NCBI GenBank assembly: GCA_965612735.1
Contig: CBFDSV010000005.1
Span: 866 to 64,865 of the forward strand
Reading direction: 5' to 3'
Origin: an uncultured bacterium
Lineage (GTDB): Bacteria > Hydrothermota > UBA3072 > B12-G15
Length of the DNA stretch: 64,000 bases
Part shown: positions 1-64,000 of the stretch, piece after piece
Numbering within the stretch: the first letter of the stretch is position 1
How the letters are laid out: every line of letters starts with the position of its first letter
Program-made: the position numbers and the translations under genes
Notes under the pieces: model-generated
Told to the model about the DNA's origin: nothing
What the model saw: the letters and a program-made list of their open reading frames with translations, nothing else
Databases searched by the model: none

Positions 1-2673
1 GTGACCGGTGAAGTTCTTGATGGCTGGCCAACAATGAGGACGACCTCCGGGTATGTGAAGGGGATGGTCTTCCCATCTGTTGGAAGCGACCCGCTTTCTG
101 AAGTCCCAATGGCGAATGAGTATATCTGGGTTGGTGGATATGCCACAACAACAAACTCCAGTGGGTATTATACTTCTTCCTATACAGGCACTGTTGAATC
201 CTATTTACGAGGACCCTATGTGAATGCACAGAATGAGGACTATTCAGAGGCATACTATTCAACAAGTTCCTCAAGCATGGATTATTCCCTCTCACAGGTG
301 AGTTACTCCTGGATAAACACCAGCACATCTACGGGTATAACAGGGGATGACCAGAGCAAGGTATTCACTCTCCCATTCTCATTCAACTTCTATGGAACCA
401 CATACAACAGTGTCTATGTATGCAGCAATGGTTTCTTGAGTTTCACTTCCAATTCAACATCATACAGACCAGCAGACATACCGAACACAGGCACACCCAA
501 TGCACTGATTGCACCATTCTGGAGAGACCTGACCCCTGATGCAAGTGGAACAATCACCTATACAAGCACAAGCAGTTATTTTGTTGTCACATGGAACAAT
601 GTTAAGAACTACTCCAATTCAAGCAGGCAGACATTCCAGGTTATACTCTATTCAAATGGTGAGATTGTGTTCCAGTACAAAACAGTATCCAATGATGTAA
701 CTACCTCCATTGGTATTGAAAACCAGGATGGAAGTGGTGGAAAGACTGCAAGTTTTCCATCAAACTATACTGCCTACAAGTTTACACCTGTTGGTGGCTC
801 CTCAGGGAACACCTCCTGGACATGGGCATACTCAACAACCAACACCCATGTGGATGAGGTGAATGTATTCTACCATGTGAACTACATCCATGACTATTAC
901 AAGAATACCAGAGGATACAGTGGAATGGATTATCAGATGAAGGCAACTGTCCACTATGGAACAAACTATGCAAATGCCTTTTATTCACAGAGTGACAAGA
1001 ATATATACTTTGGAGATGGTGATGGTTCAAACCTTTTACAGACCTCAAGGGCATGCGATGTTATCTATCATGAATACACGCATGGTGTAACAGACCATGT
1101 TTACAGGGTTGACACTGGCAACAGCAGTGCCCTTCCTTATACCGGTCAGAGCGGTGCAATTGATGAGGCACTCTCTGATTACTTCCCTGCAAGTGTAACC
1201 AATGACCCCAACATGGGTGAATGGGTTATGGCACAGCAATATCAGAGGAATCTTGAAGACCTCTATGTTTATCCAGACGACTGGGCAGGAGAGGTACATG
1301 ACGATTCAAGGATTATATCTGGTGCATTCTGGGATATAAGGAAGGCAGTTGGACAATCAATAGCAGATAAACTCATCTTTGAGGCAGAATTCTATTATCC
1401 TGAGGACTTCCTTGAATTCAGGAATGCAGTAATACAGGTTGACCAGAATCTTTACAATGGCTCCCATGTGGATGCAATAAAGAGCGCCTTTGCAAGGCAC
1501 GGTATAGGTGATACAGGAGGAGGTGGGACAACATCTGCCTATGAGATGACCAGTACCACATACTCCTGGATAAACACCAGCACATCCACGGGCATAACAG
1601 GGGATGACCAGAGCAAGGCATTCACACTCCCATTCTCATTCAACTTCTATGGAACCACATACAACAGTGTCTATGTATGCAGCAATGGTTTCTTGAGTTT
1701 CACTTCCAATTCAACATCATACAGACCAGCAGACATACCGAACACAGGCACACCCAATGCACTGATTGCACCATTCTGGAGAGACCTGACCCCTGATGCA
1801 AGTGGAACAATCACCTATACAAGCACAAGCAGTTATTTTGTTGTCACATGGAACAATGTTAAGAACTACTCCAATTCAAGCAGGCAGACATTCCAGGTTA
1901 TACTCTATTCAAATGGTGAGATTGTGTTCCAGTACAAAACAGTATCCAATGATGTAACAACCTCCATTGGTATTGAAAACCAGGATGGAAGTGATGGTGT
2001 GAAGTATGCATACTCATCCTCTGCCCCATCTGATTACAGTGCCATTAAGTTTACACCTGTTGACAGCACAGGTGGTGGTGGTTCTTATGTATGGACAGAG
2101 GTAACATACAACATATCCTCTCCTCACTATTACGAGAATAACTACGACAACACCTGGACAATCACCCATAATGGAGCATTAAAGATGGCAGTACACTTCT
2201 CCCAGTTTGACACAGAATCGGGTTATGACTTTGTTTACATATACGACGCAGACTACAACCAGGCTGCAAGGTATGATGGGAACAGGGGCGCATTCTGGTC
2301 AACTGATGTTGACGGAGATGTAATACGGGTAAGGCTTCAAACAGATTACAGTGTAACAAGGTATGGTTTTGATATTGACAAGTATGCATGGTATGGGAGT
2401 GGAAAGGCGGGGATTGTTGACCTCACAGGAAGACAATCTTTTGAGGTTGCCACAACACTTATAAAATCTGAAATCCCTTACTCATACAGGTTGAAATCAA
2501 ATGCTGAAATAACTGTTTTCAACATTGCGGGAAGGCTCATGCTTCATACAACCCTCACCCCTGGTGAAGGTAGTGGTTTGCTCAGGATACCACATGCCAG
2601 ACCTGGTGTTTACTTTGTTAAGGTGAAGGGTAAAGGACTGGATAAATCCTTCAAGATTGTTAAAATAAAATGA
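1..2673 (+). CDS. Secreted M4 (thermolysin-like) zinc metallopeptidase with a duplicated N-terminal/propeptide-like domain, a CUB-like domain and a T9SS C-terminal sorting domain. Probably 5' partial: the ORF begins at the window edge with a GTG and has no signal peptide.
   Basis: Thermolysin-like blocks are readable directly: YDYYKN, FGDGDG, HEYTHGVTD (HExxH) and GAIDEALSD about 20 aa later (third zinc ligand Glu). The C-terminal roughly 70 aa (ITVFNIAGRLM...PGVYFVKVKG...KIVKIK) resembles a type-A T9SS CTD. A 144-aa segment is repeated on both sides of the protease domain. Confidence 0.75.
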   Translation: MTGEVLDGWPTMRTTSGYVKGMVFPSVGSDPLSEVPMANEYIWVGGYATTTNSSGYYTSSYTGTVESYLRGPYVNAQNEDYSEAYYSTSSSSMDYSLSQVSYSWINTSTSTGITGDDQSKVFTLPFSFNFYGTTYNSVYVCSNGFLSFTSNSTSYRPADIPNTGTPNALIAPFWRDLTPDASGTITYTSTSSYFVVTWNNVKNYSNSSRQTFQVILYSNGEIVFQYKTVSNDVTTSIGIENQDGSGGKTASFPSNYTAYKFTPVGGSSGNTSWTWAYSTTNTHVDEVNVFYHVNYIHDYYKNTRGYSGMDYQMKATVHYGTNYANAFYSQSDKNIYFGDGDGSNLLQTSRACDVIYHEYTHGVTDHVYRVDTGNSSALPYTGQSGAIDEALSDYFPASVTNDPNMGEWVMAQQYQRNLEDLYVYPDDWAGEVHDDSRIISGAFWDIRKAVGQSIADKLIFEAEFYYPEDFLEFRNAVIQVDQNLYNGSHVDAIKSAFARHGIGDTGGGGTTSAYEMTSTTYSWINTSTSTGITGDDQSKAFTLPFSFNFYGTTYNSVYVCSNGFLSFTSNSTSYRPADIPNTGTPNALIAPFWRDLTPDASGTITYTSTSSYFVVTWNNVKNYSNSSRQTFQVILYSNGEIVFQYKTVSNDVTTSIGIENQDGSDGVKYAYSSSAPSDYSAIKFTPVDSTGGGGSYVWTEVTYNISSPHYYENNYDNTWTITHNGALKMAVHFSQFDTESGYDFVYIYDADYNQAARYDGNRGAFWSTDVDGDVIRVRLQTDYSVTRYGFDIDKYAWYGSGKAGIVDLTGRQSFEVATTLIKSEIPYSYRLKSNAEITVFNIAGRLMLHTTLTPGEGSGLLRIPHARPGVYFVKVKGKGLDKSFKIVKIK
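304..736 (+). repeat. Copy A of a near-identical 433-bp intragenic direct repeat. Copy B is at 1561..1993, offset 1257 nt (419 codons).
   Basis: Nucleotide alignment of 304..736 against 1561..1993 shows only about 6 mismatches. The encoded 144-aa segments differ at 1-2 residues (K/A at one position). Confidence 0.9.
1561..1993 (+). repeat. Copy B of the intragenic direct repeat.
   Basis: See copy A. About 99% nucleotide identity, which is unusual for an old domain duplication. Confidence 0.9.
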
Positions 2674-5591
2674 ACCTCCTTCTCATATCATTACTTTTGC
2701 TCTCCCCTTTTAACCCTTCAGGCAGGGGAAAGAAGTCATCTTTTTCCCCTGTTCTGATTCAAAGGAAGCCAAACAATTTCAGTGAGGATAAAACCTTCCT
2801 GAACAAGGTTAAAAGATATGGTACGAAGGAAAAATATAGGAAGGAAAATCAGGGTGAGGAAACTTATACAGAGGGTGTGAACTTTACACGAAACCACGGT
2901 ATCTGTGTGGAGACCTACGACCAGACCTATCCCTCCATGGCTGTGAATTCCAAGGGAACAATCTATGCTGCTGTTGATTACTACAATGGAAGCACATACG
3001 AGGTTGATGTATTCGTATCAAGGGACAATGGAGACAACTGGGATTATGCATTCTACCTTTACAGTTCCACCTTTAACTACAGACATCCACACATTGTAAT
3101 AAATCAGGGTGATACCATATACATTTTCTACGAGACGGATGATACACTGGGTTTCCAGTACCTTGAATCACCTGACGGTGAAAAATGGTACAGGAGTTAT
3201 ATATCTTCATGGACTTTTTACCCTGATAGATGCCTTTATCCCAGGGCTGCTGTGAAGGATTCATTCATCTATGTGGCTTTCATGTATGACTATTATGGTG
3301 ATGGGAGTGATTATGATGTGGGTTACCTTTACTCAAAAGACCATGGCAATTCCTGGTATGATTATCATGATAACCTTGCAAACACATCCAGCCATGAACT
3401 CTATCCAGTTGTGGCAATATCTGATTCTGTGGTTGGTATTGCATACCAGTATGAGACTGCCTCTGCTGATTCAGACTGGTATGACATAATGTATGATTAC
3501 GATAAATTTTCAGATTCCTGGACTGAGATTTATGGGATTGCCTCTTATCATGATGATTACTATCCTGACCTTTATGCAGATGGGAATTATATGGTGATTG
3601 CCTGCATGAGGAACTATAACTACCCTGCATCAGACTGGGATATCTGGATGAGAAGGTCTTCCAATGGTGGAACATCATGGGATGGGTTTTCATTCAGACC
3701 AGCCCATTCAGGTTACGACGAGAAGTATCCATCAATCTTCTGCATTGCTGATACAATGTACCTTGTTTATACATTTGATAACAGGAGAATCTGTTATGCA
3801 GATTCCTTTCTGGCAGTTGACACATGGGCTGCTGATACCTGTTCTGAGAAGGATAAGGTTTACCCTGCATTCAGAAATTCAGATATTATCGTGAATTCCA
3901 CACAGAAAATGGTCTCATGGGTGGACACACGGAATGAAGGAAACATCACAAACATAGGTAAGGATATCTACTTCGCCACAGATTATCCCATCACCAAAAG
4001 TTGTGATATAAAATGCTACAAACCACAGGACTGGACAGATTTTCTCATCCCATCCAATGTCAAAGGGACAACAACACCCTCAAACACACTACCAGGTTCA
4101 CCTCCAACAGGTGGAGATTCAACGTACATTGATTTTGCCCTCATTGATGCCTCTCCTGTTGATGCTGAGGATACGATTTACTCCTGTTTATATGTTGATG
4201 ACGCAGAAAAACAATTTTTCTATTCACCACCACTGCCCGCAGGATGGTATGCATATGCCCTTGATTACAGCATCCTTATTATGGGTGGACGGCATACCCT
4301 GAAGGTTGTCCATGATTATACTGATAGGAATACAGAACTTGACGAGGCAAACAACTCATATGGGAAGCAATGGGTTTTCTCTCCCCTTCTTCTCTCTGAT
4401 GACTCTCCAGGTATTTACAAGGCACCACCGTATCCCCAGACAGAGTTCAGTCCACCTGACACATTCAACTGTGATGGATTCTCTGTGATACCAACATTCT
4501 ACTGGGGTTGTGTGGGAATAAGGCCACCAGAGGCTTCAGATTATGACATGAGGATTTATACAGATTATTCAAATTCCACCTCAGGATTCTCAAACTACAT
4601 CACCACATCCAGTGCTGACCAGGGTGGTGTTGATTTTATCATGATTAATGGAAACTACCTGAGTGATTCAACCTTTTACCCTGGTGTTTACAGACTTTCT
4701 GGTGTTGGGGATTACCTGATTGAATGGGATAGAACCGACGGAACTCTGGGTTCATCAGGATGGAATTCTTATGACACACTATATTCAGGACATGTGCTTA
4801 ATGTTTATGATGTTTATCTCTCTTCTGGACAGGTTTACTATGTTGCACTTGAACAGACAGGGAGCAATGAGACCCTTGGATTTGCAGTTTATTCCTCATG
4901 GGATGGAAAGTATATTAAGGCAAGGGGAGACTGGGAATGCTTCAGGGATACAATCACTGGTGGGATAACAAAGGATACTTTATTCACCACTTCAACATCA
5001 GGATGGCATGGAATAGTGGTATGGAACAGTTCTAACTCCTCAAAGGGCGATGGAATATACAGAATCTACATTTCATCCAGTCCTCTATCCATAGCACTGA
5101 GCGATTTCTCAATAATACTTAAAAATGGCTATCCCTATATAGCATGGGGGTCTGACCTCAAGGTGGACGCATGGATAATCACGAAGAAATCAGGAAGGGA
5201 TGAGGAACGCTATGAACTTCCACCTGATGTAAGGCATTTCTATGACCGGATGGTTCAGCCAGGAAACTATACTTATTCACTTTACTATAAGAAAAATGGG
5301 ATGGAGACACTTCTAAAATCAACAAACATCCATGTACCAGCCCCTGAATTCTCTGTAAATCTCATGAACACAATTGTCACAGACCAACTGCTCTTGAGGA
5401 TTGGTGGTCATGGAAAGGCAGACGTGAAAATCTTCGGGATAGATGGCAGGATTTTCTACAGGGGCAGAATTACTGAATCATCACCTGAATTCAAAAAAAT
5501 AAGGTTGAATCTACCCTCTGGTGTATATCTTATCAAGGTATGTTCAGATAAAGGGATTCTGGTAAATAAGAAAATTTTACTTCTGGAGTGA
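2670..5591 (+). CDS. Secreted BNR/sialidase-like repeat protein with a CARDB-like segment and a T9SS C-terminal sorting domain.
   Basis: Signal peptide MNLLLISLLLLSPF. BNR-type SxDxGxxW motifs (SRDNGDNWDY, SKDHGNSWYD, SSNGGTSWDG). A DEANNSY CARDB-like motif. The C-terminus VKIFGIDGRIFYRGRI...SGVYLIKVCSDKG matches a T9SS CTD. The start ATG overlaps the upstream stop (ATGA). Confidence 0.6.
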   Translation: MNLLLISLLLLSPFNPSGRGKKSSFSPVLIQRKPNNFSEDKTFLNKVKRYGTKEKYRKENQGEETYTEGVNFTRNHGICVETYDQTYPSMAVNSKGTIYAAVDYYNGSTYEVDVFVSRDNGDNWDYAFYLYSSTFNYRHPHIVINQGDTIYIFYETDDTLGFQYLESPDGEKWYRSYISSWTFYPDRCLYPRAAVKDSFIYVAFMYDYYGDGSDYDVGYLYSKDHGNSWYDYHDNLANTSSHELYPVVAISDSVVGIAYQYETASADSDWYDIMYDYDKFSDSWTEIYGIASYHDDYYPDLYADGNYMVIACMRNYNYPASDWDIWMRRSSNGGTSWDGFSFRPAHSGYDEKYPSIFCIADTMYLVYTFDNRRICYADSFLAVDTWAADTCSEKDKVYPAFRNSDIIVNSTQKMVSWVDTRNEGNITNIGKDIYFATDYPITKSCDIKCYKPQDWTDFLIPSNVKGTTTPSNTLPGSPPTGGDSTYIDFALIDASPVDAEDTIYSCLYVDDAEKQFFYSPPLPAGWYAYALDYSILIMGGRHTLKVVHDYTDRNTELDEANNSYGKQWVFSPLLLSDDSPGIYKAPPYPQTEFSPPDTFNCDGFSVIPTFYWGCVGIRPPEASDYDMRIYTDYSNSTSGFSNYITTSSADQGGVDFIMINGNYLSDSTFYPGVYRLSGVGDYLIEWDRTDGTLGSSGWNSYDTLYSGHVLNVYDVYLSSGQVYYVALEQTGSNETLGFAVYSSWDGKYIKARGDWECFRDTITGGITKDTLFTTSTSGWHGIVVWNSSNSSKGDGIYRIYISSSPLSIALSDFSIILKNGYPYIAWGSDLKVDAWIITKKSGRDEERYELPPDVRHFYDRMVQPGNYTYSLYYKKNGMETLLKSTNIHVPAPEFSVNLMNTIVTDQLLLRIGGHGKADVKIFGIDGRIFYRGRITESSPEFKKIRLNLPSGVYLIKVCSDKGILVNKKILLLE

Positions 5592-5648
5592 TGAGTTCTT
5601 CTCATATTAACTTAACAATCACTACAAAATGCAAAAAGGGAGGGTAGA

Positions 5649-7313
5649 ATGAAAACGGACATAGAGATTGCACATTCTGTGGAAATAAAATCCATTAAAA
5701 CCATAGCAAAAAACATTGGGCTCTCTGAAGATGACCTTGAGAGGTATGGTGAATACAAGGGCAAGATAAAACTTGAGGCAATTGAGAAATTCAAAAAACA
5801 AAGAGGAGAACTGGTCCTTGTTTCGGCAATAACCCCAACACCTGCTGGTGAGGGTAAAACAACAACTTCAATAGGTTTATCCATGGCACTGAACAGGATG
5901 GGTAAAAAATCCATTGTTACATTAAGGGAACCCTCACTGGGCCCATTATTCGGTATGAAGGGAGGAGCAACAGGCGGAGGATACGCTCAGGTTTTACCAA
6001 TGGAGGACATCAACCTCCATTTTACAGGGGATATGCATGCAGTAACCACCGCACACAACCTTATTTCAGCAGTGGTTGATAACCACATCTTCAGGAGAAA
6101 AGAGCCCCTGATAGACCCGAGGAGAATCATGTGGAACAGGGTTATGGATATGAATGACAGGGCATTGAGGAATATGGTGATAGGTCTTGGTGGCAGAAAG
6201 AATGGTGTTCCCAGAGAAACATCATTTCAGATTACTGCTTCATCCGAGATTATGGCAATCCTCTGTCTTGCTGAATCTTATCCAGAACTTAAAGATATGA
6301 TTTCCAACATTCTAATAGGGCTTACATACAGTGGTGAGCCTGTTTATGTGAAGGATTTGAAGATTGAAGGTGCTGTAACTGCACTCCTCAAGGATGCAAT
6401 AAAACCCAACCTTGTCCAGACAACAGAGAATACACCTGCCTTTGTTCATGGAGGACCATTTGCAAACATCGCACAGGGAACCTGTTCAGTACTCTCCATG
6501 AAACTGGCACTGGCACTATCAGATTTTGTGGTCACAGAGGCTGGTTTTGGTTTTGACCTTGGTGCTGAAAAATTCTTTGACATTGTTGCAAGAAAATCTG
6601 GATTAAAACCAAGGGTGGTTGTACTTGTTGCCACAGTAAGGGCTCTGAAGATGCATGGGGGGAAAGATATAAAGGAGATAACAGAACCAGACCCTGATGC
6701 AGTTGAGAAAGGGCTTCCCAACCTTGAGAAACATATTGAGAATATAAAGAAATTTGGACTACCACCCGTTGTTGCAATAAACAGATTTCCTTCTGATACA
6801 AGGGAAGAACTCAATGTAATCAAGGCCTTTTGCTCATCAAAGGGTGTGGATGTTTCTATCAGTGAGGTTCATTCAAAAGGCGGTGAGGGTGCAATTGAAC
6901 TTGCTGAAATGGTATCTGAGGAGGTGAAGAAACAAAGGGAATATACCCCACTCTATTCCCTTGAACTTCCAGTCAAGGAGAAGATTGAGGTCGTTTCAAG
7001 GGAAATCTATGGTTCAAAGGCAGTTGACTTCACCAGAGATGGAAAAACAGACCTGAAACTCATAAAAAAACTTGGCCTTGAAAACCTGCCTGTCTGCATA
7101 GCAAAGACACAGAAATCCCTTTCAGACAATCCAAAACTCCTTGGAAGACCAAAGGACTTCCTTGTAACAGTGAGAAGGATAACCATATCCTCTGGTGCTG
7201 GATTCCTTGTCCCTATCACAGGGGACATCCTCCTCATGCCAGGACTTCCACATAAACCAGTAGCAGAAACTGTTGACATTGATAATCAAGGGAATATAAA
7301 GGGTCTTTTCTAA
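5649..7313 (+). CDS. fhs: Formate--tetrahydrofolate ligase.
   Basis: 554 aa. Diagnostic PTPAGEGKTTTSIGL nucleotide-binding loop and overall FTHFS collinearity. RBS AAAGGGAGGG lies upstream. Confidence 0.95.
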   Translation: MKTDIEIAHSVEIKSIKTIAKNIGLSEDDLERYGEYKGKIKLEAIEKFKKQRGELVLVSAITPTPAGEGKTTTSIGLSMALNRMGKKSIVTLREPSLGPLFGMKGGATGGGYAQVLPMEDINLHFTGDMHAVTTAHNLISAVVDNHIFRRKEPLIDPRRIMWNRVMDMNDRALRNMVIGLGGRKNGVPRETSFQITASSEIMAILCLAESYPELKDMISNILIGLTYSGEPVYVKDLKIEGAVTALLKDAIKPNLVQTTENTPAFVHGGPFANIAQGTCSVLSMKLALALSDFVVTEAGFGFDLGAEKFFDIVARKSGLKPRVVVLVATVRALKMHGGKDIKEITEPDPDAVEKGLPNLEKHIENIKKFGLPPVVAINRFPSDTREELNVIKAFCSSKGVDVSISEVHSKGGEGAIELAEMVSEEVKKQREYTPLYSLELPVKEKIEVVSREIYGSKAVDFTRDGKTDLKLIKKLGLENLPVCIAKTQKSLSDNPKLLGRPKDFLVTVRRITISSGAGFLVPITGDILLMPGLPHKPVAETVDIDNQGNIKGLF

Positions 7314-7443
7314 CATTGATAAAAGTTTCACATAAAATGTAAATCTGAACCAAAATATACTTTTTTCCGGAAAAACTCCACATGAATTTACTGGAAAATC
7401 GGGGTAAAAAGTGGTAATGCTGTTAAAAATATCACATGGGGTA

Positions 7444-7471
7444 TTGACAAAACCCATTATGTTTGTAAATT
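7444..7471 (+). promoter_or_regulatory. Sigma70-like promoter for the hydrogenase operon: TTGACA, 16 nt spacer, TAAATT.
   Basis: TTGACA at 7444..7449 and TAAATT at 7466..7471. RBS AAAGGAGG sits 4 nt before the ATG at 7499. Confidence 0.5.
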
Positions 7472-7498
7472 TGTGAAAAATTTATCAAAGGAGGTTAT

Positions 7499-8545
7499 AT
7501 GAGGGTGGTGAAACTGAAGAAGAAAAACCTTGTGCCTTTTCTGAGGAAACTTGAGGAGTTTGGAGAGGTCTGGGGACCTGTTAAAAAGGGTGACAAGTAT
7601 GTGTATGCCCACACTGACCCTGAAAACTTTGACCTGAAGGCATTAAGAACCATCATACCCCCAAAAAAGTTTTTTGTTCCTCCAAAGTTCAGGATGTTCA
7701 CATTTAAGGAGGATGAGTGGAACGAGGAGATAGACACAAAGAAAAGGATACTCTTTGGTCTGCATCCCTGTGATATTCACGGAATACTGATTCTTGACAA
7801 ACTCTTCCTCTCCAATTATCCAGACCCATACTATAAAACAAGGCGGGAAAACACAGCAATCATCGGGCTATCATGCGAACCAGACGATAAGTGCTTCTGC
7901 AAATCAACAAACACACATTCAGTTGAGGAAGGCTTTGACCTTGCCCTATCCGACATAGGGAATGAATACCTTGTCTGGATAGGTTCTTCACTTGGTGACG
8001 ACCTTCAGAAGATGGGTGAAGACCTGATTGATGAGGATGTTACAGAGGCAGATATAAAGAAATACATTGAGTGGAGAAAGAAGAGGGATGGAATGTTCAA
8101 AACAGATATAGACCTCACTGCGATGCCTGACATCTTTGAGATAAGTTACAACTCTCCAATATGGGAGAAACTGGGTGAATACTGCCTCTCCTGTGGTCAA
8201 TGTTCAATGGTCTGCCCCACCTGCAATTGCTATGATGTTGAGGATAACTACAGGGTTGGAAGTGAGATAGAGAGGAATAGACACTGGGATAGTTGTATGT
8301 TCAGGGAGTATTCACTGGTGGCAGGAGGACACAACTTCAGGGAGGCCAGGTCTGAGAGGCTAAAACTTTTCTATACACATAAACTTGCAGGTTATATGAG
8401 TATATTTGGTAAGCCAGCCTGCGTTGGATGTGGAAGATGTGCAGACACATGCCCTGTGGACATAAATGTACCAAATGTTGCAAGGGCACTCAAAGGCGAA
8501 AAGGTGGATGCAATATGGGCAAAGGAGGTGAAGGATGCAGGCTAA
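7499..8545 (+). CDS. hydB: Group 3b [NiFe]-hydrogenase (sulfhydrogenase-like) beta subunit, iron-sulfur protein.
   Basis: Cys-rich ferredoxin-like clusters (CLSCGQCSMVCPTCNC, CVGCGRCADTCP). It is the first gene of a hydB-hydG-hydD-hydA order identical to Pyrococcus sulfhydrogenase. It overlaps the next gene by 11 nt. Confidence 0.75.
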   Translation: MRVVKLKKKNLVPFLRKLEEFGEVWGPVKKGDKYVYAHTDPENFDLKALRTIIPPKKFFVPPKFRMFTFKEDEWNEEIDTKKRILFGLHPCDIHGILILDKLFLSNYPDPYYKTRRENTAIIGLSCEPDDKCFCKSTNTHSVEEGFDLALSDIGNEYLVWIGSSLGDDLQKMGEDLIDEDVTEADIKKYIEWRKKRDGMFKTDIDLTAMPDIFEISYNSPIWEKLGEYCLSCGQCSMVCPTCNCYDVEDNYRVGSEIERNRHWDSCMFREYSLVAGGHNFREARSERLKLFYTHKLAGYMSIFGKPACVGCGRCADTCPVDINVPNVARALKGEKVDAIWAKEVKDAG

Positions 8546-9392
8546 TCAGGTGAAGCCCACATACAACATATTCACAATGGATAAGGCAAGGATTGTGAGG
8601 TTTTATGACCTGACAAAGGATGTGAGATTCTTCCAGGTGAGACCCTATACATTTGATATGGCTTGCATGATGGACTATAGACCAGGCCAGTTCATGATGG
8701 TCTCCATACCAGGTGTTGGGGAGGCCCCATTTTCTATCTCATCAACACCATCAAGGCCAGGTCTCTTTGAATTTGGTATCAGGAAGATGGGTGTTCTGAC
8801 AGAGAAACTCTTTGAATTGAAAGAAAACTCCTTCATCTGGATAAGGGGCCCATACGGGAATGGTTTCCCCATAGAAAAAATGAAGGGACACAATCTGATT
8901 ATTGTGATGGGTGGACTTGGTGCAGTACCGCTCCGTTCCCTACTCCTGTATGCACTTGATAACAGAGAGGACTTTGGTGATATATACCTACTCTATGGAG
9001 CAAGAACACCTGATGATATGCTTTTCAGGGATGAGTATCTTTCCATGAAGCACAGGGATGATGTAAAGGTTCTGCTCACAGTTGACTCAGACCCAACAGG
9101 TGTGTGGAGTGAAGATATAGGGGTTGTTACAAATCTCTTTTCACGCATAAAGGGAATAGACCCTGAAATGACATATGTTGCAGTGTGCGGTCCACCAGTC
9201 ATGTACAAGTATGTTATAAAAGAACTAATAAAGATGGAGATACCCAAACACCAGATACTCATGTCCCTTGAAAGAAGAATGAAGTGTGGTGTCGGAAAGT
9301 GTGGACACTGCGCAATAGGATACATCTACACATGTATTGATGGACCCGTATTCACCTACTGGGATGTTATACACATGAAGGAACTTATATAG
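8535..9392 (+). CDS. hydG: Group 3b hydrogenase gamma subunit: FAD/NAD(P)-binding oxidoreductase with a C-terminal [2Fe-2S] cluster.
   Basis: FNR-like fold length (285 aa). C-terminal CGVGKCGHCAIGYIYTCIDGP motif typical of the HydG/AsrB family. Sits between hydB and hydD. Confidence 0.75.
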   Translation: MQANQVKPTYNIFTMDKARIVRFYDLTKDVRFFQVRPYTFDMACMMDYRPGQFMMVSIPGVGEAPFSISSTPSRPGLFEFGIRKMGVLTEKLFELKENSFIWIRGPYGNGFPIEKMKGHNLIIVMGGLGAVPLRSLLLYALDNREDFGDIYLLYGARTPDDMLFRDEYLSMKHRDDVKVLLTVDSDPTGVWSEDIGVVTNLFSRIKGIDPEMTYVAVCGPPVMYKYVIKELIKMEIPKHQILMSLERRMKCGVGKCGHCAIGYIYTCIDGPVFTYWDVIHMKELI

Positions 9393-9400
9393 GAGGTAGC

Positions 9401-10186
9401 ATGGGGAAGAAACCAAAGGTTGGATTTTACGGACTAACAGGGTGTGCAGGAGACCTTCTGAACATAATCAATTGTGAGGATGAACTGGTTGAACTCTTTG
9501 ATATCTTTGAGATAAAATCATTTGTCATGGCCTCAAGTGTAAAGGACGAATCTGTCCATCTTGATATAGCGTTCGTTGAAGGCTCTGTATCCACTGAAAA
9601 AGACCTTGAAGACCTTAAAGAGATAAGGAAGAAATCAAATATGCTTGTTGCCATTGGTCACTGTGCAGCATTCGGGGGTGTTCAGGCCATGCACCTTGGC
9701 GATGGGAAGTGGAAGGAGAGATATAAAAAGGTATATGGTGGAGAAAAGGCAGTAACCCTTACAAAGCCAATGGAACCAAAGCCTCTATCCGCCTATGTGA
9801 AAGTGGACTATGTCATCCCGGGCTGCCCCATCTCAAAGGAGCAGTTCCTCCACGCAGCAGGAAGGCTCCTGCTCGGGACAGTGCCAAACCTCTACACCTT
9901 TGCTGTATGTGCTGAATGCAAATGGAAGGAAAATGAATGTCTTCTTATGAAAGGATTGCCTTGTCTTGGTCCCCTGACAAGAGGGGGATGTGGTGCAATC
10001 TGCCCGAGTTTTGGTGTCCCATGTATTGGATGCTGGGGGCCTGTTGACGAAGAAAACATAAGCAGTGAATTCAAACTACTTCTTGAAAAGGGTTACGACA
10101 AAGAGGAGATCATAAGGAGATTCAGAATATTTGGTGGGAGTGAAAGGGCTAAAAAACTGAAGAAACTCCTGGGGGTGAAGAAATGA
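9401..10186 (+). CDS. hydD: [NiFe]-hydrogenase small (delta) subunit, cytoplasmic type with no Tat signal.
   Basis: 261 aa with conserved Cys ligand pattern (GCAGD, GHCAAFGG, GCPIS, CAECKWKENECLLMKGLPCLGPLTRGGCGAICP). Overlaps hydA by 4 nt. Confidence 0.8.
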   Translation: MGKKPKVGFYGLTGCAGDLLNIINCEDELVELFDIFEIKSFVMASSVKDESVHLDIAFVEGSVSTEKDLEDLKEIRKKSNMLVAIGHCAAFGGVQAMHLGDGKWKERYKKVYGGEKAVTLTKPMEPKPLSAYVKVDYVIPGCPISKEQFLHAAGRLLLGTVPNLYTFAVCAECKWKENECLLMKGLPCLGPLTRGGCGAICPSFGVPCIGCWGPVDEENISSEFKLLLEKGYDKEEIIRRFRIFGGSERAKKLKKLLGVKK

Positions 10187-11469
10187 AGAAGGTGAATATT
10201 GAACCAATAGCAAGGGTAGAAGGGCATGGAGGCATAAGGGTTGAGGTTGAGAAGAACAAGATTAAGAAGATCACGGTTGATATATATGAGGGTCCAAGGC
10301 TGATTGAACAGATGGTGGTGGGGAAAACCCCTGAAGAGGATGTATCCATCACCTCAAGGATATGTGCAATCTGTTTTGCATCCCACAGGCTTGCCGCTAT
10401 CACAGGGCTTGAAAAGGCACTGGGTATAAAGGTCTCAAAAAAGACGGAACTCCTCAGAGAACTTGCCCACTTTGGAGAGATGATAGAAAGCCACTCACTC
10501 CACTATTACCTGCTTGCGCTCCCTGACCTGGTTGGATATCCTGATGCAATTTCCATGGTGAACAAGTATCCCGATGATGTTGTTGGTGGTCTTGAATTAA
10601 AAAAGTTCGGGAACAGGGTGATGGAGATAATTGCAGGGAGAAGGATACATGGGGAAAACATGCGGATTGGTGGATTTGGTAAAATACCCTCAGATGAAGA
10701 ACTCAACTGGATAAAGAGAAGGGCATCAGAACTCATTCCCATTATTGAGAGTGGGCTTGAACTATGGGGAAAACTGGAGATACCCGACTACATGGAAGAA
10801 GAGACAAACTTTGTCTGTATGGAACCAGGTAATAATCAGTTTGGATTCTCTGGAACTGAGATAATGGTTTCAGATGGTACAAAGGTTGATGTTGAGGAAT
10901 ATAAGAAAATCACCAATGAGAGGGTTGTTGAACACTCCTTTGCAAAAAGGTGCAGATATAAGGGAAAACCCTACACTGTTGGTGCAATTGCAAGGATAAT
11001 AAATCTTGGGGACAGGATAAAGACACCCATAGCAAGGGACTATCTTGACAGATACTACGATGAGAAAAAGTGGAAGAGAAATCCCATATACAACAATGTG
11101 GCACAGGCAATAGAACTCTTGTGGTGTCTTGAAAAAATCCCTGGATTGGTTGATGAGATAAAAAAGGCAGAATACAAACCTGTGAAAGCAAAGAGGGAAG
11201 ATGGAACAGGAACAGGTGGTGTTGAAGCTCCAAGGGGAACCCTTTTTCACAGTTACAAAATCAAAAATGGGCTTGTTGCAGAGGCAAACTTCATAGCACC
11301 AACCACCCAGAACCTTGATGAGATGGAGAAATACATGATGAATGCTGCAAAAAATCTCCTCAACCAGGGCAGGGAAGATATTGAACTACCGCTTGAGATC
11401 ATAGTCAGGGCGTTTGACCCATGCATAAGTTGTAGTGCCCACCTTGTAAGGGTGGTTAAAAAAGGCTGA
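10183..11469 (+). CDS. hydA: [NiFe]-hydrogenase large (alpha) catalytic subunit, group 3-type.
   Basis: N-terminal RVEGHGG and RICAICFASH (L1 Ni-binding Cys pair). C-terminal DPCISCSAH (DPCxxCxxH) Ni-Fe ligand motif. Confidence 0.9.
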   Translation: MKKVNIEPIARVEGHGGIRVEVEKNKIKKITVDIYEGPRLIEQMVVGKTPEEDVSITSRICAICFASHRLAAITGLEKALGIKVSKKTELLRELAHFGEMIESHSLHYYLLALPDLVGYPDAISMVNKYPDDVVGGLELKKFGNRVMEIIAGRRIHGENMRIGGFGKIPSDEELNWIKRRASELIPIIESGLELWGKLEIPDYMEEETNFVCMEPGNNQFGFSGTEIMVSDGTKVDVEEYKKITNERVVEHSFAKRCRYKGKPYTVGAIARIINLGDRIKTPIARDYLDRYYDEKKWKRNPIYNNVAQAIELLWCLEKIPGLVDEIKKAEYKPVKAKREDGTGTGGVEAPRGTLFHSYKIKNGLVAEANFIAPTTQNLDEMEKYMMNAAKNLLNQGREDIELPLEIIVRAFDPCISCSAHLVRVVKKG

Positions 11470-11473
11470 CACT

Positions 11474-11506
11474 AAAGGGGGTTCAACACCCCCTTTTTGT
11501 TTTTAT
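11474..11506 (+). terminator. Rho-independent terminator after hydA.
   Basis: AAGGGGGT-tcaac-ACCCCCTT hairpin followed by TTTTGTTTTTATT. Confidence 0.7.
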
Positions 11507-11576
11507 TCTGACACCTTGCAATGGTTAATATTAAGAGTAAATTATATTCCTGAACAACCTTAAAAAGGAGGTAAGA

Positions 11577-12920
11577 ATGAAGGAATATGATGTTGTTATA
11601 GTGGGTGGTGGTCCAGCAGGGCTCACCACTGGAATTTCGGCAAGGAACACCTATCCTGACAAAAAAATAGCACTCATCAGGAAGGAAGAGATTGCCATGA
11701 TTCCATGCGGAATTCCCTACACAATCCACACACTTGAAAAGGTTGAAGATGACATACTTCCAGATGCACCAATCAACAAAAACAACATTGACCTGATTAT
11801 TGACAGGGTTGTGAATGCCAGTGACCACAGTCTTGAACTCGCTTCCGGTGAAAAGATAACATTCAGAAAACTTGTTATTGCCACAGGTTCAGTCCCCTTT
11901 ACCCCTCCCATACCAGGCATTGATAAGAAGAATGTATGGTTTGTTAAGAAGGAGAAAAACTACCTTGAGAAGATGAAAAAGGGGCTGAATGAGGCAGGAA
12001 CTGTTATCATTATAGGTGGTGGATTTATCGGGATTGAGGTGGCAGATGAACTTCTCAAAGCAGGAAAAAAGGTTTATGTGATTGAAAAACTTCCATCCCT
12101 CCTTCCACTTGCAATGGACAGAGAATTCGGTGATATGGCAAAAGAGGTTCTCACTTCTCTGGGTGCAGAAGTCCTTACAGGGGTTACTGTTAAGGAGATA
12201 ACAGGTGCAGAATCTGTTGATGGTGTCCTGCTTGACAATGATAAAAAAATCGCCGGAGATGCAATTGTTATTGCTGCTGGCTACAGACCAAACCTTGAAC
12301 TTGCAAAAGATTTAGAACTGAAGATAGAAGAAAGATATGGAATAGTTGTGGATGAATATCTGAGAACAAGCAGGGAGGATATTTTTGCAGTTGGTGATTG
12401 TGCAGTAAAGAGATGCTGCTTCACAGGAGAATATTCTAAAATCATGCTTGCTTCAACTGCAATGGCTCAGGGAAGGCTTGCAGGCTCAAATCTCTTTGAA
12501 ATAAAGGTAATAAAGGGATTCCTTGGAACACTTGGAACATTCTCCACAAAGATTGGAAACACTGCATTTGGTGTTTCAGGCCTTACAGAGGAACAGGTAA
12601 AGAGAATTGGCATTGATTATGTGGTGGGAATCAACGAAACCGTTGACAGACATCCCGGGAAACTACCGGGTGCCTCAAAGATTTACACAAAACTCATATA
12701 CTCAAAATACTCTCACATCCTGCTGGGAGCACAGGTAAAGGGTGGAGACTCTGTTGGTGAACTTGTGAACATGTATTCAGTCATAATCCAGAACAGGATG
12801 ACGGATATGGAAATTGATACACTCCAGATAGGAACACATCCCCTCCTCACATCCTCACCAATAGCATACCCGGTTATAAATGCAACTGTAAATGCCATCC
12901 TGAAATGGTATAAAGGGTAA
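11577..12920 (+). CDS. FAD-dependent pyridine nucleotide-disulfide oxidoreductase of the NADH oxidase / CoA-disulfide reductase (possibly NSR-like) family.
   Basis: N-terminal VVIVGGGPAGLT dinucleotide fold. Single redox Cys in AMIPCGIPY (the CoADR/Nox SxxxCGxPY active-site context). A second GGGFIGIE NAD fold. 447 aa. Confidence 0.75.
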   Translation: MKEYDVVIVGGGPAGLTTGISARNTYPDKKIALIRKEEIAMIPCGIPYTIHTLEKVEDDILPDAPINKNNIDLIIDRVVNASDHSLELASGEKITFRKLVIATGSVPFTPPIPGIDKKNVWFVKKEKNYLEKMKKGLNEAGTVIIIGGGFIGIEVADELLKAGKKVYVIEKLPSLLPLAMDREFGDMAKEVLTSLGAEVLTGVTVKEITGAESVDGVLLDNDKKIAGDAIVIAAGYRPNLELAKDLELKIEERYGIVVDEYLRTSREDIFAVGDCAVKRCCFTGEYSKIMLASTAMAQGRLAGSNLFEIKVIKGFLGTLGTFSTKIGNTAFGVSGLTEEQVKRIGIDYVVGINETVDRHPGKLPGASKIYTKLIYSKYSHILLGAQVKGGDSVGELVNMYSVIIQNRMTDMEIDTLQIGTHPLLTSSPIAYPVINATVNAILKWYKG

Positions 12921-12922
12921 AT

Positions 12923-12950
12923 AAAGGGGGGCTCCGCCCCCCTTATTTCG
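12923..12950 (+). terminator. Rho-independent terminator.
   Basis: GGGGGGC-tcc-GCCCCCC hairpin followed by TTATTT. Confidence 0.7.
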
Positions 12951-13177
12951 CCAATTCCTCCTGAAACAAGAAGTAAAGAAGCGGAAAAGTTATGGATATT
13001 GTTGTACAAAATTAAGAAGCGGGGAAGAATTGTATTAGTTCTTACAATAGAGCCACCAACAACTAAAAAAGAGGGAAATTGCAACTTTGCATAGGAACAT
13101 AGGTCCAATTCATCAATTTACATTATGGAACAAAGACGGACATATAATTCTCAAATTATCCTGTTCCTGAATAATAC

Positions 13178-13206
13178 TTGACAAAATTTGAACAAGAAAT
13201 TATGAT
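13178..13206 (+). promoter_or_regulatory. Sigma70-like promoter: TTGACA, 17 nt spacer, TATGAT.
   Basis: Consensus -35 and near-consensus -10 in a 370-bp AT-rich intergenic region, about 80 nt upstream of the ATG at 13290. Confidence 0.55.
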
Positions 13207-13289
13207 TAAATTAATATACAAGGTTCGTTCACTTCAGGAGTAGAGTATGTATATAAAATTAAATTATTAACCACTACACAGGAGGGGTT

Positions 13290-15098
13290 ATGAGAAGGTT
13301 TTCAGTGATTTTGGTCTTTTGTTCATTCCTTGTTTTTGGTGCTGTGGATTATCCAGAACAGTTGATGGCTGAAAATCATTATGAAGACTCTGGCAGTGTC
13401 AAGGGTGACTCCCTCAATGTGAGATTTGTTGGCAACTGGCCGTTTGGCCTTTCCTATGCAGTAGCATACGATTCTTTAAGAAGCCTTGCATTTTGTGGTT
13501 CTGGTGGAGGTGTATATATCCTGAATGTATCAGACCCTTCATCTCCTGTTAAGGTATCAGAGGGAATCCACACCAGAAGTCTTGTGTATGGTTTATTTTA
13601 TGATGCTTCTTCAGAGAGGGTCTATATTGCGGATGGTGATGCTGGGCTTGAGATATGGGATGTATCCACACCTTCATCACCTGTAAAACTGGGCTTTTAT
13701 GATACACCTGATCAGGCTCATGGTGTTGCAGTTTCAGGCACGTATGTATATGTCGCGGATGGAGGTTCTGGGCTCCGTGTGATAGATATATCCGACCCTT
13801 CAAATCCTATTGAAGTGGGCTATTATGATACACCTGGTTATGCACGGGGTGTTGCAGTTTCAGGCTCTTATGTATATGTTGCGGATGGCAGTTCTGGGCT
13901 CCGTGTGATAGATATATCCACACCATCAAATCCTTCTGAGGTGGGGTATTATGATACACCTGATTATGCTTATTGTGTTGCATTATCAGGTTCTTATGCA
14001 TATGTTGCAGATGATGATTCAGGACTTTGTGTGATAGATATATCAGACCCATTAAATCCTTCTTTGAAAGGCTCTTATGATACACCTGATCAGGCTCATG
14101 GTGTTGCAGTTTCAGGCACGTATGTATATGTCGCGGATGGAGGTTCTGGGTTCCGTGTGATAGATATATCAGACCCTTCAAACCCTGTTGAAGTGGGCTA
14201 TTATAATACACCTGATGATGCTCATGGTGTTGCAGTTTCAGACTCTTATGCATATGTTGTAGATGGTTGGGATGGTCTTCGTGTTATAGATATATCCGAC
14301 CCATCAAATCCTACAGGAGTGGGCTATTATGTTCCACCTGGTTATGCTTGGGGTGTTGCAGTTTCAGGCTCTTATGTATATGTCGCGGATGGAGGCTCTG
14401 GGCTCCGTGTGATAGATATATCCGACCCTTCAAACCCTGTTGAAGTAGGCTATTATGATACACCTGGTTATGCTTATGATGTTGCATTATCAGGTTCTTA
14501 TGCATATGTTGCAGATGATAATGCTGGGCTCAGTGTTATAGATATATCCGACCCATCAAATCCTAGACGAGTGGGCTATTATTTTACACCTGGTTATGCT
14601 AGGGGTGTTGCAGTTTCGGACTCTTATGCATATGTCGCGGATGGCAGTTCTGGGCTCCGTGTGATAGATATATCCGACCCTTCAAATCCTTTTGAAGTGG
14701 GCTATTATGATACACCTTATTCGGGTAATAATGTTGCAGTTTCAGGCGCTTATGCATATGTTGCAGATGGCCGTAGCGGGCTCCAGATTTATGAAAATCT
14801 CCTTTTTGGTATTGGTGATTCTCAGGATGAGATTTCTCTTCCTGTTTTCCGACTCTCACAGAATCCAGTTGTTTGTGATTATATAGAAATTGAATTGAGT
14901 GTTGAACAAAAGGATGGGTATGATTTAAACCTCTATAATCTTCTCGGGCAGAAGGTAAAAACCTTTACCATAAGTGGCCTATCTGCTGGCAAGCATAAGA
15001 TAAGACTGGAAACAAAAGGTCTAACAGGTGGTGTGTATTTTCTGAGAATGGGAGATAAAGAGAGTCAACAGTGTGTTAAGGTTACAATTATGAAATGA
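13290..15098 (+). CDS. Secreted LVIVD-repeat protein (about 11 tandem 40-aa repeats) with a T9SS C-terminal sorting domain.
   Basis: Signal peptide. Repeats of the form [42 protein letters not shown] (LVIVD/PF08309-like). C-terminal [21 protein letters not shown]. Nucleotide repeat units of about 120 bp, several nearly identical. Confidence 0.7.
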   Translation: [602 protein letters not shown]

Positions 15099-15237
15099 GC
15101 GGTTAAAAGACTTGCTCAATTTTATAAAAGGTGTCATTCTTACCCTGATATCTGCTGGGAGTTTATACAGGGCTGGAGAAAATGCCCCTGACTTTAGCAA
15201 CATTTGCCTTCTTATTTAATAGTTTACTGTAAAACTA

Positions 15238-15265
15238 TTGACTTAAACGGGAATTGTGGTAAATA
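15238..15265 (+). promoter_or_regulatory. Sigma70-like promoter for proS: TTGACT, 16 nt spacer, TAAATA.
   Basis: Located 11-38 nt upstream of the proS ATG. The leader is short. Confidence 0.45.
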
Positions 15266-15275
15266 TTAAATCACT

Positions 15276-16994
15276 ATGAACTGGAGCAAGGCACTGATAC
15301 CCACCCTGAAGGAAGTTCCCAGGGAGGCGGTGAATAAAAGTCACATACTCCTTTTGAGGGGAGGATTCATAAGGGCCCTGACAAGTGGAGTGTATTCCTA
15401 TCTCCCACTTGGGTGGCGTGTTCTCAAAAAAATAATGAATATTGTGCGTGAAGAAATGGACAGGATTGGTGCACAGGAAGTCCTCCTTCCTGCACTCACA
15501 CCTTCCTCTATATGGGAAGAGACTGGAAGGTGGGATGAGTTTGGGGGAGAGATGTTCAGGCTCAAGGACAGAAAGGGAAGGGATTACGCACTCGCTCCAA
15601 CACATGAGGAGATTATGACTGAACTTGCAAGGAAACATATAAAATCCTACAGAGACCTCCCACAGATATGGTATCAGATACAGATTAAATACAGGGATGA
15701 GATAAGACCCCGTGGGGCAGTACTGAGGGCAAGGACATTCATAATGAAGGACTCCTACTCCTTTGATATAGACGAAGATGGGCTTGAAAAAAGTTATGCT
15801 CTTCACTACGATGCATACACAAGGATATTTGAAAGGGCATGGCTTAAGACCACGGTTGTCTCTGCATCAAGTGGACTTATGGGTGGGTCTGAATCCCATG
15901 AATTTATGGTTCTGTCTGATGCTGGAGAGGACGTGATAGTAAAGTGCCCGAAATGTGGATACTCTGCCAATTTAGAAGTGGCAAACCTCATTCCTTCACC
16001 GGTTGACTTTCCTTCAGGTGAACTGAAAAAGGTTCATACACCTGTTGGTGGAAGTGTCCGTGAAATATCAGAATTCCTCTCTGTGCCAGAACATCTTCTC
16101 ATGAAAAGCCTTTTATACATGGATGAGAACGGTTCTCCCTTCTTTGTGGTGATCAGGGGAGACTATGATGTTAATGAGGAACTCCTCTTCAAAAAATTCG
16201 GGAATGTCAGGCAGGCTGAACCTGATGAGATAAAAAACCTTACAGGTGCCTCTGCTGGATACATAAGCCCCATTGGCCTTGACATCCCTGTTTATGCAGA
16301 CAGAAGCCTTGAAAAGGGAAAAGGGCTTGTGAGTGGTGCAAATGAGGACTTCTACCACTATACAGGGATTGATATTGAGAGAGACCTGAAGATAAAAGAG
16401 TTTGTTGACATAAGAACACCACATGAAGGAGACCTCTGTCCCGAATGCAGAAGCAAGGTTGAAATCAAGAATGCAATTGAACTTGGTCATATATTCAAAC
16501 TTGGAACAAAGTATTCAAAGGCAATGGGTGCAACATTCACAGATGCGAATGGAAAATCAAAACCCATTGTTATGGGAAGTTACGGTATTGGTATTGAAAG
16601 GATTATGGCAACAGCAATTGAACTCTACAATGATGAAAATGGTATAATCTGGCCAGACCCAATCGCCCCATTTGATGTGCTTGTAATACCTCTTGACATT
16701 CGGGATTCAAAAGCCCTTGAAATATCCAGAAAAATGGTTAATATACTTGAGGAAACTCACGACGTCCTCTTTGATGACAGAGATGTAGGACCAGGGTTTA
16801 AGTTTAAGGACGCTGACCTTATTGGTATTCCAGTAAGGGTGGTTGTTGGTCCAAGGGGTCTCAAGGAAGGAAAGGTGGAGGTATCAAGAAGGGATGGGAG
16901 TGAAAAAATCATGATTGAACCTGATAGGGTTCAGGAGGTTGTTGAAAAACTATGGAAGAATGGGAAAGAATTAAGGAAGAAGTCAGGAGAATAG
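15276..16994 (+). CDS. proS: Proline--tRNA ligase (bacterial type with an inserted editing domain).
   Basis: 572 aa. Class II aaRS motifs, a YSFD motif region, and a C-terminal anticodon-binding domain collinear with ProS. Confidence 0.92.
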
Positions 16995-17236
16995 TCCTTG
17001 AGACACTCAGGGTTTTTGAAGCAGATGAGATTCAACTCTTTGACCTTGAACTCAAAGGGCCTGGTAGAACCATATTAAGGGTTTTCATTGATAAACCCGG
17101 TGGTGTGACCATTGACGATTGTGTGAAGGTATCAAAGGAACTCTCAACAAGGCTTGATGTAGAGGACCCGATACCTGGACGTTACACACTTGAGGTTTCT
17201 TCACCTGGAATAGACAGGAAGAGGAGGGAGACGTGA
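16952..17236 (+). CDS. rimP: Ribosome maturation factor RimP, N-terminal domain only (94 aa).
   Basis: DUF150/RimP N-domain pattern ([36 protein letters not shown]). Lies directly upstream of nusA with a 4-nt overlap. Lacks the usual C-terminal Sm-like domain. Confidence 0.6.
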
Positions 17237-18510
17237 TAAATAAACAGGTCGTTGAAATGCTTACAGAACTTGCAAAGGAGAGGGGGCTTGAAAAGAGTGT
17301 GGTGATTGAGACACTCAAAGAATCCATCATTGCAGCAGCAAAAAAGAAAATGAATATACCAGAAGGGTGGGTGTGTGAAGTTTCAGAGGCCTCTGGTGAA
17401 ATCAGACTGTTCCTTGAAAAAGAGGTTGTTAAGAAGGTTGAGAATCCAGATGTCCAGATTTCACTTGAAGAGGCAAAGGAATTGAGACCCGGTGTAAAAC
17501 CAGGGGAAAAAATCTATGTTGAGATACCCATTCTGGAAACATTTGGAAGAAATGCAATAAACCTTGTGAGAAACAGCCTCATCCAGAAGATGAAGGAGAA
17601 TGAAAAACAGTTAATCTATAAGAAGTATGTTGCAAAGATTGGGGAACTCGTCTCTGGAACTGTGGCAACTGCATATTCTGCTGGTGCTTACATTAAACTT
17701 GCTGAGATTGAGGCATTCATTGATAAAGAGGACCAGATACCTGGTGAGGTGTTGAGAAGAGGCCAGACATTGAAGGCAGTGGTGAAGGAGGTTGAGGAAA
17801 AACCCAAAGATAAGACAAAGGTAAGGCTCAAAGGACCTGTTATATACCTGACAAGGGTCACCGAGACATTCATAAGGAAACTCTTTGAGTTTGAGATACC
17901 TGAAATACTGAAAGGTGAGGTTGAGATAAAAAAGATTGCAAGGAGACCAGGTGTAAGGTGCAAGATAGCGGTGTTCTCCTCCAATGAAAAGATTGACCCT
18001 GTTGGTGCATGTGTTGGTCCAAGGGGTGCAAGGATTCAGGGTATTGTGAAGGAGATGAGCGGAGAAAAAATTGATATCATTGCCTGGTCTTCAGACCCAA
18101 AAATCCTTGTGGGAAGGGCATTATCACCAGCAAAGGTAACAAAGGTGGTGATGAAGAAGTCAGGCGATAAGGCAACGTGCGTTGTTCCAGATGACCAGGT
18201 AACCCTTGCCATTGGGAAGGACAGCATAAATGTTGAACTTGCAAAGGAACTTGTTGGTATAGATATAGAGATAAAAGGCCAGACAGAATACCATAAAGAG
18301 GAAGAGGAAAAGAGAAGGGTAAAAATCAAGGTGGAAAACCTTGACCTTCCAAAGAGGATAAAGGAAATACTGAAAAAACACGGATATAAGAATGCAAAGG
18401 ATATAATGACTGCCACAGCAGAGGACCTTCTTAAATTACCAGGCATTGGTAAAAAGGCAGTTGATAAAATCTATACTGCGGTGCACAAGGCACTCAATCT
18501 GGGAGAGTAA
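17233..18510 (+). CDS. nusA: Transcription termination/antitermination factor NusA.
   Basis: N-terminal NusA domain, S1 and tandem KH regions, and a C-terminal HhH ([15 protein letters not shown]). In the conserved rimP-nusA-infB-rbfA context. Confidence 0.9.
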
Positions 18511-20660
18511 TGGGAAAGAAAAGGGTTTATGCAGTCGCAAAGGAGTTGAATAAAGATAGTAAAGAGGTTCTTGATGCCCTCAAGGAACTGGGGGTCAAGG
18601 TGAAGTCTAACCTCTCCTCTATTGATGACGATGCAATAGCAAAACTTAAAAAATACTTCACAGAGAAAAAAATAGAAGAAAAAATGGAAGAACCCATTCC
18701 ACCAGTTGAGGAAGAACTGGAAGAGGAAGAGGTTCTTGAAATATATGTTGAGCCTGAACCAAAGGTTGCACCACCAAAGAAGAAGAAAAAGAAGAAGAAA
18801 GAGAGGAAGGTGGATGCAGCACTGGTTGAAAAGAGAATAAAGGAGACACGCTCCATCCTTGAAACAGGAAAGCGGAAGAAATATAAGAAAAAGAAGAAGG
18901 CCGGGGATGTTGAAGTTGAGGAAGAGGTACTCAAGGTGCCACCATTCATGACCGTGTCAGAACTTGCTGAAATTCTTGATGTTGGTCCAAATGATATTTT
19001 GATGAAGTGCCTTGAACTCGGTCTCAGGGCAACAATAAACCAGAGGCTTGACTTTGACACAATCTCATTGATTGCTGAAGAATTTGGGCAGAAGGTTGAG
19101 ATGCATGAAGAGTTTGAGGCAGAGATTGAGGAGGGTGAATACTCTGACATCCGTGAAAAACCCCCTGTGGTCACCATAATGGGCCACGTTGACCATGGTA
19201 AAACAACACTGATTGATAAAATAAGGCTCTCTGACCTTGTTTCAAAGGAAAAGGGAAGGATAACACAGAAAATAGGTGCGTACCATGTTAACTACAATGG
19301 AAAGACAATCACATTCATTGATACACCAGGGCATGAGGCATTCACTGCAATGAGAGCAAGGGGTGCAAAGGTTACGGATATTGTTGTTCTTGTTGTTGCT
19401 GCCAATGACGGTGTGAAACCACAGACAATTGAGGCAATAGACCATGCAAAGGCAGCGGGTGTACCCATTATTGTGGCAATAAACAAGATAGACCTGCCTG
19501 ATGCAAATCCAGAAAAGGTGAAGATGCAACTTGCTGATGTAGGTGTGATAGTCCAGGAATACGGTGGCGATGTGATGAGTGTGAATATATCTGCATTGAA
19601 GGGGATTGGGATTGATGAATTGCTTGATACCATAATACTTCTGGCAGAGGACATGGATTTGAAGGCACCATTTGAAGGACCTGGTGAGGGCTACATACTT
19701 GAGGCAAAAAAGAGCAAAGGGTTTGGCAATGTTGCAACAGTTATTGTTGAAAAGGGGAGGATAAAGAAGGGTGACCCATTCATTGCAGGTTCAACATACG
19801 GAAAAGTGAGGGTAATGATAGACGAGGATAAAAAGATATGGAGTGAGGTAACCCCTGGAATTGCTGTTCAGATATCAAGTTTTAACGACCTTCCTGTTGT
19901 TGGTGATAAGTTAAAGGTTGTTAAGGATGAGAAGACAGCAAAGGAGATTGCAGAAAAGAGAAAGGCAGCCCAGCGAATACAGGAAATGAGCAGGAAGAAG
20001 CAGGTTTCACTTGAGGCCATACAGGAGAAACTCGTTAAGGGTGAATATGTAGAACTTAAAATTGTGCTGAAAGGCGACGATTCTGGTGCAGTTGAGGCAC
20101 TTTCAGACACACTTGTCAGGCTATCCACCGATGAGGTTCATGTGAACATTATCCACAGGGGTGTGGGTGATATTACAGAAAACGATGTACTGCTTGCATC
20201 TGCATCCGATGCTATTATTGTTGGATTCAGGACAAGGCCCACAGGAAAGGCAAGGGATATTGCAAAGAACGAAGGGGTTGAAATCAGAACATATGACATA
20301 ATCTATGATGTTGTTGATGACATCAAAAAGGCAATGAGCGGCCTCCTTGCACCTGAATACGAGGAACATGAAATAGGAAGGGCTGAGGTGAGGATGGTGA
20401 TAAGAGTCCCAAAGGTGGGCAACATTGCAGGTTCTTATGTTATTCAGGGTAAAGTCCTCAGGGGAGCAAAGTGCAATGTTTTAAGGGGCGAGGAGGTGAT
20501 TGCCGAAACAAAGATAAACTCCCTGAAGAGATTCAAGGAGGATGTAAAGGAAGTGGTTGAGGGGTTTGAGTGTGGTATCGGGCTTGAAGACTTTGATTCC
20601 TTCCAGGAAGGAGACATCATCGTTGTCTATGAGACCATAGAAAAGGAAAGGACAATTTGA
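18510..20660 (+). CDS. infB: Translation initiation factor IF-2.
   Basis: G-domain GHVDHGKTTL and DTPGHEAF. 716 aa. A Lys/Glu-rich N-terminal region includes a PPKKKKKKKKERK run. Confidence 0.95.
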   Translation: MGKKRVYAVAKELNKDSKEVLDALKELGVKVKSNLSSIDDDAIAKLKKYFTEKKIEEKMEEPIPPVEEELEEEEVLEIYVEPEPKVAPPKKKKKKKKERKVDAALVEKRIKETRSILETGKRKKYKKKKKAGDVEVEEEVLKVPPFMTVSELAEILDVGPNDILMKCLELGLRATINQRLDFDTISLIAEEFGQKVEMHEEFEAEIEEGEYSDIREKPPVVTIMGHVDHGKTTLIDKIRLSDLVSKEKGRITQKIGAYHVNYNGKTITFIDTPGHEAFTAMRARGAKVTDIVVLVVAANDGVKPQTIEAIDHAKAAGVPIIVAINKIDLPDANPEKVKMQLADVGVIVQEYGGDVMSVNISALKGIGIDELLDTIILLAEDMDLKAPFEGPGEGYILEAKKSKGFGNVATVIVEKGRIKKGDPFIAGSTYGKVRVMIDEDKKIWSEVTPGIAVQISSFNDLPVVGDKLKVVKDEKTAKEIAEKRKAAQRIQEMSRKKQVSLEAIQEKLVKGEYVELKIVLKGDDSGAVEALSDTLVRLSTDEVHVNIIHRGVGDITENDVLLASASDAIIVGFRTRPTGKARDIAKNEGVEIRTYDIIYDVVDDIKKAMSGLLAPEYEEHEIGRAEVRMVIRVPKVGNIAGSYVIQGKVLRGAKCNVLRGEEVIAETKINSLKRFKEDVKEVVEGFECGIGLEDFDSFQEGDIIVVYETIEKERTI

Positions 20661-20941
20661 TTGTTGGTGTTTCCACCATTGAAATATACATACCCCAATC
20701 AACATCTCTGAAAGAGAAAAGAAAGATTCTCAACGGAATAAAATCCCGTGTTAAAAATAAATTCAATGTATCCATAAGTGAGGTGGGATACCTTGATAAA
20801 TGGCAGAGGGCACTCATAGGTATTTCAACTGTGTCCAACAGCACAAAAATGGTTGATTCTGTACTTTCAGGTGTTTTGAGAGAGATAAGTTCAGACCTCA
20901 GGATAGAAATCATTGACTACAAAATGGAGATAAGGGTATGA
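20657..20941 (+). CDS. DUF503 (YlxP-like) protein commonly found between infB and rbfA.
   Basis: 94 aa. TTG start overlapping the infB stop. Conserved position in the operon. Confidence 0.55.
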   Translation: MIVGVSTIEIYIPQSTSLKEKRKILNGIKSRVKNKFNVSISEVGYLDKWQRALIGISTVSNSTKMVDSVLSGVLREISSDLRIEIIDYKMEIRV

Positions 20942-21273
20942 GCAGGAGGATTGAAAGGGTTAACTCTCTATTGAAAAAAGAAATCTCTTTTATTGTTGAA
21001 AGGGAGATGAAGGACCCAAGATTGGGTTTTATTACAATCACCCATGTTGAATGTTCAAAAGACCTGAGACATGCAAAGGTTTACTTCAACTTTCATACCT
21101 CTGAAGAGACCTCTGTTGTTGAGATTATTCTCAACAGAGCAAGTGGATACATACAGGGAAAACTTGGAGAAAGAATCAGGCTGAGATACACTCCTAAACT
21201 TGAATTTATATATGATGACACACTTGAGAGAATGGAGAGGATTGACAGGCTCCTGAAGGAGGAAGATGAATAA
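20938..21273 (+). CDS. rbfA: Ribosome-binding factor A.
   Basis: RRIERVNSLLKKEIS...DPRLGFITITHVECSKDLRHAKVY matches the RbfA KH-like fold signature. Confidence 0.85.
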   Translation: MSRRIERVNSLLKKEISFIVEREMKDPRLGFITITHVECSKDLRHAKVYFNFHTSEETSVVEIILNRASGYIQGKLGERIRLRYTPKLEFIYDDTLERMERIDRLLKEEDE

Positions 21274-22204
21274 AACAAGAGACTTTCTAAAAAAATACGA
21301 GAGTTTCCTCATCACATCCCATAAAAATCCCGACGGAGATGCAATTGGTTCTCAGATAGGGCTTGCCCTTGCCCTGAAAAAAATGGGAAAGGACGTGATT
21401 ATAGTAGATACAGACCCTGTTCCAAAGAGGTTCAGATACTTTGACCAGATTGACCTTGTCCAGAATGAAATAGGGGATTTTGACTATCAGGCCGTGATTG
21501 TGCTTGACAGTTCAAGCCCTGACAGGCTTGGTAGCATATCAGAAAAGATAGACTTCACAAAACCTGTTGCAAACATAGACCACCATATAAGCAATAAGTA
21601 CTTTGGGACAGTAAACCTTGTCCAGCCAGAACGCTCATCCACCTGTGAAATCGTCTATCTTCTATTAAAGGATTTTGTGGAACTTGATAAAGAGATTGCA
21701 ACATACCTCTATCTTGGACTTTTGACTGATACTGGTTCATTCAGATATGCCAATACCCGGGCAGAATCATTGAGGCATGCCTCTGAACTTTTAAGTTACG
21801 GGGTTGATGCAAGTTCTGTTGCTGAAAGGATATGGTTCAGGGATACGCCAGGAAGACTGAAACTTCTCGGGTCTGTGCTTGAAACCATTGAGATATTTGA
21901 TGGTTTCAGCCTGATGTATGTAACAAGGGAGATGATGGAAAGGTACAACACAACAGAGGAAGACACTGAGGAGTTTGCCTCATATGGGCTCACCATAGAC
22001 GGTGTCAGGGCAACTGCATTTGTCAAAGAGAGGGATGGAGAGATAAAGGTATCACTCAGGTCAAAGAAGGGAACAGATGTTGACAGAATTGCTGCAATCT
22101 ATGGTGGTGGTGGTCATAAGAGTGCTGCTGGATTCACTGTTAAGGGGAAAAACTTCTTCTCATTCATTGAGGAATTGAAAAGGGTCATGGAGGAGAATAT
22201 ATGA
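21266..22204 (+). CDS. nrnA: DHH-family phosphoesterase, NrnA-like bifunctional oligoribonuclease / pAp phosphatase.
   Basis: DHH N-domain motifs (HKNPDGDA, DHH) and a DHHA1 C-domain GGGGHKSAAG. Confidence 0.75.
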   Translation: MNKTRDFLKKYESFLITSHKNPDGDAIGSQIGLALALKKMGKDVIIVDTDPVPKRFRYFDQIDLVQNEIGDFDYQAVIVLDSSSPDRLGSISEKIDFTKPVANIDHHISNKYFGTVNLVQPERSSTCEIVYLLLKDFVELDKEIATYLYLGLLTDTGSFRYANTRAESLRHASELLSYGVDASSVAERIWFRDTPGRLKLLGSVLETIEIFDGFSLMYVTREMMERYNTTEEDTEEFASYGLTIDGVRATAFVKERDGEIKVSLRSKKGTDVDRIAAIYGGGGHKSAAGFTVKGKNFFSFIEELKRVMEENI

Positions 22205-23556
22205 GAATTGGAATAATAGGTGGAGGCCCTGCAGGGTACTCATCTGCACTCCTTGCAGGAATTCTGGGGAATCAGGTTGTCCTGTTTGAAGAAGATACAG
22301 TGGGTGGTGTATGCCTGAACAGGGGATGTATCCCTGTAAAGGCACTTATAAAGGTGGCACACGGTTTGAATACAGTAAAAAAGATTGAAACCTCTGGTAT
22401 AAAGGCTGAGGTAACAGGCATAGACTGGGAGAAGGTAAAGAAGACATCCCAGCTTGCTTCACGAAGGCTTGTTGCAGGTGTTCAGAACCTTTTAAAGAAA
22501 AGGAAGGTTGAAGTTATAAATGCCCATGCTGAACTGAAGGATAGTGGAGTTGTCGTGGCAAATGGAAAGGAATACACCTTTGATAAAGTCCTTGTCTCAA
22601 CTGGTTCAAGACCAAGAATACCTCCCTTCAGGGTGGCAAAGAACGTCTGGACAAGTGATGACGCACTCAATGCAAAAGAGATACCTGAATCAATCGGGAT
22701 TATTGGCGGTGGTGTGATTGGTATTGAATTTGCTTATATATTCAGGTCATTTGGCTCTCAGGTTACAATCTATGAGATAATGGACGAGATTCTTCCGGGA
22801 GAAGATAAAGAGATGGCCTCTTCTTTGAGGAAAGAGATGGAGAAGATAGGTGTGAAATTCAAGTTGGGTGTAATGGTTAATGAAATCACAGAAAGAAAAG
22901 GGACATTCACAATAAAATACACAGATGGTGGTAAGGAGTCAGCGGACAAATACAGCAGGGTGCTTGTGGCAATAGGAAGAGAGGTTGTGGCAGATGGTCT
23001 GTCCGATTTAATAGAAATGGAAAATGGATTTATAAAGGTGAATAGAATGATGGAGACCACTATGAAAAACGTCTACGCAGCAGGTGACTGCACGGGTGGT
23101 CAACTCCTTGCACACACAGCCTATCATGAGGGAGAGATTGCTGTATTCAACATGAATGGCAGGAATGAGAAGGTTAATGAAACCTATGTACCCAGGGTTA
23201 TTTATACAAAACCTGAGTTTGCAGCATGTGGAGAAACAGAGGAAAGGCTTAAAGAAAAGGGTGTTGATTATCAGAAGGAGTTCTTCCCATTCACAGGTAA
23301 TGGTAGAGCCATTGCTGAGTCTGAGACCAGGGGTGGTATAAAGATGCTTTTTGACACAAATGGGAAGATACTTGGTGGAGCAATCCTTGGTGGGTATGCT
23401 TCTGAAATGATACATATCATCTGTGTCTCAATGAAAAACGGGGTAACGGCAAGGGAACTCTTCCATACAATATTTGCCCATCCCACCTACTCCGAGACAA
23501 TAAAAGAGGCAGCAGCCCAATTCCTCCACCTCCCCCTCCATGGGGACGGAGGATGA
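22201..23556 (+). CDS. Dihydrolipoyl dehydrogenase-family (class I) pyridine nucleotide-disulfide oxidoreductase.
   Basis: IGGGPAGYSSA FAD fold. Redox disulfide GGVCLNRGCIPVK. C-terminal HAHPTYSE His-Glu dyad. The last 5 codons and the stop lie inside a REP element. Confidence 0.75.
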   Translation: MRIGIIGGGPAGYSSALLAGILGNQVVLFEEDTVGGVCLNRGCIPVKALIKVAHGLNTVKKIETSGIKAEVTGIDWEKVKKTSQLASRRLVAGVQNLLKKRKVEVINAHAELKDSGVVVANGKEYTFDKVLVSTGSRPRIPPFRVAKNVWTSDDALNAKEIPESIGIIGGGVIGIEFAYIFRSFGSQVTIYEIMDEILPGEDKEMASSLRKEMEKIGVKFKLGVMVNEITERKGTFTIKYTDGGKESADKYSRVLVAIGREVVADGLSDLIEMENGFIKVNRMMETTMKNVYAAGDCTGGQLLAHTAYHEGEIAVFNMNGRNEKVNETYVPRVIYTKPEFAACGETEERLKEKGVDYQKEFFPFTGNGRAIAESETRGGIKMLFDTNGKILGGAILGGYASEMIHIICVSMKNGVTARELFHTIFAHPTYSETIKEAAAQFLHLPLHGDGG

Positions 23557-23572
23557 CAATTTGACATTTTTT
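23542..23572 (+). repeat. REP-like element, copy 1 (+ orientation): GGGGACGGAGGATGACAATTTGACATTTTTT.
   Basis: Shares the GGGGACGGAGG-TTGAC-n3-TTTGACA core with copies at 43489, 44462, 53297 and 58832. Preceded by C-rich sequence that can pair with the G-rich half (imperfect hairpin). Confidence 0.7.
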
Positions 23573-23581
23573 CATTCAGGC

Positions 23582-25210
23582 ATGGGGGTATCACTCTTTT
23601 TTCTGATGATCAGCGCTAAATTAAGTGCACAGGAGCAAGGGCGGAAAAGCTCTATCTGTGTAATAACAGATGTTGTGAAAGGAAGCATTGCTGACAGGCT
23701 GGGCCTTAAAACGGGGGATATAATTTTGAGCATAAATGATAAAGAGATACACAGTGATGCTTCCTTTATTAAGGGAATGAAATCTGCTAAGGGTTCAGTG
23801 ATTAAGATTAAAATTTTGAGAAAGGGTAAAGAGATAGTTTTTAAAACTCCTTTTTACGCAGATAAATTGGGCATTTACTTTACTTTTTGTGAAAGAGACA
23901 GACTCCTTTCTCCTGAGGAAATGAAAGAAGACCTTGATACGCTTTTTTCAGCAATTGTAGAGATACATCCCAATCCATATGCCAGTATTTCAAAAGAGGA
24001 ATTTGATAGTTTAAAAAGTAATGTATATAAGTCAATAAATAAATCTATGTCTATCTCTGATTTCTGGAAGATTACAGCACCTGTGGTAGCAAGTATAGGA
24101 GATGGGCATACTTATCTCAACATGCCTGATGGGGAGTGGTTCTATCAATTAACTTCTGATAATAGATTTATATTTCCTATTTTACTACATATTATCCAAG
24201 ATAGTGTACGGGTAAAAAAGAACTTCTCCAGTGCCCCCATAAGAAGTGGTGACTATATAATTTCTATAAACGATGTTCCAATAAGAAAAATTATCAATGA
24301 GTGTATTCCATACATAAGTGGTGAACTTTACCATTTTAAAATAAGCCTTTTAGAAAGAAATTTTCCCCAGTTGCTTTTTTTTATATATGGGTTCAAAAGT
24401 TCCTTTAAGGTAAAAATCAAAAACGTAGATGGAGAAATAAGAGAGTACAACCTGGAGGGTATTGATAAAAAAGAATATGACAAAAAAATCTCGGATGCCT
24501 GCGATACCAATTTCTATTTTGAAGAAATTCCTGAATTAAAAACTGGTATTATCAGATTTAACTTCTTTACAAGGAGAGAGGAGTTTTCTAAATTTTTGAA
24601 AAAGACATTCACAGAAATCAAAAGGGAAAACTATAAATATTTGATAATTGATTTACGTAAAAATGGGGGTGGGAGTTCAGAAATTGCTGAAGATTTGTTA
24701 GATTATTTAACAGCCAAACCTTATCGTTTTTTCGGAGGAGGAAAGGTAAAGATATCAAAATATACCTTAAAATTTGTAAAGGAGCATCTATCCATTAAAA
24801 AACCAGTTGTGGATACTTTTTACACTTTTCAATCAGATTTAAAAATGCCACCTCCAAATCCACTAAGGTTCACTGGTAAGTTATTTGTGCTTGTATCAAA
24901 TTATACATTTTCCACCGCGTCTGGTTTTGCTGCTGTAATAAAAGATTTTCAAATAGGTACCTTGATAGGAGAGGAAACAGGCGGACTTCCAACCTGTTTC
25001 GGTGATAGTTGGTCTGTAATTTTACCGAATTCGCACCTTTCCCTTTATGTATCCTGGAAATACTTTATCCGTCCCAATGGAGATTCACGGTATATTCGCA
25101 AAGGGGTTATTCCTGACATTATTGTTAAAACAACAGAAAAAGATTTGGAGGAAGGAGTAGACCCTGTGATGGAAAAGACAAAAGAAATCATCTTGGAGAG
25201 CCTCAGGTAA
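23582..25210 (+). CDS. PDZ-domain S41 family peptidase (C-terminal processing protease-like), secreted.
   Basis: Signal peptide MGVSLFFLMISAKLSAQ at the in-frame Met 23582 (ORF track starts at 23540 inside the REP). PDZ-like GSIADRLGLKTGDIILSIN. S41 signature LIIDLRKNGGGS. The gene is markedly more AT-rich than its neighbours. Confidence 0.7.
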   Translation: MGVSLFFLMISAKLSAQEQGRKSSICVITDVVKGSIADRLGLKTGDIILSINDKEIHSDASFIKGMKSAKGSVIKIKILRKGKEIVFKTPFYADKLGIYFTFCERDRLLSPEEMKEDLDTLFSAIVEIHPNPYASISKEEFDSLKSNVYKSINKSMSISDFWKITAPVVASIGDGHTYLNMPDGEWFYQLTSDNRFIFPILLHIIQDSVRVKKNFSSAPIRSGDYIISINDVPIRKIINECIPYISGELYHFKISLLERNFPQLLFFIYGFKSSFKVKIKNVDGEIREYNLEGIDKKEYDKKISDACDTNFYFEEIPELKTGIIRFNFFTRREEFSKFLKKTFTEIKRENYKYLIIDLRKNGGGSSEIAEDLLDYLTAKPYRFFGGGKVKISKYTLKFVKEHLSIKKPVVDTFYTFQSDLKMPPPNPLRFTGKLFVLVSNYTFSTASGFAAVIKDFQIGTLIGEETGGLPTCFGDSWSVILPNSHLSLYVSWKYFIRPNGDSRYIRKGVIPDIIVKTTEKDLEEGVDPVMEKTKEIILESLR

Positions 25211-25216
25211 CTGAGC

Positions 25217-25234
25217 TTGACTTTTTGACACTTT
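25217..25234 (+). repeat. Partial REP-like element (TTGACTTTTTGACACTTT tail only).
   Basis: Matches the TTGAC-direct-repeat half of the REP family but lacks the GC-rich hairpin half. Lies between convergent genes. Confidence 0.4.
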
Positions 25235-25252
25235 GCTCACCTCTTCTCGCTA

Positions 25253-26182
25253 TCAGGGATAGAGGTTCAATTCGTCAAGATTTCTGTCTGACCTTGCAGC
25301 ATATGGTATAAATCCATTTTCCCTTGCCTTTTGAATATAATCTTCTATTCTTTGCTTATTTACACCTGAAAAACCTGAACCATCATCAACATAGTCCACT
25401 GAAAGCACTATCTTATCATTCTGGCAAACTCTCTCCAGAAGGTCTATCCTGAAGTTTGTCTCATCCCCGGAAACAGGATTTATCCCACTGTAAAACAGCT
25501 CCTCCACTCCCCATCCAGAAACACTCTCCAGTATCTTCCCATTGCTCAACTGGATGAGACCTTCACCATTCTGTGGAATCAATATAAAATCTTCCTTTTT
25601 ATCTGTGCAGTATTCCTTTATCTCCTGGATAAATTCAACCATACTGTCTGCAGCCTCTTCTTCATTCAGAAGCAGTGCTTCATTGTTGGAAGAGTCACTC
25701 CAGTATTCATATTCATCCACCTTATCAAGATACAGACCTGAAAACCCCTGTTCAATAATCCTATCTATGTAAGAAAACACTATCTCCTTCCAATCATCAC
25801 TCCAGAATTTAACCGCATAGTTCCCTGACCACTGACTGTTTTCTTTCCCGAGCCAATCTGGTGGATTCTCCTCCCATGTCTCTTCCCAATAAAATCTGTA
25901 GTTCTCTGCCTCACCAATGTTTATGTATGCAATGGGCAGGATTCCCGATTCCTTTATCATGATTATATCTTCCTGTGAATACTCCCCTGCTTCTGTCCCA
26001 TCACGGGAATAATCCATTACAATAAGGTCAACATTGGATTCTACGATTTCCTCTGGATTGGCATTCTGAAGTTGATATGCCCAGGAATCTACTCTGGATA
26101 ACCCTGCTTCTCCTTTATGACACCCTGATATAACCACAATCAGGATAAGAAATATTTTAAAACGCATAGGATGCCTGGACAA
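25253..26182 (-). CDS. Lipoprotein, glycoside hydrolase family 114-like (endo-alpha-1,4-polygalactosaminidase / PelA-hydrolase-like TIM barrel).
   Basis: Lipobox (VISGC). Motif run WAYQLQ ... DLIVMDYS ... AYINIGEAENYRFYW ... LYLDKVDEYEYW is typical of GH114. Confidence 0.5.
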   Translation of the reverse strand: MSRHPMRFKIFLILIVVISGCHKGEAGLSRVDSWAYQLQNANPEEIVESNVDLIVMDYSRDGTEAGEYSQEDIIMIKESGILPIAYINIGEAENYRFYWEETWEENPPDWLGKENSQWSGNYAVKFWSDDWKEIVFSYIDRIIEQGFSGLYLDKVDEYEYWSDSSNNEALLLNEEEAADSMVEFIQEIKEYCTDKKEDFILIPQNGEGLIQLSNGKILESVSGWGVEELFYSGINPVSGDETNFRIDLLERVCQNDKIVLSVDYVDDGSGFSGVNKQRIEDYIQKARENGFIPYAARSDRNLDELNLYP

Positions 26183-27290
26183 AGGTGTGATTGTGAAGAC
26201 GATTGATGCCTTCCTTCACATCTGCAATGTCATCAATCTCTATACCTTCAATAATGGAGAAGTGGGTTCTCTCATTGAAATCAAAACCCAGTTCAACAAT
26301 ACCCCTTGCCTCTGTGTTTCTTGAAACAATAGAATTCTCTTCAATTCTCCTTGATGAGAACTGAAAACCCAGTGTTATAAAGGGAATGCCCAAACTTCTT
26401 TTCCAGAAAATGTTAAACAGAAGATACCGCCTCCAGTAGTTTAATGTATCAGAAAAATACCTGTGCATCTCAATTGAAGGACCAACCTGAATATAGTTTC
26501 CTCTGTCATGATTGTTTCTTAAGTAAAACATGCCAAGTAATGAGTTCTCGTAATAGTTTTCCACATCAGGCAGTATCACTGAGACACTGTTATCAGAAAC
26601 CCATGAATTGAATTCACGAAACTTCAGGTAAATATCTGTTCCCAGTCTTTTATTTATACTGAAATAATTCCTGAATTCAATAAAGGATTCTCCCTGGAAT
26701 ATTGACCCAATATGAACACCATTATGCACCACCAATTTTTCACCTGTGAATACCTTTCTTATATCCAGTTTGGTATATCCGCGTTGTTTGAGAAACAGTT
26801 TAACTGACGCAGTTATGGGATATCTGACAAATGGTGTCTCTGTTGTAAGTTCAACCTTTGAAAGGTAATAATTATTGTCAAACTGATAAACTCCCATATC
26901 TGCTTCAATCCAGAGGTTATTCAGTTTTATCCCATAACCAATCCCTGCCTCATCATCCTTTTTTGAAAATGAAGGGATAACATAGATGTTCAGGTAGTGG
27001 ATTCCATTGATTAATCTCAGGGAAAATCTGTGTTTTTCAATATTTAACCTGTAATCATTCAACTTTTGATACTCATAGAAAAACTTCATATTCCTGTATA
27101 TCTCGGTAGTGAAACCCGCCTGATATTCCTGATACCAGTTTTCAAGGTCAAGACAACCCTGCACAGTCCTGAACCCATTGTAGGGCAACATAAATGAGGA
27201 ATCCCATTCAACAGGGAAAATCCCTGCTGTCATATCCATTGCATACAGTGTGTTGGAATCCCCTGTGAAAAGAAGTAATAGAATAATCAT
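26157..27290 (-). CDS. Hypothetical outer-membrane beta-barrel-like protein.
   Basis: N-terminal hydrophobic signal. Alternating amphipathic beta-strand-like composition. C-terminal aromatic residue (…VQASYAF), as in OMP barrels. Confidence 0.35.
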   Translation of the reverse strand: MIILLLLFTGDSNTLYAMDMTAGIFPVEWDSSFMLPYNGFRTVQGCLDLENWYQEYQAGFTTEIYRNMKFFYEYQKLNDYRLNIEKHRFSLRLINGIHYLNIYVIPSFSKKDDEAGIGYGIKLNNLWIEADMGVYQFDNNYYLSKVELTTETPFVRYPITASVKLFLKQRGYTKLDIRKVFTGEKLVVHNGVHIGSIFQGESFIEFRNYFSINKRLGTDIYLKFREFNSWVSDNSVSVILPDVENYYENSLLGMFYLRNNHDRGNYIQVGPSIEMHRYFSDTLNYWRRYLLFNIFWKRSLGIPFITLGFQFSSRRIEENSIVSRNTEARGIVELGFDFNERTHFSIIEGIEIDDIADVKEGINRLHNHTFVQASYAF

Positions 27291-29485
27291 CTGACCTTTA
27301 TCACCTTTCCCCTTTTAATTTTGCTGCCTGCTGAGAAGACATAGAAATATATACCTGCCGGGTGGTCATCACCAAAACGTAGAAACAACTTTCTGGAACC
27401 TTCAACACGCACAACCCTTCTTCCAGTGGCGTCAAACATCTTGAAAGTAAACTTGCCCTTTGTATTTGCATAAAACGTGATGTATGCAGTAAATACATTT
27501 CTGGAAACCCTAAAAATAAATCTCCCCTCAGGTACAATCACAGTATCCCTGTTTATATATAACGGTGAGGGGATAACAACAACACCTATATTTATATTCT
27601 CTCCAAAGAGATTGCCTCTACGTGAAAAATTAAACGTCTCACTGAAGTATGTTGTATCACTAACAACGGGAGCCCTGCATATAAAGTTCCTGTAAAACGT
27701 CTGGCCAGGAAGACCATCATATCCTCCTGTTGGAACAGACGTTGAATCTATCCAGGTTAGTGAGTCAAAAAATGGGGATGGAGAACCTGTTACACAAAGA
27801 ACAAGTGAGTCAAAAGGTCCATAGCCTGCATTGTATGTATGGATGGAAACAGTAAATGTATCACCAGAATAAACCGTGTCCCGGTAATAAACACCATTCA
27901 CAAATCCATTGTAGAGATTATAATCCTCCGGATTTTCATGCATGTTAGCATAACTTGCTGTGTAACACCATCCATGAGTATTACCATCTATGTTTGGGAG
28001 ATAAACCCTTGACCAGCCTCCATCAATAGAATCAACCACAAAACACTGACCAAAGGCAAACTGGGTTATAACATTGTAGGAGGTAGAAGGACCTTCCCTT
28101 ACATTAAGAAGGGATGCAGTTATTCTCGCAATGGTATCACCTGTTGAACCCTTCAGATACTGGACACTTGTTCCATCCCCTCCATACATCCATCCATAGT
28201 AAGGGCCAGAAGCAGAGGGGAAATAAACCTTATACCAGTTCCCCTGCCTCATAAAGGCAACAAACTTCTGTCCCTGTGAGCCATAGGATAGAACTGGATA
28301 AGATGTTGATGGTCCGTCTCTTATATTCAGCCCACCTGCAACAACTTCAACAACATAGTGATGTTCAGGAGGTTCATACCATAGTTTTGACTCAATTGTG
28401 TTCCAGAGGTCATCATAACCATCATCATAACCCAGTGCCCAGCAACCAGCACCCTGGAGCATGCTGTCATTCACAATGTCTATCTTAAGGCCTATTGAAA
28501 CAGAGTCATCATACCAGCACTGATGCCAGCCATCTTCAGAAACATAGTAATTGTACCAGGGGGTCAGGGAATACGTATCCCATAGTCTTCCATAACTTGA
28601 GGCATTGGAAACAGCATACTTAAAAATCACTGCATTTCCACTTCCCCTTGTTGTAGACCCAATTTCACTGGTTTCAGTTGGCCAATCTATTCCATAGTAG
28701 GGCATTCCAAGAATCATCTTCTCCCTGTCAGCACCATAATCAATGTAATCACCAATTGTTGTGTTTATTGCATAGTATCCCCAGAAGGAAGAATTTACAG
28801 TGGGGGCAACAGGACCTGCTGTTGAAGAACCACTGTAGTGATAATCGTATCCCATTATAAACAATCCATCTGAATTATCAGAGAGATAGGCATAGTCATA
28901 TCCTGGATACCATGAAGGCACAGCAGGCATGGCAATATATAGTTCTTTCCTTCCATCAGGATGATGGATTAGCGCCTGGTAAAGGTCACTGATAAATTGT
29001 GAAAAACTATCTTTAACAGAGGATGTGACAAATTCAAAATCAATATTCGCTCCATCAATACCATATGCGGATATCAGACTTACAATACTATCAATGGCAG
29101 TTTGCCTTGCAGATGCATTGTTAAGAAACGTTGAAACACTCGTGCTTCCAAAGATGGTGAATGTCATGTCCACCTTCACTCCCCTTGGATGTGCATAATT
29201 CACAATACTTGTGAAATTGGAAGGATTGGGTATTGCGCCTGTCACTCCTGTACTGGGGTCAATACTGACAGAGAAATAGGCAATATGCGTAAGAAGATGG
29301 TACCTGAAATTTCCATAGGTTGATGTACTTACCCAGTATGGCAGATAACCGTAGTATGTTTTTTGAAGCCCTTTTCTTTGTTCTAAAGGTACATAAAAGG
29401 GCAAAGGCCTTCCAGATTCTGCAAATGGCCTGTATATAGAATCTTGATACTGGTGTATACTCAGCGATAAGAGGAGTAAAACCAT
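27287..29485 (-). CDS. Secreted GH18-like glycoside hydrolase with two bacterial SH3 domains and a T9SS C-terminal sorting domain.
   Basis: GH18-like catalytic block GIDGANIDFEF (a DxxNxDxE variant). Two SH3b-like segments (LNIRDGPSTSYPVL...WYKV; LNVREGPSTSYNVI...WSRV). C-terminal GIYFYVFSAGSKIKRGKVIKVR. Confidence 0.6.
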   Translation of the reverse strand: MVLLLLSLSIHQYQDSIYRPFAESGRPLPFYVPLEQRKGLQKTYYGYLPYWVSTSTYGNFRYHLLTHIAYFSVSIDPSTGVTGAIPNPSNFTSIVNYAHPRGVKVDMTFTIFGSTSVSTFLNNASARQTAIDSIVSLISAYGIDGANIDFEFVTSSVKDSFSQFISDLYQALIHHPDGRKELYIAMPAVPSWYPGYDYAYLSDNSDGLFIMGYDYHYSGSSTAGPVAPTVNSSFWGYYAINTTIGDYIDYGADREKMILGMPYYGIDWPTETSEIGSTTRGSGNAVIFKYAVSNASSYGRLWDTYSLTPWYNYYVSEDGWHQCWYDDSVSIGLKIDIVNDSMLQGAGCWALGYDDGYDDLWNTIESKLWYEPPEHHYVVEVVAGGLNIRDGPSTSYPVLSYGSQGQKFVAFMRQGNWYKVYFPSASGPYYGWMYGGDGTSVQYLKGSTGDTIARITASLLNVREGPSTSYNVITQFAFGQCFVVDSIDGGWSRVYLPNIDGNTHGWCYTASYANMHENPEDYNLYNGFVNGVYYRDTVYSGDTFTVSIHTYNAGYGPFDSLVLCVTGSPSPFFDSLTWIDSTSVPTGGYDGLPGQTFYRNFICRAPVVSDTTYFSETFNFSRRGNLFGENINIGVVVIPSPLYINRDTVIVPEGRFIFRVSRNVFTAYITFYANTKGKFTFKMFDATGRRVVRVEGSRKLFLRFGDDHPAGIYFYVFSAGSKIKRGKVIKVR

Positions 29486-29733
29486 CTTCTAAGCCAGATA
29501 AGCGCAACAATCATTAAAAAGAGTATGAATCCGACAAGGATGGTTCCAAAGGTCAACCTGAATCTGTCAATCTCTTTTGCCTTTGACTCCTGTTCTTTTT
29601 TTAATCCTGATAGGGTGTCAACAGTGCCTGATTTTAAGGTCTCTGCATGCTGTTCATACTGAAGCCTATGAATGGATTTAAAGCCCTCTGGTTTTTCTGC
29701 TGGCATTTGAAAAAGGAGTATAAAAACAAACAT
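29461..29733 (-). CDS. Small hypothetical membrane protein (90 aa) with a C-terminal TM helix.
   Basis: Single strongly hydrophobic segment (ILVGFILFLMIVALIWL). Same strand as the downstream GH18 gene, 25-nt overlap. No homology recognised. Confidence 0.3.
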   Translation of the reverse strand: MFVFILLFQMPAEKPEGFKSIHRLQYEQHAETLKSGTVDTLSGLKKEQESKAKEIDRFRLTFGTILVGFILFLMIVALIWLRRWFYSSYR

Positions 29734-29839
29734 ATAAAATTATACCAATGAGTAAGTCCATGTCAATTGGGGAACATATTTATGAATGTTTTAGATATCT
29801 GATGCCATATTTCCATTCCACAAGAGCATTCTTTCTCCA

Positions 29840-29867
29840 TTGACTTATATAGATACTTCTATATATT
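29840..29867 (+). promoter_or_regulatory. Sigma70-like promoter: TTGACT, 16 nt spacer, TATATT, upstream of the acyl-CoA dehydrogenase gene.
   Basis: The predicted TSS implies the real start codon is the ATG near 29894/29897 (behind RBS AAAGGAGGTG), not 29840. Confidence 0.45.
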
Positions 29868-31060
29868 ATTCAAAAGCAATGCCAAAGGAGGTGATGATGC
29901 ATCAGTATTATTCCTTCACTGAAGAAGAATTAATGATAAAAGAGGTAGCAAGGAAATTTGCTGAAGAAAGGGTTAAGCCTGTCAGGCAGGAACTTGATGA
30001 AAAGGGAGAGTTTCCTCACGACCTGATGAAAGAAATTGCAGAACTTGACCTCTTAAGGGTCTTTATACCTGAGGAATACGAAGGGCTTGGAATGGGAATT
30101 ATGGGGATGAGCATAGCAACGGAAGAGATAGCAAGGATTGATGGTGCTGTGGCCATATGCTATGCTGCTAATGGACTTGGTGCAACCCCTATTATTCTCT
30201 ATGGTAATGAGGAACAGAAAAAGAAGTATCTACCCAAAGTAGCATCAGGTGAAATGACAGCGGCCTTTGCATTAACAGAACCAGAGGCAGGCTCTGATGC
30301 CTCAAATGTGAAAACACGTGCTGTAAAGGATGGAGACCATTACATATTGAATGGTAACAAGATATTTATAACCAATGGTGGTGAGGCTGATGTCTATGTT
30401 GTTATTGCGTCAACCAGCCCTGAAAGGGGAGCAAGAGGGCTCTCTGCATTTATTGTAGAGAAGGGAACACCTGGATTTTCCTTCGGAAAAAAAGAGAACA
30501 AGATGGGGATAAGGGCATCTACAACAAGGGAACTCGTTTTTGAGGACTGTAAGGTACCAGCAGAAAATCTTCTTGGTAAAGAAGGTTTTGGTTTTATCAT
30601 AACAATGAAAACCTTTGATAAAACAAGGGTTGGGGTAGCAGCCCAGGCAGTTGGGATTGCACAGGGTGCATTTGAAGAGGCTGCAAATTACGCAAAGACA
30701 AGGGTTCAGTTCGGGAAAAAGATTATTGAGTTCCAGGGCATCCAGTTTATGCTTGCTGACATGGCAACACAGATTGAGGCAGCAAGGGCATTAACATACA
30801 CTGCTGCTCGTTATGTTGATAGTGGTGCAAAGGATGTTGCGAAGATTTCTGCCATGGCAAAGATGTATGCGAGTGATGTTGCAATGAAGGTAACAATTGA
30901 TGCAGTTCAGATTTTCGGTGGCTATGGGTATATGAAAGAGTATCCTGTTGAGAAGATGATGAGGGATGCAAAGATAACCCAGATTTACGAGGGAACAAAC
31001 CAGATTCAAAGGCTTGTCATCGCCTCACATATAATAAAAGAAGCAATAGGAACAGAGTAA
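29840..31060 (+). CDS. Acyl-CoA dehydrogenase (short/branched-chain, butyryl-CoA dehydrogenase-like). Probable true start at about 29897.
   Basis: ACAD N, middle and C domains. Catalytic-base region YEGTNQIQRLVIA near the C-terminus. Good RBS before MMHQYYSF. Confidence 0.9.
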   Translation: MTYIDTSIYYSKAMPKEVMMHQYYSFTEEELMIKEVARKFAEERVKPVRQELDEKGEFPHDLMKEIAELDLLRVFIPEEYEGLGMGIMGMSIATEEIARIDGAVAICYAANGLGATPIILYGNEEQKKKYLPKVASGEMTAAFALTEPEAGSDASNVKTRAVKDGDHYILNGNKIFITNGGEADVYVVIASTSPERGARGLSAFIVEKGTPGFSFGKKENKMGIRASTTRELVFEDCKVPAENLLGKEGFGFIITMKTFDKTRVGVAAQAVGIAQGAFEEAANYAKTRVQFGKKIIEFQGIQFMLADMATQIEAARALTYTAARYVDSGAKDVAKISAMAKMYASDVAMKVTIDAVQIFGGYGYMKEYPVEKMMRDAKITQIYEGTNQIQRLVIASHIIKEAIGTE

Positions 31061-31082
31061 AACCAGAGAAAAGGAGGGAAAA

Positions 31083-31712
31083 ATGAAGAAACTGTTCCTA
31101 TCCGCTGTACTCTTTGTCATCATGTATGGATGTGGTGGAGGCTCCCAGACATTCCTTGTAGAAATCTCTACTGGAACAGACGATGGTCATGTTTCTGCCC
31201 TTACCAAATTTTTACCCGATACTGCTTATGGTATGATACTCAACAACTTCGAAGACATGGGAGTAGGTGTCGCTACAAGTGGGGGTGGAGATACCCTTAC
31301 AAGCCGGGTGCTATACCGTTTCAATCTTTTGGATTGGGAAAATAGCGATGTTGTTCTTTACGTCTATTGTACCAGTATTATAGGGCAACCGGGCAGTGTT
31401 GAGGTTCTTGTTTTGAATGATTTTGGGAGCATTCCAAACTCATCGGGAACGCAACCTGAAGATGTTTCTCAATGGTGGTTCCTTGTTGATAGTGCAGAAG
31501 TTGCAGGTGAATTTACACCTGAGCAGGGAGAATGGAGTAGTGTGTCAATCTCCTCTTCCCTGATTGAAACCTACATAAGTGACAATAATTATGTTGGCAT
31601 TATTTTAAAATTAAAAAACGAAGATGTGGGACCAAATAATTTATATCAATTTGCAAGTTATGAATATGCAGAGAGTCACAACTCAGAAAAACCCAATATA
31701 GATTGGGAATAA
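31083..31712 (+). CDS. Hypothetical lipoprotein.
   Basis: Lipobox MKKLFLSAVLFVIMYGC. No recognisable domain. Confidence 0.5.
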   Translation: MKKLFLSAVLFVIMYGCGGGSQTFLVEISTGTDDGHVSALTKFLPDTAYGMILNNFEDMGVGVATSGGGDTLTSRVLYRFNLLDWENSDVVLYVYCTSIIGQPGSVEVLVLNDFGSIPNSSGTQPEDVSQWWFLVDSAEVAGEFTPEQGEWSSVSISSSLIETYISDNNYVGIILKLKNEDVGPNNLYQFASYEYAESHNSEKPNIDWE

Positions 31713-31716
31713 CAAC

Positions 31717-31749
31717 AAGGGGGCCTGAGCCCCCCTTTATTTTTTTATC
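31717..31749. terminator. Bidirectional rho-independent terminator between convergent genes.
   Basis: AAGGGGGC-ctga-GCCCCCTT hairpin flanked by A-run and T-run (TTTATTTTTTTA). Confidence 0.7.
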
Positions 31750-32441
31750 ATATAAATTCCATATAGCGCCATAAGCAAAGCGACAAGACCATATAAGGCC
31801 ATACCTGCTTCCATTGAGAAAACACACATGAGTGGAATTCCAAATGCTGCAATAAGCCCCATGATGAAAAATCCAGGTGCAATTATACCTGATATAAACA
31901 TTGCTATTCCAAGGGCATATCCCCACATTCCATAAATCAGGTCTCCACCTGCATATCCTGTTTTTACATAAACAAGGTTTGAAAGCACTATCATTGAGGC
32001 CATTACAACACCCCAGAATATTCCTATCTTTGGTGCAACAGAGGTTTTAGGAAGAGGCTTCAGCCTTCCCTTCATAATTCCATACCTGTAAAGGAAGGCA
32101 TAGTTAAAAATTGCACCTGCAACTATAATGGCAATCAGGATTCCACTGTTCACATGGGCAAAGTACCCAAGACCGAAGACCAGAGCAGAAAGTATGCCCC
32201 AGCAAAGGGTTGACATTCCCCAGCCAGCCACAGGTACAGTGGTGAGCCAGAGTGCGGGAAGTGTCAGCGGACCCCAGAGGAGTTTCCCAAAGAACATTGC
32301 AAGGATAATATTGATGAACCCATAAAAACCCCATACAACCATATACCATGCAAAACCCTTTCTTTCATTCCTCCCTCTGTCAATAAGAAGTTTAAGCACA
32401 TCAATTGTACTCAATAGTTCCTGGACTTTTTTTTCTTCCAC
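31737..32441 (-). CDS. Hypothetical polytopic membrane protein (about 7 TM helices).
   Basis: Highly hydrophobic throughout. Co-directional with, and 1 nt downstream of, a winged-helix regulator. Confidence 0.5.
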   Translation of the reverse strand: MEEKKVQELLSTIDVLKLLIDRGRNERKGFAWYMVVWGFYGFINIILAMFFGKLLWGPLTLPALWLTTVPVAGWGMSTLCWGILSALVFGLGYFAHVNSGILIAIIVAGAIFNYAFLYRYGIMKGRLKPLPKTSVAPKIGIFWGVVMASMIVLSNLVYVKTGYAGGDLIYGMWGYALGIAMFISGIIAPGFFIMGLIAAFGIPLMCVFSMEAGMALYGLVALLMALYGIYMIKK

Positions 32442-32777
32442 TTATTCCTCCTTCTCTGTCACGGATTTCAATATACTTTCAAGCACCTGAAGGTATCGTT
32501 GAAACCTTTCTTTCCCTTTTTCCGTAAGTTTGTAGTATGTTCTCGGTCTTCTCTTAACAAAGGTCTTTTTTACATTTATTATGCCTTCTTCCTCAAGAAC
32601 CCTCAGGTGTCTTGACAGGTTACCATCAGTAACATCAAGGGCTTTTTTCAAAGTTCCAAAGTCCGTTTCTCCATTACGGGCAAGAAATGTCAATATACCA
32701 AGCCTCACCCTTTCATGGATCACATTATCAAGTTCCTCATATTCTTCAGACATTTCACTCTTCGTCACTACTGCCAA
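32442..32777 (-). CDS. Winged-helix transcriptional regulator (PadR/ArsR-like).
   Basis: 111 aa. LTFLARNGETDFGTLKKAL...LSRHLRVLEEEGII...RRPRTYYKLTEKG is typical of a wHTH repressor. Confidence 0.6.
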   Translation of the reverse strand: MAVVTKSEMSEEYEELDNVIHERVRLGILTFLARNGETDFGTLKKALDVTDGNLSRHLRVLEEEGIINVKKTFVKRRPRTYYKLTEKGKERFQRYLQVLESILKSVTEKEE

Positions 32778-33444
32778 AATAAAAGTTTATAGAGGCATAA
32801 GGGGCTGAAAGTTTTACCTCTGGACCACCAAGAACCTGATGCCCATCATCCAGTTTCCAGTCAGGATGCTGTGGTGAATAAAGATAACCAACCTTCACAC
32901 CAAGCATAAAGAACTTACTCAACTTAAAAAGCACACCCGCACCTGCAGTGAAACACATTCCTCCAGCTGCAAGAGTTGCCCTTCTTCCAGGGTCAGTGAG
33001 GAGTGAATCAAAGGAAACATCTGAAAGAACCCTGTTCAGTTTCATGGTCATTCCAACACTGCCCGAGCCAACAGTGAGAAAACCATAAGAAAACTTAAAC
33101 AGAGGTTTTATGTATCCCACCTCAAAGAATCCGCCACTGTAGGAGAGTTCTCCGTGCATTGTACCGGATTCTGAAGTGAGTGTTCCACCAAAACCTCCTC
33201 CTCCAATAAGAAAACCATTTATAATACCATAACCGCTCCCGCCATTCACATAAACGGTGTTCTCAAAACCCGGAAGTTCAGAGGCAACAGCAGTATTGAT
33301 AGACGAGACACCTGGACGAACACCACCATAAAAAAATCCACCAAATCCACCAACAAGGGAAAACACAATCAAAACCATAACACCTCCTTTGTTTAATAGT
33401 TTACTTTGCGATACAAAGTATAATACAAAACAAAGTTTTGTCAA
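32755..33444 (-). CDS. Hypothetical glycine-rich secreted or outer-membrane protein. Probable start at the internal Met around 33378.
   Basis: Signal-like MVLIVFSLVGGFGGFF. Gly/aromatic-rich beta-strand-like composition. Confidence 0.35.
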   Translation of the reverse strand: MTKLCFVLYFVSQSKLLNKGGVMVLIVFSLVGGFGGFFYGGVRPGVSSINTAVASELPGFENTVYVNGGSGYGIINGFLIGGGGFGGTLTSESGTMHGELSYSGGFFEVGYIKPLFKFSYGFLTVGSGSVGMTMKLNRVLSDVSFDSLLTDPGRRATLAAGGMCFTAGAGVLFKLSKFFMLGVKVGYLYSPQHPDWKLDDGHQVLGGPEVKLSAPYASINFYFGSSDEE

Positions 33445-33478
33445 GGGGTTGGGGATGATTTTTTTCTAAGTTATTAAA

Positions 33479-33525
33479 ACACAATATATAGTGGTAATTT
33501 TAAAAAAAACCACAATATATAGTTG
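33479..33525 (+). promoter_or_regulatory. Tandem NrdR boxes (ACACAATATATAGTGG at 33479..33494 and CCACAATATATAGTTG at 33510..33525), spaced 31 bp apart. Box 2 overlaps the -35.
   Basis: Each matches the NrdR consensus acaCwAtATaTwGtgt at 13-15 of 16 positions. Phasing of about 3 helical turns. Located immediately upstream of nrdD. Confidence 0.65.
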
Positions 33526-33551
33526 ACAATCCCTTGCTTTCCCTTTATACT
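33523..33551 (+). promoter_or_regulatory. Strong sigma70-like promoter of nrdD: TTGACA, 17 nt spacer, TATACT.
   Basis: Consensus -35, 5/6 at -10, optimal spacing. RBS AAAGGAGG lies 4 nt before the ATG at 33574. Confidence 0.6.
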
Positions 33552-33573
33552 GGTTTTGAGAAAAGGAGGTTTG

Positions 33574-36500
33574 ATGGAGCGCTTTATCAGGAAAAGGGAT
33601 GGTTCTATAGTTCCCTATGACAGGGCAAGGATTATAAGGGCTGTGTCTAATGCAATGAATGCTGTTGGATGTAAGGGGGAGGCGGACGAAATTGCAAAGT
33701 ATGTGGAGATTCTCCTTCATAGATGGTTTTTCAGAAAAGGCAGTATTCCACATGTTGAAGAGATACAGGATATTGTTGAGAGAACCCTTATGGAAAAAGG
33801 CTACCCTGAGGTTGCAAAGGCCTATATTCTGTACAGGCAGAAAAGAAAAGAAGCACGGGATATCAAATCCACTGTTGAGGAAGCAGAAAACCTGATAGAG
33901 CAATATATAGCCCGTTCTGATTGGAGGGTAAAGGAAAATTCAAACATGAACTTCTCTCTTCAGGGTATGAACTTTTATATCTCATCCTCCATTACTGCAA
34001 GATACTGGCTTAATAGGATATACACAGAGGATATTAAAAGGGCCCACGATGATGGAGACTTCCATATCCACGACCTCGGGCTTCTTTCAGTTTACACTTA
34101 TTATGGCAAGGAAGTGGTGATTGTTAAAGACAGTGAGGGTATAAAACTTATCTCTTTTGAAGACCTTTACAACTCCTGCAATACTCAGGAGAAGCTGCTT
34201 AATGAAAGGGACGGCGCATATGCCAAGTATCCTGTTGATATTTATGTTTTGGATAAGGACGGCTGGACAAAGGTGAAGAGGATAGTGAAGAAGAAGAAAG
34301 ATAGATACATGCGATTTCTGAAAAACAGGGGTGGCAGGAGTGTGATTGTTACAGACAACCATCCCATAATCACCAGAAACGGTGAAAGGATGGCAAAAGA
34401 CGTTCAAATCCAGAAAGATGAAACATTTACAGTAGATATCCCTGCCCTTTTGAAGGATGAAAATCTTTTTGAAGAAAAGGAAATTGACCTTCTTCAGGAG
34501 ATAAAAAAATACAACTTTGAAGAGGAAATCCGGGAAAAAATCTATTTCAATGGTTTTCATATAAGTGAGATTGAAAATACCAGTGAAGACGGTTACATTC
34601 ATACACTTACTCAGTCTTTTCCAGGAAAAATTCCCTTGACTGAAGAACTTGGATACCTGATAGGGTTTATTCTGGCTGAAGGTTACCTTTCATACGATGA
34701 GAAGGCTCCGAGGACCGTCACAGTATCCCAGAAAGAAAGGGATATCCTTGCAAAGATAAACAAAACACTGGTTAAACTTGGCATCCCTGGTTGTATTAAT
34801 CGGAGAGAAGACCATAACGTTTATGAACTTGTTGTGAAAAATGTATTCTTCAGGTTTCTATTAGAAAAGGTCTTCGGGATAAGACCTGGAGCCAGGCATA
34901 AAACCCTACCGGTAAGAATTCTTCACTACGGTAAAGAATTTATTAAAGGTTTAATCGCGGGATTTATTGATGGTGACGGTTCTATAAGTTCTTCAAAAAC
35001 CACCATTGACGTAAGGATTTCCTCCAGAGCACTCCTTGAACAGATGGCATATCTTATGACTTTTCTTGGTATTACACCACGAGACAGAAATCTTGAAGGT
35101 GCTGGCAGCGTCAGATTTTATAAAGGGAGGGAGATACACCAAAACTTTCCCTTATATGGGCTCTCCTTTAGAAAAACAGATGTAGAACTCCCCTCTCAGA
35201 TCTTTCAAAAGGCTGAAAGGTCATCCAAGGCATGGCACGATGAGGATAGAAATGCCTGGCACATTGTTCTCAATAACGAAAAAACAGAAATTCCTGATGA
35301 TGTGATTTATGATATTACAACAGAGTCATCTACATTGATTGTTAATGGCATGTGGAATCATAATTGTGTGGGGTGGGACTTGGAGGCACTTCTCAGAAGG
35401 GGATTTGGTGGAGTTGCAGGAAAGATTGAATCAAGACCTCCAAGACACCTTAGAACTGCACTTGGACAGATGGTGAATTTCTTCTACACCCTACAGGGAG
35501 AGGCAGCAGGTGCACAGGCATTCTCCAATTTCACAACCTATCTTGCTCCTTTTATTCGGTACGACGGGCTTGATAGAAAGGGTGTGAAACAGGCACTCCA
35601 GGAATTTCTCTTCAATGTTAATGTGGCTACAAGGTCTGGATTCCAGACACCATTCACCAATATCACCATGGACCTTGAACCACCAGAAAATCTCAAGAAC
35701 AAAAATGTCATAATTGGTGGTGAAGAAAAGGGTGAAACCTATGGTGAGTTCCATGAAGAGATGGACCTCCTGAATGATGTATTTGCTGAGGTAATGATGG
35801 AGGGTGATGCCAAACAGAGGATATTTACATTCCCCATACCTACATACAATATCACTAAGGACTTTGACTGGAAGAATGAGAAACTGAAGAGTCTCTGGGA
35901 GATGACTGCAAAATTTGGTATCCCCTATTTTGCCAACTTTGTCCATTCTGATATGAAACCAGAGGATGCAAGGAGTATGTGCCCAATTCACGGAGACGAG
36001 ATGGTGCTTATCCGTTCAAAAAGGGGAAGGGGGCTTGAATACTCCTGCATCAGGAACATTGTGGAAGGTCATGCAAAAGAGAACACGTATGAAATATTCA
36101 GTCACGGGAAATTCGTCAGGGGAAGATTCAATAGGTTCCCTAATCAGGAGATGATACAAGTGGAACTTGCTAATGGACACACCTTAGTTATCTCAAAAAC
36201 ACATATAAACTTTGTAATGAGGAGCAGGGATTCAGAAATTGAAGAACTTACAGGTGCTGAACTAAAACCTGGCATGTTTCTTCCTTATTCCTTGAAAGCC
36301 TACAATGGTAAAGGGGGAAATAGAGACCTGGGATTTTTTGTTGGGGCATATGCTGGAGACGGCTCTTTTGATAACGACAAAACAGTGGTCTTTTCGTTGA
36401 ATAAAGACGACCGTGTACTGAGAGAGGAACTTATAAGAATAAGTGAAAAATACTTTGGGGCACACTATTCTATTATCGAACCTGAGGGGAAAGGGCTTCT

Positions 36501-37938
36501 CTCTCTCAGGATTCATTCAAAGGCAGCGGTTGGCCTTTGCAAAGACTTCGTGGAGGCCAAAGGAAGAGATAAGCACTACACAGCCAGAGTCTTCGGGATG
36601 AGTAAAGAATTTAGATGGGGGGTGATTGAAGGACATTTAGCTACTGACGGCGGGACAAGAAACCGTATTTATACTTCTTCTCTAAAAATGGTTCAGACCC
36701 TGAACATGCTTTCTGCTTCTCTTGGAACCACTACATCAGTTAGAGTAGATGAAAGAGACAACAGATTAAGTGATAAGCCTGTTTACAGTGTTCTGATTTA
36801 TAGATTAAACAGGGAAAATTATGGGGACTTCTGGTTTAAAAAAGGAGATAAACTCTGGGTACGAATAAAAAGTATTACACCAAAAGGAATTTCTACAGGT
36901 TATTGCTTTGAGGTTGAAAATGATGAACCTATGTTTACTGTTGGAACCACAGGTATTCTGACCCATAACTGTAGACTCAGGTTGGACAACAGGGAGTTGA
37001 GAAAGAGGGGAGGAGGTCTCTTCGGGGCAAGCCCCATGACAGGCTCAATCGGTGTTGTTACAATAAATATGCCAAGAACAGGTTATCTATCACGGTCTGA
37101 AGAGGAATTTCTATCAAGGCTTGAACGATTGATGATACTGGCAAAGAACTCCCTGGAGATGAAGAGGAAGGTGCTTGAGGACCTGACAGAGAAGGGTCTC
37201 TATCCATACTCTCGGGTCTATCTATCAGAAGTAAAGAAGGCAACAGGTTCTTACTGGACAAACCACTTCTCAACCATAGGTCTTGTTGGAATGAATGAGG
37301 CATGCATGAACTTCCTTGGTGTTCCCATAACTGCAAAAGAGGGAAAGGAATGGGCAATAAAGATTCTCAATTTCATGAGGGAAAAACTTGCAGATTTTCA
37401 GGAGGAAACTGGAAACCTCTACAATCTTGAGGCAACACCTGCTGAGGGAACCTCATACCGTCTTGCAAAGAAGGACAAGGAGAGGTTTGCCTCCATCTTC
37501 ACACAGGGTGATTCTGATACACCATATTACACAAACTCAGTCCATCCACCTGTGTATGAGTTTGATGATATATATTCATTACTTGAACATCAGGATGACC
37601 TTCAGGTTTTATTCACAGGTGGAACAGTTGTACATCTTTTCCTTGGTGAACCTGTCCATGATTGGAAAATTGTCAGGGAACTTGTGAGAAGAATTGTTGA
37701 AAGATTCAGACTTCCCTACTTCAGCATTACGCCCACATTCTCCATATGCCCTGTTCATGGATACATACCTGGTGAACATCACATATGCCCGTATCCACAC
37801 ACAAAAGAAGAATTGGAAAGATTCGGGGTCATCACTGAACTAACAGAGGAAGAACTTTCAAGGTTACCAGAAAATGCCTACATTAAACCAGAGGACCCTG
37901 GAGGGACTTCCCTATTCCTTGACCTTGGGAATAAATAG
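33574..37938 (+). CDS. nrdD: Anaerobic ribonucleoside-triphosphate reductase catalytic subunit (class III RNR), with ATP-cone and two LAGLIDADG inteins. The glycyl-radical domain is absent (encoded separately downstream).
   Basis: ATP-cone at the N-terminus. HIHDL active-site finger. The two extein junctions, sequence-SM|CRLRL and NCVGWDL, align with the two catalytic Cys regions of E. coli NrdD. C-terminal YYTNS and a Zn-ribbon-like CPVHGY...HHICPY. The ORF track starts at 33523, but the Met with RBS is at 33574. Confidence 0.85.
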   Translation: MERFIRKRDGSIVPYDRARIIRAVSNAMNAVGCKGEADEIAKYVEILLHRWFFRKGSIPHVEEIQDIVERTLMEKGYPEVAKAYILYRQKRKEARDIKSTVEEAENLIEQYIARSDWRVKENSNMNFSLQGMNFYISSSITARYWLNRIYTEDIKRAHDDGDFHIHDLGLLSVYTYYGKEVVIVKDSEGIKLISFEDLYNSCNTQEKLLNERDGAYAKYPVDIYVLDKDGWTKVKRIVKKKKDRYMRFLKNRGGRSVIVTDNHPIITRNGERMAKDVQIQKDETFTVDIPALLKDENLFEEKEIDLLQEIKKYNFEEEIREKIYFNGFHISEIENTSEDGYIHTLTQSFPGKIPLTEELGYLIGFILAEGYLSYDEKAPRTVTVSQKERDILAKINKTLVKLGIPGCINRREDHNVYELVVKNVFFRFLLEKVFGIRPGARHKTLPVRILHYGKEFIKGLIAGFIDGDGSISSSKTTIDVRISSRALLEQMAYLMTFLGITPRDRNLEGAGSVRFYKGREIHQNFPLYGLSFRKTDVELPSQIFQKAERSSKAWHDEDRNAWHIVLNNEKTEIPDDVIYDITTESSTLIVNGMWNHNCVGWDLEALLRRGFGGVAGKIESRPPRHLRTALGQMVNFFYTLQGEAAGAQAFSNFTTYLAPFIRYDGLDRKGVKQALQEFLFNVNVATRSGFQTPFTNITMDLEPPENLKNKNVIIGGEEKGETYGEFHEEMDLLNDVFAEVMMEGDAKQRIFTFPIPTYNITKDFDWKNEKLKSLWEMTAKFGIPYFANFVHSDMKPEDARSMCPIHGDEMVLIRSKRGRGLEYSCIRNIVEGHAKENTYEIFSHGKFVRGRFNRFPNQEMIQVELANGHTLVISKTHINFVMRSRDSEIEELTGAELKPGMFLPYSLKAYNGKGGNRDLGFFVGAYAGDGSFDNDKTVVFSLNKDDRVLREELIRISEKYFGAHYSIIEPEGKGLLSLRIHSKAAVGLCKDFVEAKGRDKHYTARVFGMSKEFRWGVIEGHLATDGGTRNRIYTSSLKMVQTLNMLSASLGTTTSVRVDERDNRLSDKPVYSVLIYRLNRENYGDFWFKKGDKLWVRIKSITPKGISTGYCFEVENDEPMFTVGTTGILTHNCRLRLDNRELRKRGGGLFGASPMTGSIGVVTINMPRTGYLSRSEEEFLSRLERLMILAKNSLEMKRKVLEDLTEKGLYPYSRVYLSEVKKATGSYWTNHFSTIGLVGMNEACMNFLGVPITAKEGKEWAIKILNFMREKLADFQEETGNLYNLEATPAEGTSYRLAKKDKERFASIFTQGDSDTPYYTNSVHPPVYEFDDIYSLLEHQDDLQVLFTGGTVVHLFLGEPVHDWKIVRELVRRIVERFRLPYFSITPTFSICPVHGYIPGEHHICPYPHTKEELERFGVITELTEEELSRLPENAYIKPEDPGGTSLFLDLGNK
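34087..35364 (+). mobile_element. Intein 1 in nrdD (about 420 aa) with a LAGLIDADG homing endonuclease. N-terminal boundary is approximate (34087-34105).
   Basis: Intein block B (SVIVTDNHPIITRNG). LAGLIDADG blocks C and E (LIGFILAEGYL; LIAGFIDGDGSI). C-terminal block G ending ...LIVNGMWNHN followed by extein Cys (C|VGWDL). Confidence 0.7.
35980..36969 (+). mobile_element. Intein 2 in nrdD (330 aa) with a LAGLIDADG homing endonuclease.
   Basis: Begins CPIHGDEMVLI (block A, Cys1). Block B GHTLVISKTHINFV. LAGLIDADG motifs FFVGAYAGDGSF and RWGVIEGHLATDGG. Ends GILTHN followed by extein Cys (C|RLRLD). Confidence 0.8.
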
Positions 37939-37949
37939 CAGGAGGATTT

Positions 37950-38129
37950 ATGAAGGAGATAAAAAAACAAAATGAAAAAGCCGCATCAAAAAAAATCAGG
38001 GTTAAAGTTATAATGCCAGAGATTTATTCAAGGGTTGTTGGGTATTTCAGACCTGTCCAGAACTGGAACAGGGGAAAACAGAAGGAATTTCAGGAGAGGA
38101 GATACCTTAAGATTGATAAGGGGGTTTAG
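37950..38129 (+). CDS. Stand-alone glycyl-radical domain protein (59 aa) corresponding to the C-terminus of NrdD. Not in the supplied ORF track (below its 60-aa cutoff).
   Basis: Translation is MKEIKKQNEKAASKKIRVKVIMPEIYSRVVGYFRPVQNWNRGKQKEFQERRYLKIDKGV. It contains RVVGY (the RVxGY glycyl-radical motif) and a following NxGKxxE...R segment matching the NrdD C-terminus. GGAGG RBS 4 nt upstream. Its stop overlaps the probable nrdG start. Confidence 0.7.
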   Translation: MKEIKKQNEKAASKKIRVKVIMPEIYSRVVGYFRPVQNWNRGKQKEFQERRYLKIDKGV

Positions 38130-38802
38130 CGGAACCACCCTTATAGATTTTCCTGGAAGGATTGCATCCATTGTCTTTATTGGAGGATGCAATTTCAGGT
38201 GTCCCTTCTGCCACAATCCTGAACTCGTCCTTCCCGACCTAATTCAAAAACTCCCAATTCTTACTTCAGAAGAAGTGTTTGAAGAACTGCAAAACCGCAG
38301 GGGTTTTATTCAGGGTGTCACCATCACTGGTGGAGAGCCCCTTGTATGGGACAGCCTGATTGATTTTGTTAGGGGAATAAAATCACTCGGACTGGAAGTC
38401 AAAATAGATACAAATGGCTCCTTCCCTGAGAGGCTGAAGAAGTTAAAAATTCTGGTTGACTATGTTGCAATGGACATAAAATCCTCTCCTTCAAAGTACC
38501 ATCTTGCAACAGGCACTGATATAGACCTGGATAAACTCAAAGAATCCATAGCAATAGTCAAAACCTTCAGGGATTATGAATTCAGAACAACGGTTGTTCC
38601 AGGATTTGTTGACCAAGAGGACATTCATGAAATTGGAGAAATCATAAAAGGAGCAAAAAGGTATGTTCTCCAGCAGTTTAAACCAACAAAGGCAATAGAC
38701 CCGGATACATTGAGTATAATTCCATATACACTTGAAAGGCTTGAGGACTTCAGGGAAACAATCAAAGACTACGTTGATGAGGTCATTATAAGGTCATACT
38801 AA
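38113..38802 (+). CDS. nrdG: Anaerobic RNR activating protein (radical SAM). The ORF track extends it to a TTG at 38035; the TTG at 38113 fits homologues better.
   Basis: GGCNFRCPFCHN (CxxxCxxC radical SAM cluster) about 25 aa from the proposed start. GGEPL SAM-binding motif. Immediately downstream of nrdD and the glycyl-radical ORF. Confidence 0.8.
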   Translation: MIRGFSGTTLIDFPGRIASIVFIGGCNFRCPFCHNPELVLPDLIQKLPILTSEEVFEELQNRRGFIQGVTITGGEPLVWDSLIDFVRGIKSLGLEVKIDTNGSFPERLKKLKILVDYVAMDIKSSPSKYHLATGTDIDLDKLKESIAIVKTFRDYEFRTTVVPGFVDQEDIHEIGEIIKGAKRYVLQQFKPTKAIDPDTLSIIPYTLERLEDFRETIKDYVDEVIIRSY

Positions 38803-39378
38803 GTATCTGAGCAAAAGTTCCATTATAATGGCCGTTCCCACACCAACAGTAAAGTTGTCATCAAGTCTGATGGTTACCGCCTCTATCACTGTTGCACTGA
38901 ATGCACCTATAAGCATCACAACAAATGGAACATTGAGGGGTTTAAAAAATATAAAACCTATTACAAGGCATGTTATAAGGAAGGCAAGGCTACCTTCAAC
39001 ACTTTTACCTTTCAGAAATCTCAGCCTACCCCACCTAATACCAATGATTGTGGATGCAGTATCCCCGAAGAGAAGGTAGAGGAGTGAGAGGATTGCTACA
39101 CCCTTTGTGAACACTGCAATAATAAAGAATGTTGCAAGAAGATATGCAGTTGTACCCATTATAAATCCTGGCTCTTCTTTAAGGATACCCCTTGAATGGT
39201 CGTGGAGTGTTTTGTAAAAACCAGGGGCAACTTTTCTTATTACCTCAATAGGTGTCATGATTCCAAGAAGATAGGCAATTAGCATTTCAGCAGGTATCTT
39301 TGAGGGGGTGAAGGCATAAATCAGTGGGAATATTATCCCAACACCGATTCTATATGTCTTTCTTGCCCATATTTTCAT
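38794..39378 (-). CDS. Integral membrane CTP-transferase-family protein (CdsA / dolichol-kinase-like).
   Basis: LLFGDTASTIIGIRWGR...KGKSVEGSLAF resembles the PF01148 C-terminal signature. 194 aa, multi-TM. Confidence 0.5.
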   Translation of the reverse strand: MKIWARKTYRIGVGIIFPLIYAFTPSKIPAEMLIAYLLGIMTPIEVIRKVAPGFYKTLHDHSRGILKEEPGFIMGTTAYLLATFFIIAVFTKGVAILSLLYLLFGDTASTIIGIRWGRLRFLKGKSVEGSLAFLITCLVIGFIFFKPLNVPFVVMLIGAFSATVIEAVTIRLDDNFTVGVGTAIIMELLLRYLV

Positions 39379-39958
39379 GTCTCATCTCCCTTAATGCTTC
39401 CCTATTTGCAATTATTCCAACAATCAAAAAGATTATGAAGAAGGGCAATGCCCAGTGGATAAATCTTCTGTATATAAAGAGTGCAAGCCCCAGTGCAAAG
39501 ACAAAACCACTAATAACAACCACAGGATTCCTGGGTGCCCTCTGGATGGCAAAGTATGTTACTACAGCAATTGGGAAGAACCATGGAAAGAGGTATAAAA
39601 ACACCCCACCAGAGGTTGCCACACCCTTTCCACCTTTGAATCTTAAAAAGATGGACCAGCAGTGTCCAGCAACTGCAGCAATACCTGTAAGACCCACAAA
39701 GAAAGGATGGAGATTTAGGAAATCCCTTGCAATCCACATGGGTATAATTCCCTTCAGCATGTCAAGTGCCCATACAAGGAGACCATAGGGCTTCCCAACC
39801 TCCCTGAAAACATTTGCAGCACCAGGATTTCCAGAACCCACCTTCCTTATATCAATACCCTTTATCCGGGAAACAATTATGGCAAAGGGTATTGAACCAA
39901 ACAGGTAGCCCATAACAAGTGCCAGACCAATCTTCATATTAAAATTATACAGGAACAT
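39350..39958 (-). CDS. plsY: Glycerol-3-phosphate acyltransferase PlsY.
   Basis: GYLFGSIPFAIIVSR...GSGNPGAANVFR signature. 202 aa, 5 TM helices. Confidence 0.85.
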   Translation of the reverse strand: MFLYNFNMKIGLALVMGYLFGSIPFAIIVSRIKGIDIRKVGSGNPGAANVFREVGKPYGLLVWALDMLKGIIPMWIARDFLNLHPFFVGLTGIAAVAGHCWSIFLRFKGGKGVATSGGVFLYLFPWFFPIAVVTYFAIQRAPRNPVVVISGFVFALGLALFIYRRFIHWALPFFIIFLIVGIIANREALREMRHENMGKKDI

Positions 39959-40039
39959 GGCACAGGGTCAAGGAATTACCAGTCATCTTGACAAAGCATT
40001 CCTTAAAGGTTAACCTGATAAATAAAAAAAGGAGGCGAT

Positions 40040-41440
40040 ATGGACCCTGTTTTGATAGGATTCATTATTTACCTTCTTATTATTCTTGGTGTTGGTCTGT
40101 GGACATACAAACTTACAAAGACACAGGAAGACTTTATTATTGCAGGAAGAAGATTAAACCCCTGGGTTGTTGCCTTTTCAGAGAGGGCATCAGGAGAATC
40201 TGCATGGCTTCTTCTGGGTCTTCCAGGTGCTGTGTTTATGGCAGGATTGATTGAGATATGGACTGCCATTGGTTGTATCCTTGGAATTGCCTTTGCATGG
40301 TTTGTGATTGCAAGGGATTTAAGGGTAAAGTCAGAAGAGCACGGAGCATTGACCATCCCGGAATTCTTTTCAAGCAATTTTGGAGTGAATGATAATAGAA
40401 TAAGGCTTGTTGCCACCTTTATCATTATTTTCTTTTACACATTCTATGTATCTGCACAGTTCAATGGTGCAGGGAAGACCCTGAATGTAACATTTGGTAT
40501 CCCCCATATATATGGAATACTCATAGGTGCTATCGTGATTGTGTTCTATACGCTTATGGGAGGCTTTTTTGCAGTTGCATGGACAGACTTTGTACAGGCA
40601 ATTATAATGATTCTCACCCTTGTTGTACTTCCAATAGTCGGGTTTATTGCTCTGAAGGCAATTGATGTGCCCTTGAATATTTCCTTCTCCTCCCTGTTTG
40701 GAGAAAAGGCTGGATGGGCAGCATTTGCAGGTGTAATAGGTGGTTTGAGCTGGGGGCTTGGATACGCAGGACAACCCCACCTTGTGATAAGATACATGTC
40801 CATCAAAGACCCTGAAAAGGTCAGAATAAGCAGAAACATTGCAATTGCGTGGAGCATACCAGCATTCTTTGGTGCATTCTTCATTGGCGTAATTGGAAGG
40901 GCGCTTATCAGTCCAGGAAACCTTGCTGATGCAGAGAAACTCATGCCCCTGCTTGCAACAACATTCTTCCCAAAGTGGTTCGCAGGAATTCTTATCTCTG
41001 GAGCAATTGCTGCAATGATGTCAACTGCTGATTCACAACTGCTTGTTACAACCTCTGCCATATCTGAGGACATTTACCACAGGGCATTCAGAAGGAAACT
41101 TTCCCAGAAGACACTTGTTGCAGTATCAAGGCTGGTAACATTCCTTGTTGGTGTCTTTGCATTTATTCTTGCCATAGTATCAAAGAAACTGATATTCACC
41201 ATGGTATCCTATGCCTGGTCAGGGCTCGGTGCATCATTTGGGCCTGCAATACTCCTTTCCTTGAAGTGGCCAAAAACCACACCAAACGGAGTACTTGCTG
41301 GCATGATAACAGGTGCTGTCTCCACCATTGTATGGGCAAACATACCTGTGCTTAATAACTTCCTGACCGTAAGGCTTGTTTCATTTATCTTTGCAACTGT
41401 CGCAGTGATTGTGTTCAGCTTACTTGACAGGAAGAAGTAA
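40040..41440 (+). CDS. Sodium:solute symporter family transporter (PutP/PanF-like).
   Basis: 466 aa, about 13 TM helices. SSS-family conserved regions (GRRLNPW, WTDFVQAIIM, SGAIAAMMSTADSQLL). Confidence 0.8.
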   Translation: MDPVLIGFIIYLLIILGVGLWTYKLTKTQEDFIIAGRRLNPWVVAFSERASGESAWLLLGLPGAVFMAGLIEIWTAIGCILGIAFAWFVIARDLRVKSEEHGALTIPEFFSSNFGVNDNRIRLVATFIIIFFYTFYVSAQFNGAGKTLNVTFGIPHIYGILIGAIVIVFYTLMGGFFAVAWTDFVQAIIMILTLVVLPIVGFIALKAIDVPLNISFSSLFGEKAGWAAFAGVIGGLSWGLGYAGQPHLVIRYMSIKDPEKVRISRNIAIAWSIPAFFGAFFIGVIGRALISPGNLADAEKLMPLLATTFFPKWFAGILISGAIAAMMSTADSQLLVTTSAISEDIYHRAFRRKLSQKTLVAVSRLVTFLVGVFAFILAIVSKKLIFTMVSYAWSGLGASFGPAILLSLKWPKTTPNGVLAGMITGAVSTIVWANIPVLNNFLTVRLVSFIFATVAVIVFSLLDRKK

Positions 41441-41668
41441 ACATCCTGGCTGTACAGGGCATTTTACTCATCAAACCCGGACCCCTCAGGTTACTGGAAG
41501 TCTCCTGACCTGGATTTTGAAAGTACTCTCACGATGAACCCTTTCAACTTTCTGCAGATAATGTTCCATACAAGGTTCATTTACGAAAGGGAAGAAAGCC
41601 CTAATCTTCAGATAAAAGAGGTTCTATCCCTTGGGATAAACCTTCCCCTTTAAAAAGAATATTTACTC

Positions 41669-42928
41669 TTATAAAAATTCTCTCGGGTCTGTGATTCTAC
41701 CTGTTACTGCACTTGCAGCAACAGTATAAGGGGAGGCAAGGTATATAAATCCCTCTGGTGAGCCCATTCTGCCCTTAAAGTTCCTGTTGGCAGTGGAAAT
41801 GGCATTCTCTCCAGGCGCAAGCACACCCTCGTGGGCACCAAGGCATGGACCACATCCAGGGTTCAAAACCACTCCACCTGCATCAATCAGAACCTGCAAT
41901 ACCCCATCCTGAAGTGCCTCACTGTAAACCTCCCAGGATGCGGGAAGAATCAAAAGCCTTACACCCTTTGCAACCTTTCTCCCCTTTAATATCTCAGCGG
42001 CTGCCTTCAGGTCTTCAAGCCTTCCATTTGTGCATGTGCCAATAAGTGCCTCATGTACCTCTATACCATCTGCCTCTGACACCGGTTTTACGTTGTCAAC
42101 CGTGTGAGGAAAGGCAACCTGGGGCTCAATATTGGTTATGTCAAACTCCTTCACCTCTATGTAATCTGCATTATCATCTGGATAAACAGGGGAGTAGTCC
42201 TCCTTCTTCACCCTGTCAACAAAATCAAATGTCTTTTTGTCTGGAAGGCAAACACCATTCTTTGCACCCATCTCTGCTGCCATATTTGAGAGTACCATCC
42301 TTCCAGAAATGCTCATATTTTCAACAACACTTCCTGTAAACTCCACTGACCTGTAAAGTGCACCATCTGCACCAATAGACCCAATGATGTAAAGAACAAT
42401 GTCCTTGGGGGTGATACCCTTTCCTGGATTACCTTCAATCACAATCTTCATGCTGTCAGGTATCTTTATCCAGATTTCACCTGTTGCCCAGATGGAGGCA
42501 ACCTCGCTCCTTCCAATACCAGCAGAGAATGCACCGAATGCACCATAGGTTGTGGTATGTGAATCTGCACCGAATATAATCTTCCCAGGCAGGGCAAACC
42601 CCTTTTCAGAGAGCACCTGGTGGCAGATACCGCCTTCAGTATTGATGTCAAAAAAGAATTTTATACCCTGTTCATCAACAAATCTTCTTATTATCTGGTG
42701 ATTCTTTGCATATTTTTCTGATGCAGGTGGCACAACATGGTCTAAGACAATCACAATCCTTTCAGGGTCAAAGACCTTTTCACCACACATATCCTTGAAT
42801 GTCTTAATGATTGCATAGGAGTTATCATGGGACATTACAAAATCAGGCCTGACCATCACAATGTCACCTGGCTTCAAATCCTCACCCAGTCTCTCTGAAA
42901 AGAGTTTCTCAACAAAGGTCTTCCCCAT
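41669..42928 (-). CDS. leuC: Aconitase-family large subunit, 3-isopropylmalate dehydratase / homoaconitase LeuC-like (archaeal-type, 419 aa). No small subunit adjacent.
   Basis: N-terminal TFVEKL...PGDIVMVRPDFVMSHD. Fe-S ligand motifs GTCTNGR and NPGCGPCLG. Confidence 0.75.
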   Translation of the reverse strand: MGKTFVEKLFSERLGEDLKPGDIVMVRPDFVMSHDNSYAIIKTFKDMCGEKVFDPERIVIVLDHVVPPASEKYAKNHQIIRRFVDEQGIKFFFDINTEGGICHQVLSEKGFALPGKIIFGADSHTTTYGAFGAFSAGIGRSEVASIWATGEIWIKIPDSMKIVIEGNPGKGITPKDIVLYIIGSIGADGALYRSVEFTGSVVENMSISGRMVLSNMAAEMGAKNGVCLPDKKTFDFVDRVKKEDYSPVYPDDNADYIEVKEFDITNIEPQVAFPHTVDNVKPVSEADGIEVHEALIGTCTNGRLEDLKAAAEILKGRKVAKGVRLLILPASWEVYSEALQDGVLQVLIDAGGVVLNPGCGPCLGAHEGVLAPGENAISTANRNFKGRMGSPEGFIYLASPYTVAASAVTGRITDPREFL

Positions 42929-43474
42929 TTACTCCTCCTTGAATGGATGGAAGTTCACAAAGTCTGCAAAGTGAACAATCCAGCCCTCGGGAATCCTCTT
43001 GACAAAATCACCCTCCTTTGAGTGTGCAGCAATTATGTGGACAACCTGGTATGGAAGACCATTCTTGTATGCAAGTGCAGCACCTGAAACAGGATGCCTT
43101 ATTCTCTTTCCGAATTCACCAACGTGGATTGTATCCTCTTTTACATACTCAAGGAACTTCCCTACATCATGCAGGATTGCACCAGAAACAAGTATATCCC
43201 TCTCCATGGGTAGAGCATCCCCATATTCCTCTTTTAATGTATCAAAGATGGCAATAGCAGTCCTTGTTACTGCCCTTGTATGTTTGATAAGGGAGATTTT
43301 TGTTCCCTTGATGAGCATGGTGAACGGTATCTCCTCAAGGTCCTCCTCCTTCCAACCCCCAATCTGGATGGCCTCCTCAATGGTCTTAATGGTCTTTTCC
43401 TTCAGTTCACTATCCTTAATCTCCTCAACCTCAGGAAAGATTTTTCTTATATCCATTTCCCCTCCTTCTTTCAC
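42929..43474 (-). CDS. HD-domain phosphohydrolase.
   Basis: H...HD motif (GAILHDVGK) and a downstream His cluster (HIIAAHSKEGD). 181 aa. Confidence 0.6.
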   Translation of the reverse strand: MKEGGEMDIRKIFPEVEEIKDSELKEKTIKTIEEAIQIGGWKEEDLEEIPFTMLIKGTKISLIKHTRAVTRTAIAIFDTLKEEYGDALPMERDILVSGAILHDVGKFLEYVKEDTIHVGEFGKRIRHPVSGAALAYKNGLPYQVVHIIAAHSKEGDFVKRIPEGWIVHFADFVNFHPFKEE

Positions 43475-44457
43475 CCCCTCCCCTTTCTGGGGACGGAGGT
43501 TGACTTTTTGACATTTTTATCTCCTCGTTCCTTCTCCTTTTTAATACGTTCCTTTGCCCTTTTATAAATCTTTCCAAGTGATGAATATCTTAGATTTTTA
43601 AAGATGGGCATCCTGATAATATCACTATACTTCAATCCTGCTTCATCCCTCAACCTCACCAGCAATTCACCACGAAGCCTTTTTCCATTTCTTTTTGAGG
43701 TATCAATCTTTTCAACCTTTACACCAGACTCTTTTTCAAAATCCCTGATAACTTCGGAAGGTTCAACAAATGGATAATCCTTCTTTCTTCTCCGAAGATT
43801 TTCCCCGGTAGATTTTCTCCTGTTAAAACGTCTTTCAATCTCCCCAACAAACTCAGTATTCCCAATCACGTCTCCAAACCGTGTCCTCTTCACATCTGGA
43901 GATTTGTCCCTTGAAATCCAATCCATGAAAAGTGCGTCAAGTTTATCCTTCCCTCCAATGATACTTTCAACAAATTCATGGTCCACAAGGCCAGATGTTT
44001 TTTCAGAAAAGTAATCTGATATACTTGACCATATGTATTCGTATGGATTCTTAACAATTCCTGCACGAACAGGATTCAGTAAAACATATGTGAGTACCAT
44101 AATCATGTAGGGCTCATCCTGAATCAAAGTGGATTTGTACCTATCTTGAAAAACATACCCTTTCCCACCCTCAAGATATCTATAATATTTTCCAAAAGTA
44201 CCATTCAGATACCTCATAAAATCACCAAGCCTTCCTGAGGAATTCTGCAAAACAAGATGATAATGATTATCCATAAGGCAATATGCAAATATTTTTATAC
44301 GGTATTTATTCTTTGCCTCTGCCAACAGGTTGAGGAAATAGTTTTTGAGTTCTGTAGACAGAAAAACAGGTTCTCCCCTTAATCCACGGGAGACAATATG
44401 ATGATATGCACCTTCATAAGTTACACGGGCATGCCTCATAGAGAGGATTATAAACAA
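43471..44457 (-). CDS. REP-associated tyrosine transposase (RAYT; IS200/IS605-like Y1 HUH transposase) with a long basic C-terminal extension. Probable true start is the ATG at 44439.
   Basis: HHIVSRG and the HUH motif (MDNHYHLVL). Catalytic-Tyr region (FQDRYKS). Flanked by inverted REP copies. The C-terminal roughly 150 aa is K/R-rich with a possible DnaA-domain-IV-like HTH. Confidence 0.75.
   Translation of the reverse strand: MFIILSMRHARVTYEGAYHHIVSRGLRGEPVFLSTELKNYFLNLLAEAKNKYRIKIFAYCLMDNHYHLVLQNSSGRLGDFMRYLNGTFGKYYRYLEGGKGYVFQDRYKSTLIQDEPYMIMVLTYVLLNPVRAGIVKNPYEYIWSSISDYFSEKTSGLVDHEFVESIIGGKDKLDALFMDWISRDKSPDVKRTRFGDVIGNTEFVGEIERRFNRRKSTGENLRRRKKDYPFVEPSEVIRDFEKESGVKVEKIDTSKRNGKRLRGELLVRLRDEAGLKYSDIIRMPIFKNLRYSSLGKIYKRAKERIKKEKERGDKNVKKSTSVPRKGRG
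43489..43518 (+). repeat. REP-like element, copy 3 (+): GGGGACGGAGGTTGACTTTTTGACATTTTT. It forms the left inverted repeat flanking the RAYT gene.
   Basis: Same core as copy 1. Preceded by CCTCCCC, which can pair with GGGG(AC)GGAGG. The annotated 3' end of the RAYT ORF reads through it (…PRKGRG*). Confidence 0.7.
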
Positions 44458-44461
44458 ATTT

Positions 44462-44495
44462 GAGAAACTGTCAAATTGTCCACCTCCGTCCCCGG
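44462..44495 (-). repeat. REP-like element, copy 4 (- orientation), 5 nt upstream of the RAYT start. It is the right inverted repeat.
   Basis: Reverse complement reads CCGGGGACGGAGGTGGACAATTTGACAGTTTCTC. Preceded (on that strand) by CCCCCCC ATTT, giving a hairpin. Confidence 0.7.
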
Positions 44496-44506
44496 AAATG
44501 GGGGGG

Positions 44507-44534
44507 TTGATTTATTTTTGGGGTGGTGTAATAT
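44507..44534 (+). promoter_or_regulatory. Sigma70-like promoter (TTGATT, 16 nt spacer, TAATAT) that would produce a leaderless or near-leaderless mRNA for the EutN-like gene.
   Basis: The -10 ends 6 nt before the ATG at 44541. No Shine-Dalgarno is present. Confidence 0.4.
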
Positions 44535-44540
44535 ATTTCC

Positions 44541-44897
44541 ATGTTTATAGGTAAGGTCATAGGCACTGTATGGGCCACCAGAAAGGTGGAATCGTTGAGT
44601 AATTTGCGTTTCCTCCTGATTCAGCCTGTTGATATAGAGAGGGAGGCAACAAAAAGTGTGGTTGTTGCTGCAGACCCAATTGGTGCAGGGCCAGGTGAAA
44701 TGGTTCTTGTCTCCTTTGGCAGGGCTGCAAGGCTTGCATGTGGAAATGAAGACCTGACTATAGAAGCAGCAGTAATTGGCATTGTTGATTCTATTGACAT
44801 AAATGAAGTCTCAATAAAGAAGGGTGTTGAGGCCTTTGACCTCCTTCAAAGGGAACTTGAGAAAGCAGGGCTGAGAGTGAAGAAGAAAGATGAATGA
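44541..44897 (+). CDS. Bacterial microcompartment vertex (pentamer) protein of the EutN/PduN/CcmL family, with about 25 aa C-terminal extension.
   Basis: GKVIGTVWATRKVESLSNLRFLLIQP ... AADPIGAGPGEMVLVSFGRAARLA ... AAVIGIVDSI is collinear with EutN/PduN (PF03319). Confidence 0.7.
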   Translation: MFIGKVIGTVWATRKVESLSNLRFLLIQPVDIEREATKSVVVAADPIGAGPGEMVLVSFGRAARLACGNEDLTIEAAVIGIVDSIDINEVSIKKGVEAFDLLQRELEKAGLRVKKKDE

Positions 44898-46197
44898 GAT
44901 AGATGCAATAAAACAGGCTGGTGTGGTTGGAGCAGGGGGAGCAGGCTTCCCCACATATGTCAAAATGCAGTCCACTGTAAAAACATTTATCCTGAATGCT
45001 GCAGAGTGTGAACCCCTTCTCCATAAAGACAAAGAAATCCTCAGGCATTTTGCAGGGGATGTTATCTCAGGGATGAAGATTGCAATGAATTTAACAGGTG
45101 CAGAAATAGGGTTCGTTGCTGTCAAAGAGAAATATCCTGATGTGATTGCTGCAATTGATAAGGTACTGGACACAGACAAAATTAAAATATTTCCCCTTGG
45201 TGATTTTTATCCTGCTGGTGATGAGTTTGAACTGGTGTATGAGATTACAGGTAAAGTAATCCCCGCTGGAGGAATTCCCCTTGATGTTGGATGCGTTGTT
45301 AACAATGTGGAAACCATTTACAACCTGAACAATGCGATTTCAGGCATACCCGTAACTGAAAAATTTATCACTGTTGCAGGGGCTGTTGAAAATCCATACA
45401 CTGCCAGGGTTAAAATTGGCTCACCATTTTTGCCTTTGATTGAGATGGCAAAGCCAGTAACAAAGTACTACAGGGTGATTGAAGGTGGCCCAATGACTGG
45501 AACTGTTGTTGACCATGAAAATGCCTTAGTTACAAAGACAACATCAGGAATTATAATCCTTCCTGAAGACCATTATCTCATCAAAAGAAAAACCATCCCA
45601 TCAAAATCTATCCTGAAGATAACACAGTACTGTACCCAGTGTACTCGTTGCACCGACCTGTGCCCAAGGCATCTCCTCGGTCATACAATCAGGCCTCACA
45701 GGGTAATGAGGAATATTGGTTACAAATTGACTGATACAGATGTTGTAATGGATGTATTCAATTGTTGCCAGTGTGGATTGTGTGAGTACTTCTCCTGTCC
45801 TGTTATGCTCTCTCCCATGAGCACAATAATGGAGATGAAGCAATTCCTGATTTCACAGGGTGTGAAACCAGAAAAGGGTAAAAATCCAGAACCGGATATA
45901 GAAAAAAAATCCCGCAGAGTTCCTGTGAAGAGACTTATCCAGAGGATAGGCATAATCAAATATCTAACTGATGCACCCCTTACTGAGATAAAGACAGAGC
46001 CCCGTGAATTCACCTTATTGCTCAAACAGCACATTGGAACACCTGCTTCACCCATAAAAAAGCCTGGTGAAACCGTTAAAAAGGGTGAAAAGATTGCTGA
46101 TATAGAAGATGGTAAACTTGGAACACCAGTCCATTCCCCTGTGAATGGAAGGATTGTAGCAATTACAGGGGAATACATACGAATAAGAAAAGCATGA
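44890..46197 (+). CDS. PduS / RnfC-family flavo-iron-sulfur oxidoreductase.
   Basis: N-terminal QAGVVGAGGAGFPTYVK ... NAAECEPLL (the RnfC/Nqo1-type NADH/FMN site as in PduS). Two 4Fe-4S ferredoxin motifs (CTQCTRCTDLCP; CCQCGLCEYFSCP). 8-nt overlap with the EutN-like gene. Confidence 0.7.
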   Translation: MNEIDAIKQAGVVGAGGAGFPTYVKMQSTVKTFILNAAECEPLLHKDKEILRHFAGDVISGMKIAMNLTGAEIGFVAVKEKYPDVIAAIDKVLDTDKIKIFPLGDFYPAGDEFELVYEITGKVIPAGGIPLDVGCVVNNVETIYNLNNAISGIPVTEKFITVAGAVENPYTARVKIGSPFLPLIEMAKPVTKYYRVIEGGPMTGTVVDHENALVTKTTSGIIILPEDHYLIKRKTIPSKSILKITQYCTQCTRCTDLCPRHLLGHTIRPHRVMRNIGYKLTDTDVVMDVFNCCQCGLCEYFSCPVMLSPMSTIMEMKQFLISQGVKPEKGKNPEPDIEKKSRRVPVKRLIQRIGIIKYLTDAPLTEIKTEPREFTLLLKQHIGTPASPIKKPGETVKKGEKIADIEDGKLGTPVHSPVNGRIVAITGEYIRIRKA

Positions 46198-46874
46198 AAA
46201 AGGCAATCCTTCTGATACACGGTTTTGGAGGAACCCCTTATGAGATGCAACCAGTAGGAAGGCTCGCTGAAAAACTGGGTATAAAACCTATATATGCAAA
46301 ACTTCCAGGCCATGGTGGTAATCCCTTTGAACTGGAAGGAATAAAAGCAGAGGACTGGATAGAATACCTTGTTGGGCTCTACAGTTTGATTGAGGCGGAT
46401 TTTGACTGGATTTCAGTATGTGGCCTCTCCCTTGGTGCACTCCTCGCTGGCATTCTTGCAAAGGAAAAACGGCCTGAAAAACTTATTCTCCTTGCACCAG
46501 GTGTATATCCCAAGAGGTCAGCATTCCTCCTTGCGCCCTTTGCAGGATTCATCAGGGGAAAACTTGTCAAGATAGCAGATGAAAGTTTGAATCCAGAATC
46601 AAATATTTATGTGCCATTGAGTTCTGTTAAGGAACTATGGAGGGTCGTCAGGATTTTTGCAAGGTCAATTGAAGGAATAGTTTCCCCAACACTTGTTATT
46701 CAAGGGCTTTCAGACGAGATGGTGAAGATAGAATCAGCATATTTTGTAAAGAAGAGGCTTGGAGAGAGGGCAAGACTCGTTCTGATTCCAGGTGTGGCTC
46801 ATGTTGTTACCCTTGATAAAAATGTTGATAAAACACTGGGTATAGTAAAGGAGTTTCTCTCTTGGCCTCGGTAA
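46194..46874 (+). CDS. Alpha/beta hydrolase (carboxylesterase-like).
   Basis: ILLIHGFGGTP. Nucleophile elbow GLSLG (GxSxG). 226 aa. Confidence 0.6.
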   Translation: MKKAILLIHGFGGTPYEMQPVGRLAEKLGIKPIYAKLPGHGGNPFELEGIKAEDWIEYLVGLYSLIEADFDWISVCGLSLGALLAGILAKEKRPEKLILLAPGVYPKRSAFLLAPFAGFIRGKLVKIADESLNPESNIYVPLSSVKELWRVVRIFARSIEGIVSPTLVIQGLSDEMVKIESAYFVKKRLGERARLVLIPGVAHVVTLDKNVDKTLGIVKEFLSWPR

Positions 46875-47899
46875 GAACAAGTGTTAAAAGAGGAATAAGG
46901 CTTTTTTTGATACTCCTTGTGATTACAATTGTCCTGCTCCTATCCCTCACGGTTACAGGAGAAACATGGCATGCATTAAAGCGTCTGCCCATCTATTATT
47001 TTCTTATCGCCCTCCTCTTCTGGGGCATATACATTCTCTTTGACGCATTGAGACTGCTGGTCATCATACATGGAATAACAGGGAGATGGCTAAAACTCTC
47101 TGTATCATTTGATGTAATACTCACAGGCTCATTCATGGCAGCAGTAACACCCTTCCAGACAGGTGGTTTACCTGTTCAACTCTACATCCTGCATAAGAAT
47201 AAACTATCCATTGGAAAGGGCACACTTGCACTCCTTTTAAGGGGCATATTTTATGCCCTTTTTATATTCACCCTGATTCCATTTTTACTCCCTCTCTATC
47301 GTTCCATGGAAGGTTCAAAACTTTCAACAATTCTTAACTACTCCAAGTTTGTATATATCTTTGTTATCATTGCCTTCATACTTGTGATTACAATACCTGA
47401 AAAAATAAAAAACGGACTTCTAAAGCTCACAGGCCATCGTGAAAATAAATTAAAAAGGGTGATACGAAAAACCTTTGATGAAATAATTGATATGAAACAA
47501 GAATTCTGGGCATTCACAAAGAAAAAATGGTGGCATACACTTGGAGCATACATCCTCAGTTTTCTTTCATATATTCCATACTACTCAATCGCCCCTTTGA
47601 TATTGAAAGGGCTTGGTATTGATGTTAATTACTACCACGTGTTTTTCCTCCAGGTTTTTCTTATACTCTTCACCTTCTTCTTTCCAACACCCGGTGGTAC
47701 AGGTGCTGTTGAAGGAGGTTTTGCAGTCCTGTTCACAACAATCGCACCGAGACACATACTGGGTGTTTATACATTGATATGGAGATTTTTCACATCCTAT
47801 ATCACTGCAATTGTGGGTGGATTTTTAACCCTGAAGGTGTTAAAATTAGGTGATGTGGAGATTGAAGAAAATGTAGAATCTGAAGTTGATGAACCTTAA
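46862..47899 (+). CDS. UPF0104-family (lysylphosphatidylglycerol-synthase-TM-like, flippase-like) membrane protein.
   Basis: About 8 TM helices. Conserved PTPGGTGAVEGGF motif near the C-terminus. Confidence 0.55.
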   Translation: MASVRTSVKRGIRLFLILLVITIVLLLSLTVTGETWHALKRLPIYYFLIALLFWGIYILFDALRLLVIIHGITGRWLKLSVSFDVILTGSFMAAVTPFQTGGLPVQLYILHKNKLSIGKGTLALLLRGIFYALFIFTLIPFLLPLYRSMEGSKLSTILNYSKFVYIFVIIAFILVITIPEKIKNGLLKLTGHRENKLKRVIRKTFDEIIDMKQEFWAFTKKKWWHTLGAYILSFLSYIPYYSIAPLILKGLGIDVNYYHVFFLQVFLILFTFFFPTPGGTGAVEGGFAVLFTTIAPRHILGVYTLIWRFFTSYITAIVGGFLTLKVLKLGDVEIEENVESEVDEP

Positions 47900-48695
47900 A
47901 AAATTTCCAGTAATTTACTGGAAAAGGAGGTGTAATATGAGAAGGTTCTTTATAATCACAATTCTGGTGGGGCTAATTTTCACACCCATGTTTATTGAGG
48001 GCGCTTCCTGGAAAGGAATTCTTGGGAAGATGAAAACCAATTATTCAACCCTTCAGACAAAGGTGCAGGATATGAAATTTCAGGGAGTAATGCTGATGAA
48101 GACCCCTGAAGGCAAGGATATGGAAACAAACTTTACCTATTACAGAAAGGATAAAAAGTTCAGGCAGGAAATTGAGATAAAAGTTCCTGGGATGGAAGGA
48201 GGAATGAAGCAGATTGTTGTTTATGATGGCAAAAAGGGATATGTATTTTCTCCAATGGGAGAAAAAAGAGAACTCAAGGACTATGAAACTAACCAATACG
48301 AACCACCTGTTGACTGGTGGACAGACCTGCCCAAAGATGCAGTTATAAAGGGAACAGAAAAGGTTGATGGAAAGACATGCTATGTGGTTCAGGCACAGGA
48401 AGAGAATACAGTCACAAAAATATGGATTGACAAAAACAACTATGTTCCTGTTAAGGTTGAAAACATTGAGGGTGAACATAAATCAGTAATTAAATTTCTG
48501 GAATTCAAAACCACCCCTCAGGGTGGAAAGGTGCCTTACAAAATTGAGTTCTATGACAATGGTAAACTTGCCGCAACCTATATGGTTAAATCAATCCAAT
48601 ACAATGTTGGATTATCTGATGACCTCTTCAATCCTGCGAATGTAAAAACAGGAAGTATGGAAGACTTAATGAAGAAGATGATGCAAGGGAGATAA
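47886..48695 (+). CDS. LolA-like / outer-membrane lipoprotein-sorting-like periplasmic protein. Likely start at the in-frame Met about 47937.
   Basis: Signal peptide MRRFFIITILVGLIFTPMFIEGAS. All-beta composition of the LolA/DUF4292 type. Confidence 0.45.
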   Translation: MMNLKKFPVIYWKRRCNMRRFFIITILVGLIFTPMFIEGASWKGILGKMKTNYSTLQTKVQDMKFQGVMLMKTPEGKDMETNFTYYRKDKKFRQEIEIKVPGMEGGMKQIVVYDGKKGYVFSPMGEKRELKDYETNQYEPPVDWWTDLPKDAVIKGTEKVDGKTCYVVQAQEENTVTKIWIDKNNYVPVKVENIEGEHKSVIKFLEFKTTPQGGKVPYKIEFYDNGKLAATYMVKSIQYNVGLSDDLFNPANVKTGSMEDLMKKMMQGR

Positions 48696-48717
48696 GACTC
48701 GCAGTTTTATGTGAGCA

Positions 48718-50004
48718 TCAGTATTCCCTTATAGCATCTATTATCTTCATGCCAGCTGCCCTTAATGCGGGGATTATTGCACCCCCGGTGGTAGCAACTA
48801 TTGCAAGAACAAGAGACTTTACAAGCACCAATCCTGAAAAAATGCCATATATTCTTGTTTGAATCGGGAAATCTATCCCTTCTAATACTTCTGATGGCAT
48901 AGGTATCCCGTATCTCTGCATGAGGTAAGCAACAATTCCACTTACCAGAATGCCTATCAAACCTCCAATAAACCCTATGCCAGATGCCTCTGCAAGGAAT
49001 ATTCCTATAACATCAAGTTTTGAATACCCAATTGCACGGAGTGTCCCAATCTCTTTCTTTCTCTCCCAAACAGAGATGAGCATAACATTAACAATACCAA
49101 ACACAGTGATGAGTAAAAGGATGAACCAGAAAAGACCAAGAAAGCCTGTCTGGAGTGCACGAATATCCTTCAACTGGGGGATGTAGTCCATGATTGACTG
49201 AACTTTGTAATCATCCCCTATTTTTTGCTTAAGCATGTTAACCATTTCAGATGGCTCAATATCTCTTCTCAATGAAAGCGATATTTCACTCACCCCCTCC
49301 ACACCCAGGAACTCCTTCAACACATCAATGGGTATATAAACAGTTCTCTTTTCAAAAGTTGCAAGAGGGGCTTTGAAAAATCCGCTAACTTCAAGGTCAA
49401 TCAGATTAAATGTTCCAAAGGCTGTCATTCCATACAGGAAGATAATGTCCCCCCTTTTTATACCTATTTCCTCTGCAAGTCTTCTTCCTATCAGGATTTT
49501 GTACTCATACCTGTCGGGCAGAGGCAAACCTGCTGAATTAATTATAGGATTTTTTTCTCTTGTAAAATCCACACCCTGAACAAGAACAGGGAGTTGTTTA
49601 CCCTTGAAAGAAAAAAGACACCCCGTTTTCAGATAGATAGAAACCTTCCTTATTCCTCTAATTGTTTCTATTCTTTTTATAACATTTTCAGGTTCTTCAA
49701 TCAATTTATTCAACTGGTTTGCTTCTCCTTCATTGTATCCTTTTCTGGTTATAATCACCTGACCTATACCCATACTTGAATAATTCTCCACAATATCAAT
49801 CCATTCACCAAGCATCAGGCTTTCAAAAACCACCATGCAAAAAATGGCAATAGCAACCGTTGAAATGTTTATCAGGCTTCTTCTAATATTTCTTCTTATA
49901 TTCTTGATTCCCATTTGAAATCTCATATCTCCTCCCTCAGCGCCTTTACAGGTGGCATCCTTGCAATCAGAACTGCTGGGTATATGCTCCATATAATTGC
50001 CCAA
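48718..50004 (-). CDS. ABC transporter permease, FtsX-like (LolE/MacB-type).
   Basis: N-terminal TM, large periplasmic domain, C-terminal 3 TM helices with an FtsX motif region. Confidence 0.7.
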   Translation of the reverse strand: MGNYMEHIPSSSDCKDATCKGAEGGDMRFQMGIKNIRRNIRRSLINISTVAIAIFCMVVFESLMLGEWIDIVENYSSMGIGQVIITRKGYNEGEANQLNKLIEEPENVIKRIETIRGIRKVSIYLKTGCLFSFKGKQLPVLVQGVDFTREKNPIINSAGLPLPDRYEYKILIGRRLAEEIGIKRGDIIFLYGMTAFGTFNLIDLEVSGFFKAPLATFEKRTVYIPIDVLKEFLGVEGVSEISLSLRRDIEPSEMVNMLKQKIGDDYKVQSIMDYIPQLKDIRALQTGFLGLFWFILLLITVFGIVNVMLISVWERKKEIGTLRAIGYSKLDVIGIFLAEASGIGFIGGLIGILVSGIVAYLMQRYGIPMPSEVLEGIDFPIQTRIYGIFSGLVLVKSLVLAIVATTGGAIIPALRAAGMKIIDAIREY

Positions 50005-51074
50005 ACAAAAAGGAATATAACATCAACAATCCACCTTAGTGGGTTTATGGCTGGATACAATACAGGCGGGATATACTGAGTCATCTCTGCAACAGATTCA
50101 TAGTGAAACCCAACCTGCATCAATTTTCTGGTGATAATATAAGAAAAGAAAGTTCCTGCCAGACACGAAAAGAATGTGATAATAACAACCTCTGTAAGGA
50201 TGAGAAAAATAATGAATCTCCTTGAGGAACCAATTGCCCTTATTGTACCCAGGTCTTTCTTCCTCTCCATTACACTTGATAGGACTGAATTCATAATAAT
50301 ACCTGATGTCAAAAGCAGTACAATGAAGGAGAACAGATACATTTTTATATCACTTATCCTGAAAAGGGACTCAAGATTCTTCAGTCTCTCATTCCAGGGA
50401 GTTATGTTTAAATCAGGGAACATGCCTGAAAGAAGTTTTGAAAGGCTATCCGCCTTTTCATATTGATTAAAATTTACCCGTATCTGTTTCACCTCTCCAG
50501 TATCCCATAGAAGGAACTCCTCCATCTTATCGATTGGAATGCATAGATCAACCCCACCAGTAAACAATCCATTGGTCAATACACTTTCTATTTTAACCTC
50601 CTTTATACTTAAACCACCTGCCCTGTTGGTACTGAGTATTACAATGGTATCCCCAGCATCTGCTTTGAGTTTTTTTGCAAGTTTAGTGGAAATTAAACTT
50701 TCCCTCCTTGTTCCAATAACAAGGGTGTTCACAGAGAAGGTGTCATTCACAACAATGGCAGGAGCAACTATTTCAGGAATCACACGGGCATCAGGAATCA
50801 CACTTTTTATTCTCCTCTCAACTTCGTCAAAATTCTTTATTCCCTCCTGGATAAGGTCAAATGGATCATTCCCCTTTCTTTCTATAAGAATCATACCCGC
50901 ACTTTCAAGCATCAAGATTTTTGATTGTCTCTTGAATCCTTCACTTATGGAATCACTCACCTGGAGCGCAACAATGGAAACTATCAGGCAGATAAATATC
51001 ACAAGACTTCTTCTTAAATATTTAAAAATATTACGAATTGCTGTTTTGAACAACATCACTCCCCACCTTTCCAT
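49923..51074 (-). CDS. ABC transporter permease, FtsX-like (LolC-type).
   Basis: Same architecture as the downstream paralogue. Overlaps it by about 80 nt. Confidence 0.7.
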   Translation of the reverse strand: MERWGVMLFKTAIRNIFKYLRRSLVIFICLIVSIVALQVSDSISEGFKRQSKILMLESAGMILIERKGNDPFDLIQEGIKNFDEVERRIKSVIPDARVIPEIVAPAIVVNDTFSVNTLVIGTRRESLISTKLAKKLKADAGDTIVILSTNRAGGLSIKEVKIESVLTNGLFTGGVDLCIPIDKMEEFLLWDTGEVKQIRVNFNQYEKADSLSKLLSGMFPDLNITPWNERLKNLESLFRISDIKMYLFSFIVLLLTSGIIMNSVLSSVMERKKDLGTIRAIGSSRRFIIFLILTEVVIITFFSCLAGTFFSYIITRKLMQVGFHYESVAEMTQYIPPVLYPAINPLRWIVDVIFLFVWAIIWSIYPAVLIARMPPVKALREEI

Positions 51075-51723
51075 CCAGGAGTTCTATCTTTCTTCTCGCT
51101 ACTTCAATAATTCTCGCGTCGTGTGTTGAGAATACGAATGTTACACCCTGTTCCCTGTTCATTTCCTTCATGAGTTTTATAATTGAAAGACCTGTTTCTG
51201 AATCAAGATTTGCTGTGGGCTCATCTGCAAGGATTATGTCAGGCATTCCCGCAATGGCCCTTGCAATGGCAACCCTCTGCCTTTCTCCACCCGAAAGTTC
51301 ATCAGGTTTATGATACAACTTATCCCCGAGCCCAACAGCAGCAAGTGCCTCTTCTGCCCTTTTTCTCCTCTCTTTTCCCTTCATTCTCTTCAAGAGAAGG
51401 GGGAGTTCTACATTCTCAATTGCCGTGAGTACTGGAATTAGATTAAAGGTCTGGAATATAAACCCTATCCTGCTCCTCCTGATAAATGTTGCATCCCTGT
51501 CACTTATCCTTGAGACATCCCTTCCTTCAAAAAAGAGTTTGCCTTCTGTGGGATGGTCAAGAAGCCCCATAAGATTCAGGAGAGTGGTTTTACCACTCCC
51601 TGATGGCCCAGCAATCACTGTGAAATCTCCCTCTGAAATCTCAAGGTCAACCCCTCTTATTGCATGAACAACAGTCCTGCCAAGTGGATAGTCCTTTTTC
51701 ACTCCCTTAAGTTCAATAAGCAT
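51031..51723 (-). CDS. ABC transporter ATP-binding protein (LolD/MacB-type).
   Basis: Walker A GPSGSGKTTLLN, signature LSGGERQRVAIARA, Walker B ILADEPT. Confidence 0.9.
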   Translation of the reverse strand: MLIELKGVKKDYPLGRTVVHAIRGVDLEISEGDFTVIAGPSGSGKTTLLNLMGLLDHPTEGKLFFEGRDVSRISDRDATFIRRSRIGFIFQTFNLIPVLTAIENVELPLLLKRMKGKERRKRAEEALAAVGLGDKLYHKPDELSGGERQRVAIARAIAGMPDIILADEPTANLDSETGLSIIKLMKEMNREQGVTFVFSTHDARIIEVARRKIELLDGKVGSDVVQNSNS

Positions 51724-51759
51724 ATCACCCCCTTAAATTTCAAAGTTTGAAAAGGACAA

Positions 51760-52434
51760 TCACTCAAGCCTCCATGGTCTGAATGTTCCTTCAGGAAATG
51801 TGGTGATTGGTTGAAACTTTTCTACCCACACCTCTGTGTATTTTTCAGGGGTTATCTGGTTCTTAACAACCATATAGGTTGCAATATGATATCCATCAAA
51901 CACCCTTATATCCTTCATCTCCATTCTTCTCAACAGCCTTCCAGAGAGGGCATACAAATTCATAGAAACAGGAACAAGTATATCCTTTCTCACATCCATC
52001 TCTATCCTGCTGTAGGGTGCCTTTTTGTCTTTTGCCAGTAGAACAAGATGATAGAATATGCCCGTAGAATCAAGGGACACAGCCCTGTAATTATCCCTGT
52101 ACTGTGAGGCAAGCAGGTCTCCATTGGTGAATTCACTTCCAAAGAATCTGTCCCTCAGGGAAAGCCTGATTGTGCGGTTTATCTCCGGTGCATATAGCCA
52201 TATATTTCTTTCAATTAGAAGCATCTTCCTTCCTGCCTCGCTTGCTGGTGAAAGCACTTCTATAATGGTGCCTCTGTCCTTCTGAGATTTTATTAAAAAC
52301 TTATAGTCCAATGTATTCCTTTCAGATAGATGGTTTTTCATAATGATAACAGCAGAATAAGCAGGTGGTTTCAGGGACTGGTCAATCTTCTCAAGCAGTG
52401 CTTCTGGTGTTAAACTCAAAAGCAAGAGTATCAT
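51760..52434 (-). CDS. LolA-like outer-membrane lipoprotein-sorting protein (DUF4292-like).
   Basis: Signal peptide. Beta-rich. Sits between the TetR gene and the ABC ATPase. Confidence 0.45.
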   Translation of the reverse strand: MILLLLSLTPEALLEKIDQSLKPPAYSAVIIMKNHLSERNTLDYKFLIKSQKDRGTIIEVLSPASEAGRKMLLIERNIWLYAPEINRTIRLSLRDRFFGSEFTNGDLLASQYRDNYRAVSLDSTGIFYHLVLLAKDKKAPYSRIEMDVRKDILVPVSMNLYALSGRLLRRMEMKDIRVFDGYHIATYMVVKNQITPEKYTEVWVEKFQPITTFPEGTFRPWRLE

Positions 52435-53177
52435 TTATCCTCCTTTTTTAGAAGTTTTAGAAATTCATCAATAGCCTCAATTGATTCACTGAGGTTATTC
52501 CATAATGAGAATTTATTCCTATCAGCACCAAGAACCCTTTCAATGGCATCAAAGTACAGTCTGTAAATATCCTTTATTCTATCAATATAAACAGCACCAT
52601 TCTCTCTGAGTTCCTTCAGCCTTTCCATAATCTCATCACTTGCCTGGATTAGAAGGGCAGAAACAATCCTTGCGGCTCCGTATGGTGAGTACACATGAAA
52701 AATACCTTCATCAACACCCTGTTTAATTATCTCTGCAAGAACAGATGCAAAATGCTCCATTGATTTTTTATTGAGTATGTACTGAAACTGTGCGTTTTTG
52801 GGATCAATCAGGAAGTCAATTATCACATAGATTCCCTCACCAAACCTCCTTATCTTTTCAATGGCAATCTTATTAAAAACCTGATAGAACTTTTCACTGG
52901 CGTTAAGTGCCCTGTCACCCACAATCCCCCAGGCTATATCCATAAGTTTTTCCCTCATATCCTCTGCCAGGGCATCAATAAGTTCGTCTTTTGACCTGAA
53001 ATACCAGTAAAATGTTCCCTTGGCTATTCCCGCTGTATCAACAATATCCTGTACTGTGGTCTGTGTATAGCCCTTTGAATACAGAACCTTCAAACCCGCT
53101 TCAATTATCTCTTTTTTCCTTACCTCAGGCTTCTTAACTATTCTCATAATCACCTCTACTGACCGACCGTCAGTCAA
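52431..53177 (-). CDS. TetR/AcrR family transcriptional regulator. Probable true start is the ATG at 53147.
   Basis: HTH TVQDIVDTAGIAKGTFYWYFRSKDEL. The ORF-track start is a TTG. The ATG 10 codons in has a GAGGTG RBS. Confidence 0.8.
   Translation of the reverse strand: MTDGRSVEVIMRIVKKPEVRKKEIIEAGLKVLYSKGYTQTTVQDIVDTAGIAKGTFYWYFRSKDELIDALAEDMREKLMDIAWGIVGDRALNASEKFYQVFNKIAIEKIRRFGEGIYVIIDFLIDPKNAQFQYILNKKSMEHFASVLAEIIKQGVDEGIFHVYSPYGAARIVSALLIQASDEIMERLKELRENGAVYIDRIKDIYRLYFDAIERVLGADRNKFSLWNNLSESIEAIDEFLKLLKKEDK
53158..53174. promoter_or_regulatory. Candidate TetR operator: inverted repeat ACTGAC-cgacc-GTCAGT, 11 nt upstream of the tetR start codon.
   Basis: Perfect 6-bp arms. Position overlaps the RBS region of the autoregulated repressor gene. 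Confidence 0.35.
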
Positions 53178-53296
53178 TTATAAGGGATTTTTTTATTCTG
53201 TCAATATAGGGGACTAAACATCCAATCTATCCATTTTATTGGGGATCAGCCATAAACCTTCACCAGTTATCCAACTGAAAATAAAAATGTTAAAGA

Positions 53297-53326
53297 AAAT
53301 GTCAAATTGTCAACCTCCGTCCCTGG
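53297..53326 (-). repeat. REP-like element, copy 5 (-). The reverse complement is CCAGGGACGGAGGTTGACAATTTGACATTTT.
   Basis: Supplies the last 4 codons and stop (RDGG*) of the 53310..53729 ORF. Points toward the tetR-lol operon. Confidence 0.7.
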
Positions 53327-53729
53327 AGAGGTGTTCCTGGTATTCGGGGAGATTGACAACCGCAGAATTTAATTCCTGGTCATCAAGGTTTGCATATTTA
53401 TCAATAACATAATCGGCAACAGAAAGAATATCATCAGGAAGTTCAACATTCCTATCCTTAACCAGCCTGAAGAACCCTCTTACAGGATTACCCTCTTCAT
53501 CCTTTATTTCTATCTTTTCAACACCATCAATTGACATCAGGAATGGTGGAAACCCTTCTATATAGAACCCATAAGGGGTTATCACATAATCAAAATCCGT
53601 GCAGGGCTTCCCGTGCCTTCTCCTGCATTCTGTATCAATCAGGAAAAGTAGCCTGCTCAACCTGAAAGGATGCTGGTCAGGCACCTTTTTCAATAAATAT
53701 AAAACAAGCATTTCATTAATCCTTTTCAT
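53310..53729 (-). CDS. Hypothetical protein (139 aa), possibly Panacea/DUF4065 (SocA-antitoxin-like) domain.
   Basis: No confident motif. Weak resemblance to DUF4065 (LSRLLFLID...G.P.T...YV....GFY). Its C-terminal residues are encoded by the REP element. Confidence 0.4.
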   Translation of the reverse strand: MKRINEMLVLYLLKKVPDQHPFRLSRLLFLIDTECRRRHGKPCTDFDYVITPYGFYIEGFPPFLMSIDGVEKIEIKDEEGNPVRGFFRLVKDRNVELPDDILSVADYVIDKYANLDDQELNSAVVNLPEYQEHLSRDGG

Positions 53730-53789
53730 AAAAATATAATAATAATTTTATATTCTCTGTCAACATTGCAACATGTGATTCCAGAGTTC

Positions 53790-55163
53790 TTAAAGGTTGT
53801 GTTTTCTTAATTCCTTCTCCACCCTGCCAAAAATCTCATCAACACTGGAATGGATTTTATCCATATCAAACAAAGACCTGAGTTCCTCCTCTTTGCACAA
53901 CCTTTTAATATCTTCATCCTGAAGCAGGTAATCAAGGAATGAGTTTTCTCCTTCCCAAGCCTTCATACCGTTCCTCTGGACAATTTTGTATGCCTCATCC
54001 CTGGTCAGACCCTTCTTTACAAGGAAAAGAAGAACTGAACCTGAAAATATGAGCCCCTTTGTCAGGTTAAGGTTTCTTTCCATATTCTCTCTATACACAG
54101 TCAGGTTCTCAATAACAAACGTTGCCTTCTTAATCATGTATGCAAGGAGTTCTGATGCATCAGGAAGAACAATCCTCTCCACAGATGAGTGGCTTATATC
54201 CCTTTCATTCCATAGTGCATTGTTCTCAAGCACAGAGACAAGATATCCTCTGAGAAGCCTTGCCATACCTGTTAATCTTTCACAGACTATTGGGTTCCTC
54301 TTGTGGGGCATTGCAGATGAGCCTCTCTGACCTTTTGTGAATGGCTCTTCAAGCTCCCTTATCTCCGTCCTCTGGAGATGCCTTATCTCCATTGCCATCC
54401 TCTCAATTGCCTCACCAACCATCACAAGGGAATATATAAACTCAATGTATCTGTCCCTTGGAACAATCTGGGTTGATACAGGTTCAGGCTTTAAACCTAA
54501 TTTTTCAAGTGCAATCTTCTCTACCTTTGAGGGAAGGTGGGAGTATGTCCCAACAGGTCCTGAAATTTTTCCATATGTAACAAATCCCAAGGTCTGGTTC
54601 AACCTCTTTTTAGCCCTGTTCAGTTCACTCACCCACGAGAGGATTTTAAGCCCAAGTGTTGTTGGTTCTGCATGGATACCATGGGTTCTTCCCACAATGG
54701 GTGTATATTTTTCTTCAACCGCCCTTTCCCAGGAAGCCTTTATCAACCCGTCAAGCATCCCAATGATTGTTTCAATGGTTCTCTTCATTAAAATGGCAAT
54801 GGCAGTATCAATAACATCGGAGGAGGTAAGTCCATAGTGGACAAACCTGCCTGCATCACCTGTCTGCTTTTCAATTGAAGACACAAACGCAATAATGTCA
54901 TGCCTTGTAACCTCTTCAATCTCTTTTATGCCCCGGATGTCAATCCTGGCACTCTCCTTCACCTTTTTAGACATACCCTTGGGGATTATACCAAGCCTTT
55001 CCTGAGCCTCCATAACCGCAATCTCAACATCAAGGTATGTTCTAAACCTGCTCTCCTCATCCCATATCTGTTTTATCTCATCAACCCTGTATCTATCAAT
55101 CATCCTTCCTCCATATTTTGAAGAAGTATTCCTCAAGTTCCCCTGCAATATCCCTGTTTTCAA
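53790..55163 (-). CDS. purB: Adenylosuccinate lyase.
   Basis: Fumarate-lyase signature GSSAMPHKRNP. Length and collinearity with PurB. True start probably the Met in MIDRYRVDEIKQIW. Confidence 0.9.
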   Translation of the reverse strand: MKTGILQGNLRNTSSKYGGRMIDRYRVDEIKQIWDEESRFRTYLDVEIAVMEAQERLGIIPKGMSKKVKESARIDIRGIKEIEEVTRHDIIAFVSSIEKQTGDAGRFVHYGLTSSDVIDTAIAILMKRTIETIIGMLDGLIKASWERAVEEKYTPIVGRTHGIHAEPTTLGLKILSWVSELNRAKKRLNQTLGFVTYGKISGPVGTYSHLPSKVEKIALEKLGLKPEPVSTQIVPRDRYIEFIYSLVMVGEAIERMAMEIRHLQRTEIRELEEPFTKGQRGSSAMPHKRNPIVCERLTGMARLLRGYLVSVLENNALWNERDISHSSVERIVLPDASELLAYMIKKATFVIENLTVYRENMERNLNLTKGLIFSGSVLLFLVKKGLTRDEAYKIVQRNGMKAWEGENSFLDYLLQDEDIKRLCKEEELRSLFDMDKIHSSVDEIFGRVEKELRKHNL

Positions 55164-55620
55164 TCACAACATTCACCTCATTGTTCTTCTCCAGGGCACT
55201 TTCTGTCCAGTTTGTTGACCCTATCAGGACTGTTGCATGGTCAAAAATGCCGAATTTAGCATGGGTGGTAGGATAGGGTGTGTCAAAACAGACCTTAACC
55301 CCAACCTTCATCAAACTCTCTGCAAAGGCTGTATTTTCAGCATTCAATGAGGAATCATAATAACTTGAATCCAGAAGCACACGCACATCAACCCCTCTGG
55401 ACACTGCACTGGCAAGGTCTTCGTAAATGTATTCAACAAGACTTCCCTTCTTGAAATTGGCAACAAACATGCACATATATATGGATTGATTTGCACCTTC
55501 AACCAGTTTATGGAACTCAGTGTAATAATCCTGGTTGTTTACAAGCCTTTCAACAAGAGGCTGTGTATCACTCCTGTAACAGGATATAAAAAGAACTCCT
55601 AATATAAGAAACCTTCTCAA
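55096..55620 (-). CDS. Secreted phospholipase D-family (Nuc-like) HKD protein.
   Basis: Signal/lipobox-like N-terminus. Single HKD motif HAKFGIFDHATVLIGSTNWT. 174 aa (homodimeric Nuc-type size). Confidence 0.65.
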   Translation of the reverse strand: MRRFLILGVLFISCYRSDTQPLVERLVNNQDYYTEFHKLVEGANQSIYMCMFVANFKKGSLVEYIYEDLASAVSRGVDVRVLLDSSYYDSSLNAENTAFAESLMKVGVKVCFDTPYPTTHAKFGIFDHATVLIGSTNWTESALEKNNEVNVVIENRDIAGELEEYFFKIWRKDD

Positions 55621-55838
55621 TCCTTTTTCTCTTCACTCCCCATCTTTATGGGCATGAAAACACCTATCAGATACCCGAGTATTCCTGAAATAAGTATCAC
55701 AACAATGGTCCTTGGCTGGAACTTCCAGAAGAATAACCACAGGGTTGACTGGACAATCGCATTCTGAATAATGAGAATCAAAAAGAGAATCACCACGACA
55801 ATCCATGTTATGAGTTTTGCTTTTACTGTTCCTTTCAT
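55617..55838 (-). CDS. Small membrane protein (73 aa, 2 TM), LapA/DUF1049-like.
   Basis: Two hydrophobic helices. Stop overlaps the start of the PLD gene. Confidence 0.4.
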   Translation of the reverse strand: MKGTVKAKLITWIVVVILFLILIIQNAIVQSTLWLFFWKFQPRTIVVILISGILGYLIGVFMPIKMGSEEKKD

Positions 55839-55846
55839 CTTCCCTC

Positions 55847-56944
55847 CTATTTTAAGATTATAATCTTCTTACCATTCCTGAACACAATCCTGCCATGCCT
55901 TCCCTTTCTACCAAGAATATCAAAAACCCCTGTCTTTTTTACAGACTCTGGTGGCAACTCACTGATACCCAATTGAGGAAAGACCATCACCCTCAATCCA
56001 TTTACCGGGTTTCCCCTGAAGTAACTCACATACCCATCTTCACCCATCAATGTGATTGATGTGCCATTAGAACCTGCAACCGTATCCACTGCGGGATAGT
56101 AATTCCACACACCAGTGAACCTTGCTATGAAGAGATAAGCAGGGAAAGTGCCCTGAACATAGGAAATTATTGGCTGTCCATACCTGTCAAGTATTATATC
56201 TGTCCAGTATCCCGCCTCTGTGTTGTTATCAACTGTATCAATGGTAAAATCAGGGGGTATGCCATATGCATGAAGCAGGTCACCATAATAACCCATGTAT
56301 GAAATGTGCACTGTCCCATTATCTGCAACTGCAACAGAGGAGTACTTACCCCCATTATCCACAGTATAAATGTTCACAGATCCGTCAATCACTGCCAGAT
56401 GGAGATTTGTGTATGTCTGTGAATAATACGTGGCGTATATCTTCCCATCAGAACCAAGGAATGCAGATGTCCACAATCCAGAGTCCCCCCTGTTATCTAT
56501 AACCTCTCTTGTCCAGCCACCTGACTTGTATGCATGCTTAAAATCACCATTGGTTGCATCATAGTAGAATATGTGAGGAACGCCGTTCTTCACAACAATG
56601 GAAGTATATAGACCCACATTTCCCGTTGCATCCACTGTTTCAACATTAAAATCAGTTCCACTTCCACTTGCGCACTTCAAATCCCCATTTGTGTTGTCAT
56701 AATAGGATATCCAGACTGTTCCCCTGTAAACATATATTGATGTGAATTGCCCAACATCTCCTGATGCGTCAATGGTATAGTAGTGCCAGGTATCCCCGAT
56801 CTTCCATGCATACTTCAAATCACCATCATCCACATCATAATAGGAGACATAGAGTGTATCACCTGAGTATGTGATGGATGAGTAGGTTCCACAATTCCCT
56901 GTATCAACATTCTCCCAGTAATAGGCAAAGATTATCCAGAACAT
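55847..56944 (-). CDS. Hypothetical repeat protein (about 45-aa repeats with ...GTxHISYYDxxNGDLKYAWK... units), possibly secreted.
   Basis: At least 6 tandem degenerate repeats sharing YYD..NGD(L/F)K(Y/H/C)A. No homology recognised. Confidence 0.4.
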   Translation of the reverse strand: MFWIIFAYYWENVDTGNCGTYSSITYSGDTLYVSYYDVDDGDLKYAWKIGDTWHYYTIDASGDVGQFTSIYVYRGTVWISYYDNTNGDLKCASGSGTDFNVETVDATGNVGLYTSIVVKNGVPHIFYYDATNGDFKHAYKSGGWTREVIDNRGDSGLWTSAFLGSDGKIYATYYSQTYTNLHLAVIDGSVNIYTVDNGGKYSSVAVADNGTVHISYMGYYGDLLHAYGIPPDFTIDTVDNNTEAGYWTDIILDRYGQPIISYVQGTFPAYLFIARFTGVWNYYPAVDTVAGSNGTSITLMGEDGYVSYFRGNPVNGLRVMVFPQLGISELPPESVKKTGVFDILGRKGRHGRIVFRNGKKIIILK

Positions 56945-56945
56945 A

Positions 56946-58757
56946 TCAATCCACCGTTATTGTTTTGGATATGTTCTTGGGGAAATCAGGGTCAATCCCC
57001 CTGTTCACCCCAAGGTGGTATGCAAGCAACTGGAAGAATATGGTTGCTGATATGGGCACAAGGTAAGGATTGTCTGTGGGCAGAGGGATGAATATATCAC
57101 TCACCTCTTCAAGTTCCGGGTCTTCTGGAGCAACTGTGATAACCTTTCCCAGTCTGGTTTTCACCTCCTGGATGTGGGACAGGACAAAGAACTTGTCCTC
57201 TATGGTGGATACAAAGAACACAGGGTAATCCTGATGCACAATAGAGAGAGGACCATGTTTAAACTCACCAGAGTACATACCCTCTGCATGTACATATACA
57301 ACCTCTTTCACCTTCAAAGCACCTTCCAGTGCAGCAGGATAGGTGAGACCATAACCAAGTATATAAAACTCATTGAACCTATCCACTGCCTGTATAACCT
57401 TATCAACATACTCCTCTGATATTTCAATACTCTTCTCAAGTATCCATGGTATCTTTTCAAAGGGGATGGTTGGAACATTCAGCATCTTCTTCTTTGCACT
57501 CAATACTGCCATATTCAGGAAGAGTATTGCCTGATTTACAAAGGTCTTTGTTGCAGGAACAGAGATCTCAATATCAGATGCAATGGGAAGCACAAGGTCG
57601 CTCAAAAGTGCAATTGTGGAGCCAAGATTATTCACAACAGAAATTATCTTCCCTTCGGTCTTCTCCCTGAATACATCGCATACGTTTTTCACATCCTTTG
57701 TCTCTCCGCTCTGGGAAACAGCAATAAGAAGATCATCGTCCTCAAGAACAGGAGCATAGAATTCCCTGAAATCAGAGGCAAAAGAGATATTGAGGAGTTT
57801 ACCTGAGATTCTTGAAAAATAATAAGTACCAAGAAGCGCTGAATGATAAGAAGTTCCAGCACCTGTTATAAATACACGCGGAGAGGCATTAATTAAATCT
57901 ACACCTTCGTCATAAACCACATTCCCGCTCATAAGCCCAATAAGACTATGAGCCTTCTGGGGCGATTCGTATATCTCCTTCAACATAAAATGGGGGAATG
58001 AACCCTTCTCTACAGTACCTATATCCAGGTCTATCTCCTCAAGGTTCTTTTCAATAATCTCACCTGTATCAAGGTCTCTTACAATAAAATAATCAGTGCC
58101 AAATTCTACAAACTCTCCATCTGAAAGCGTGAGTATCTGTTTTGTATGGTCAAGGATTGAGGCAAGGTCACTTGAAGCACAGTAATACCCATCTCCCTTT
58201 CCAAGAAAGAGAGAAGAACCCTTCTTCACCACAAACATCCTGTCCTCATCTCTCTTTGTTATAATGCATGCAAAATCACCCTCAAGGTCCTTTGTTCCCT
58301 GAACAATAGCCTGAACCATATCACCGGTAATCTTATAGTAATCCTCTATTACATGGAGGATAACCTCTCCATCATTCTCACCCATAAGTTTATGACCTGA
58401 ACTCTCCAGCCTCATTCTCAGGGCAGGTGTATTTATGATATTCCCATTATGTGCGCCAAGGAATTCACCAGTGCAGTCCTTATGGGGTTGTGCATTCCTC
58501 ACAGATGGAACACCAAAAGTAGCCCACCTCAACTGGATAATTCCCTTTTTACCTGAAAGTTCTGCGAACCTGTGTTTTTCTGCAACCTCTTCTATCTTGC
58601 CAACATCCTTCCTTATCTCCACATTACCTGACCCATCAACAACACCTACACCTGAGGTGTCATAACCCCTGTAGGAGAGCCTCTTACCTGCCTTAAAAAG
58701 GACCTCTCCCATCTCCCTTCTCTCATCGCTGTAGATAATGCCGAAAAATCCACACAT
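56946..58757 (-). CDS. glmS: Glutamine--fructose-6-phosphate aminotransferase (isomerizing).
   Basis: N-terminal MCGFFGI (Cys1 amidotransferase). Two SIS domains. C-terminal ...TVD. 603 aa. Confidence 0.95.
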   Translation of the reverse strand: MCGFFGIIYSDERREMGEVLFKAGKRLSYRGYDTSGVGVVDGSGNVEIRKDVGKIEEVAEKHRFAELSGKKGIIQLRWATFGVPSVRNAQPHKDCTGEFLGAHNGNIINTPALRMRLESSGHKLMGENDGEVILHVIEDYYKITGDMVQAIVQGTKDLEGDFACIITKRDEDRMFVVKKGSSLFLGKGDGYYCASSDLASILDHTKQILTLSDGEFVEFGTDYFIVRDLDTGEIIEKNLEEIDLDIGTVEKGSFPHFMLKEIYESPQKAHSLIGLMSGNVVYDEGVDLINASPRVFITGAGTSYHSALLGTYYFSRISGKLLNISFASDFREFYAPVLEDDDLLIAVSQSGETKDVKNVCDVFREKTEGKIISVVNNLGSTIALLSDLVLPIASDIEISVPATKTFVNQAILFLNMAVLSAKKKMLNVPTIPFEKIPWILEKSIEISEEYVDKVIQAVDRFNEFYILGYGLTYPAALEGALKVKEVVYVHAEGMYSGEFKHGPLSIVHQDYPVFFVSTIEDKFFVLSHIQEVKTRLGKVITVAPEDPELEEVSDIFIPLPTDNPYLVPISATIFFQLLAYHLGVNRGIDPDFPKNISKTITVD

Positions 58758-58831
58758 GCGCTCTCTCCTTTTCTGTAATTCTATCTTTACACCGAGATAA
58801 TGTCAAGCCCAGCATAAAACAAAGATTTACC

Positions 58832-58863
58832 AAAAGTGTCAAAAAGTCAACCTCCGACCCCGG
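58832..58863 (-). repeat. REP-like element, copy 6 (-). The reverse complement is CCGGGGGTCGGAGGTTGACTTTTTGACACTTTT.
   Basis: Same family. Lies about 75 nt upstream of glmS in the same orientation. Confidence 0.65.
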
Positions 58864-58923
58864 ATATGATTAAAGGTTGACATAACAAGAAAAAAAGAGT
58901 AGAATAATACAGTGACCTAAACT

Positions 58924-59511
58924 ATGAAGAAATTGATATTTATACTTTTTTTTATCTATCCTATTAGCGTCAGTTCCGGGTATAAAGGAACCGGGGGATG
59001 GCATCATTTTGCTGTATTAGATGGTACATTTTCTTTGTCCTGCGGAAGGATTTCAATTGGAAAAATAGCCGTTGGATGGGGTGGAAGCTATTTTTTAAAT
59101 CCCGGTATTGGTGCAGGAATGATCCTGCTTGAGGGAGTTGGCGCCGATGCTCAGGGTGATTGGGGAGCTTCTGGATACGGTTCTGCTTTTATTGAAATGA
59201 TGGTACCTCTTTATCATCTTGTGGTAATCAAAAAACCTAAAATAGGATTTTATCCTATTGTCTTTTATTCCATTTTTACTCTGAATTCATGGGGAGACTG
59301 GTTAGACGCCTTTGAAGGCTATGACCATCAACAACACTTTTATTGGGCTGTGGGTATTGACTTCACACTTTTCATAGTCACTGTGGGAATTGAAGCAGGT
59401 GGGCTGGAAATTACAAACGTGCAAAATGAAACAAAAAGCTTCCCATACATAGGTCTACATTTAGGTTTGTTGAGCAGCTGGATAGTTGATAAAGTTATTC
59501 ACGAAAAATAA
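58924..59511 (+). CDS. Hypothetical secreted protein.
   Basis: Signal peptide MKKLIFILFFIYPISVSSG. Gly/aromatic rich. No recognised domain. Confidence 0.4.
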   Translation: MKKLIFILFFIYPISVSSGYKGTGGWHHFAVLDGTFSLSCGRISIGKIAVGWGGSYFLNPGIGAGMILLEGVGADAQGDWGASGYGSAFIEMMVPLYHLVVIKKPKIGFYPIVFYSIFTLNSWGDWLDAFEGYDHQQHFYWAVGIDFTLFIVTVGIEAGGLEITNVQNETKSFPYIGLHLGLLSSWIVDKVIHEK

Positions 59512-59680
59512 TGTTTTATTCCTCTCTGGCTCAAATTAATCTCTTCCCTTACAGTATCTCTTTAATCAAATTTATCAAAGAACTGACTTTGCATAATAGA
59601 TAAACGCTCATTTAGACAACCCAAATGGGGGGATTGAATTTTTCTGATTATTGCGTATCCTTTCATAAAAAGGAGGTCAT

Positions 59681-60742
59681 ATGGGTTCAGGGTTTCTTAA
59701 CAGGGTCTATTTTGGTAATACCCTTTTGAATTATCTGATAAGTGCAGGAATCATCATTGCAGGACTTATCATACTGAAGATTATTGAAAAGGTATCCATA
59801 CACAGGATAAAGGCCTTCACCTCAAAAACAAAACTCACCATAGACGACCTGATTGTGGAGATTATAGAGCGGTCAGTCTTTCCTGGCCTCTACTTTGGTA
59901 TTATTTATATAGCCCTGAAACGCCTTACACTCACTCCAATACTTACAAAAATCCTTGATATTGCTGGAACATTTGTTTTAAGTTTCCTCCTGATAAGGGC
60001 AGTAGTTATCCTTGCTGGTTACGGTCTTGAGAGATTCTGGCTCAGGCGTGAGCAGGACGAGAACAAGGTTAGAAGTATCACAGGAATAATCACTGTTATA
60101 AAGGGAATTATCTGGGCAGGTGGTATTATATTCATGCTTGATAACCTTGGTTTCAATGTTTCCACTGTTATCACAGGTCTGGGCATTGGTGGTGTGGCAG
60201 TGGCACTTGCTGCTCAGGCGGTGCTTGGTGACCTTTTTGCATACTTCACCATCTTCTTTGATAAGCCATTTGAGATTGGCGACTTCATTGTTGTTGGAGA
60301 CCTCATGGGAACTGTGGAGCATATCGGGATAAAGAGCACAAGGCTCAGAAGCATAAGTGGTGAGGAACTTGTCTTTTCAAACAAGGACCTTACAAACTCA
60401 AGGATAAAAAACTTCAGGAGAATGAACAGGAGAAGGGTTGCATTCTCCATTGGCGTAACCTATGATACCCCACTTGAGAAGGTTAAAAAATTACCTGGGG
60501 TGATAAAAGGGGTGATTGACAGAATAGATAAAGCCACCTTTGACAGGGCACACTTTGCCTCCTTTGACGATTCATGGCTCAGGTTTGAGATAGTTTACTA
60601 TGTGGAGTCCAGTGATTACTATGTGTACATGGACATACAACAGGAGATAAATCTTAAATTGAAGGAAAAGTTTGAAAAAATGGGAATTGATTTTGCATTC
60701 CCAAGCCAGACCATATACCTTGTGAATCAGGGAAATGGGTAA
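59681..60742 (+). CDS. Small-conductance mechanosensitive channel (MscS family).
   Basis: 3 TM helices then the conserved MscS beta-domain (GDFIVVGDLMGTVEHIGIKSTRLRSISGEELVFSN). Confidence 0.85.
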   Translation: MGSGFLNRVYFGNTLLNYLISAGIIIAGLIILKIIEKVSIHRIKAFTSKTKLTIDDLIVEIIERSVFPGLYFGIIYIALKRLTLTPILTKILDIAGTFVLSFLLIRAVVILAGYGLERFWLRREQDENKVRSITGIITVIKGIIWAGGIIFMLDNLGFNVSTVITGLGIGGVAVALAAQAVLGDLFAYFTIFFDKPFEIGDFIVVGDLMGTVEHIGIKSTRLRSISGEELVFSNKDLTNSRIKNFRRMNRRRVAFSIGVTYDTPLEKVKKLPGVIKGVIDRIDKATFDRAHFASFDDSWLRFEIVYYVESSDYYVYMDIQQEINLKLKEKFEKMGIDFAFPSQTIYLVNQGNG

Positions 60743-61604
60743 GTTTTTCGTATTCAGTGGTAGGAACCATACAATAGAGTACTTCCCCTCAATAGTCTGG
60801 GCAAGCCCTGTGCTTATAAGGGGAAATAGAAATATACTGATTGACCCGGGTGGCATTCTTCCATCAAACCTCCCTGAAATTCACGAAATCTGGATTACAC
60901 ATGCACATCCAGACCATATCTCCATGATAGACAGGTTTGGGAACATCCCTATTTTTGCTCATCCTGAAGCAGTAAACATCCTTCTTTCAAAAAATCCAGG
61001 TGGAGCATCCAACAAAAGGGAACTTGATACCTGCCTTGAAAAATTGAAAGGTGCAGTTGGCTGGAGAAGGATACTCCTGATGGCCATAGCGCATGTTCTG
61101 GTGAGGGGATTTGGCCTCTTTTTTATAAGGGGGGGCAGGGGGGTGAGCAATGTTCATGCATTCAAAGATGGAGAGGAGAGATATGGCATAAAAATAATCT
61201 TCACCCCGGGCCATTCCCCTGATGGTGTGAGTTTTATACTGAAAGACATGGGAATCGCCATATCAGGTGACCTGATAACAGGCAGGAGGAATGCACCAGC
61301 AAACCTCTTTACACCATCAAGCAATCCAATCCATGCATTAAAATCTATTGAAAGACTTATTGATGAAAGGATTGATATAATACTTCCAGGCCATGGAAGA
61401 CCCATATTCAATGCCAGAGAAAGATTAAAAACAGCACTGGAACTGACAATAGAGGAAATTGAATGCGTGAAAAGAAGCCATCCATGGAAGGGTTACTGGT
61501 CAGGTATCCTGAATATACTGAAGTGCATTCACGGTTCAAGGAAAATCATCGCAAGACTCTCTGCACTTGTTTTCTATTCAGGAAAAGCAGAGGACCTACT
61601 TTAA
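60735..61604 (+). CDS. MBL-fold metallo-hydrolase.
   Basis: ITHAHPDH motif. Downstream His/Asp ligands (TPGHSPDG, GHG). Confidence 0.7.
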   Translation: MGKFFVFSGRNHTIEYFPSIVWASPVLIRGNRNILIDPGGILPSNLPEIHEIWITHAHPDHISMIDRFGNIPIFAHPEAVNILLSKNPGGASNKRELDTCLEKLKGAVGWRRILLMAIAHVLVRGFGLFFIRGGRGVSNVHAFKDGEERYGIKIIFTPGHSPDGVSFILKDMGIAISGDLITGRRNAPANLFTPSSNPIHALKSIERLIDERIDIILPGHGRPIFNARERLKTALELTIEEIECVKRSHPWKGYWSGILNILKCIHGSRKIIARLSALVFYSGKAEDLL

Positions 61605-63998
61605 CTTCTTCTTCATCCACCACACAAGCCTCTTTTCCAGAGAAAATGATAGTGGGTTTAAAGGACGTAATGAAGGCTTTTCACCCTTAATAACCCTTGC
61701 AAGAAAATCTGCATACTTTCTGTAAATATGTGCTCCCCCCTGTTCTGCACCCTCCATGAGCATGCTGTTCCACCTCTCTGCCTCCCCAACTTTACCATCA
61801 AGAATATACGCCATCACTATAAGGAAAAGAATCCTCATGGGTGGAAGGACAATCCCTGTGGTTACTATCATGGGGAAACCTGATTTCTTCTCCCTGTTCC
61901 ATACAGAAACAAGGATGTTGACAGCCTGTTCAAACTTTTCTTCCTGTATTAACGAAACACCCCTGTAAACATCTATGAAATTAAGTATTGTTTCATTCCT
62001 GAAGTCCTCTGATATATATCCTGAAGTTCCTTCCTGGAGCAACCGATTGACCACCATTGAAGCCCTTGCAATATCAAGTTCAGTTAAAACCTGACACATG
62101 CCTGCATATTCAATTGCCTTCTCAAGGAGCATACTGGACTGGACATATTCCTCTCTCTCCCTTTCCACTATTGCCATGTTCATCATGTAACTGGAGAGAA
62201 GCCACAGGTTGCCCATATCCTCATGGGCTTCAAGGGTCTTGCTCAACCACTTCTCTGCTTCTTTGTAATTCCCAGAGGCCATTAAAACCTCTGCATGGTC
62301 ATTCCATATCCATGAAGGAACACCACCTTCTGTCTTCCCATATATCTCCATTGCCTTCTTACTGTATTTTAATGATTCCTTAATCCTCTGCTTGGCAACA
62401 TATCCTATTGAGATCAAATGGCAGGAAAAGGCATAATTGTATAATGATTCAGTTTTATCCTTGAAAAATTCCAGTCCTGCCTTTCCTATCTCTATGGTTC
62501 TATCAGCATCTTTATCATTATTCACTGCACTCGCAACAAGGAATCTGATTGTCCAGTAATAACCTGAAGACTGATCCATTTCTTCAAGCACCTTTTCGCT
62601 GAATCTCAGAAGTTCGTCATGTTTCCCTGCCCTGTAATATGAATAAGCAAGGTTGTACAAGAGTCCATCAATCTTCTCCTTCTCACCCCTCTTTCTCACA
62701 TCCCGCAGAACCTTCATTATACCCTGAACGGCCTCCTCTCCCATTCCACTCTCGGTGAGGGCATTAACCAGTCTCTCACCAAGAATCTTTCTCTCCTCAT
62801 CATTAACATCAAAAAGGTCTATTGCAGCACCATAGAGATTGGATGCCTCAAAGTAACCTTTGACCCTCTCTGCCATATCCCCTGCCCTGATTGTATATTC
62901 ATATGCATTTTTCTTATCCCCTGCTGAAATAAAATGATGGGCAATGGAAAACACTGAATTTATTGTATTGGGAGACTTTTTTACCATCTCCTGGGCAATT
63001 CTCCTATGAAGTTCCCTCCTCTCAGGCACTGGAATCCTGTTGTGTATCGCCCACTTCACAATTCCATGGGTGAACTCATATGTTTTCGTATCCTTCTTTA
63101 TGCGCAACAGTCCAATCTTTGAAAGGTTGTCCACAATATCCTCAATCTGGAACTTATCAATCCCCGAAACCCTTGAGAGGAAATCCGAATCAGGGCTTTC
63201 TTCAAGGAGAGATACTATCTTCAGAACAAGAACAGAGTTCTCATCAAGCCTTTTTATCTTTGCCTCAATAATCCCTGTTAATTCAGGGGTTTCTTTAAAA
63301 TAATCAACACCCCTGAAAAGAATCTCTGGTGCACTTATAAGTTGCTCCATAAAAAGAGGATTTCCACCAGAAAGTTTATGTATCCTTTTGAGTTGATTCT
63401 TCCCCATCCTTTTGAAGAGTGGCGCCAGTTTTTCCATATCCCCTTCTTTTAATGGACCAAGTTGTATTCTTGTAAAATTGGGGTATCTGTGGAAAAGTTT
63501 CAATATGTATTCAAGCCTTTTGTTGTAAATCGGAGTTCTCACTATGTAACAGAGGAGCATCTTAAACCTGCTTATACCAGAAGAAAGAATGTTCATAAGG
63601 TCAATACTCCTTGTATCAGCCCACTGGACATCATCAAGTATCAGCATTACAGGATTAAGAACAGAAAGAACCCTGAAGAAGTTCAAAATAGAGTCCTGAA
63701 AAATACCCGGTTCCTTTTCAATATCCAGTTTATTCTCAACCACAAACTCTATCCTTCTCCTGTATTCACCAGACAGGTTTTCCAGAACCCTTAAAAATAA
63801 ATCCCTGTTCCTTATGTACATGTCTTTCAGGATGGTTGTAAAGAGATAAAATGGTGGAAGCGTAGAAAAACTCACACCACCAGCAGAAATTACAAGCCCT
63901 CCCCAGTTGGAAAACAGTTCAGCAGACTCCTGTACAAGACGGGTCTTACCAATCCCTGCCTCACCATTCACCTCAACTATGCACCCTTCACCCTTCAT
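61596..63998 (-). CDS. AAA/NACHT-like ATPase fused to a TPR-repeat domain (signal-transduction regulator-like). The N-terminus is at the window edge, so it may be partial.
   Basis: P-loop GEAGIGKTRLV near the N-terminus. Long alpha-helical TPR-like C-terminal region. 800 aa within the window. Confidence 0.6.
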   Translation of the reverse strand: MKGEGCIVEVNGEAGIGKTRLVQESAELFSNWGGLVISAGGVSFSTLPPFYLFTTILKDMYIRNRDLFLRVLENLSGEYRRRIEFVVENKLDIEKEPGIFQDSILNFFRVLSVLNPVMLILDDVQWADTRSIDLMNILSSGISRFKMLLCYIVRTPIYNKRLEYILKLFHRYPNFTRIQLGPLKEGDMEKLAPLFKRMGKNQLKRIHKLSGGNPLFMEQLISAPEILFRGVDYFKETPELTGIIEAKIKRLDENSVLVLKIVSLLEESPDSDFLSRVSGIDKFQIEDIVDNLSKIGLLRIKKDTKTYEFTHGIVKWAIHNRIPVPERRELHRRIAQEMVKKSPNTINSVFSIAHHFISAGDKKNAYEYTIRAGDMAERVKGYFEASNLYGAAIDLFDVNDEERKILGERLVNALTESGMGEEAVQGIMKVLRDVRKRGEKEKIDGLLYNLAYSYYRAGKHDELLRFSEKVLEEMDQSSGYYWTIRFLVASAVNNDKDADRTIEIGKAGLEFFKDKTESLYNYAFSCHLISIGYVAKQRIKESLKYSKKAMEIYGKTEGGVPSWIWNDHAEVLMASGNYKEAEKWLSKTLEAHEDMGNLWLLSSYMMNMAIVEREREEYVQSSMLLEKAIEYAGMCQVLTELDIARASMVVNRLLQEGTSGYISEDFRNETILNFIDVYRGVSLIQEEKFEQAVNILVSVWNREKKSGFPMIVTTGIVLPPMRILFLIVMAYILDGKVGEAERWNSMLMEGAEQGGAHIYRKYADFLARVIKGEKPSLRPLNPLSFSLEKRLVWWMKKKLK

Positions 63999-64000
63999 AA

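Follow-up and report, generated by a model that had tools for sequence, protein, structure and literature searches.

Two near-identical NIDO modules bracket the active site of a predicted T9SS-secreted M4 protease in an uncultured WOR-3 bacterium and are probably homogenized by intragenic gene conversion

Repeats within a gene can evolve in concert through gene conversion or unequal recombination, as is illustrated by the repeat domains of protein A, the alpha C/Rib family and other surface proteins of Gram-positive bacteria. Intragenic homogenization has also been reported for spidroins (PMC3933166). A second body of work concerns the loss of sequences lying between direct repeats: in a Deinococcus radiodurans assay, 438-bp direct repeats placed 1,479 bp apart underwent deletion at a frequency of 6.5e-4, independently of RecA, and mismatches reduced this frequency (PMC4627823). 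The gene described here, whose host is an uncultured bacterium of candidate division WOR-3, resembles the known cases of intragenic concerted evolution in that its modules resemble each other more within one genome than across species, synonymous sites included, and in that recombination appears to change module number in frame. However, protein A, the alpha C/Rib family and the spidroins are head-to-tail arrays, whereas the two modules of the WOR-3 protease lie 824 nt apart (the spacer between their repeat cores) and bracket a catalytic region, one copy being nested in the catalytic domain itself, so that a crossover would cost the enzyme its active site instead of a spare repeat. The similarity to the D. 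radiodurans assay lies in the size of the repeats (433-505 bp), in the comparable spacer and in the precise loss of one repeat plus the spacer. That substrate was, however, engineered and its deletion frequency measured, while the present one is natural and its products are known from metagenome contigs only. The case clearly illustrates recombination processes that are already known, and is not a new kind of system.

At the protein level, the gene product shares with M4 enzymes (thermolysin, 1NPC, aureolysin and Mcp02) the HExxH motif with a downstream glutamate, the two-subdomain core, an FTP/PepSY-type propeptide and the possession of extra beta domains, presumed to aid substrate binding. 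Vibriolysin-type M4 enzymes carry C-terminal PPC/PKD extensions. Unlike these enzymes, the WOR-3 protein has NIDO accessory modules, the first placed within an N-terminal loop of the protease and the second C-terminal, followed by a CUB domain and a T9SS sorting domain; sequence and structure searches of the PDB found no solved structure with this NIDO-M4-NIDO-CUB-T9SS arrangement. A Pfam NIDO match (83 bits) is what it has in common with the animal NIDO proteins nidogen, MUC4, alpha-tectorin and SNED1, from which it differs in being bacterial and joined to a protease, and the best match in each copy covers only the first 54 of the 186 profile positions.

The window (the whole 64-kb stretch of DNA that was analyzed, 64,000 nt) contains the 3' part of the gene as an ORF open at the left edge, whose product corresponds exactly to the last 890 residues of P0129, a protein of 1116 aa. 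The first 226 codons, corresponding to the signal peptide and an FTP/PepSY-like propeptide, fall beyond that edge, and FTP and PepSY profiles match the N-terminal 318 aa of P0129 weakly (E about 0.01-0.02). The order of domains is propeptide, M4 (interrupted near its N-terminus by a NIDO module), second NIDO, CUB and T9SS sorting domain. The features of this gene, with the basis for each, are the following.

1..2673, plus strand: 3' part of the protease gene, 2673 nt including the stop codon, out of 1116 codons (ORF list; exact suffix of P0129; Pfam).
1..276, plus strand: beta-rich segment before the first NIDO module, ending in SYLRGPYVNAQNEDYSEAYYSTSSSS, equivalent to the N-terminal protease part of plain M4 relatives (in silico excision of NIDO_N).
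277..792, plus strand: NIDO_N, about 172 aa, in a loop of the M4 N-terminal part (Pfam PF06119; phmmer boundaries; AlphaFold2 model).
304..736, plus strand: repeat core copy 1, the putative gene-conversion tract (428 of 433 nt equal to 1561-1993).
737..792, plus strand: N-type module tail, GGKTASFPSNYTAYKFTPV, not homogenized, four codons shorter than the C-type (sequence comparison of the copies).
793..1521, plus strand: rest of the M4 catalytic domain, which includes HEYTH (1069-1083) and, within GAIDEALSD, the glutamate codon at 1165-1167 (Pfam and PDB matches).
1534..2061, plus strand: NIDO_C, directly after the M4 helical subdomain (Pfam, phmmer).
1561..1993, plus strand: repeat core copy 2, near-identical partner of 304-736.
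1994..2061, plus strand: C-type tail, DGVKYAYSSSAPSDYSAIKFTPV, with a 12-nt insertion relative to the N-type tail (comparison of the copies).
2098..2376, plus strand: CUB domain, aa 700-792 (Pfam PF00431, 33.3 bits against a cut-off of 21.4).
2482..2664, plus strand: T9SS type A C-terminal sorting domain, aa 828-888 of 890 (TIGR04183, 34.3 bits against a cut-off of 23).

Pfam recognized NIDO, Peptidase_M4, Peptidase_M4_C and CUB in the 890-aa product. Both M4 subdomains were matched (PF01447 with 60 bits, cut-off 22.4, and PF02868 with 48.2 bits, cut-off 24.4), the Peptidase_M4 match spanning aa 273-365 and that of Peptidase_M4_C aa 376-502, and the HEYTH motif is accompanied by the downstream glutamate ligand in GAIDEALSD. 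The PDB sequence matches were thermolysin, neutral protease and aureolysin (E 1e-14 to 8e-21). The original prediction of an M4 catalytic domain with an HExxH motif was thus confirmed, as was that of a T9SS sorting domain, for which TIGR04183 provides the above-threshold match (PF18962 scored 17.7 bits, under its threshold of 27). On these grounds the product is predicted to be a surface-directed, T9SS-secreted, thermolysin-type (M4) protease.

The repeated module, a stretch of 144 aa in the original prediction, for which a propeptide/PepSY/FTP-like or an adhesin identity had been raised, turned out in profile searches to be a NIDO (nidogen-like) domain, PF06119, with 83.1 bits for the whole protein (cut-off 25) in four stretches over the two copies. 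The same module does stand on both sides of the HExxH region, as had been stated, Pfam NIDO being present in both. The AlphaFold2 model of NIDO_N is all-beta (pLDDT 92.3); a structure search with this model against the PDB gave nothing significant, and the module sequence had zero matches in the PDB. Titles returned by a literature search on bacterial NIDO domains dealt with animal proteins or unrelated topics. NIDO domains turned out to be common as accessory modules of secreted proteases in WOR-3 and neighboring candidate phyla; in the present protein they may serve to bind substrate or matrix.

The first copy had been placed N-terminal to the catalytic domain. It does precede HExxH, but sits inside a loop of the protease's N-terminal part, where it interrupts the catalytic domain. 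When the intact protein was compared by BLASTP with the plain relative P0063, two separate alignments were obtained, whereas a construct from which NIDO_N had been excised gave one alignment across the junction with P0063 and with P0059. After the excision, the Pfam M4 match started at profile position 34 instead of 54, and the alignment to 1NPC also spanned the junction. The interruption is a variant architecture and no ground for excluding the protein from M4. A full-length model (890 aa, 13-sequence alignment) reached pLDDT 64 and pTM 0.31, values too poor for judging domain packing or the nested position.

Comparison at an offset of 1257 nt, together with a repeat search, gave direct repeats at 304-736 and 1561-1993 that are identical at 428 of 433 nt (98.85%). 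The two near-identical copies therefore exist where they had been predicted, although the mismatches are five (330, 336, 362, 369 and 702) and not about six. Four are silent, at third codon positions, and the fifth replaces V with A; the longest mismatch-free run, 370-701, has 332 nt. The offset equals 419 codons and both copies are in the frame of the ORF, again as anticipated. There is an abrupt loss of identity at 303/304 and 736/737, the flanks agreeing at about 30% at the same offset, while a diverged domain homology persists 3' of the core (757-793 versus 2026-2062, 78%, with a 12-nt indel). Since blastn and tblastn gave no further match to the NIDO module anywhere in the 64-kb window, and the sole other repeat family of at least 40 nt is an unrelated LVIVD array, chance can be excluded as the origin of the repeat. 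The window has no inverted repeats of at least 40 nt, and its Rfam scan gave zero matches. A short-read consensus could still overstate the exact identity of the two cores.

How old the arrangement is can be judged from the relatives, all of the sequences compared being metagenome assemblies. NIDO was present at both positions in every full-length relative, at identities down to 52%: in seven versions of 1116 aa, in one of 1120 aa, and in more distant proteins with 83%, 66% and 52-58% identity, the two-copy versions being drawn from JGI, ENA, NCBI and Logan assemblies. Three members of a Hydrothermales-like clade (P0007, P0010 and P0011) show only 54-56% identity between N and C copies of the same protein, versus 72-75% among their N copies and 66-75% among their C copies. 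For the wider clade (P0007-P0011 plus P0013), a neighbor-joining tree has the N copies monophyletic with 99% and the C copies with 100% bootstrap. The number of copies varies in the family (three in P0005, five in P0012), and a scan of a genome collection retrieved only distant M4 relatives, from Planctomycetia and Bacteroidota. From these comparisons, the NIDO-M4-NIDO architecture is ancestral to the family, and the distant relatives serve as a built-in control, having the same architecture without homogenization.

In other lineages, that of the window included, the copies group by genome. For P0003, bootstrap 100 joins the N copy to the C copy, and the same holds for P0006, while P0129, P0126 and P0002 together contribute six copies that all fall in a single clade, also at 100. 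The dS between copies is 0.043 in the window, 0.089 in P0001, 0.106 in P0003 and 0.59 in P0002, while orthologue dS ranges from 0.95 to 1.8. The tails behave differently: their dS between copies is 0.9-2 in the window, P0001 and P0003 (about 1.4 in the window), and a position-specific indel of 3-4 residues separates N-type from C-type tails in the window, P0001-P0003, P0006, P0007, P0010 and P0011, the N-type tail lacking the 3-4 residues being found also in copy N1 of P0005. The contig L004 (P0003) has a repeat of its own, 98% identical over 300 nt. The copies are, therefore, closer within a genome than between genomes, even though the duplication is older than the split. A paralogue dS far under that of orthologues, the grouping of copies by genome in three lineages and the position-specific tails all argue for gene conversion, which was one of the two options that the original prediction had offered ("very recent duplication or ongoing gene conversion"); the other is rejected in view of the ancestral two-NIDO architecture. 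Selection at the protein level was considered as the cause of the identity and ruled out, because synonymous sites are homogenized too. In the mechanism that we propose, inferred from sequence patterns, homologous recombination would repeatedly copy one NIDO core onto the other, in the window lineage and independently in at least two others, keeping the 433-nt cores about 99% identical, synonymous sites included, while their 3' tails stay diverged. The gene would thus be a natural example of conversion acting on two non-adjacent domains of one bacterial gene. An old two-NIDO protease, subject to intragenic gene conversion and prone to in-frame deletion, is the best overall explanation and, in our opinion, probably the correct one.

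Variation among strains fits this proposal. The tract measures 433 nt or 505 nt depending on the strain (505 in L021 and L013), and the N copies of P0126/L021 and of L013, two independent assemblies, carry a derived C-type tail, as if conversion in this strain group had run 72 nt further. The N core of L013 differs at 1 of 433 nt from the C core of L021 and at 13 from its N core, the flanks being 98.9% identical, a pattern that points to a discrete conversion event. Among strains grouped in one 90%-identity cluster, both copies carry strain-specific substitutions; for instance, a D.RA motif is found in the C copy of P0001 and P0121 and in the N copy of P0122 and P0127. At least six amino acid positions (core 20, 50, 53, 76-77, 87 and 117-118) carry matching alleles in the two copies across strains, an observation to be read bearing in mind that short-read assemblers can mis-phase variants in a repeat longer than k. 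Contig names (k141_, NODE_) and breaks at k-1 suggest that short reads were used, and, because the 332-nt identical run exceeds any short-read k-mer, assemblers can collapse or mis-phase differences between the copies, which could inflate their identity and mimic "shared polymorphism".

It had also been predicted that recombination between the copies would excise 419 codons in frame while keeping the T9SS domain, and two public contigs encode exactly this 697-aa product: P0004 (L001, from JGI) and P0134 (L020, from ENA). The two lineages are 94.8% identical, and the contigs, judging by their names, come from two pipelines. L020, with a k141-style name, is a 19.2-kb contig that runs through a single NIDO copy (44.2 bits in P0134); L001 has 3086 bp and ends 11 nt past the stop codon. 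According to the proposed mechanism, homology of the NIDO cores would lead to repeat-mediated deletion, by crossover or single-strand annealing, removing 419 (or 423) codons in frame and leaving a predicted product made of propeptide, one hybrid NIDO, CUB and sorting domain, from which the zinc site is gone. The homology would hence make the active site easy to lose, a single event turning the protease into a predicted export-competent binding protein.

These two contigs could, however, be assembly mis-joins, produced by a single pass through the repeat that skipped the catalytic loop, in which case all genomes would be two-copy. The deletion is exactly of the kind that repeat collapse yields, and L001 is short. 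Furthermore, L015 and L016, both 99.7% identical to L001, respectively end 126 nt into the repeat (k-1 for k=127) and begin inside it; these breaks show a branched graph, hence two copies, in sister samples of the L001 strain, so that L001 may be a skipped loop. Many other contigs of the gene break in the repeats as well (P0121, P0124, P0131 and P0132). L020, in turn, is nearly identical to the full-length L021 in the retained gene parts, with only eight substitutions, for which dN/dS is uninformative; its deletion is either very recent or artefactual. Against a mis-join stand the appearance of the product in two lineages and two pipelines and the length over which L020 crosses the single copy. 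Unitig-based assemblers, e.g., MEGAHIT, are not known to remove a loop of equal depth, so that in the L020 sample the catalytic segment would need to be scarce or missing. Moreover, repeats comparable in length and distance recombined to give deletions at frequencies of about 1e-4 to 1e-3 in a model bacterium (PMC4627823), so deletion variants must arise. Decay of the upstream gene in L001 was considered as proof of a genuine deletion and dropped, given that the full-length L013 and L021 share it. All in all, a mis-join is a real possibility, albeit one to which we give somewhat less than even weight, and we infer that the deletion contigs reflect real genomes. Whatever their origin, such repeats break or mislead short-read metagenome assembly, and domain-loss "variants" in protein catalogues need checks at the read level.

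Beyond conversion and proneness to deletion, the identity of the cores might be selected as a programmed pop-out switch, replacing the protease with a non-catalytic NIDO-CUB surface protein at high frequency, e.g., as bet-hedging or public-good loss. The in-frame deletion that keeps the secretion signals, the deletion alleles found in two lineages with no visible decay and the recurrence of homogenization in several lineages would suit this idea. However, to judge from the direct-repeat geometry, a cell that had undergone the deletion could not reverse it; those ORFs that were annotated revealed no recombinase, invertible element or regulatory feature; long, close repeats would be expected to convert recurrently without selection; the Hydrothermales-like clade keeps the same architecture without homogenization; and the deletion alleles may be artefacts. 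The on/off switch raised by the original prediction consequently receives no support, the deletion being one-way and nothing pointing to regulation or reversibility, and we consider such a selected program unlikely. Equally doubtful is the broader notion that the NIDO cores are kept identical because they are useful, as a built-in cassette from which recombination would excise the catalytic core time and again. Were it true, a fraction of the population would bear a secreted non-catalytic NIDO-CUB protein, acting as adhesin, decoy or public-good non-producer, and the deletion alleles of the two lineages would represent the process caught in nature.

The preferred reading, conversion between old copies, also has to be weighed against explanations that deny the age or the existence of one of them. 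According to the first, the near-identity would stem from a very recent, tandem-like duplication of NIDO in the window lineage, as the 98.85% core identity, the sharp boundaries and the variable copy number (P0005, P0012) might suggest. This is very improbable: both positions are filled in every full-length relative, copies in the Hydrothermales-like clade are orthologous by position, the tails are synonymously saturated and share position-specific indels with distant species, and the lineages of P0003 and P0006 show the same within-gene similarity. Even less credible is that the window owes its second copy to an assembly expansion of a gene with one true NIDO, the artefact contemplated in the original prediction. 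The repeat does exceed short-read length, but at least ten independent assemblies, across JGI, ENA, NCBI and Logan, show both copies, and these have unique, diverged flanks and tails, which excludes such an expansion for practical purposes. Finally, the chance that the pair constitutes the template and variable repeats of a diversity-generating retroelement is negligible, for although copy 1 has T at each of the five window mismatches (A on the other strand), four of these fall at silent third codon positions, the 12-14 mismatches counted in L002 and L021 affect every base, go both ways and are thus not confined to template adenines, and both repeats are coding domains conserved across the family.

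Immediately downstream of the protease, and outside the repeat, lies one further gene.

2670..5591, plus strand: gene for a 973-aa T9SS-CTD protein, whose ATG overlaps the protease stop codon.

Because of this overlap, both genes are probably co-transcribed, and the same downstream neighbor is found in L002, L003, L020 and L021.

The reading frame spanning positions 1..2673, which exceeds the left edge of the window, is identical to the last 890 residues of P0129, a protein of 1116 residues encoded on a 73.5-kb contig and sharing a 90%-identity cluster with P0121, whose NCBI name is candidate division WOR-3 bacterium. Both copies of the repeat are in this frame, whose features are as follows:

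304-736, + strand: repeat copy 1 (direct repeat, offset 1257 nt), in the first NIDO module (N copy)
1561-1993, + strand: repeat copy 2 (direct repeat, offset 1257 nt), in the second NIDO module (C copy)
Peptidase_M4 and Peptidase_M4_C (Pfam), with HEYTH at nt 1069-1083
NIDO, two copies (Pfam PF06119, 83 bits)
CUB (Pfam), in 1..2673
T9SS type A sorting domain (NCBIfam), in 1..2673

These domain matches show the repeated module to be a nidogen-like domain, and not the propeptide/PepSY/FTP-like unit that had been considered; FTP and PepSY match weakly the N-terminal 318 residues of P0129, 226 of which are outside the window. Direct comparison at offset 1257 bore out the in-frame direct repeat and the near-identity of its copies (98.85%), with five mismatches (330, 336, 362, 369 and 702) in place of the approximately six differences initially counted. 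Four of them are synonymous third-codon changes and one is V to A, and the longest identical run extends from 370 to 701. Outside the repeat, identity at this offset drops to about 30%, the random level. The repeat is genuine and cannot be due to chance. The NIDO domain goes on 3' of it in a diverged form, with a 12-nt indel and a 78% match between 757-793 and 2026-2062 (PSNYTAYKFTPV versus PSDYSAIKFTPV), and no other sequence in the 64-kb window resembles the module. At all five mismatches copy 1 carries T, while copy 2 carries C, C, C, A and A, a one-sided pattern taken as chance because it is absent from the related strains L002 and L021.

The original prediction placed the same module on both sides of the HExxH domain, and this holds, but the N copy is not plainly N-terminal to the catalytic domain. 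When the first module was excised in silico and the resulting construct was compared with plain M4 relatives, P0063 and P0059 yielded a single BLASTP alignment across the junction (...GPYVNAQNEDYSEAYYSTSSSS|GGSSGNTSWTWAYSTTNTHVDEV...), instead of the two separate alignments obtained with the intact protein. Likewise, the Pfam M4 match started at profile position 34, not 54, and the alignment to neutral protease 1NPC crossed the junction. By these alignments, the N copy interrupts a loop in the N-terminal part of the protease and does not lie between propeptide and enzyme; the full-length AlphaFold2 model (pLDDT 64) is too poor to support the nested position.

NIDO modules flank the catalytic region on either side in all full-length relatives, close and distant, drawn from JGI, ENA, NCBI and Logan assemblies (P0001, 98% identical; P0002, 83%; P0003, 66%; P0005, 58%; P0006-P0011, 52-57%), and P0013, truncated at its N-terminus, has the same arrangement. 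In P0007, P0010 and P0011, from a Hydrothermales-like clade, identity between the N and the C copy within a protein is 54-56%, versus 72-75% (N with N) and 66-75% (C with C) between species. In a neighbour-joining tree of the module cores (in the window, the 433-nt repeat; 300 bootstraps), the N copies of P0007-P0011 and P0013, which make up the wider clade, group together (99%) and so do their C copies (100%), which places the duplication before the split of the Hydrothermales-like species. This tree and the old family-wide architecture contradict the very recent duplication that had been proposed, and the presence of both copies in relatives from all these assembly sources excludes assembly expansion. 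NIDO copy number differs within the family: P0005 (L005 1283-5179) has two modules before the catalytic part and one after, the sequence of P0012 (1482 aa) reads as four ahead of that part and one behind it, and L017 1075-3303 has two before, suggesting that unequal recombination also expands these modules.

The core tree pairs the N copy of P0003 with its own C copy at 100%, does likewise for P0006, and gathers the six copies of P0129, P0126 and P0002 into a single clade (100%). The synonymous divergence of the cores, and of the tails just 3' of them, was as follows.

Synonymous divergence of NIDO cores and tails
Window, N core versus C core: 0.043
P0001, N core versus C core: 0.089
P0003, N core versus C core: 0.106
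P0002, N core versus C core: 0.59
P0006, N core versus C core: 0.89
P0007, P0010 and P0011, N core versus C core: 1.25-1.66
Orthologous cores, window versus P0002 or P0003: 0.95-1.8
Sequence immediately 3' of the core (tails; window, P0001 and P0003): 0.9-2

The N copies of the window, P0001-P0003, P0006, P0007, P0010 and P0011 lack 3-4 residues present in the C copies, and the species of P0003 carries a repeat of its own, with 98% identity across 300 nt. Selection at the protein level was discarded as the cause of identity because synonymous sites are near-identical too, and independent duplications cannot account for the conserved position-specific tails. The homogenisation of synonymous sites while such tails persist argues for repeated intragenic gene conversion confined to the core, which would explain both; here the earlier proposal of gene conversion agrees with the divergences and the within-gene pairing. 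Homogenisation is not a general property of repeats within the genes of this genome, since the 126-nt tandem units of a 602-aa T9SS-sorted protein with about ten LVIVD repeats (13290-15098, + strand; PF08309, 426 bits) are mutually ~78-83% identical.

Among members of the 90%-identity cluster, substitutions specific to a strain are present in both copies of one gene: S53A in P0125 and P0130, LT to MR in P0123 and P0126, N50S in P0123, and SN to PS with T87A in P0126, while the D.RA motif belongs to the C copy in P0001 and P0121 and to the N copy in P0122 and P0127. Throughout these comparisons of close strains, the identical runs are longer than any short-read k-mer, so that assemblers may have collapsed or mis-phased variants inside the repeat; how identical the copies are exactly, and to which copy a mid-repeat variant belongs, are thus provisional. 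The comparisons of P0002, P0003 and P0006 are unaffected, because their copies differ enough for assembly to separate them. In the full-length strains L013 and L021, whose flanks are 98.9% identical, the N core of L013 differs at 1/433 nt from the C core of L021 and at 13 from its N core. The N copy of this strain group has a C-type tail including the 12-nt insertion, so that the repeat reaches 505 nt (offset 1269) in two independent assemblies (JGI L013, ENA L021). Since the N copies of P0002 and P0003 keep an N-type tail, the C-type tail in an N copy is derived, by C-to-N conversion with a longer tract.

The best explanation is that homologous recombination repeatedly homogenises the cores of an ancient NIDO pair, which brings with it, as a side effect, a high risk of one-way, in-frame loss of the catalytic core. 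Core-core recombination predicts the loss of 419 codons (1116 - 419 = 697). In keeping with the in-frame excision that had been foreseen, two candidate contigs encode 697-aa proteins of exactly this make-up, in which the N flank is followed by a single NIDO ending in a C-type tail, by CUB and by the sorting domain: P0004 (JGI Ga0190315_1009012, L001, 3086 bp) and P0134 (ENA k141_1320212, L020, 19,248 bp). The two contigs are 94.8% identical. The closest full-length relative of L020 is L021 (P0126, 1120 aa; 1120 - 423 = 697), with flanks 98.3-98.6% identical and eight substitutions in the retained gene parts.

We consider it fairly probable that at least one of these contigs is real. That they are assembly artefacts is favoured by the shortness of L001 and by two contigs 99.7% identical to it, L015, which stops exactly 126 nt into the repeat (k-1, k=127), and L016, which starts inside it, breaks that imply a branched graph, with two copies, for the same strain in sister samples. 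Against this, two lineages have the product, the names of the contigs suggest two pipelines, and L020 runs through the single NIDO copy with 10 kb on one side and 3.2 kb on the other. In a unitig-based assembly, passage through a single copy is not expected if an equal-depth catalytic segment is present. Furthermore, in Deinococcus radiodurans an assay of near-identical geometry, with 438-bp repeats and a 1.5-kb spacer, gave deletion at 6.5e-4 (PMC4627823). In P0133 (JGI, 458 aa, 10.1-kb contig), from an L001-type strain, the contig ends inside the NIDO core and the last ~18 residues look frameshifted (…QTFQVYSIQMVRLCSSTKQYPMM), probably an assembly error at the contig end inside the repeat.

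The reversible on/off switch raised in the original prediction finds no support: a deletion between cores discards the DNA that lies between them, the 64-kb window has no inverted repeats of at least 40 nt, and one whole clade retains the two-NIDO architecture without homogenisation. A DGR pair, which the one-sided T pattern would favour, is ruled out by the four synonymous mismatches of five and by mismatches involving every base in L002 and L021. Repeats within a gene are well known to evolve in concert, and repeat-mediated deletion is well known too; what is unusual here is that the repeats are non-adjacent and bracket a catalytic core, that one is nested inside it, that they are bacterial NIDO domains, on which a literature search found no work, and that natural candidates for the pop-out product exist.

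Several observations concern the module and its genomic surroundings. Clostripain-type (PF03415) T9SS proteins P0020-P0037, one of them named as WOR-3, are 51-72% identical over ~18-27% of the query length, about one NIDO module, and most have a precomputed NIDO hit; the module appears common to different secreted protease families. Directly 5' of the protease gene, Hydrothermales-like relatives have 2-4 Flp/Fap pilin genes and a prepilin peptidase (A24) (L007 1859-2914, L009 1444-2390, L010 1609-2977), with TadE-family genes upstream in L007 and L009, a context unlike that of the window's lineage. L002 5079-6764 encodes a 561-aa FlgD_ig-type secreted protein upstream of the protease, cut in the sister strain group to two short remnants by three deletions without long flanking repeats (compared regions: L001 689-923, L013 1609-1834, L015 2708-2942, L020 9709-9934). 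This decay is common to strains with and without the putative protease deletion, and L021 appears to share it, with a 57-aa ORF at the corresponding position and upstream sequence that matches that of L020. As full-length L013 shares it, and L021 appears to, the decay in L001 is a lineage trait and no sign of an authentic deletion. Downstream, a 973-aa protein (2670-5591, + strand; weak BNR-like and T9SS sorting-domain matches) has a start codon overlapping the protease stop codon (ATGA), and the two genes probably form one operon, since this neighbour is kept 3' of the protease in L002, L003, L020 and L021.

Follow-up and report, generated by a model that had tools for sequence, protein, structure and literature searches.

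Group 3b [NiFe]-hydrogenases are defined in HydDB as NADP-coupled, reversible enzymes, possibly with sulfhydrogenase activity, and are widespread in bacterial candidate phyla (PMC5037454). The archaeal sulfhydrogenase I (SHI) of Pyrococcus furiosus and Thermococcus kodakarensis (HydBGDA; PDB 9nez and 5yxy) has the gene order beta-gamma-delta-alpha. Two flavoproteins of about 445 aa are also of relevance here. T. maritima TM0379, termed an NSR, acts as a polysulfide/thiosulfate reductase: it reduces S0, polysulfide and thiosulfate with NAD(P)H and is stimulated by CoA without requiring it, while T. kodakarensis TK1481 (NOX/NPSOR) is both an NAD(P)H oxidase and a CoA-independent polysulfide oxidoreductase (PMC9431562). 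Sulfur regulates sulfhydrogenase and NSR/NPSOR in opposite directions in Thermococcales; in T. onnurineus, it leads to lower SHI and higher NSR/NPSOR (PMC4463584).

The window analysed here, a stretch of 64,000 nucleotides, belongs to an uncultured bacterium of candidate division WOR-3. It contains four genes in the same beta-gamma-delta-alpha order, followed by a flavoprotein gene, all five on the + strand (7499-8545, 8535-9392, 9401-10186, 10183-11469 and 11577-12920), with successive spacings of -11, +8, -4 and +107 nt and a GGAGG-type ribosome-binding site before each gene. The products comprise 348 (HydB), 285 (HydG), 261 (HydD), 428 (HydA) and 447 (flavoprotein) aa. The first four genes overlap or sit 8 nt apart, which points to a single hydBGDA operon; they are translationally coupled. 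The features of the region, with the evidence for each, are as follows.

7444..7471, + strand: sigma-70-like promoter candidate upstream of hydB, TTGACA-16 nt-TAAATT, consensus match 10/12
7499..8545, + strand: hydB, Fe-S beta subunit, AsrA-like (Pfam, NCBIfam, PDB, motifs)
8535..9392, + strand: hydG, FAD/NAD(P)-binding gamma subunit, overlapping hydB by 11 nt (Pfam, NCBIfam, PDB)
9401..10186, + strand: hydD, hydrogenase small (delta) subunit (Pfam, NCBIfam, PDB)
10183..11469, + strand: hydA, [NiFe] large (alpha) subunit, overlapping hydD by 4 nt (PDB, NCBIfam, motifs)
11474..11506, + strand: intrinsic-terminator-like hairpin and T-run, 4 nt past the hydA stop
11577..12920, + strand: single-Cys FAD flavoprotein of TM0379/TK1481 type (Pfam, alignment, NJ tree, motif table)
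12926..12950, + strand: terminator-like hairpin GGGGGGCTCCGCCCCCC, 3' of the flavoprotein gene

The four hydrogenase subunits each align full-length with those of sulfhydrogenase I as best match (E 1e-60 to 1e-98), a similarity well outside anything chance would give. HydB harbours CxxCxxCxxxCP twice, along with additional Cys residues, and it matches Fer4_22 in Pfam (E 1.9e-32), the NCBIfam models sulfhyd_ShyB (E 3.4e-101) and HydB (E 4.7e-86) and, over residues 1-331, the sulfhydrogenase 1 beta subunit 9nez_B (E 9.9e-78). HydG is composed of the Pfam domains FAD_binding_6, NAD_binding_1 and DHODB_Fe-S_bind, with a C-terminal [2Fe-2S] cluster of cysteines (C251, C256, C259, C267) in a PyrK-type motif; it matches PRK08345, ShyC and HydG in NCBIfam and 9nez_C in the PDB (E 1.6e-67). 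HydD holds 12 Cys and is recognised by Pfam Oxidored_q6 and by NCBIfam ShyD and HydD, with E 3.3e-60 to 9nez_A and E 1.1e-31 to Mvh G. No twin-arginine (Tat, RRxF) motif is present in its N-terminus, as the initial annotation had noted in describing a Tat-less small subunit. HydA contains RVEGH, RICAICFASH from residue 59 (C61, C64) and DPCISCSAH from residue 412 (C414, C417), ends in an 8-residue C-terminal tail, LVRVVKKG, and scores about 1e-109 against NCBIfam sulfhyd_HydA and ShyA.

Assignment to a hydrogenase group follows from the presence of all metal-ligand motifs and from the HydA comparisons, in which SHI alpha (5yxy/9nez; E 2e-98) is matched far better than Mvh of group 3c (E 2.6e-54), Frh of 3a (E 1e-49) or Hox of 3d (E 5.9e-43). 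By sequence, hydBGDA is an ordinary four-gene operon for a group 3b [NiFe]-hydrogenase, predicted to be cytoplasmic and NADP-linked. With sulfhydrogenase I it has in common the Ni-Fe ligand motifs, the Fe-S Cys patterns, the FAD/NAD(P) domains and a cytoplasmic small subunit lacking a Tat signal; unlike the archaeal enzyme, it is housed in a bacterium. Scores fall under the NCBIfam equivalog cut-offs (for HydA, one example among the subunits, 368 vs 880 bits), so the window hydrogenase is a divergent orthologue of sulfhydrogenase I. The initial annotation had proposed a Pyrococcus-type group 3b hydBGDA operon next to a single-Cys flavoprotein: all five reading frames lie where it placed them and in the same orientation, the motifs it quoted (RICAICxxxH, here RICAICFASH, DPCISCSAH and, around Cys44 of the flavoprotein, AMIPCGIPY) are found, and subunit order, cofactor motifs and best relatives agree with its hydrogenase assignment.

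The flavoprotein contains Cys44 in PCGIPY, GDC275 and QIGTHPLLT (His421), and is built of Pyr_redox_2 (E 1.8e-63) and Pyr_redox_dim; its matches to relatives in the PDB reach E 1e-50 at best. Alignment with a TM0379-type protein gives 50% identity over 436 aa (E 3e-138, 392 bits); the sequence used as reference is an ORF on a metagenome contig (L092), identified by its match to both cloning primers published for TM0379, and not the T. maritima genome record. Both proteins carry PCGIPY, GDC, DRHPGK and QIGTHPLLT, and the window protein is of the same length class as TM0379 and TK1481. A neighbour-joining tree groups it with the TM0379-type ORF, both within a clade whose hallmark is QIGTHPLLT, and puts PhCoADR and AfNpsr elsewhere. 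Unlike TM0379 and TK1481, it lies in a sub-clade (55-75% identity) with no characterised members, which spans WOR-3, Calditrichota, Ignavibacteria, Aminicenantes, Thermoplasmata and Asgard archaea. It is assigned to the TM0379/TK1481 subfamily as a putative NAD(P)H polysulfide/persulfide oxidoreductase and/or NAD(P)H oxidase, sulfur reduction being a plausible function.

The Pyrococcus CoADR/NSR (PF1186, PH0572; 4fx9) and the A. fulgidus and Shewanella Npsr (6pfz, 3ntd) are of the same superfamily and fold class, with a single redox-active Cys in xPCG(I/L)PY and with FAD, NAD(P)H Rossmann and dimerisation domains, but they differ from the window protein, which has no rhodanese domain, occupy a separate tree branch and give just 135-176 bits in phmmer. 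A genuine CoA-disulfide reductase, or an NSR of PF1186/PH0572 type with strict CoA dependence, is a highly improbable identity for the flavoprotein, although its PCGIPY is identical to that of PhCoADR and its top NCBIfam matches are CoADR models, since these scores (222 and 219 bits) are far under the cut-offs of 458 and 579 bits. Furthermore, PhCoADR itself is matched at about 158 bits, G-T-H-P-L-L stands where Npsr/CoADR have their C-terminal A-Y-x-P-P-Y motif region, and the closest characterised homologues do not depend on CoA (PMC9431562). With about 30-35% identity and a different C-terminal motif, membership of the PF1186/PH0572 group was rejected. Of the initial annotation's Nox/CoADR/NSR assignment, the single-Cys superfamily therefore stands and the PF1186/PH0572 subfamily does not (158-176 bits, as against 392 to the TM0379-type protein). 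It had also regarded a grouping with O2-reducing NADH oxidases lacking CoA-binding residues as evidence against its view; taken as lack of CoA dependence, such a grouping is found in part, the clade being that of TM0379 and TK1481.

That relationship bears on whether the flavoprotein is chiefly an NAD(P)H oxidase for oxygen defence in an O2-sensitive anaerobe, with sulfur reduction as a side activity. NAD(P)H oxidase was the role first found for TK1481, a characterised subfamily member (PMC9431562, PMC4463584), and several close relatives carry the JGI label 'NADH oxidase (H2O2-forming)'. Gene neighbourhoods point partly the same way, with a peroxiredoxin at +1 in 5 loci of the family, a thioredoxin-reductase-like gene convergent with the flavoprotein gene in L097/L099, and peroxiredoxin and OsmC flanking WOR-3 hydA relatives. 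TM0379, however, did not oxidise NAD(P)H with O2 and was itself O2-sensitive (PMC9431562), and the commonest conserved neighbours of the family, Nitro_FeMo-Co and Mrp/ParA, resemble the sulfur-induced SipA/SipB rather than oxidative-stress genes (PMC4463584), leaving a chiefly defensive role unlikely.

Hydrogenase and flavoprotein both belong to already known kinds. The favoured reading, at a probability of about 0.75, is that hydBGDA and the TM0379/TK1481-type gene are transcribed as two separate units, each ordinary in itself, and do not form a dedicated complex. Past hydA lies a strong hairpin (11474-11496) with a 9-bp G+C-rich stem, a 5-nt loop and an RNAfold dG of -13.8 kcal/mol, corresponding to the terminator reported previously in this gap; the hairpin beyond the flavoprotein gene (12926-12941) reaches -18.0 kcal/mol. 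Independent transcription of the two units would be consistent with this arrangement. A search of the 107 nt between hydA and the flavoprotein gene for sigma-70-like promoters found none, so read-through from hydA may occur. The candidate upstream of hydB is itself a consensus match only, sigma-70-like sites being no more numerous in the region than in shuffles.

The adjacency is lineage-restricted and not conserved. The flavoprotein family was surveyed at 80 species-level loci (52 with at least 4.5 kb of upstream and 49 with at least 4.5 kb of downstream DNA), of which only two have a hydrogenase within 10 kb: L007, from the same species as the window, and L008, from a relative, where 5.3 kb containing opposite-strand genes intervenes. 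The other 78 have none within reach, including the closest non-conspecific relatives (70-73% identity); conversely, other genes lie downstream of hydA relatives at 59-76% identity, and five of seven such neighbourhoods lack the flavoprotein. The initial annotation had suggested a joint H2/NAD(P)H/polysulfide module, which would imply a dedicated cytoplasmic H2:polysulfide (or CoA-persulfide) pathway, HydBGDA reducing NADP+ with H2 and the NSR-like enzyme spending NADPH on sulfane sulfur, with the genes kept together through joint function. In its favour, the genes are adjacent and co-oriented in the window and in numerous assemblies of its species-level population, lie within 5.3 kb of each other in L001/L008, and in a further lineage (L093/L094) occur in reverse order, the flavoprotein gene directly preceding hydBGDA, co-oriented with it and 128 bp away; the sulfur-reducing activity of TM0379 (PMC9431562) and the lack of any promoter-like match in the 107-nt gap fit as well. 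The two are thus found near each other in three distinct arrangements, a hint of some selective association. Nevertheless, in L093 the units have separate promoter-like sites, the terminator separates the two in the window, S0 has opposite effects on SHI and NSR/NPSOR in Thermococcales (PMC4463584), and a common diffusible cofactor requires no gene linkage. A dedicated pathway is accordingly unlikely, and the joint module is unproven and not supported.

As two separate units, the enzymes would have at most a soluble NAD(P)H pool in common. The hydrogenase, a cytoplasmic heterotetramer, would split or form H2 at the HydA Ni-Fe site, with electrons passing through three [4Fe-4S] clusters of HydD and the HydB clusters to the [2Fe-2S]/FAD of HydG, in exchange with NADP(H); in an anaerobic fermenter it would most likely vent excess NAD(P)H as H2, reversibly. 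In the flavoprotein, a predicted homodimer, NAD(P)H would reduce FAD and then a sulfane-sulfur adduct (or sulfenic acid) on Cys44, giving H2S from polysulfide, persulfide or thiosulfate, or else reducing O2. The two are better viewed as alternative NAD(P)H sinks, and a route from H2 through NADPH to sulfur would arise only if both units happened to be expressed.

Maturation genes were also considered. Pfam scans of 35 window ORFs gave no hyp or endopeptidase gene, tblastn of the window with HypA, HycI and HypF from L090 gave nothing better than E 0.16, and a six-frame HypC/D/E/B motif scan gave nothing within a real ORF, in agreement with the earlier statement that the window holds none. The relative L090 differs, its hydrogenase genes being embedded among maturation genes in the order hypA-mrp-hydBGDA-hycI-hypF.

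The genes for the beta, gamma, delta and alpha subunits of a hydrogenase (hydB, hydG, hydD and hydA) are followed by a gene encoding a single-Cys FAD protein, hereafter the flavoprotein. An ORF listing recovered all five on the forward strand at exactly the coordinates proposed in the initial annotation, and the motifs quoted there were found.

Genes and hairpins of the hydrogenase and flavoprotein locus (window positions)
7499-8545, + strand: hydB, 348 aa; Pfam Fer4_22
8535-9392, + strand: hydG, 285 aa; Pfam FAD_binding_6, NAD_binding_1, DHODB_Fe-S_bind
9401-10186, + strand: hydD, 261 aa; Pfam Oxidored_q6
10183-11469, + strand: hydA, 428 aa; Pfam NiFeSe_Hases
11474-11496, + strand: hairpin 1, a 9-bp G+C-rich stem with a T-run, 4 nt past the hydA stop; dG -13.8 kcal/mol
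11577-12920, + strand: flavoprotein gene, 447 aa; Pfam Pyr_redox_2, Pyr_redox, Pyr_redox_dim
12926-12941, + strand: hairpin 2, 3' of the flavoprotein gene; dG -18.0 kcal/mol

The hydBGDA genes overlap or nearly abut (spacings of -11, +8 and -4 nt), the flavoprotein gene begins 107 nt after hydA, and a GGAGG-type ribosome-binding site precedes each of the five. Neither terminator-like nor promoter-like sites occur here more often than in shuffled sequence, and the sole evidence used is the placement of the hairpins directly 3' of stop codons. On this basis the terminator proposed between hydA and the same-strand flavoprotein gene is retained, being a hairpin and T-run just past the hydA stop.

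The group of the hydrogenase was assigned from its nearest characterised relatives in PDB and NCBIfam, standing in for the HydDB classifier, and every subunit, along its full length, best matches its corresponding chain in Pyrococcus furiosus sulfhydrogenase I (SHI). HydA carries the Ni-Fe ligand motifs RICAICFASH (residue 59) and DPCISCSAH (residue 412), along with RVEGH and an 8-residue C-terminal tail. Against PDB chains it scores 333 bits with SHI alpha (5yxy/9nez_D, E ~2e-98), compared with 188 for Mvh (group 3c), 173 for the F420-type (Frh-type), 151 for Hox (group 3d) and at most 122 for group 1; against NCBIfam, the HydA/ShyA models reach 365-368 bits, compared with 190 for VhuA, 163 for FrhA and 22 for NuoD. 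HydB, HydG and HydD have full-length top PDB matches to SHI beta (9nez_B, E 9.9e-78), gamma (9nez_C, E 1.6e-67) and delta (9nez_A, E 3.3e-60), respectively. The top NCBIfam models of all four subunits are those of the Thermococcales sulfhydrogenase (ShyB/HydB, ShyC/HydG, ShyD/HydD and HydA/ShyA; E 1e-65 to 1e-110), although the scores do not reach the equivalog cut-offs, which is to be expected of a bacterial orthologue this distant. HydB is an AsrA-like Fe-S beta subunit with two CxxCxxCxxxCP motifs, and HydG an AsrB/PyrK-like FAD-NAD(P)-[2Fe-2S] gamma subunit with a PyrK-type four-Cys cluster. HydD contains 12 Cys residues, and its N-terminus, MGKKPKVGFYGLTGCAGD, has no RRxF/Tat motif, indicating a cytoplasmic-type small subunit. 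An AsrABC sulfite reductase was considered for hydB and hydG and rejected, for the AsrA and AsrB models give much lower scores than those of the sulfhydrogenase, and asrC is absent.

Since subunit matches, motifs and four-gene architecture all agree, the window hydBGDA is accepted on sequence grounds as a canonical operon for a group 3b [NiFe]-hydrogenase. The earlier view of a Pyrococcus-type operon thus holds in its gene order, Ni-Fe motifs, Tat-less small subunit and SHI top matches. HydDB defines group 3b enzymes as NADP-coupled, reversible and possibly sulfhydrogenase-active (PMC5037454); by analogy, the window enzyme is predicted to carry out NADP(H)-linked H2 evolution or uptake and possibly S0 reduction. 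Enzymes of this group are already recorded in several bacterial candidate phyla (PMC5037454) and are among the commonest hydrogenases in surveys of anoxic sediments (PMC6472368); a literature search combining WOR-3 with group 3b returned general metagenomic surveys only.

No hyp or endopeptidase genes occur in the 64-kb window, as the initial annotation had noted: Pfam searches covering 35 ORFs were negative, HypA, HycI and HypF of a relative (L090, 65% identical) as tblastn queries gave nothing better than E 0.16, and motif scans for HypB, HypC, HypD and HypE produced no match inside an ORF. Because none lie in the window, though they stand beside the operon in L090 (hypA, mrp-like, hydBGDA, hycI, hypF), the maturation machinery is probably encoded elsewhere in the genome. 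Some group 3b large-subunit homologues of ~580 aa (P0215, P0226, P0229, P0231 and P0234) carry a fused C-terminal HycI-type endopeptidase (PF00374 + PF01750). Public collections contain HydA and the flavoprotein in identical form on contigs of up to 73.5 kb, and near-identical copies (HDI83632.1/HDI83631.1 and MCD6276978.1/MCD6276979.1) are labelled 'candidate division WOR-3 bacterium'. The WOR-3 population is one of hydrothermal sediments of the Pescadero/Guaymas type.

The flavoprotein had been described as a single-Cys enzyme of the Nox/CoADR family, and as CoADR/NSR-like. The first part stands, with Cys44 in AMIPCGIPY as the single redox-active Cys, invariant across the family. The top NCBIfam matches are CoADR models at ~220 bits, yet all fall far below their curated cut-offs (PRK09564, 221.7 against 458 bits; TIGR03385, 218.5 against 578.8; PRK13512, 78 against 394), and these scores speak against a CoADR or CoA-dependent NSR (PF1186, PH0572, SaCoADR) despite the shared Cys motif. 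Scores with solved relatives are modest and close together: the persulfide reductase AfNpsr reaches 176 bits, PhCoADR 158, Npx 153 and Nox ~130. The lack of a rhodanese domain speaks against an Npsr: AfNpsr is a 551-aa protein with a C-terminal rhodanese (PMC7969121), whereas the window flavoprotein has 447 aa and only the Pyr_redox_2, Pyr_redox and Pyr_redox_dim domains. A 21-member family alignment (A1) shows an invariant Cys44 (IPCGIPY), GDC275 and a C-terminal QIGTHPLL, which in the HMMER alignment replaces the LAYAPPY segment of AfNpsr; the invariant QIGTHPLL(T), with Thr420-His421, sits where CoADR and Npsr have A-Y-x-P-P-Y.

A sequence of the type of TM0379, the characterised Thermotoga maritima relative, was recovered from a metagenome contig (L092) using that portion of the published forward primer which is specific to the gene; the ORF starts MRYDVV and ends AAEMVL-stop, matching the reverse primer exactly as well. 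The window flavoprotein is 50% identical to it over 436 aa (392 bits, E 3e-138), and the recovered protein carries PCGIPY, GDC, DRHPGK and QIGTHPLLT. In a neighbour-joining tree with characterised CoADR and Npsr, distance-based only, it falls inside the QIGTHPLLT clade together with the window flavoprotein, while PhCoADR and AfNpsr occupy a separate branch. Identity, shared motifs and tree nesting therefore place the flavoprotein, by sequence comparison, in the subfamily of TM0379 and TK1481 of Thermococcus kodakarensis rather than with PF1186-type CoADR/NSR, and that part of the earlier description is replaced. TM0379 is an NAD(P)H-dependent reductase of S0, polysulfide and thiosulfate; it is stimulated ~4-fold by CoA but does not require it, is O2-sensitive, lacks NADH oxidase activity, and is 57% identical to TK1481 but only 34% to PF1186 and TK1299 (PMC9431562). 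TK1481 is summarised in PMC9431562 and PMC4463584 as both an NAD(P)H oxidase and a polysulfide oxidoreductase that is independent of CoA. From these homologues we infer a putative substrate for the window protein, sulfane sulfur or O2. The window encodes another pyridine-nucleotide disulfide oxidoreductase (22201-23556, + strand), which follows rbfA and a DHH/DHHA1 gene; it is of the two-Cys (GGVCLNRGCIP) dihydrolipoamide-dehydrogenase type and has no connection with the locus described here.

Relatives of the flavoprotein number thousands in a large protein database, with more than 100 at 57-78% identity spread over widely differing phyla, among them WOR-3, Calditrichota, Caldisericaceae, Ignavibacteria/Melioribacteraceae, Aminicenantes, Kryptoniota, Thermoplasmata and Thorarchaeota. 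Conservation is unusually high, with WOR-3 bacteria sharing ~60% identity with Thorarchaeota/Thermoplasmata (A1; loci L007-L086). Clustering of four genes on each side at 78 loci, with Pfam for identities, gave as recurrent neighbours small Nitro_FeMo-Co proteins and a divergent sigma54/PAS activator (19/78 each), ARMT1/DUF89 at -1 and radical-SAM proteins (17/78 each), an Mrp/ParA ATPase at +1 (15/78), CGGC proteins (12/78) and a peroxiredoxin at +1 (5/78), in loci which belong for the most part to Ignavibacteria, Melioribacteraceae and Bacteroidota and are hence non-independent. At ~15-19 of the 78 loci the flavoprotein gene and the divergent sigma54/PAS activator share a cluster with TrmO_N and CbiA-Fer4 genes as well as the ARMT1/DUF89, Mrp/ParA, CGGC, radical-SAM and Nitro_FeMo-Co genes (L006 8001-17350; many of L020-L060). 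Nitro_FeMo-Co and Mrp/ParA are the domain types of SipA and SipB, which are sulfur-induced in Thermococcales (PMC4463584); such neighbours point, indirectly and inferentially, to a possible sulfur-related role of the family.

The initial annotation had paired hydBGDA and the flavoprotein in a joint H2/NAD(P)H/polysulfide redox module. Conservation of the pairing was examined by a family-alignment scan with one genome per species, which confirmed 465 relatives; among the best 80 of these 465 loci, tblastn detected the four hydrogenase subunits in only two, L007 and L008. The former, a 2.9-kb contig, comes from the same species (98% identity) and keeps the order hydA then flavoprotein. In L008 (74% identity) and the equivalent L001-L003, the flavoprotein gene lies 5.3 kb upstream of hydB, with at least five genes between, including opposite-strand nrdD/nrdG. 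Truncated contigs do not explain this rarity, since at least 4.5 kb of flanking DNA was available upstream in 52 of the 80 loci, downstream in 49 and on both sides in 40. No hydrogenase was found near the flavoprotein gene in its closest non-conspecific relatives (70-73% identity), nor in a Thorarchaeote or a Melioribacteraceae genome.

Seen from the hydrogenase, the genes that come after HydA relatives from WOR-3 (74-76% identity) are convergent and encode peroxiredoxin/OsmC or TspO; after relatives at 59-65% identity come hycI-hypF, a radical-SAM gene or one of DUF523 type. In three of the WOR-3 loci (L087 11329-12497; L088 6775-7943; L089 8062-8730) a convergent 1-Cys peroxiredoxin and OsmC lie just downstream of hydA. 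The exception is a pair of loci, L093 and L094, in which the flavoprotein gene (67% identity) stands directly upstream of hydBGDA (HydA 58%), on the same strand and across a 128-bp gap; these (L093 10001-15458; L094 124-5581) belong to a different lineage of lower GC content (GCA_964417925.1). In L093 a TTGACA-17-TATnnT promoter-like site precedes each unit, such sites being no more frequent than in shuffled sequence. Proximity thus occurs in three lineages, with a different arrangement in each, and the great majority lack it. Two loci would fall within 10 kb by chance in ~1% of genomes, a rough estimate rather than a computed value, and the proximity count carries an ascertainment bias, since it includes both the window and a case that came from a targeted look-up; for these two reasons the association is at most weak and lineage-restricted.

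A dedicated H2:polysulfide module of hydBGDA and flavoprotein would account for their adjacency here, but beyond that adjacency nothing positive speaks for it, and it is judged unlikely. In Thermococcales proteomics, SHI subunits decrease with sulfur, whereas NSR and the TK1481-type NPSOR increase (PMC4463584); because the two respond oppositely, alternative electron sinks fit better than a joint pathway. Together with the scarcity of the hydrogenase among flavoprotein loci and the intervening terminator, this reciprocal response weighs against the pairing as first proposed. Most likely, hydBGDA and the flavoprotein are independent units drawing on the NAD(P)H pool, where the hydrogenase would vent or recover reducing power as H2 and the flavoprotein would reduce sulfane sulfur or O2. 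It is also conceivable, if rather improbable, that a TM0379-type polysulfide reductase has been recruited repeatedly beside a 3b hydrogenase (in the window's WOR-3 species and the L008 and L093 lineages), forming a cytoplasmic pathway from H2 through NADPH to sulfane sulfur, independent of quinones and molybdopterin. Were this the case, the hosts would be hydrogenotrophic sulfur reducers, or would possess an electron valve that can be switched between H2 and H2S and is under shared local control.

Little is gained beyond annotation: the wide occurrence of 3b hydrogenases among bacterial candidate phyla is already known, and the flavoprotein subfamily has characterised members. For the downstream gene, a name based on TM0379/TK1481 (NAD(P)H polysulfide oxidoreductase/NADH oxidase family) is called for rather than CoADR, and metabolic reconstructions of WOR-3 should not count the adjacency here as a dedicated H2-sulfur module. 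The QIGTHPLLT sub-clade, very highly conserved, taxonomically broad and with recurrent SipA/SipB-like neighbours, is a reasonable target for the biochemistry of cytoplasmic sulfur reduction in uncultured anaerobes.

Elsewhere in the window, an anaerobic ribonucleotide reductase NrdD of 1471 aa (33523-37938, + strand) contains intein-splicing and LAGLIDADG homing-endonuclease insertions and is followed by a radical SAM activase (38035-38802); the nrdD/nrdG genes between flavoprotein and hydB in L001 are intein-free. An EutN/CcmL pentamer-type gene and then a Complex1_51K/RnfC_N/Fer4 (PduS-like) gene occupy 44541-46197 (+ strand), with no microcompartment shell genes evident nearby. The 328-aa protein at 43471-44457 (- strand) has an IS200-like Y1 transposase domain (PF01797) and is possibly a tyrosine transposase, either domesticated or REP-associated. 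The hydrogenase and flavoprotein locus is flanked by large secreted proteins whose C-termini carry sorting tails for type IX secretion (1-2673, 2670-5591 and 13290-15098, all + strand); about 230 aa are duplicated within the first, and the last is a beta-propeller of eight LVIVD repeats.

Follow-up and report, generated by a model that had tools for sequence, protein, structure and literature searches.

REP termini often give flanking open reading frames (ORFs) their stop codon, as has been stated for GTAG REPs (Di Nocera et al. 2013, PMC3733652). The same study describes TIRtrons, or TIRYTs, which are RAYT-like genes with flanking TIRs that share the motif GGGGWSAS, some of them accompanied by dispersed TIR families (PMC3733652). 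TIRYTs have been equated with subclass 2.1 of TnpA_REP, whose members carry an HTH at the C terminus (Quentin et al. 2018, PMC6006769), and the survey of that subclass saw no REP-like sequences beside its genes (PMC6006769). In REPIN-RAYT systems (Bertels and Rainey 2011, PMC3116915) a single transposase gene lies between inverted repeat units, and non-autonomous doublets of the unit form long hairpins.

The site that we followed is a run of 31 bases at 23542-23572 (GGGGACGGAGGATGACAATTTGACATTTTTT) at the 3' end of the dihydrolipoyl dehydrogenase gene lpd, in a stretch of 64 kb that we call the window. A first-pass annotation had placed this site correctly and had taken it for a REP copy that supplies the end of one gene and faces the start of the next. 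Our data suggest that it is most probably the arm at one end of a small non-autonomous element, from a family tied to a RAYT/TIRYT-type Y1 (HUH) tyrosine transposase. The new gene end would then be a tolerated by-product of insertion and not a function of the element.

The core consensus of the repeat is G-GGGACGGAGG-(T/A)(T/G)GAC-WW-TTTGACA-nTTT, with five copies and one degenerate copy in the window (Table 1). When the window was scanned with the 25-mer core, five matches with at most one mismatch were found (23542+, 43489+, 44493-, 53324- and 58861-), and the sixth copy, at 25206+, was found with 4 mismatches. Shuffled sequence gave about 0.5 matches even with 7 mismatches permitted. The decamer GGAGGWTGAC occurs 4 times in the window, where 0.34 are expected, and a count of 4 was reached in 0 of 100 shuffles. 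Measured against the shuffles, both counts indicate that the repeat family is real. Two TTGAC boxes adjoin the G-rich arm as a direct repeat with an 8-nt period. The conserved end of the repeat is GGGGACGGAGG and has no GTAG (GT[AG]G) tag, no self-complementarity was found within the core, and Rfam at gathering thresholds gave no match in the window. Copies A, B, D and E each consist of one left arm. Copies A and F form a direct repeat that brackets an S41 peptidase gene, whose TAA stop (25208-25210) falls within the decayed G-arm of copy F.

Table 1. Repeat copies, genes and promoter-like sites in the window.
Feature	Position	Strand	Description
lpd (dihydrolipoyl dehydrogenase)	22201..23556	+	TIGR01350, 447 bits, above cut-off; ends ...LPLHGDGG-stop
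Copy A	23542..23570	+	GGGGACGGAGGATGACAATTTGACATTTT; solo left arm: G-rich 11-mer, two TTGAC boxes and T-run
Copy F	25206..25234	+	degenerate core, 4 mismatches of 23 specified bases
Y1 HUH tyrosine transposase (RAYT/TIRYT-like)	43471..44439	-	322 aa; HUH = H59-Y60-H61, conserved Y118
Copy B	43489..43517	+	core at transposase 3' end; inverted relative to copy E; ORF reads antisense through it
Transposase promoter-like site	44447..44474	-	TTGACA-16-TATAAT, 12/12; built on the box of copy E
Copy E	44465..44493	-	core at transposase 5' end; second box (44474-44469) is the -35 of the promoter-like site
tetR own promoter-like site	53177..53204	-	TTGACA-16-TATAAT, 12/12; outside the repeat; followed by a palindrome and the tetR ATG
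Copy C	53209..53324	-	long form (about 115 nt), right end decayed; core 53296-53324
SocA/Panacea-domain ORF	53310..53729	-	ends ...LSRDGG-stop on the TGA of copy C
glmS own promoter-like site	58778..58806	-	TTGACA-17-TAGAAT, 11/12; between copy D and glmS
Copy D	58833..58861	-	solo core (GGGGTCGGAGG variant) in the divergent spacer between glmS and a 195-aa gene

Two collection scans with a degenerate core pattern gave 17 genome loci and 50 metagenome loci, and once duplicates and four chance matches had been dropped, 67 distinct core copies were left. The matches at L016, L019, L022 and L027 were set aside as chance, since they lie in high-GC or unrelated contexts. The core comes mostly from WOR-3 MAGs and from some MAGs labelled Aminicenantes, as well as from the 50 metagenome contigs; many copies lie on contigs of one metagenome. 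The phylum of the window's host has no cultured representatives in the dataset used. Across the 67 copies the conserved block is sharply bounded, from a G at position -1 (84%) to the TTT after the second box, and the flanks are unrelated except for a weak TTCTG and a variable C run upstream. Copies are intergenic and in very many cases directly adjoin a gene's 3' end. A further block downstream of the core, common to L035-L038, L040, L055 and L070, was considered as a set of transposase 3' ends and rejected when tblastn detected no transposase in it; the block looks like a separate, longer repeat with the core in common.

On related contigs, 21 of the 67 copies have a complementary right end, CCTCCGTCCC(C), 53-201 nt downstream of the core. 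The right end CCTCCGTCCCC pairs with the G-rich left arm, and complete elements fold as long hairpins (z of -3.3, -4.3 and -5.9). One element carries matching changes on both arms, GGGGGCGGAGG with CCTCCGCCCC. Window copies folded together with their C-rich flank give weak structures (z -1.2 to -2.1), and the only window copy of the inverted-doublet type is copy C, whose right end is decayed. The flanks of the 21 full elements showed neither a target-site duplication nor a clear target motif. A complete small element of 53-201 nt has the left arm GGGGACGGAGG and its right complement CCTCCGTCCCC, joined in a long hairpin.

Copies B and E lie inverted around the transposase gene and are 83% complementary over 42 nt, and the first-pass annotation was correct in linking the repeat to a RAYT-type gene. 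The protein matches Pfam Y1_Tnp with an E value of 1e-9, and its sole NCBIfam match is REP_Tyr_transpos, at 70.6 bits and thus below the curated cut-off of 80. Five further homologues in the fetched loci (44-97% identity) have a sense core shortly before the start and an inverted one at the 3' end; in all, six homologues of 44-100% identity are bracketed by inverted cores. A Y1 gene next to an orthologue of the SocA-like ORF has a diverged core, GGGGACGGGGGTTGAAAATTTGAAA, ahead of it. Among 1.84 billion representative proteins, a search returned 155 relatives at E <1e-30, typically of 291-308 residues, with the alignment spanning query residues 1 to about 299. In the aligned family H59 and H61 are conserved or invariant and Y118 is nearly invariant. 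We infer that the arm elements belong to this Y1 transposase and are mobilised by it.

It had been noted that the transposase ORF reads through the copy at 43489, and this is so, in the antisense direction. The stop of the ORF (43471-43473) lies 16 nt beyond the core of copy B. In three more distant homologues the stop comes immediately before the 3' core; the window lineage lacks that stop and the ORF continues. Since the antisense strand of the core is free of stops, an ORF that had lost its own stop would read through copy B. The tails of close relatives differ (...VPRKGRG, ...VPRRGEGVKRGRGNGYKKNLS and ...VPRKEGIWI, each before the stop), and this variation, together with the typical length of the family, suggests that the last 20 or so residues are unselected, lineage-specific read-through.

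The family shares several features with TIRYTs. A RAYT-like Y1 transposase of about 300 aa is flanked by inverted repeats that are not palindromic GTAG REPs, the flanking repeat and the gene's 3' end overlap, and the TIR is dispersed, single or paired, as a moderately abundant family. The start of the arm, GGGGACGG, agrees with the TIRYT motif GGGG[AT][CG]A[CG] at 7 of 8 positions; position 7 is G here and not A. Some relatives have a Bac_DnaA_C-like C-terminal HTH: among 41 aligned family members, Pfam found Y1_Tnp in 41, Bac_DnaA_C in 6 and Sigma70_r4_2 in 2. In contrast, the C-terminal part of the window protein gave no Pfam HTH match, and the C-terminal 70-95 residues of three homologues gave no Pfam match even at an E value of 10. 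The family also differs from described TIRYTs in its host, an uncultured WOR-3-type lineage, in its high density of 6 copies in 64 kb, and in the two TTGAC boxes that adjoin the arm. These boxes (TTGACnnTTTGACA) would be plausible binding sites for the C-terminal DNA-binding part of the transposase.

The label REP, which the first-pass annotation used, is loose, since the window copies are not palindromic. The family has the transposase bracket and the hairpin doublets of classical REPs, and lacks their palindromic unit of 20-40 nt and their GTAG tag. It resembles REPIN-RAYT systems in the single transposase gene between inverted units, the long-hairpin non-autonomous doublets, the solo remnants and the intergenic location. 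It differs from them in that the unit is not a palindrome and has no GTAG head, and in that the right and left ends of the small elements share only the 11-nt arm. As with the stop-giving GTAG REPs, a gene runs at its 3' end into the end of a dispersed repeat, which provides the stop and a few residues; here, however, the stop is the TGA within GGAGG(T/A)TGAC and not the TAG of GTAG. Correia/NEMIS, ERIC and RUP are bacterial MITEs with outward promoters or RNA hairpins. Like these, the family consists of elements of 50-200 nt with terminal inverted repeats that lie beside genes and can carry promoter-like boxes, but the enzyme is a Y1 HUH protein and not DDE, no target-site duplication was seen, and promoter donation is not supported as a general property. 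The element fits the description of a TIRYT better than that of a classical REP, with the HTH seen at the level of the family only.

We then considered the gene ends that fall on the repeat. Three ORFs had been said to terminate on the TGA embedded in the core. This was borne out for lpd and the SocA-like ORF, which share both the frame and the TGA of GGAGG(A/T)TGAC; the transposase ORF, antisense through copy B, stops beyond it. Bases 23545-23556 of copy A encode D-G-G-stop of lpd, and copy C gives (R)DGG-stop to the SocA-like ORF.

Repeat-free orthologues of lpd (50-54% identity) end in ...LPVHSE, ...LPLHS(L/I/V)D or ...PVH. At the DNA level the repeat-free lpd of L082 reads CAT TCG GAA TAA, and no core follows the TAA. 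Similarly, a PmbA/TldD gene on a related contig (L008) ends in ...NIFGDGG, and its repeat-free orthologue at 61% identity ends in ...NIAGK (GCA GGG AAG TAA). As far as sequence comparison can tell, the DGG-stop tail is repeat-derived in lpd and in PmbA, which favours what had been proposed for lpd. The native sequence of lpd would run to ...LPLH, with copy A giving GDGG-stop, that is, the last three or four codons and the stop. For the SocA-like ORF the same proposal stands in part. Its last codons lie on the repeat, but repeat-free orthologues end in ...RRIKN, ...FLEGDG and ...FLYGD, and the DNA of those ending in GDG or GD has no core. The Gly-Asp end may therefore be native, and only the last codons need be repeat-derived. 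A tblastn search of the window and of all fetched loci for a repeat-free allele of three other repeat-terminated genes found none.

None of the window copies yielded an empty site, and for copy D the three contigs fetched through the neighbouring 195-aa protein all carry the copy (3/3); insertion is thus deduced from orthologues at 50-61% identity. A copy that landed on the last codons of a gene would delete the native stop and reclose the frame within 4 to 7 codons. In lpd, 0-3 native residues and the stop would have been exchanged for G-D-G-G-stop. Read in the sense direction, two of the core's three frames contain a TGA, one as GGN-TGA and one within TTTGACA, so that genes entering the core close within 7 codons. 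Among 18 non-redundant co-oriented upstream genes, 5 end on the first TGA of the core, 9 stop 4-22 nt before the arm and 4 stop further away; 14 of the 18 thus stop inside the arm or at most 22 nt from it. The five independent genes on the core TGA are lpd, the SocA-like ORF, PmbA/TldD (L008), a DUF3857/DUF3858 gene (L044) and a PLD-like gene (L066). The Pfam domains of the repeat-terminated genes are complete to 4-5 residues before the stop. Core-terminated ORFs at L056 and L028 were not counted, as they are low-complexity, Cys/His-rich and look spurious.

All five gene-end overlaps use one frame and none uses the other two (p about 0.01 if frames are equally likely). Purely accidental insertion does not predict a single frame unless selection for the shortest tail is added, and we attribute the bias to such selection. 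The shared ...GDGG-stop frame could instead be mechanistic, with insertion preferring a stop codon or falling in register with it, through target choice or through microhomology with a terminal Gly/Asp codon pair. We regard this as unlikely. The single frame agrees with it, as do the nine genes that end 4-22 nt before the arm and the repeat-free junctions that contain GGG (the PmbA end above) or end in GGGGAC-TGA (the SocA-like P0128). However, the sample is five overlaps, the frame used is the one with the shortest tail, so that selection could by itself account for the bias, the preference of the left flanks for TTCTG is weak, and copies that face gene starts (21) are about as many as those that face gene ends (18). 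There is little to suggest a stronger form of this idea, in which a transposase or microhomology step would set the arm on the last Gly/Asp-type codons, such that the genes touched would gain ...(G)DGG-stop followed by an SD-like GGAGG, possibly coupling translation of a downstream ORF, as from a TTG that lies 8 nt past the GGAGG of copy A and is in frame with the S41 peptidase gene.

Under the insertion by-product reading, which we prefer, the TTGACA box has no general promoter role at neighbouring genes. The first-pass annotation had proposed a wider role, with the copies doubling as terminators for the upstream gene and as outward -35 donors for the downstream one. That the copies are dual modules kept for ending one transcript and giving a -35 to the next gene is quite improbable in our view. 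It had been pointed out that in 4 of 5 full copies the boxes point at the start of the next gene. The geometry is right (A towards the S41 peptidase, E towards the transposase, C towards tetR and D towards glmS), but it is not above chance: among 39 non-redundant contexts from the window and the related contigs, the box side of the copy has a gene start in 17 and a gene 3' end in 22.

The only clear case of a putative -35 on the box is the transposase gene, where copy E carries a perfect promoter-like site and the ATG follows 7 nt after its -10; the transposase mRNA would probably be leaderless or nearly so. The perfect promoter-like site is also found at L030, and L064 has TTGACA-17-TATAAT. 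A promoter-like site inside copy C (TTGACA-16-TATTTT, 53305-53278, 10/12) also speaks for dual modules, as do several long-form elements that keep an internal TATTTT at the right spacing and the frequent position of copies just past stop codons. As a general property, however, donation is not supported. A -10-like hexamer lies 16-18 nt past TTGACA in 8 of 66 copies, which is the rate at random positions (9.4%) and below that at other TTGACA sites in the same loci (23%). A promoter consensus scan made no call on the box of copies A, B, D and F. Both glmS and tetR have stronger promoter-like sites of their own nearer the gene (Table 1), and the likely S41 start, at 23582, lies 15 nt past the end of the box of copy A. 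The best reading of the TTGACA box is as a piece of the promoter of the element itself and not as a general -35 donor; it would serve as the -35 of the putative promoter of the transposase. A conserved ATGGCTGATCC... after copy C was considered as the start of tetR and rejected, being an ORF of 5 codons within the element's long form. The true tetR start, the ATG at 53146-53144, comes a few bases past the GAGGTGA found downstream of the gene's own promoter-like site, and copy C ends just before that site.

The proposed terminator role was not supported. At copies A, C, D and F, the upstream gene's strand showed no hairpin with a U-tract, and the sole terminator call, at copy E, is on the strand opposite to any upstream gene. 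Solo arms are weak folders, and complete elements run into G-rich or mixed flanks and not into U-runs. The arm is not a terminator.

A chromosomal operator or regulon motif for a transcription factor, with two direct TTGAC half-sites and no mobility, is a hardly credible reading of the core: the direct repeat of 8-nt period, the position upstream of several genes and the identical sequence in different MAGs would suit it, but the core lies after gene ends as frequently as before gene starts, forms inverted-repeat hairpin elements of several sizes, always brackets a Y1 transposase gene, and sits at strain-specific rearrangement junctions and contig breaks.

Donation of a stop and tail is a side effect already described for such repeats and not a new regulatory mechanism. 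It does bear on annotation, as several genes in the lineage have a repeat-derived ...DGG tail and the transposase gene is about 20 codons too long as annotated. For assembly and strain analysis, the repeat marks strain-level rearrangement junctions, at which contigs break. The family also adds an abundant repeat to a little-studied group of RAYT-like transposases, the TIRYTs or subclass 2.1.

The start call for the S41 peptidase at 23540, which overlaps the repeat, is doubtful.

Two copies of the repeat core, copy A at the end of the dihydrolipoyl dehydrogenase gene (lpd) and the degenerate copy F, lie in direct orientation on both sides of the S41 peptidase gene (window 23558-25231). This 1.7-kb S41 segment is absent from a related contig, L032, in which (4179-4300) the left part of copy A (GGGGACGGAGGATGAC) is fused straight to the right part of copy F (TTTTTGACACTTTGC...). 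The S41 segment is a presence/absence polymorphism and its junction falls inside the core. On a third contig (L010, 350-510) the lpd repeat is followed by a different sequence again. We also observed that three lpd-bearing contigs terminate about 100 nt past the lpd gene.

The S41 peptidase gene has three candidate start codons, all in frame (window 23540-23584). If the TTG is the start used, the ribosome-binding site would come from the repeat.

Candidate S41 peptidase start codons and loci with the longer core-sharing repeat
Feature	Position or loci	Remark
Candidate S41 start, ATG	23540	Lies within lpd and the repeat; start called on public contigs
Candidate S41 start, TTG	23561	8 nt 3' of the repeat's GGAGG
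Candidate S41 start, ATG	23582	Without a Shine-Dalgarno sequence
Longer core-sharing repeat	L035, L036, L037, L038, L040, L055, L070	Block about 100 nt after the core

The core also appears to be shared by a second, longer repeat on related contigs, where it is followed by a conserved block (GTTTGATTTTTCAACTTTTCTTTCAATCCTTTTTGCCTTTCAATCATTCCTGAACATCCTTCAC...). We found no transposase homology in the block after the core of L035-L038, L040, L055 and L070. Locus L077 (2700-2760) has a diverged core (GGGGACGGGGGTTGAAAATTTGAAA) immediately 5' of a further Y1 transposase gene (MRKPRFTYKGAFHHIM...), close to a SocA-like orthologue. The L077 pair suggests that cores and their transposases are diverging together.

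Upstream of tetR, on the minus strand (window 53140-53204), a perfect TTGACA-16-TATAAT precedes a near-palindrome, TGACTGACGGTCGGTCAGT, after which comes the tetR ATG. The near-palindrome is probably a TetR operator overlapping tetR's own promoter.

Other repeats are present in the window. A 126-nt unit is repeated in tandem at least nine times over 13533-14840, the copies being 64-83% identical to the reference copy; the array lies within an ORF (13290-15098) whose product is a protein with 42-residue repeats. The large ORF at 1-2673 contains a direct repeat of 300 nt (304-603 and 1561-1860, 99% identity, spacing 1257 nt), which stems either from a recent duplication within the ORF or from an error of assembly. 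Finally, the ends of convergent genes carry a pair of G/C hairpins (12919-12947 and 31714-31742) that are almost the same in sequence, AAATAAAGGGGGGCTCCGCCCCCCTTATT and its near-complement, and have A/T-rich flanks; they look like bidirectional intrinsic terminators.
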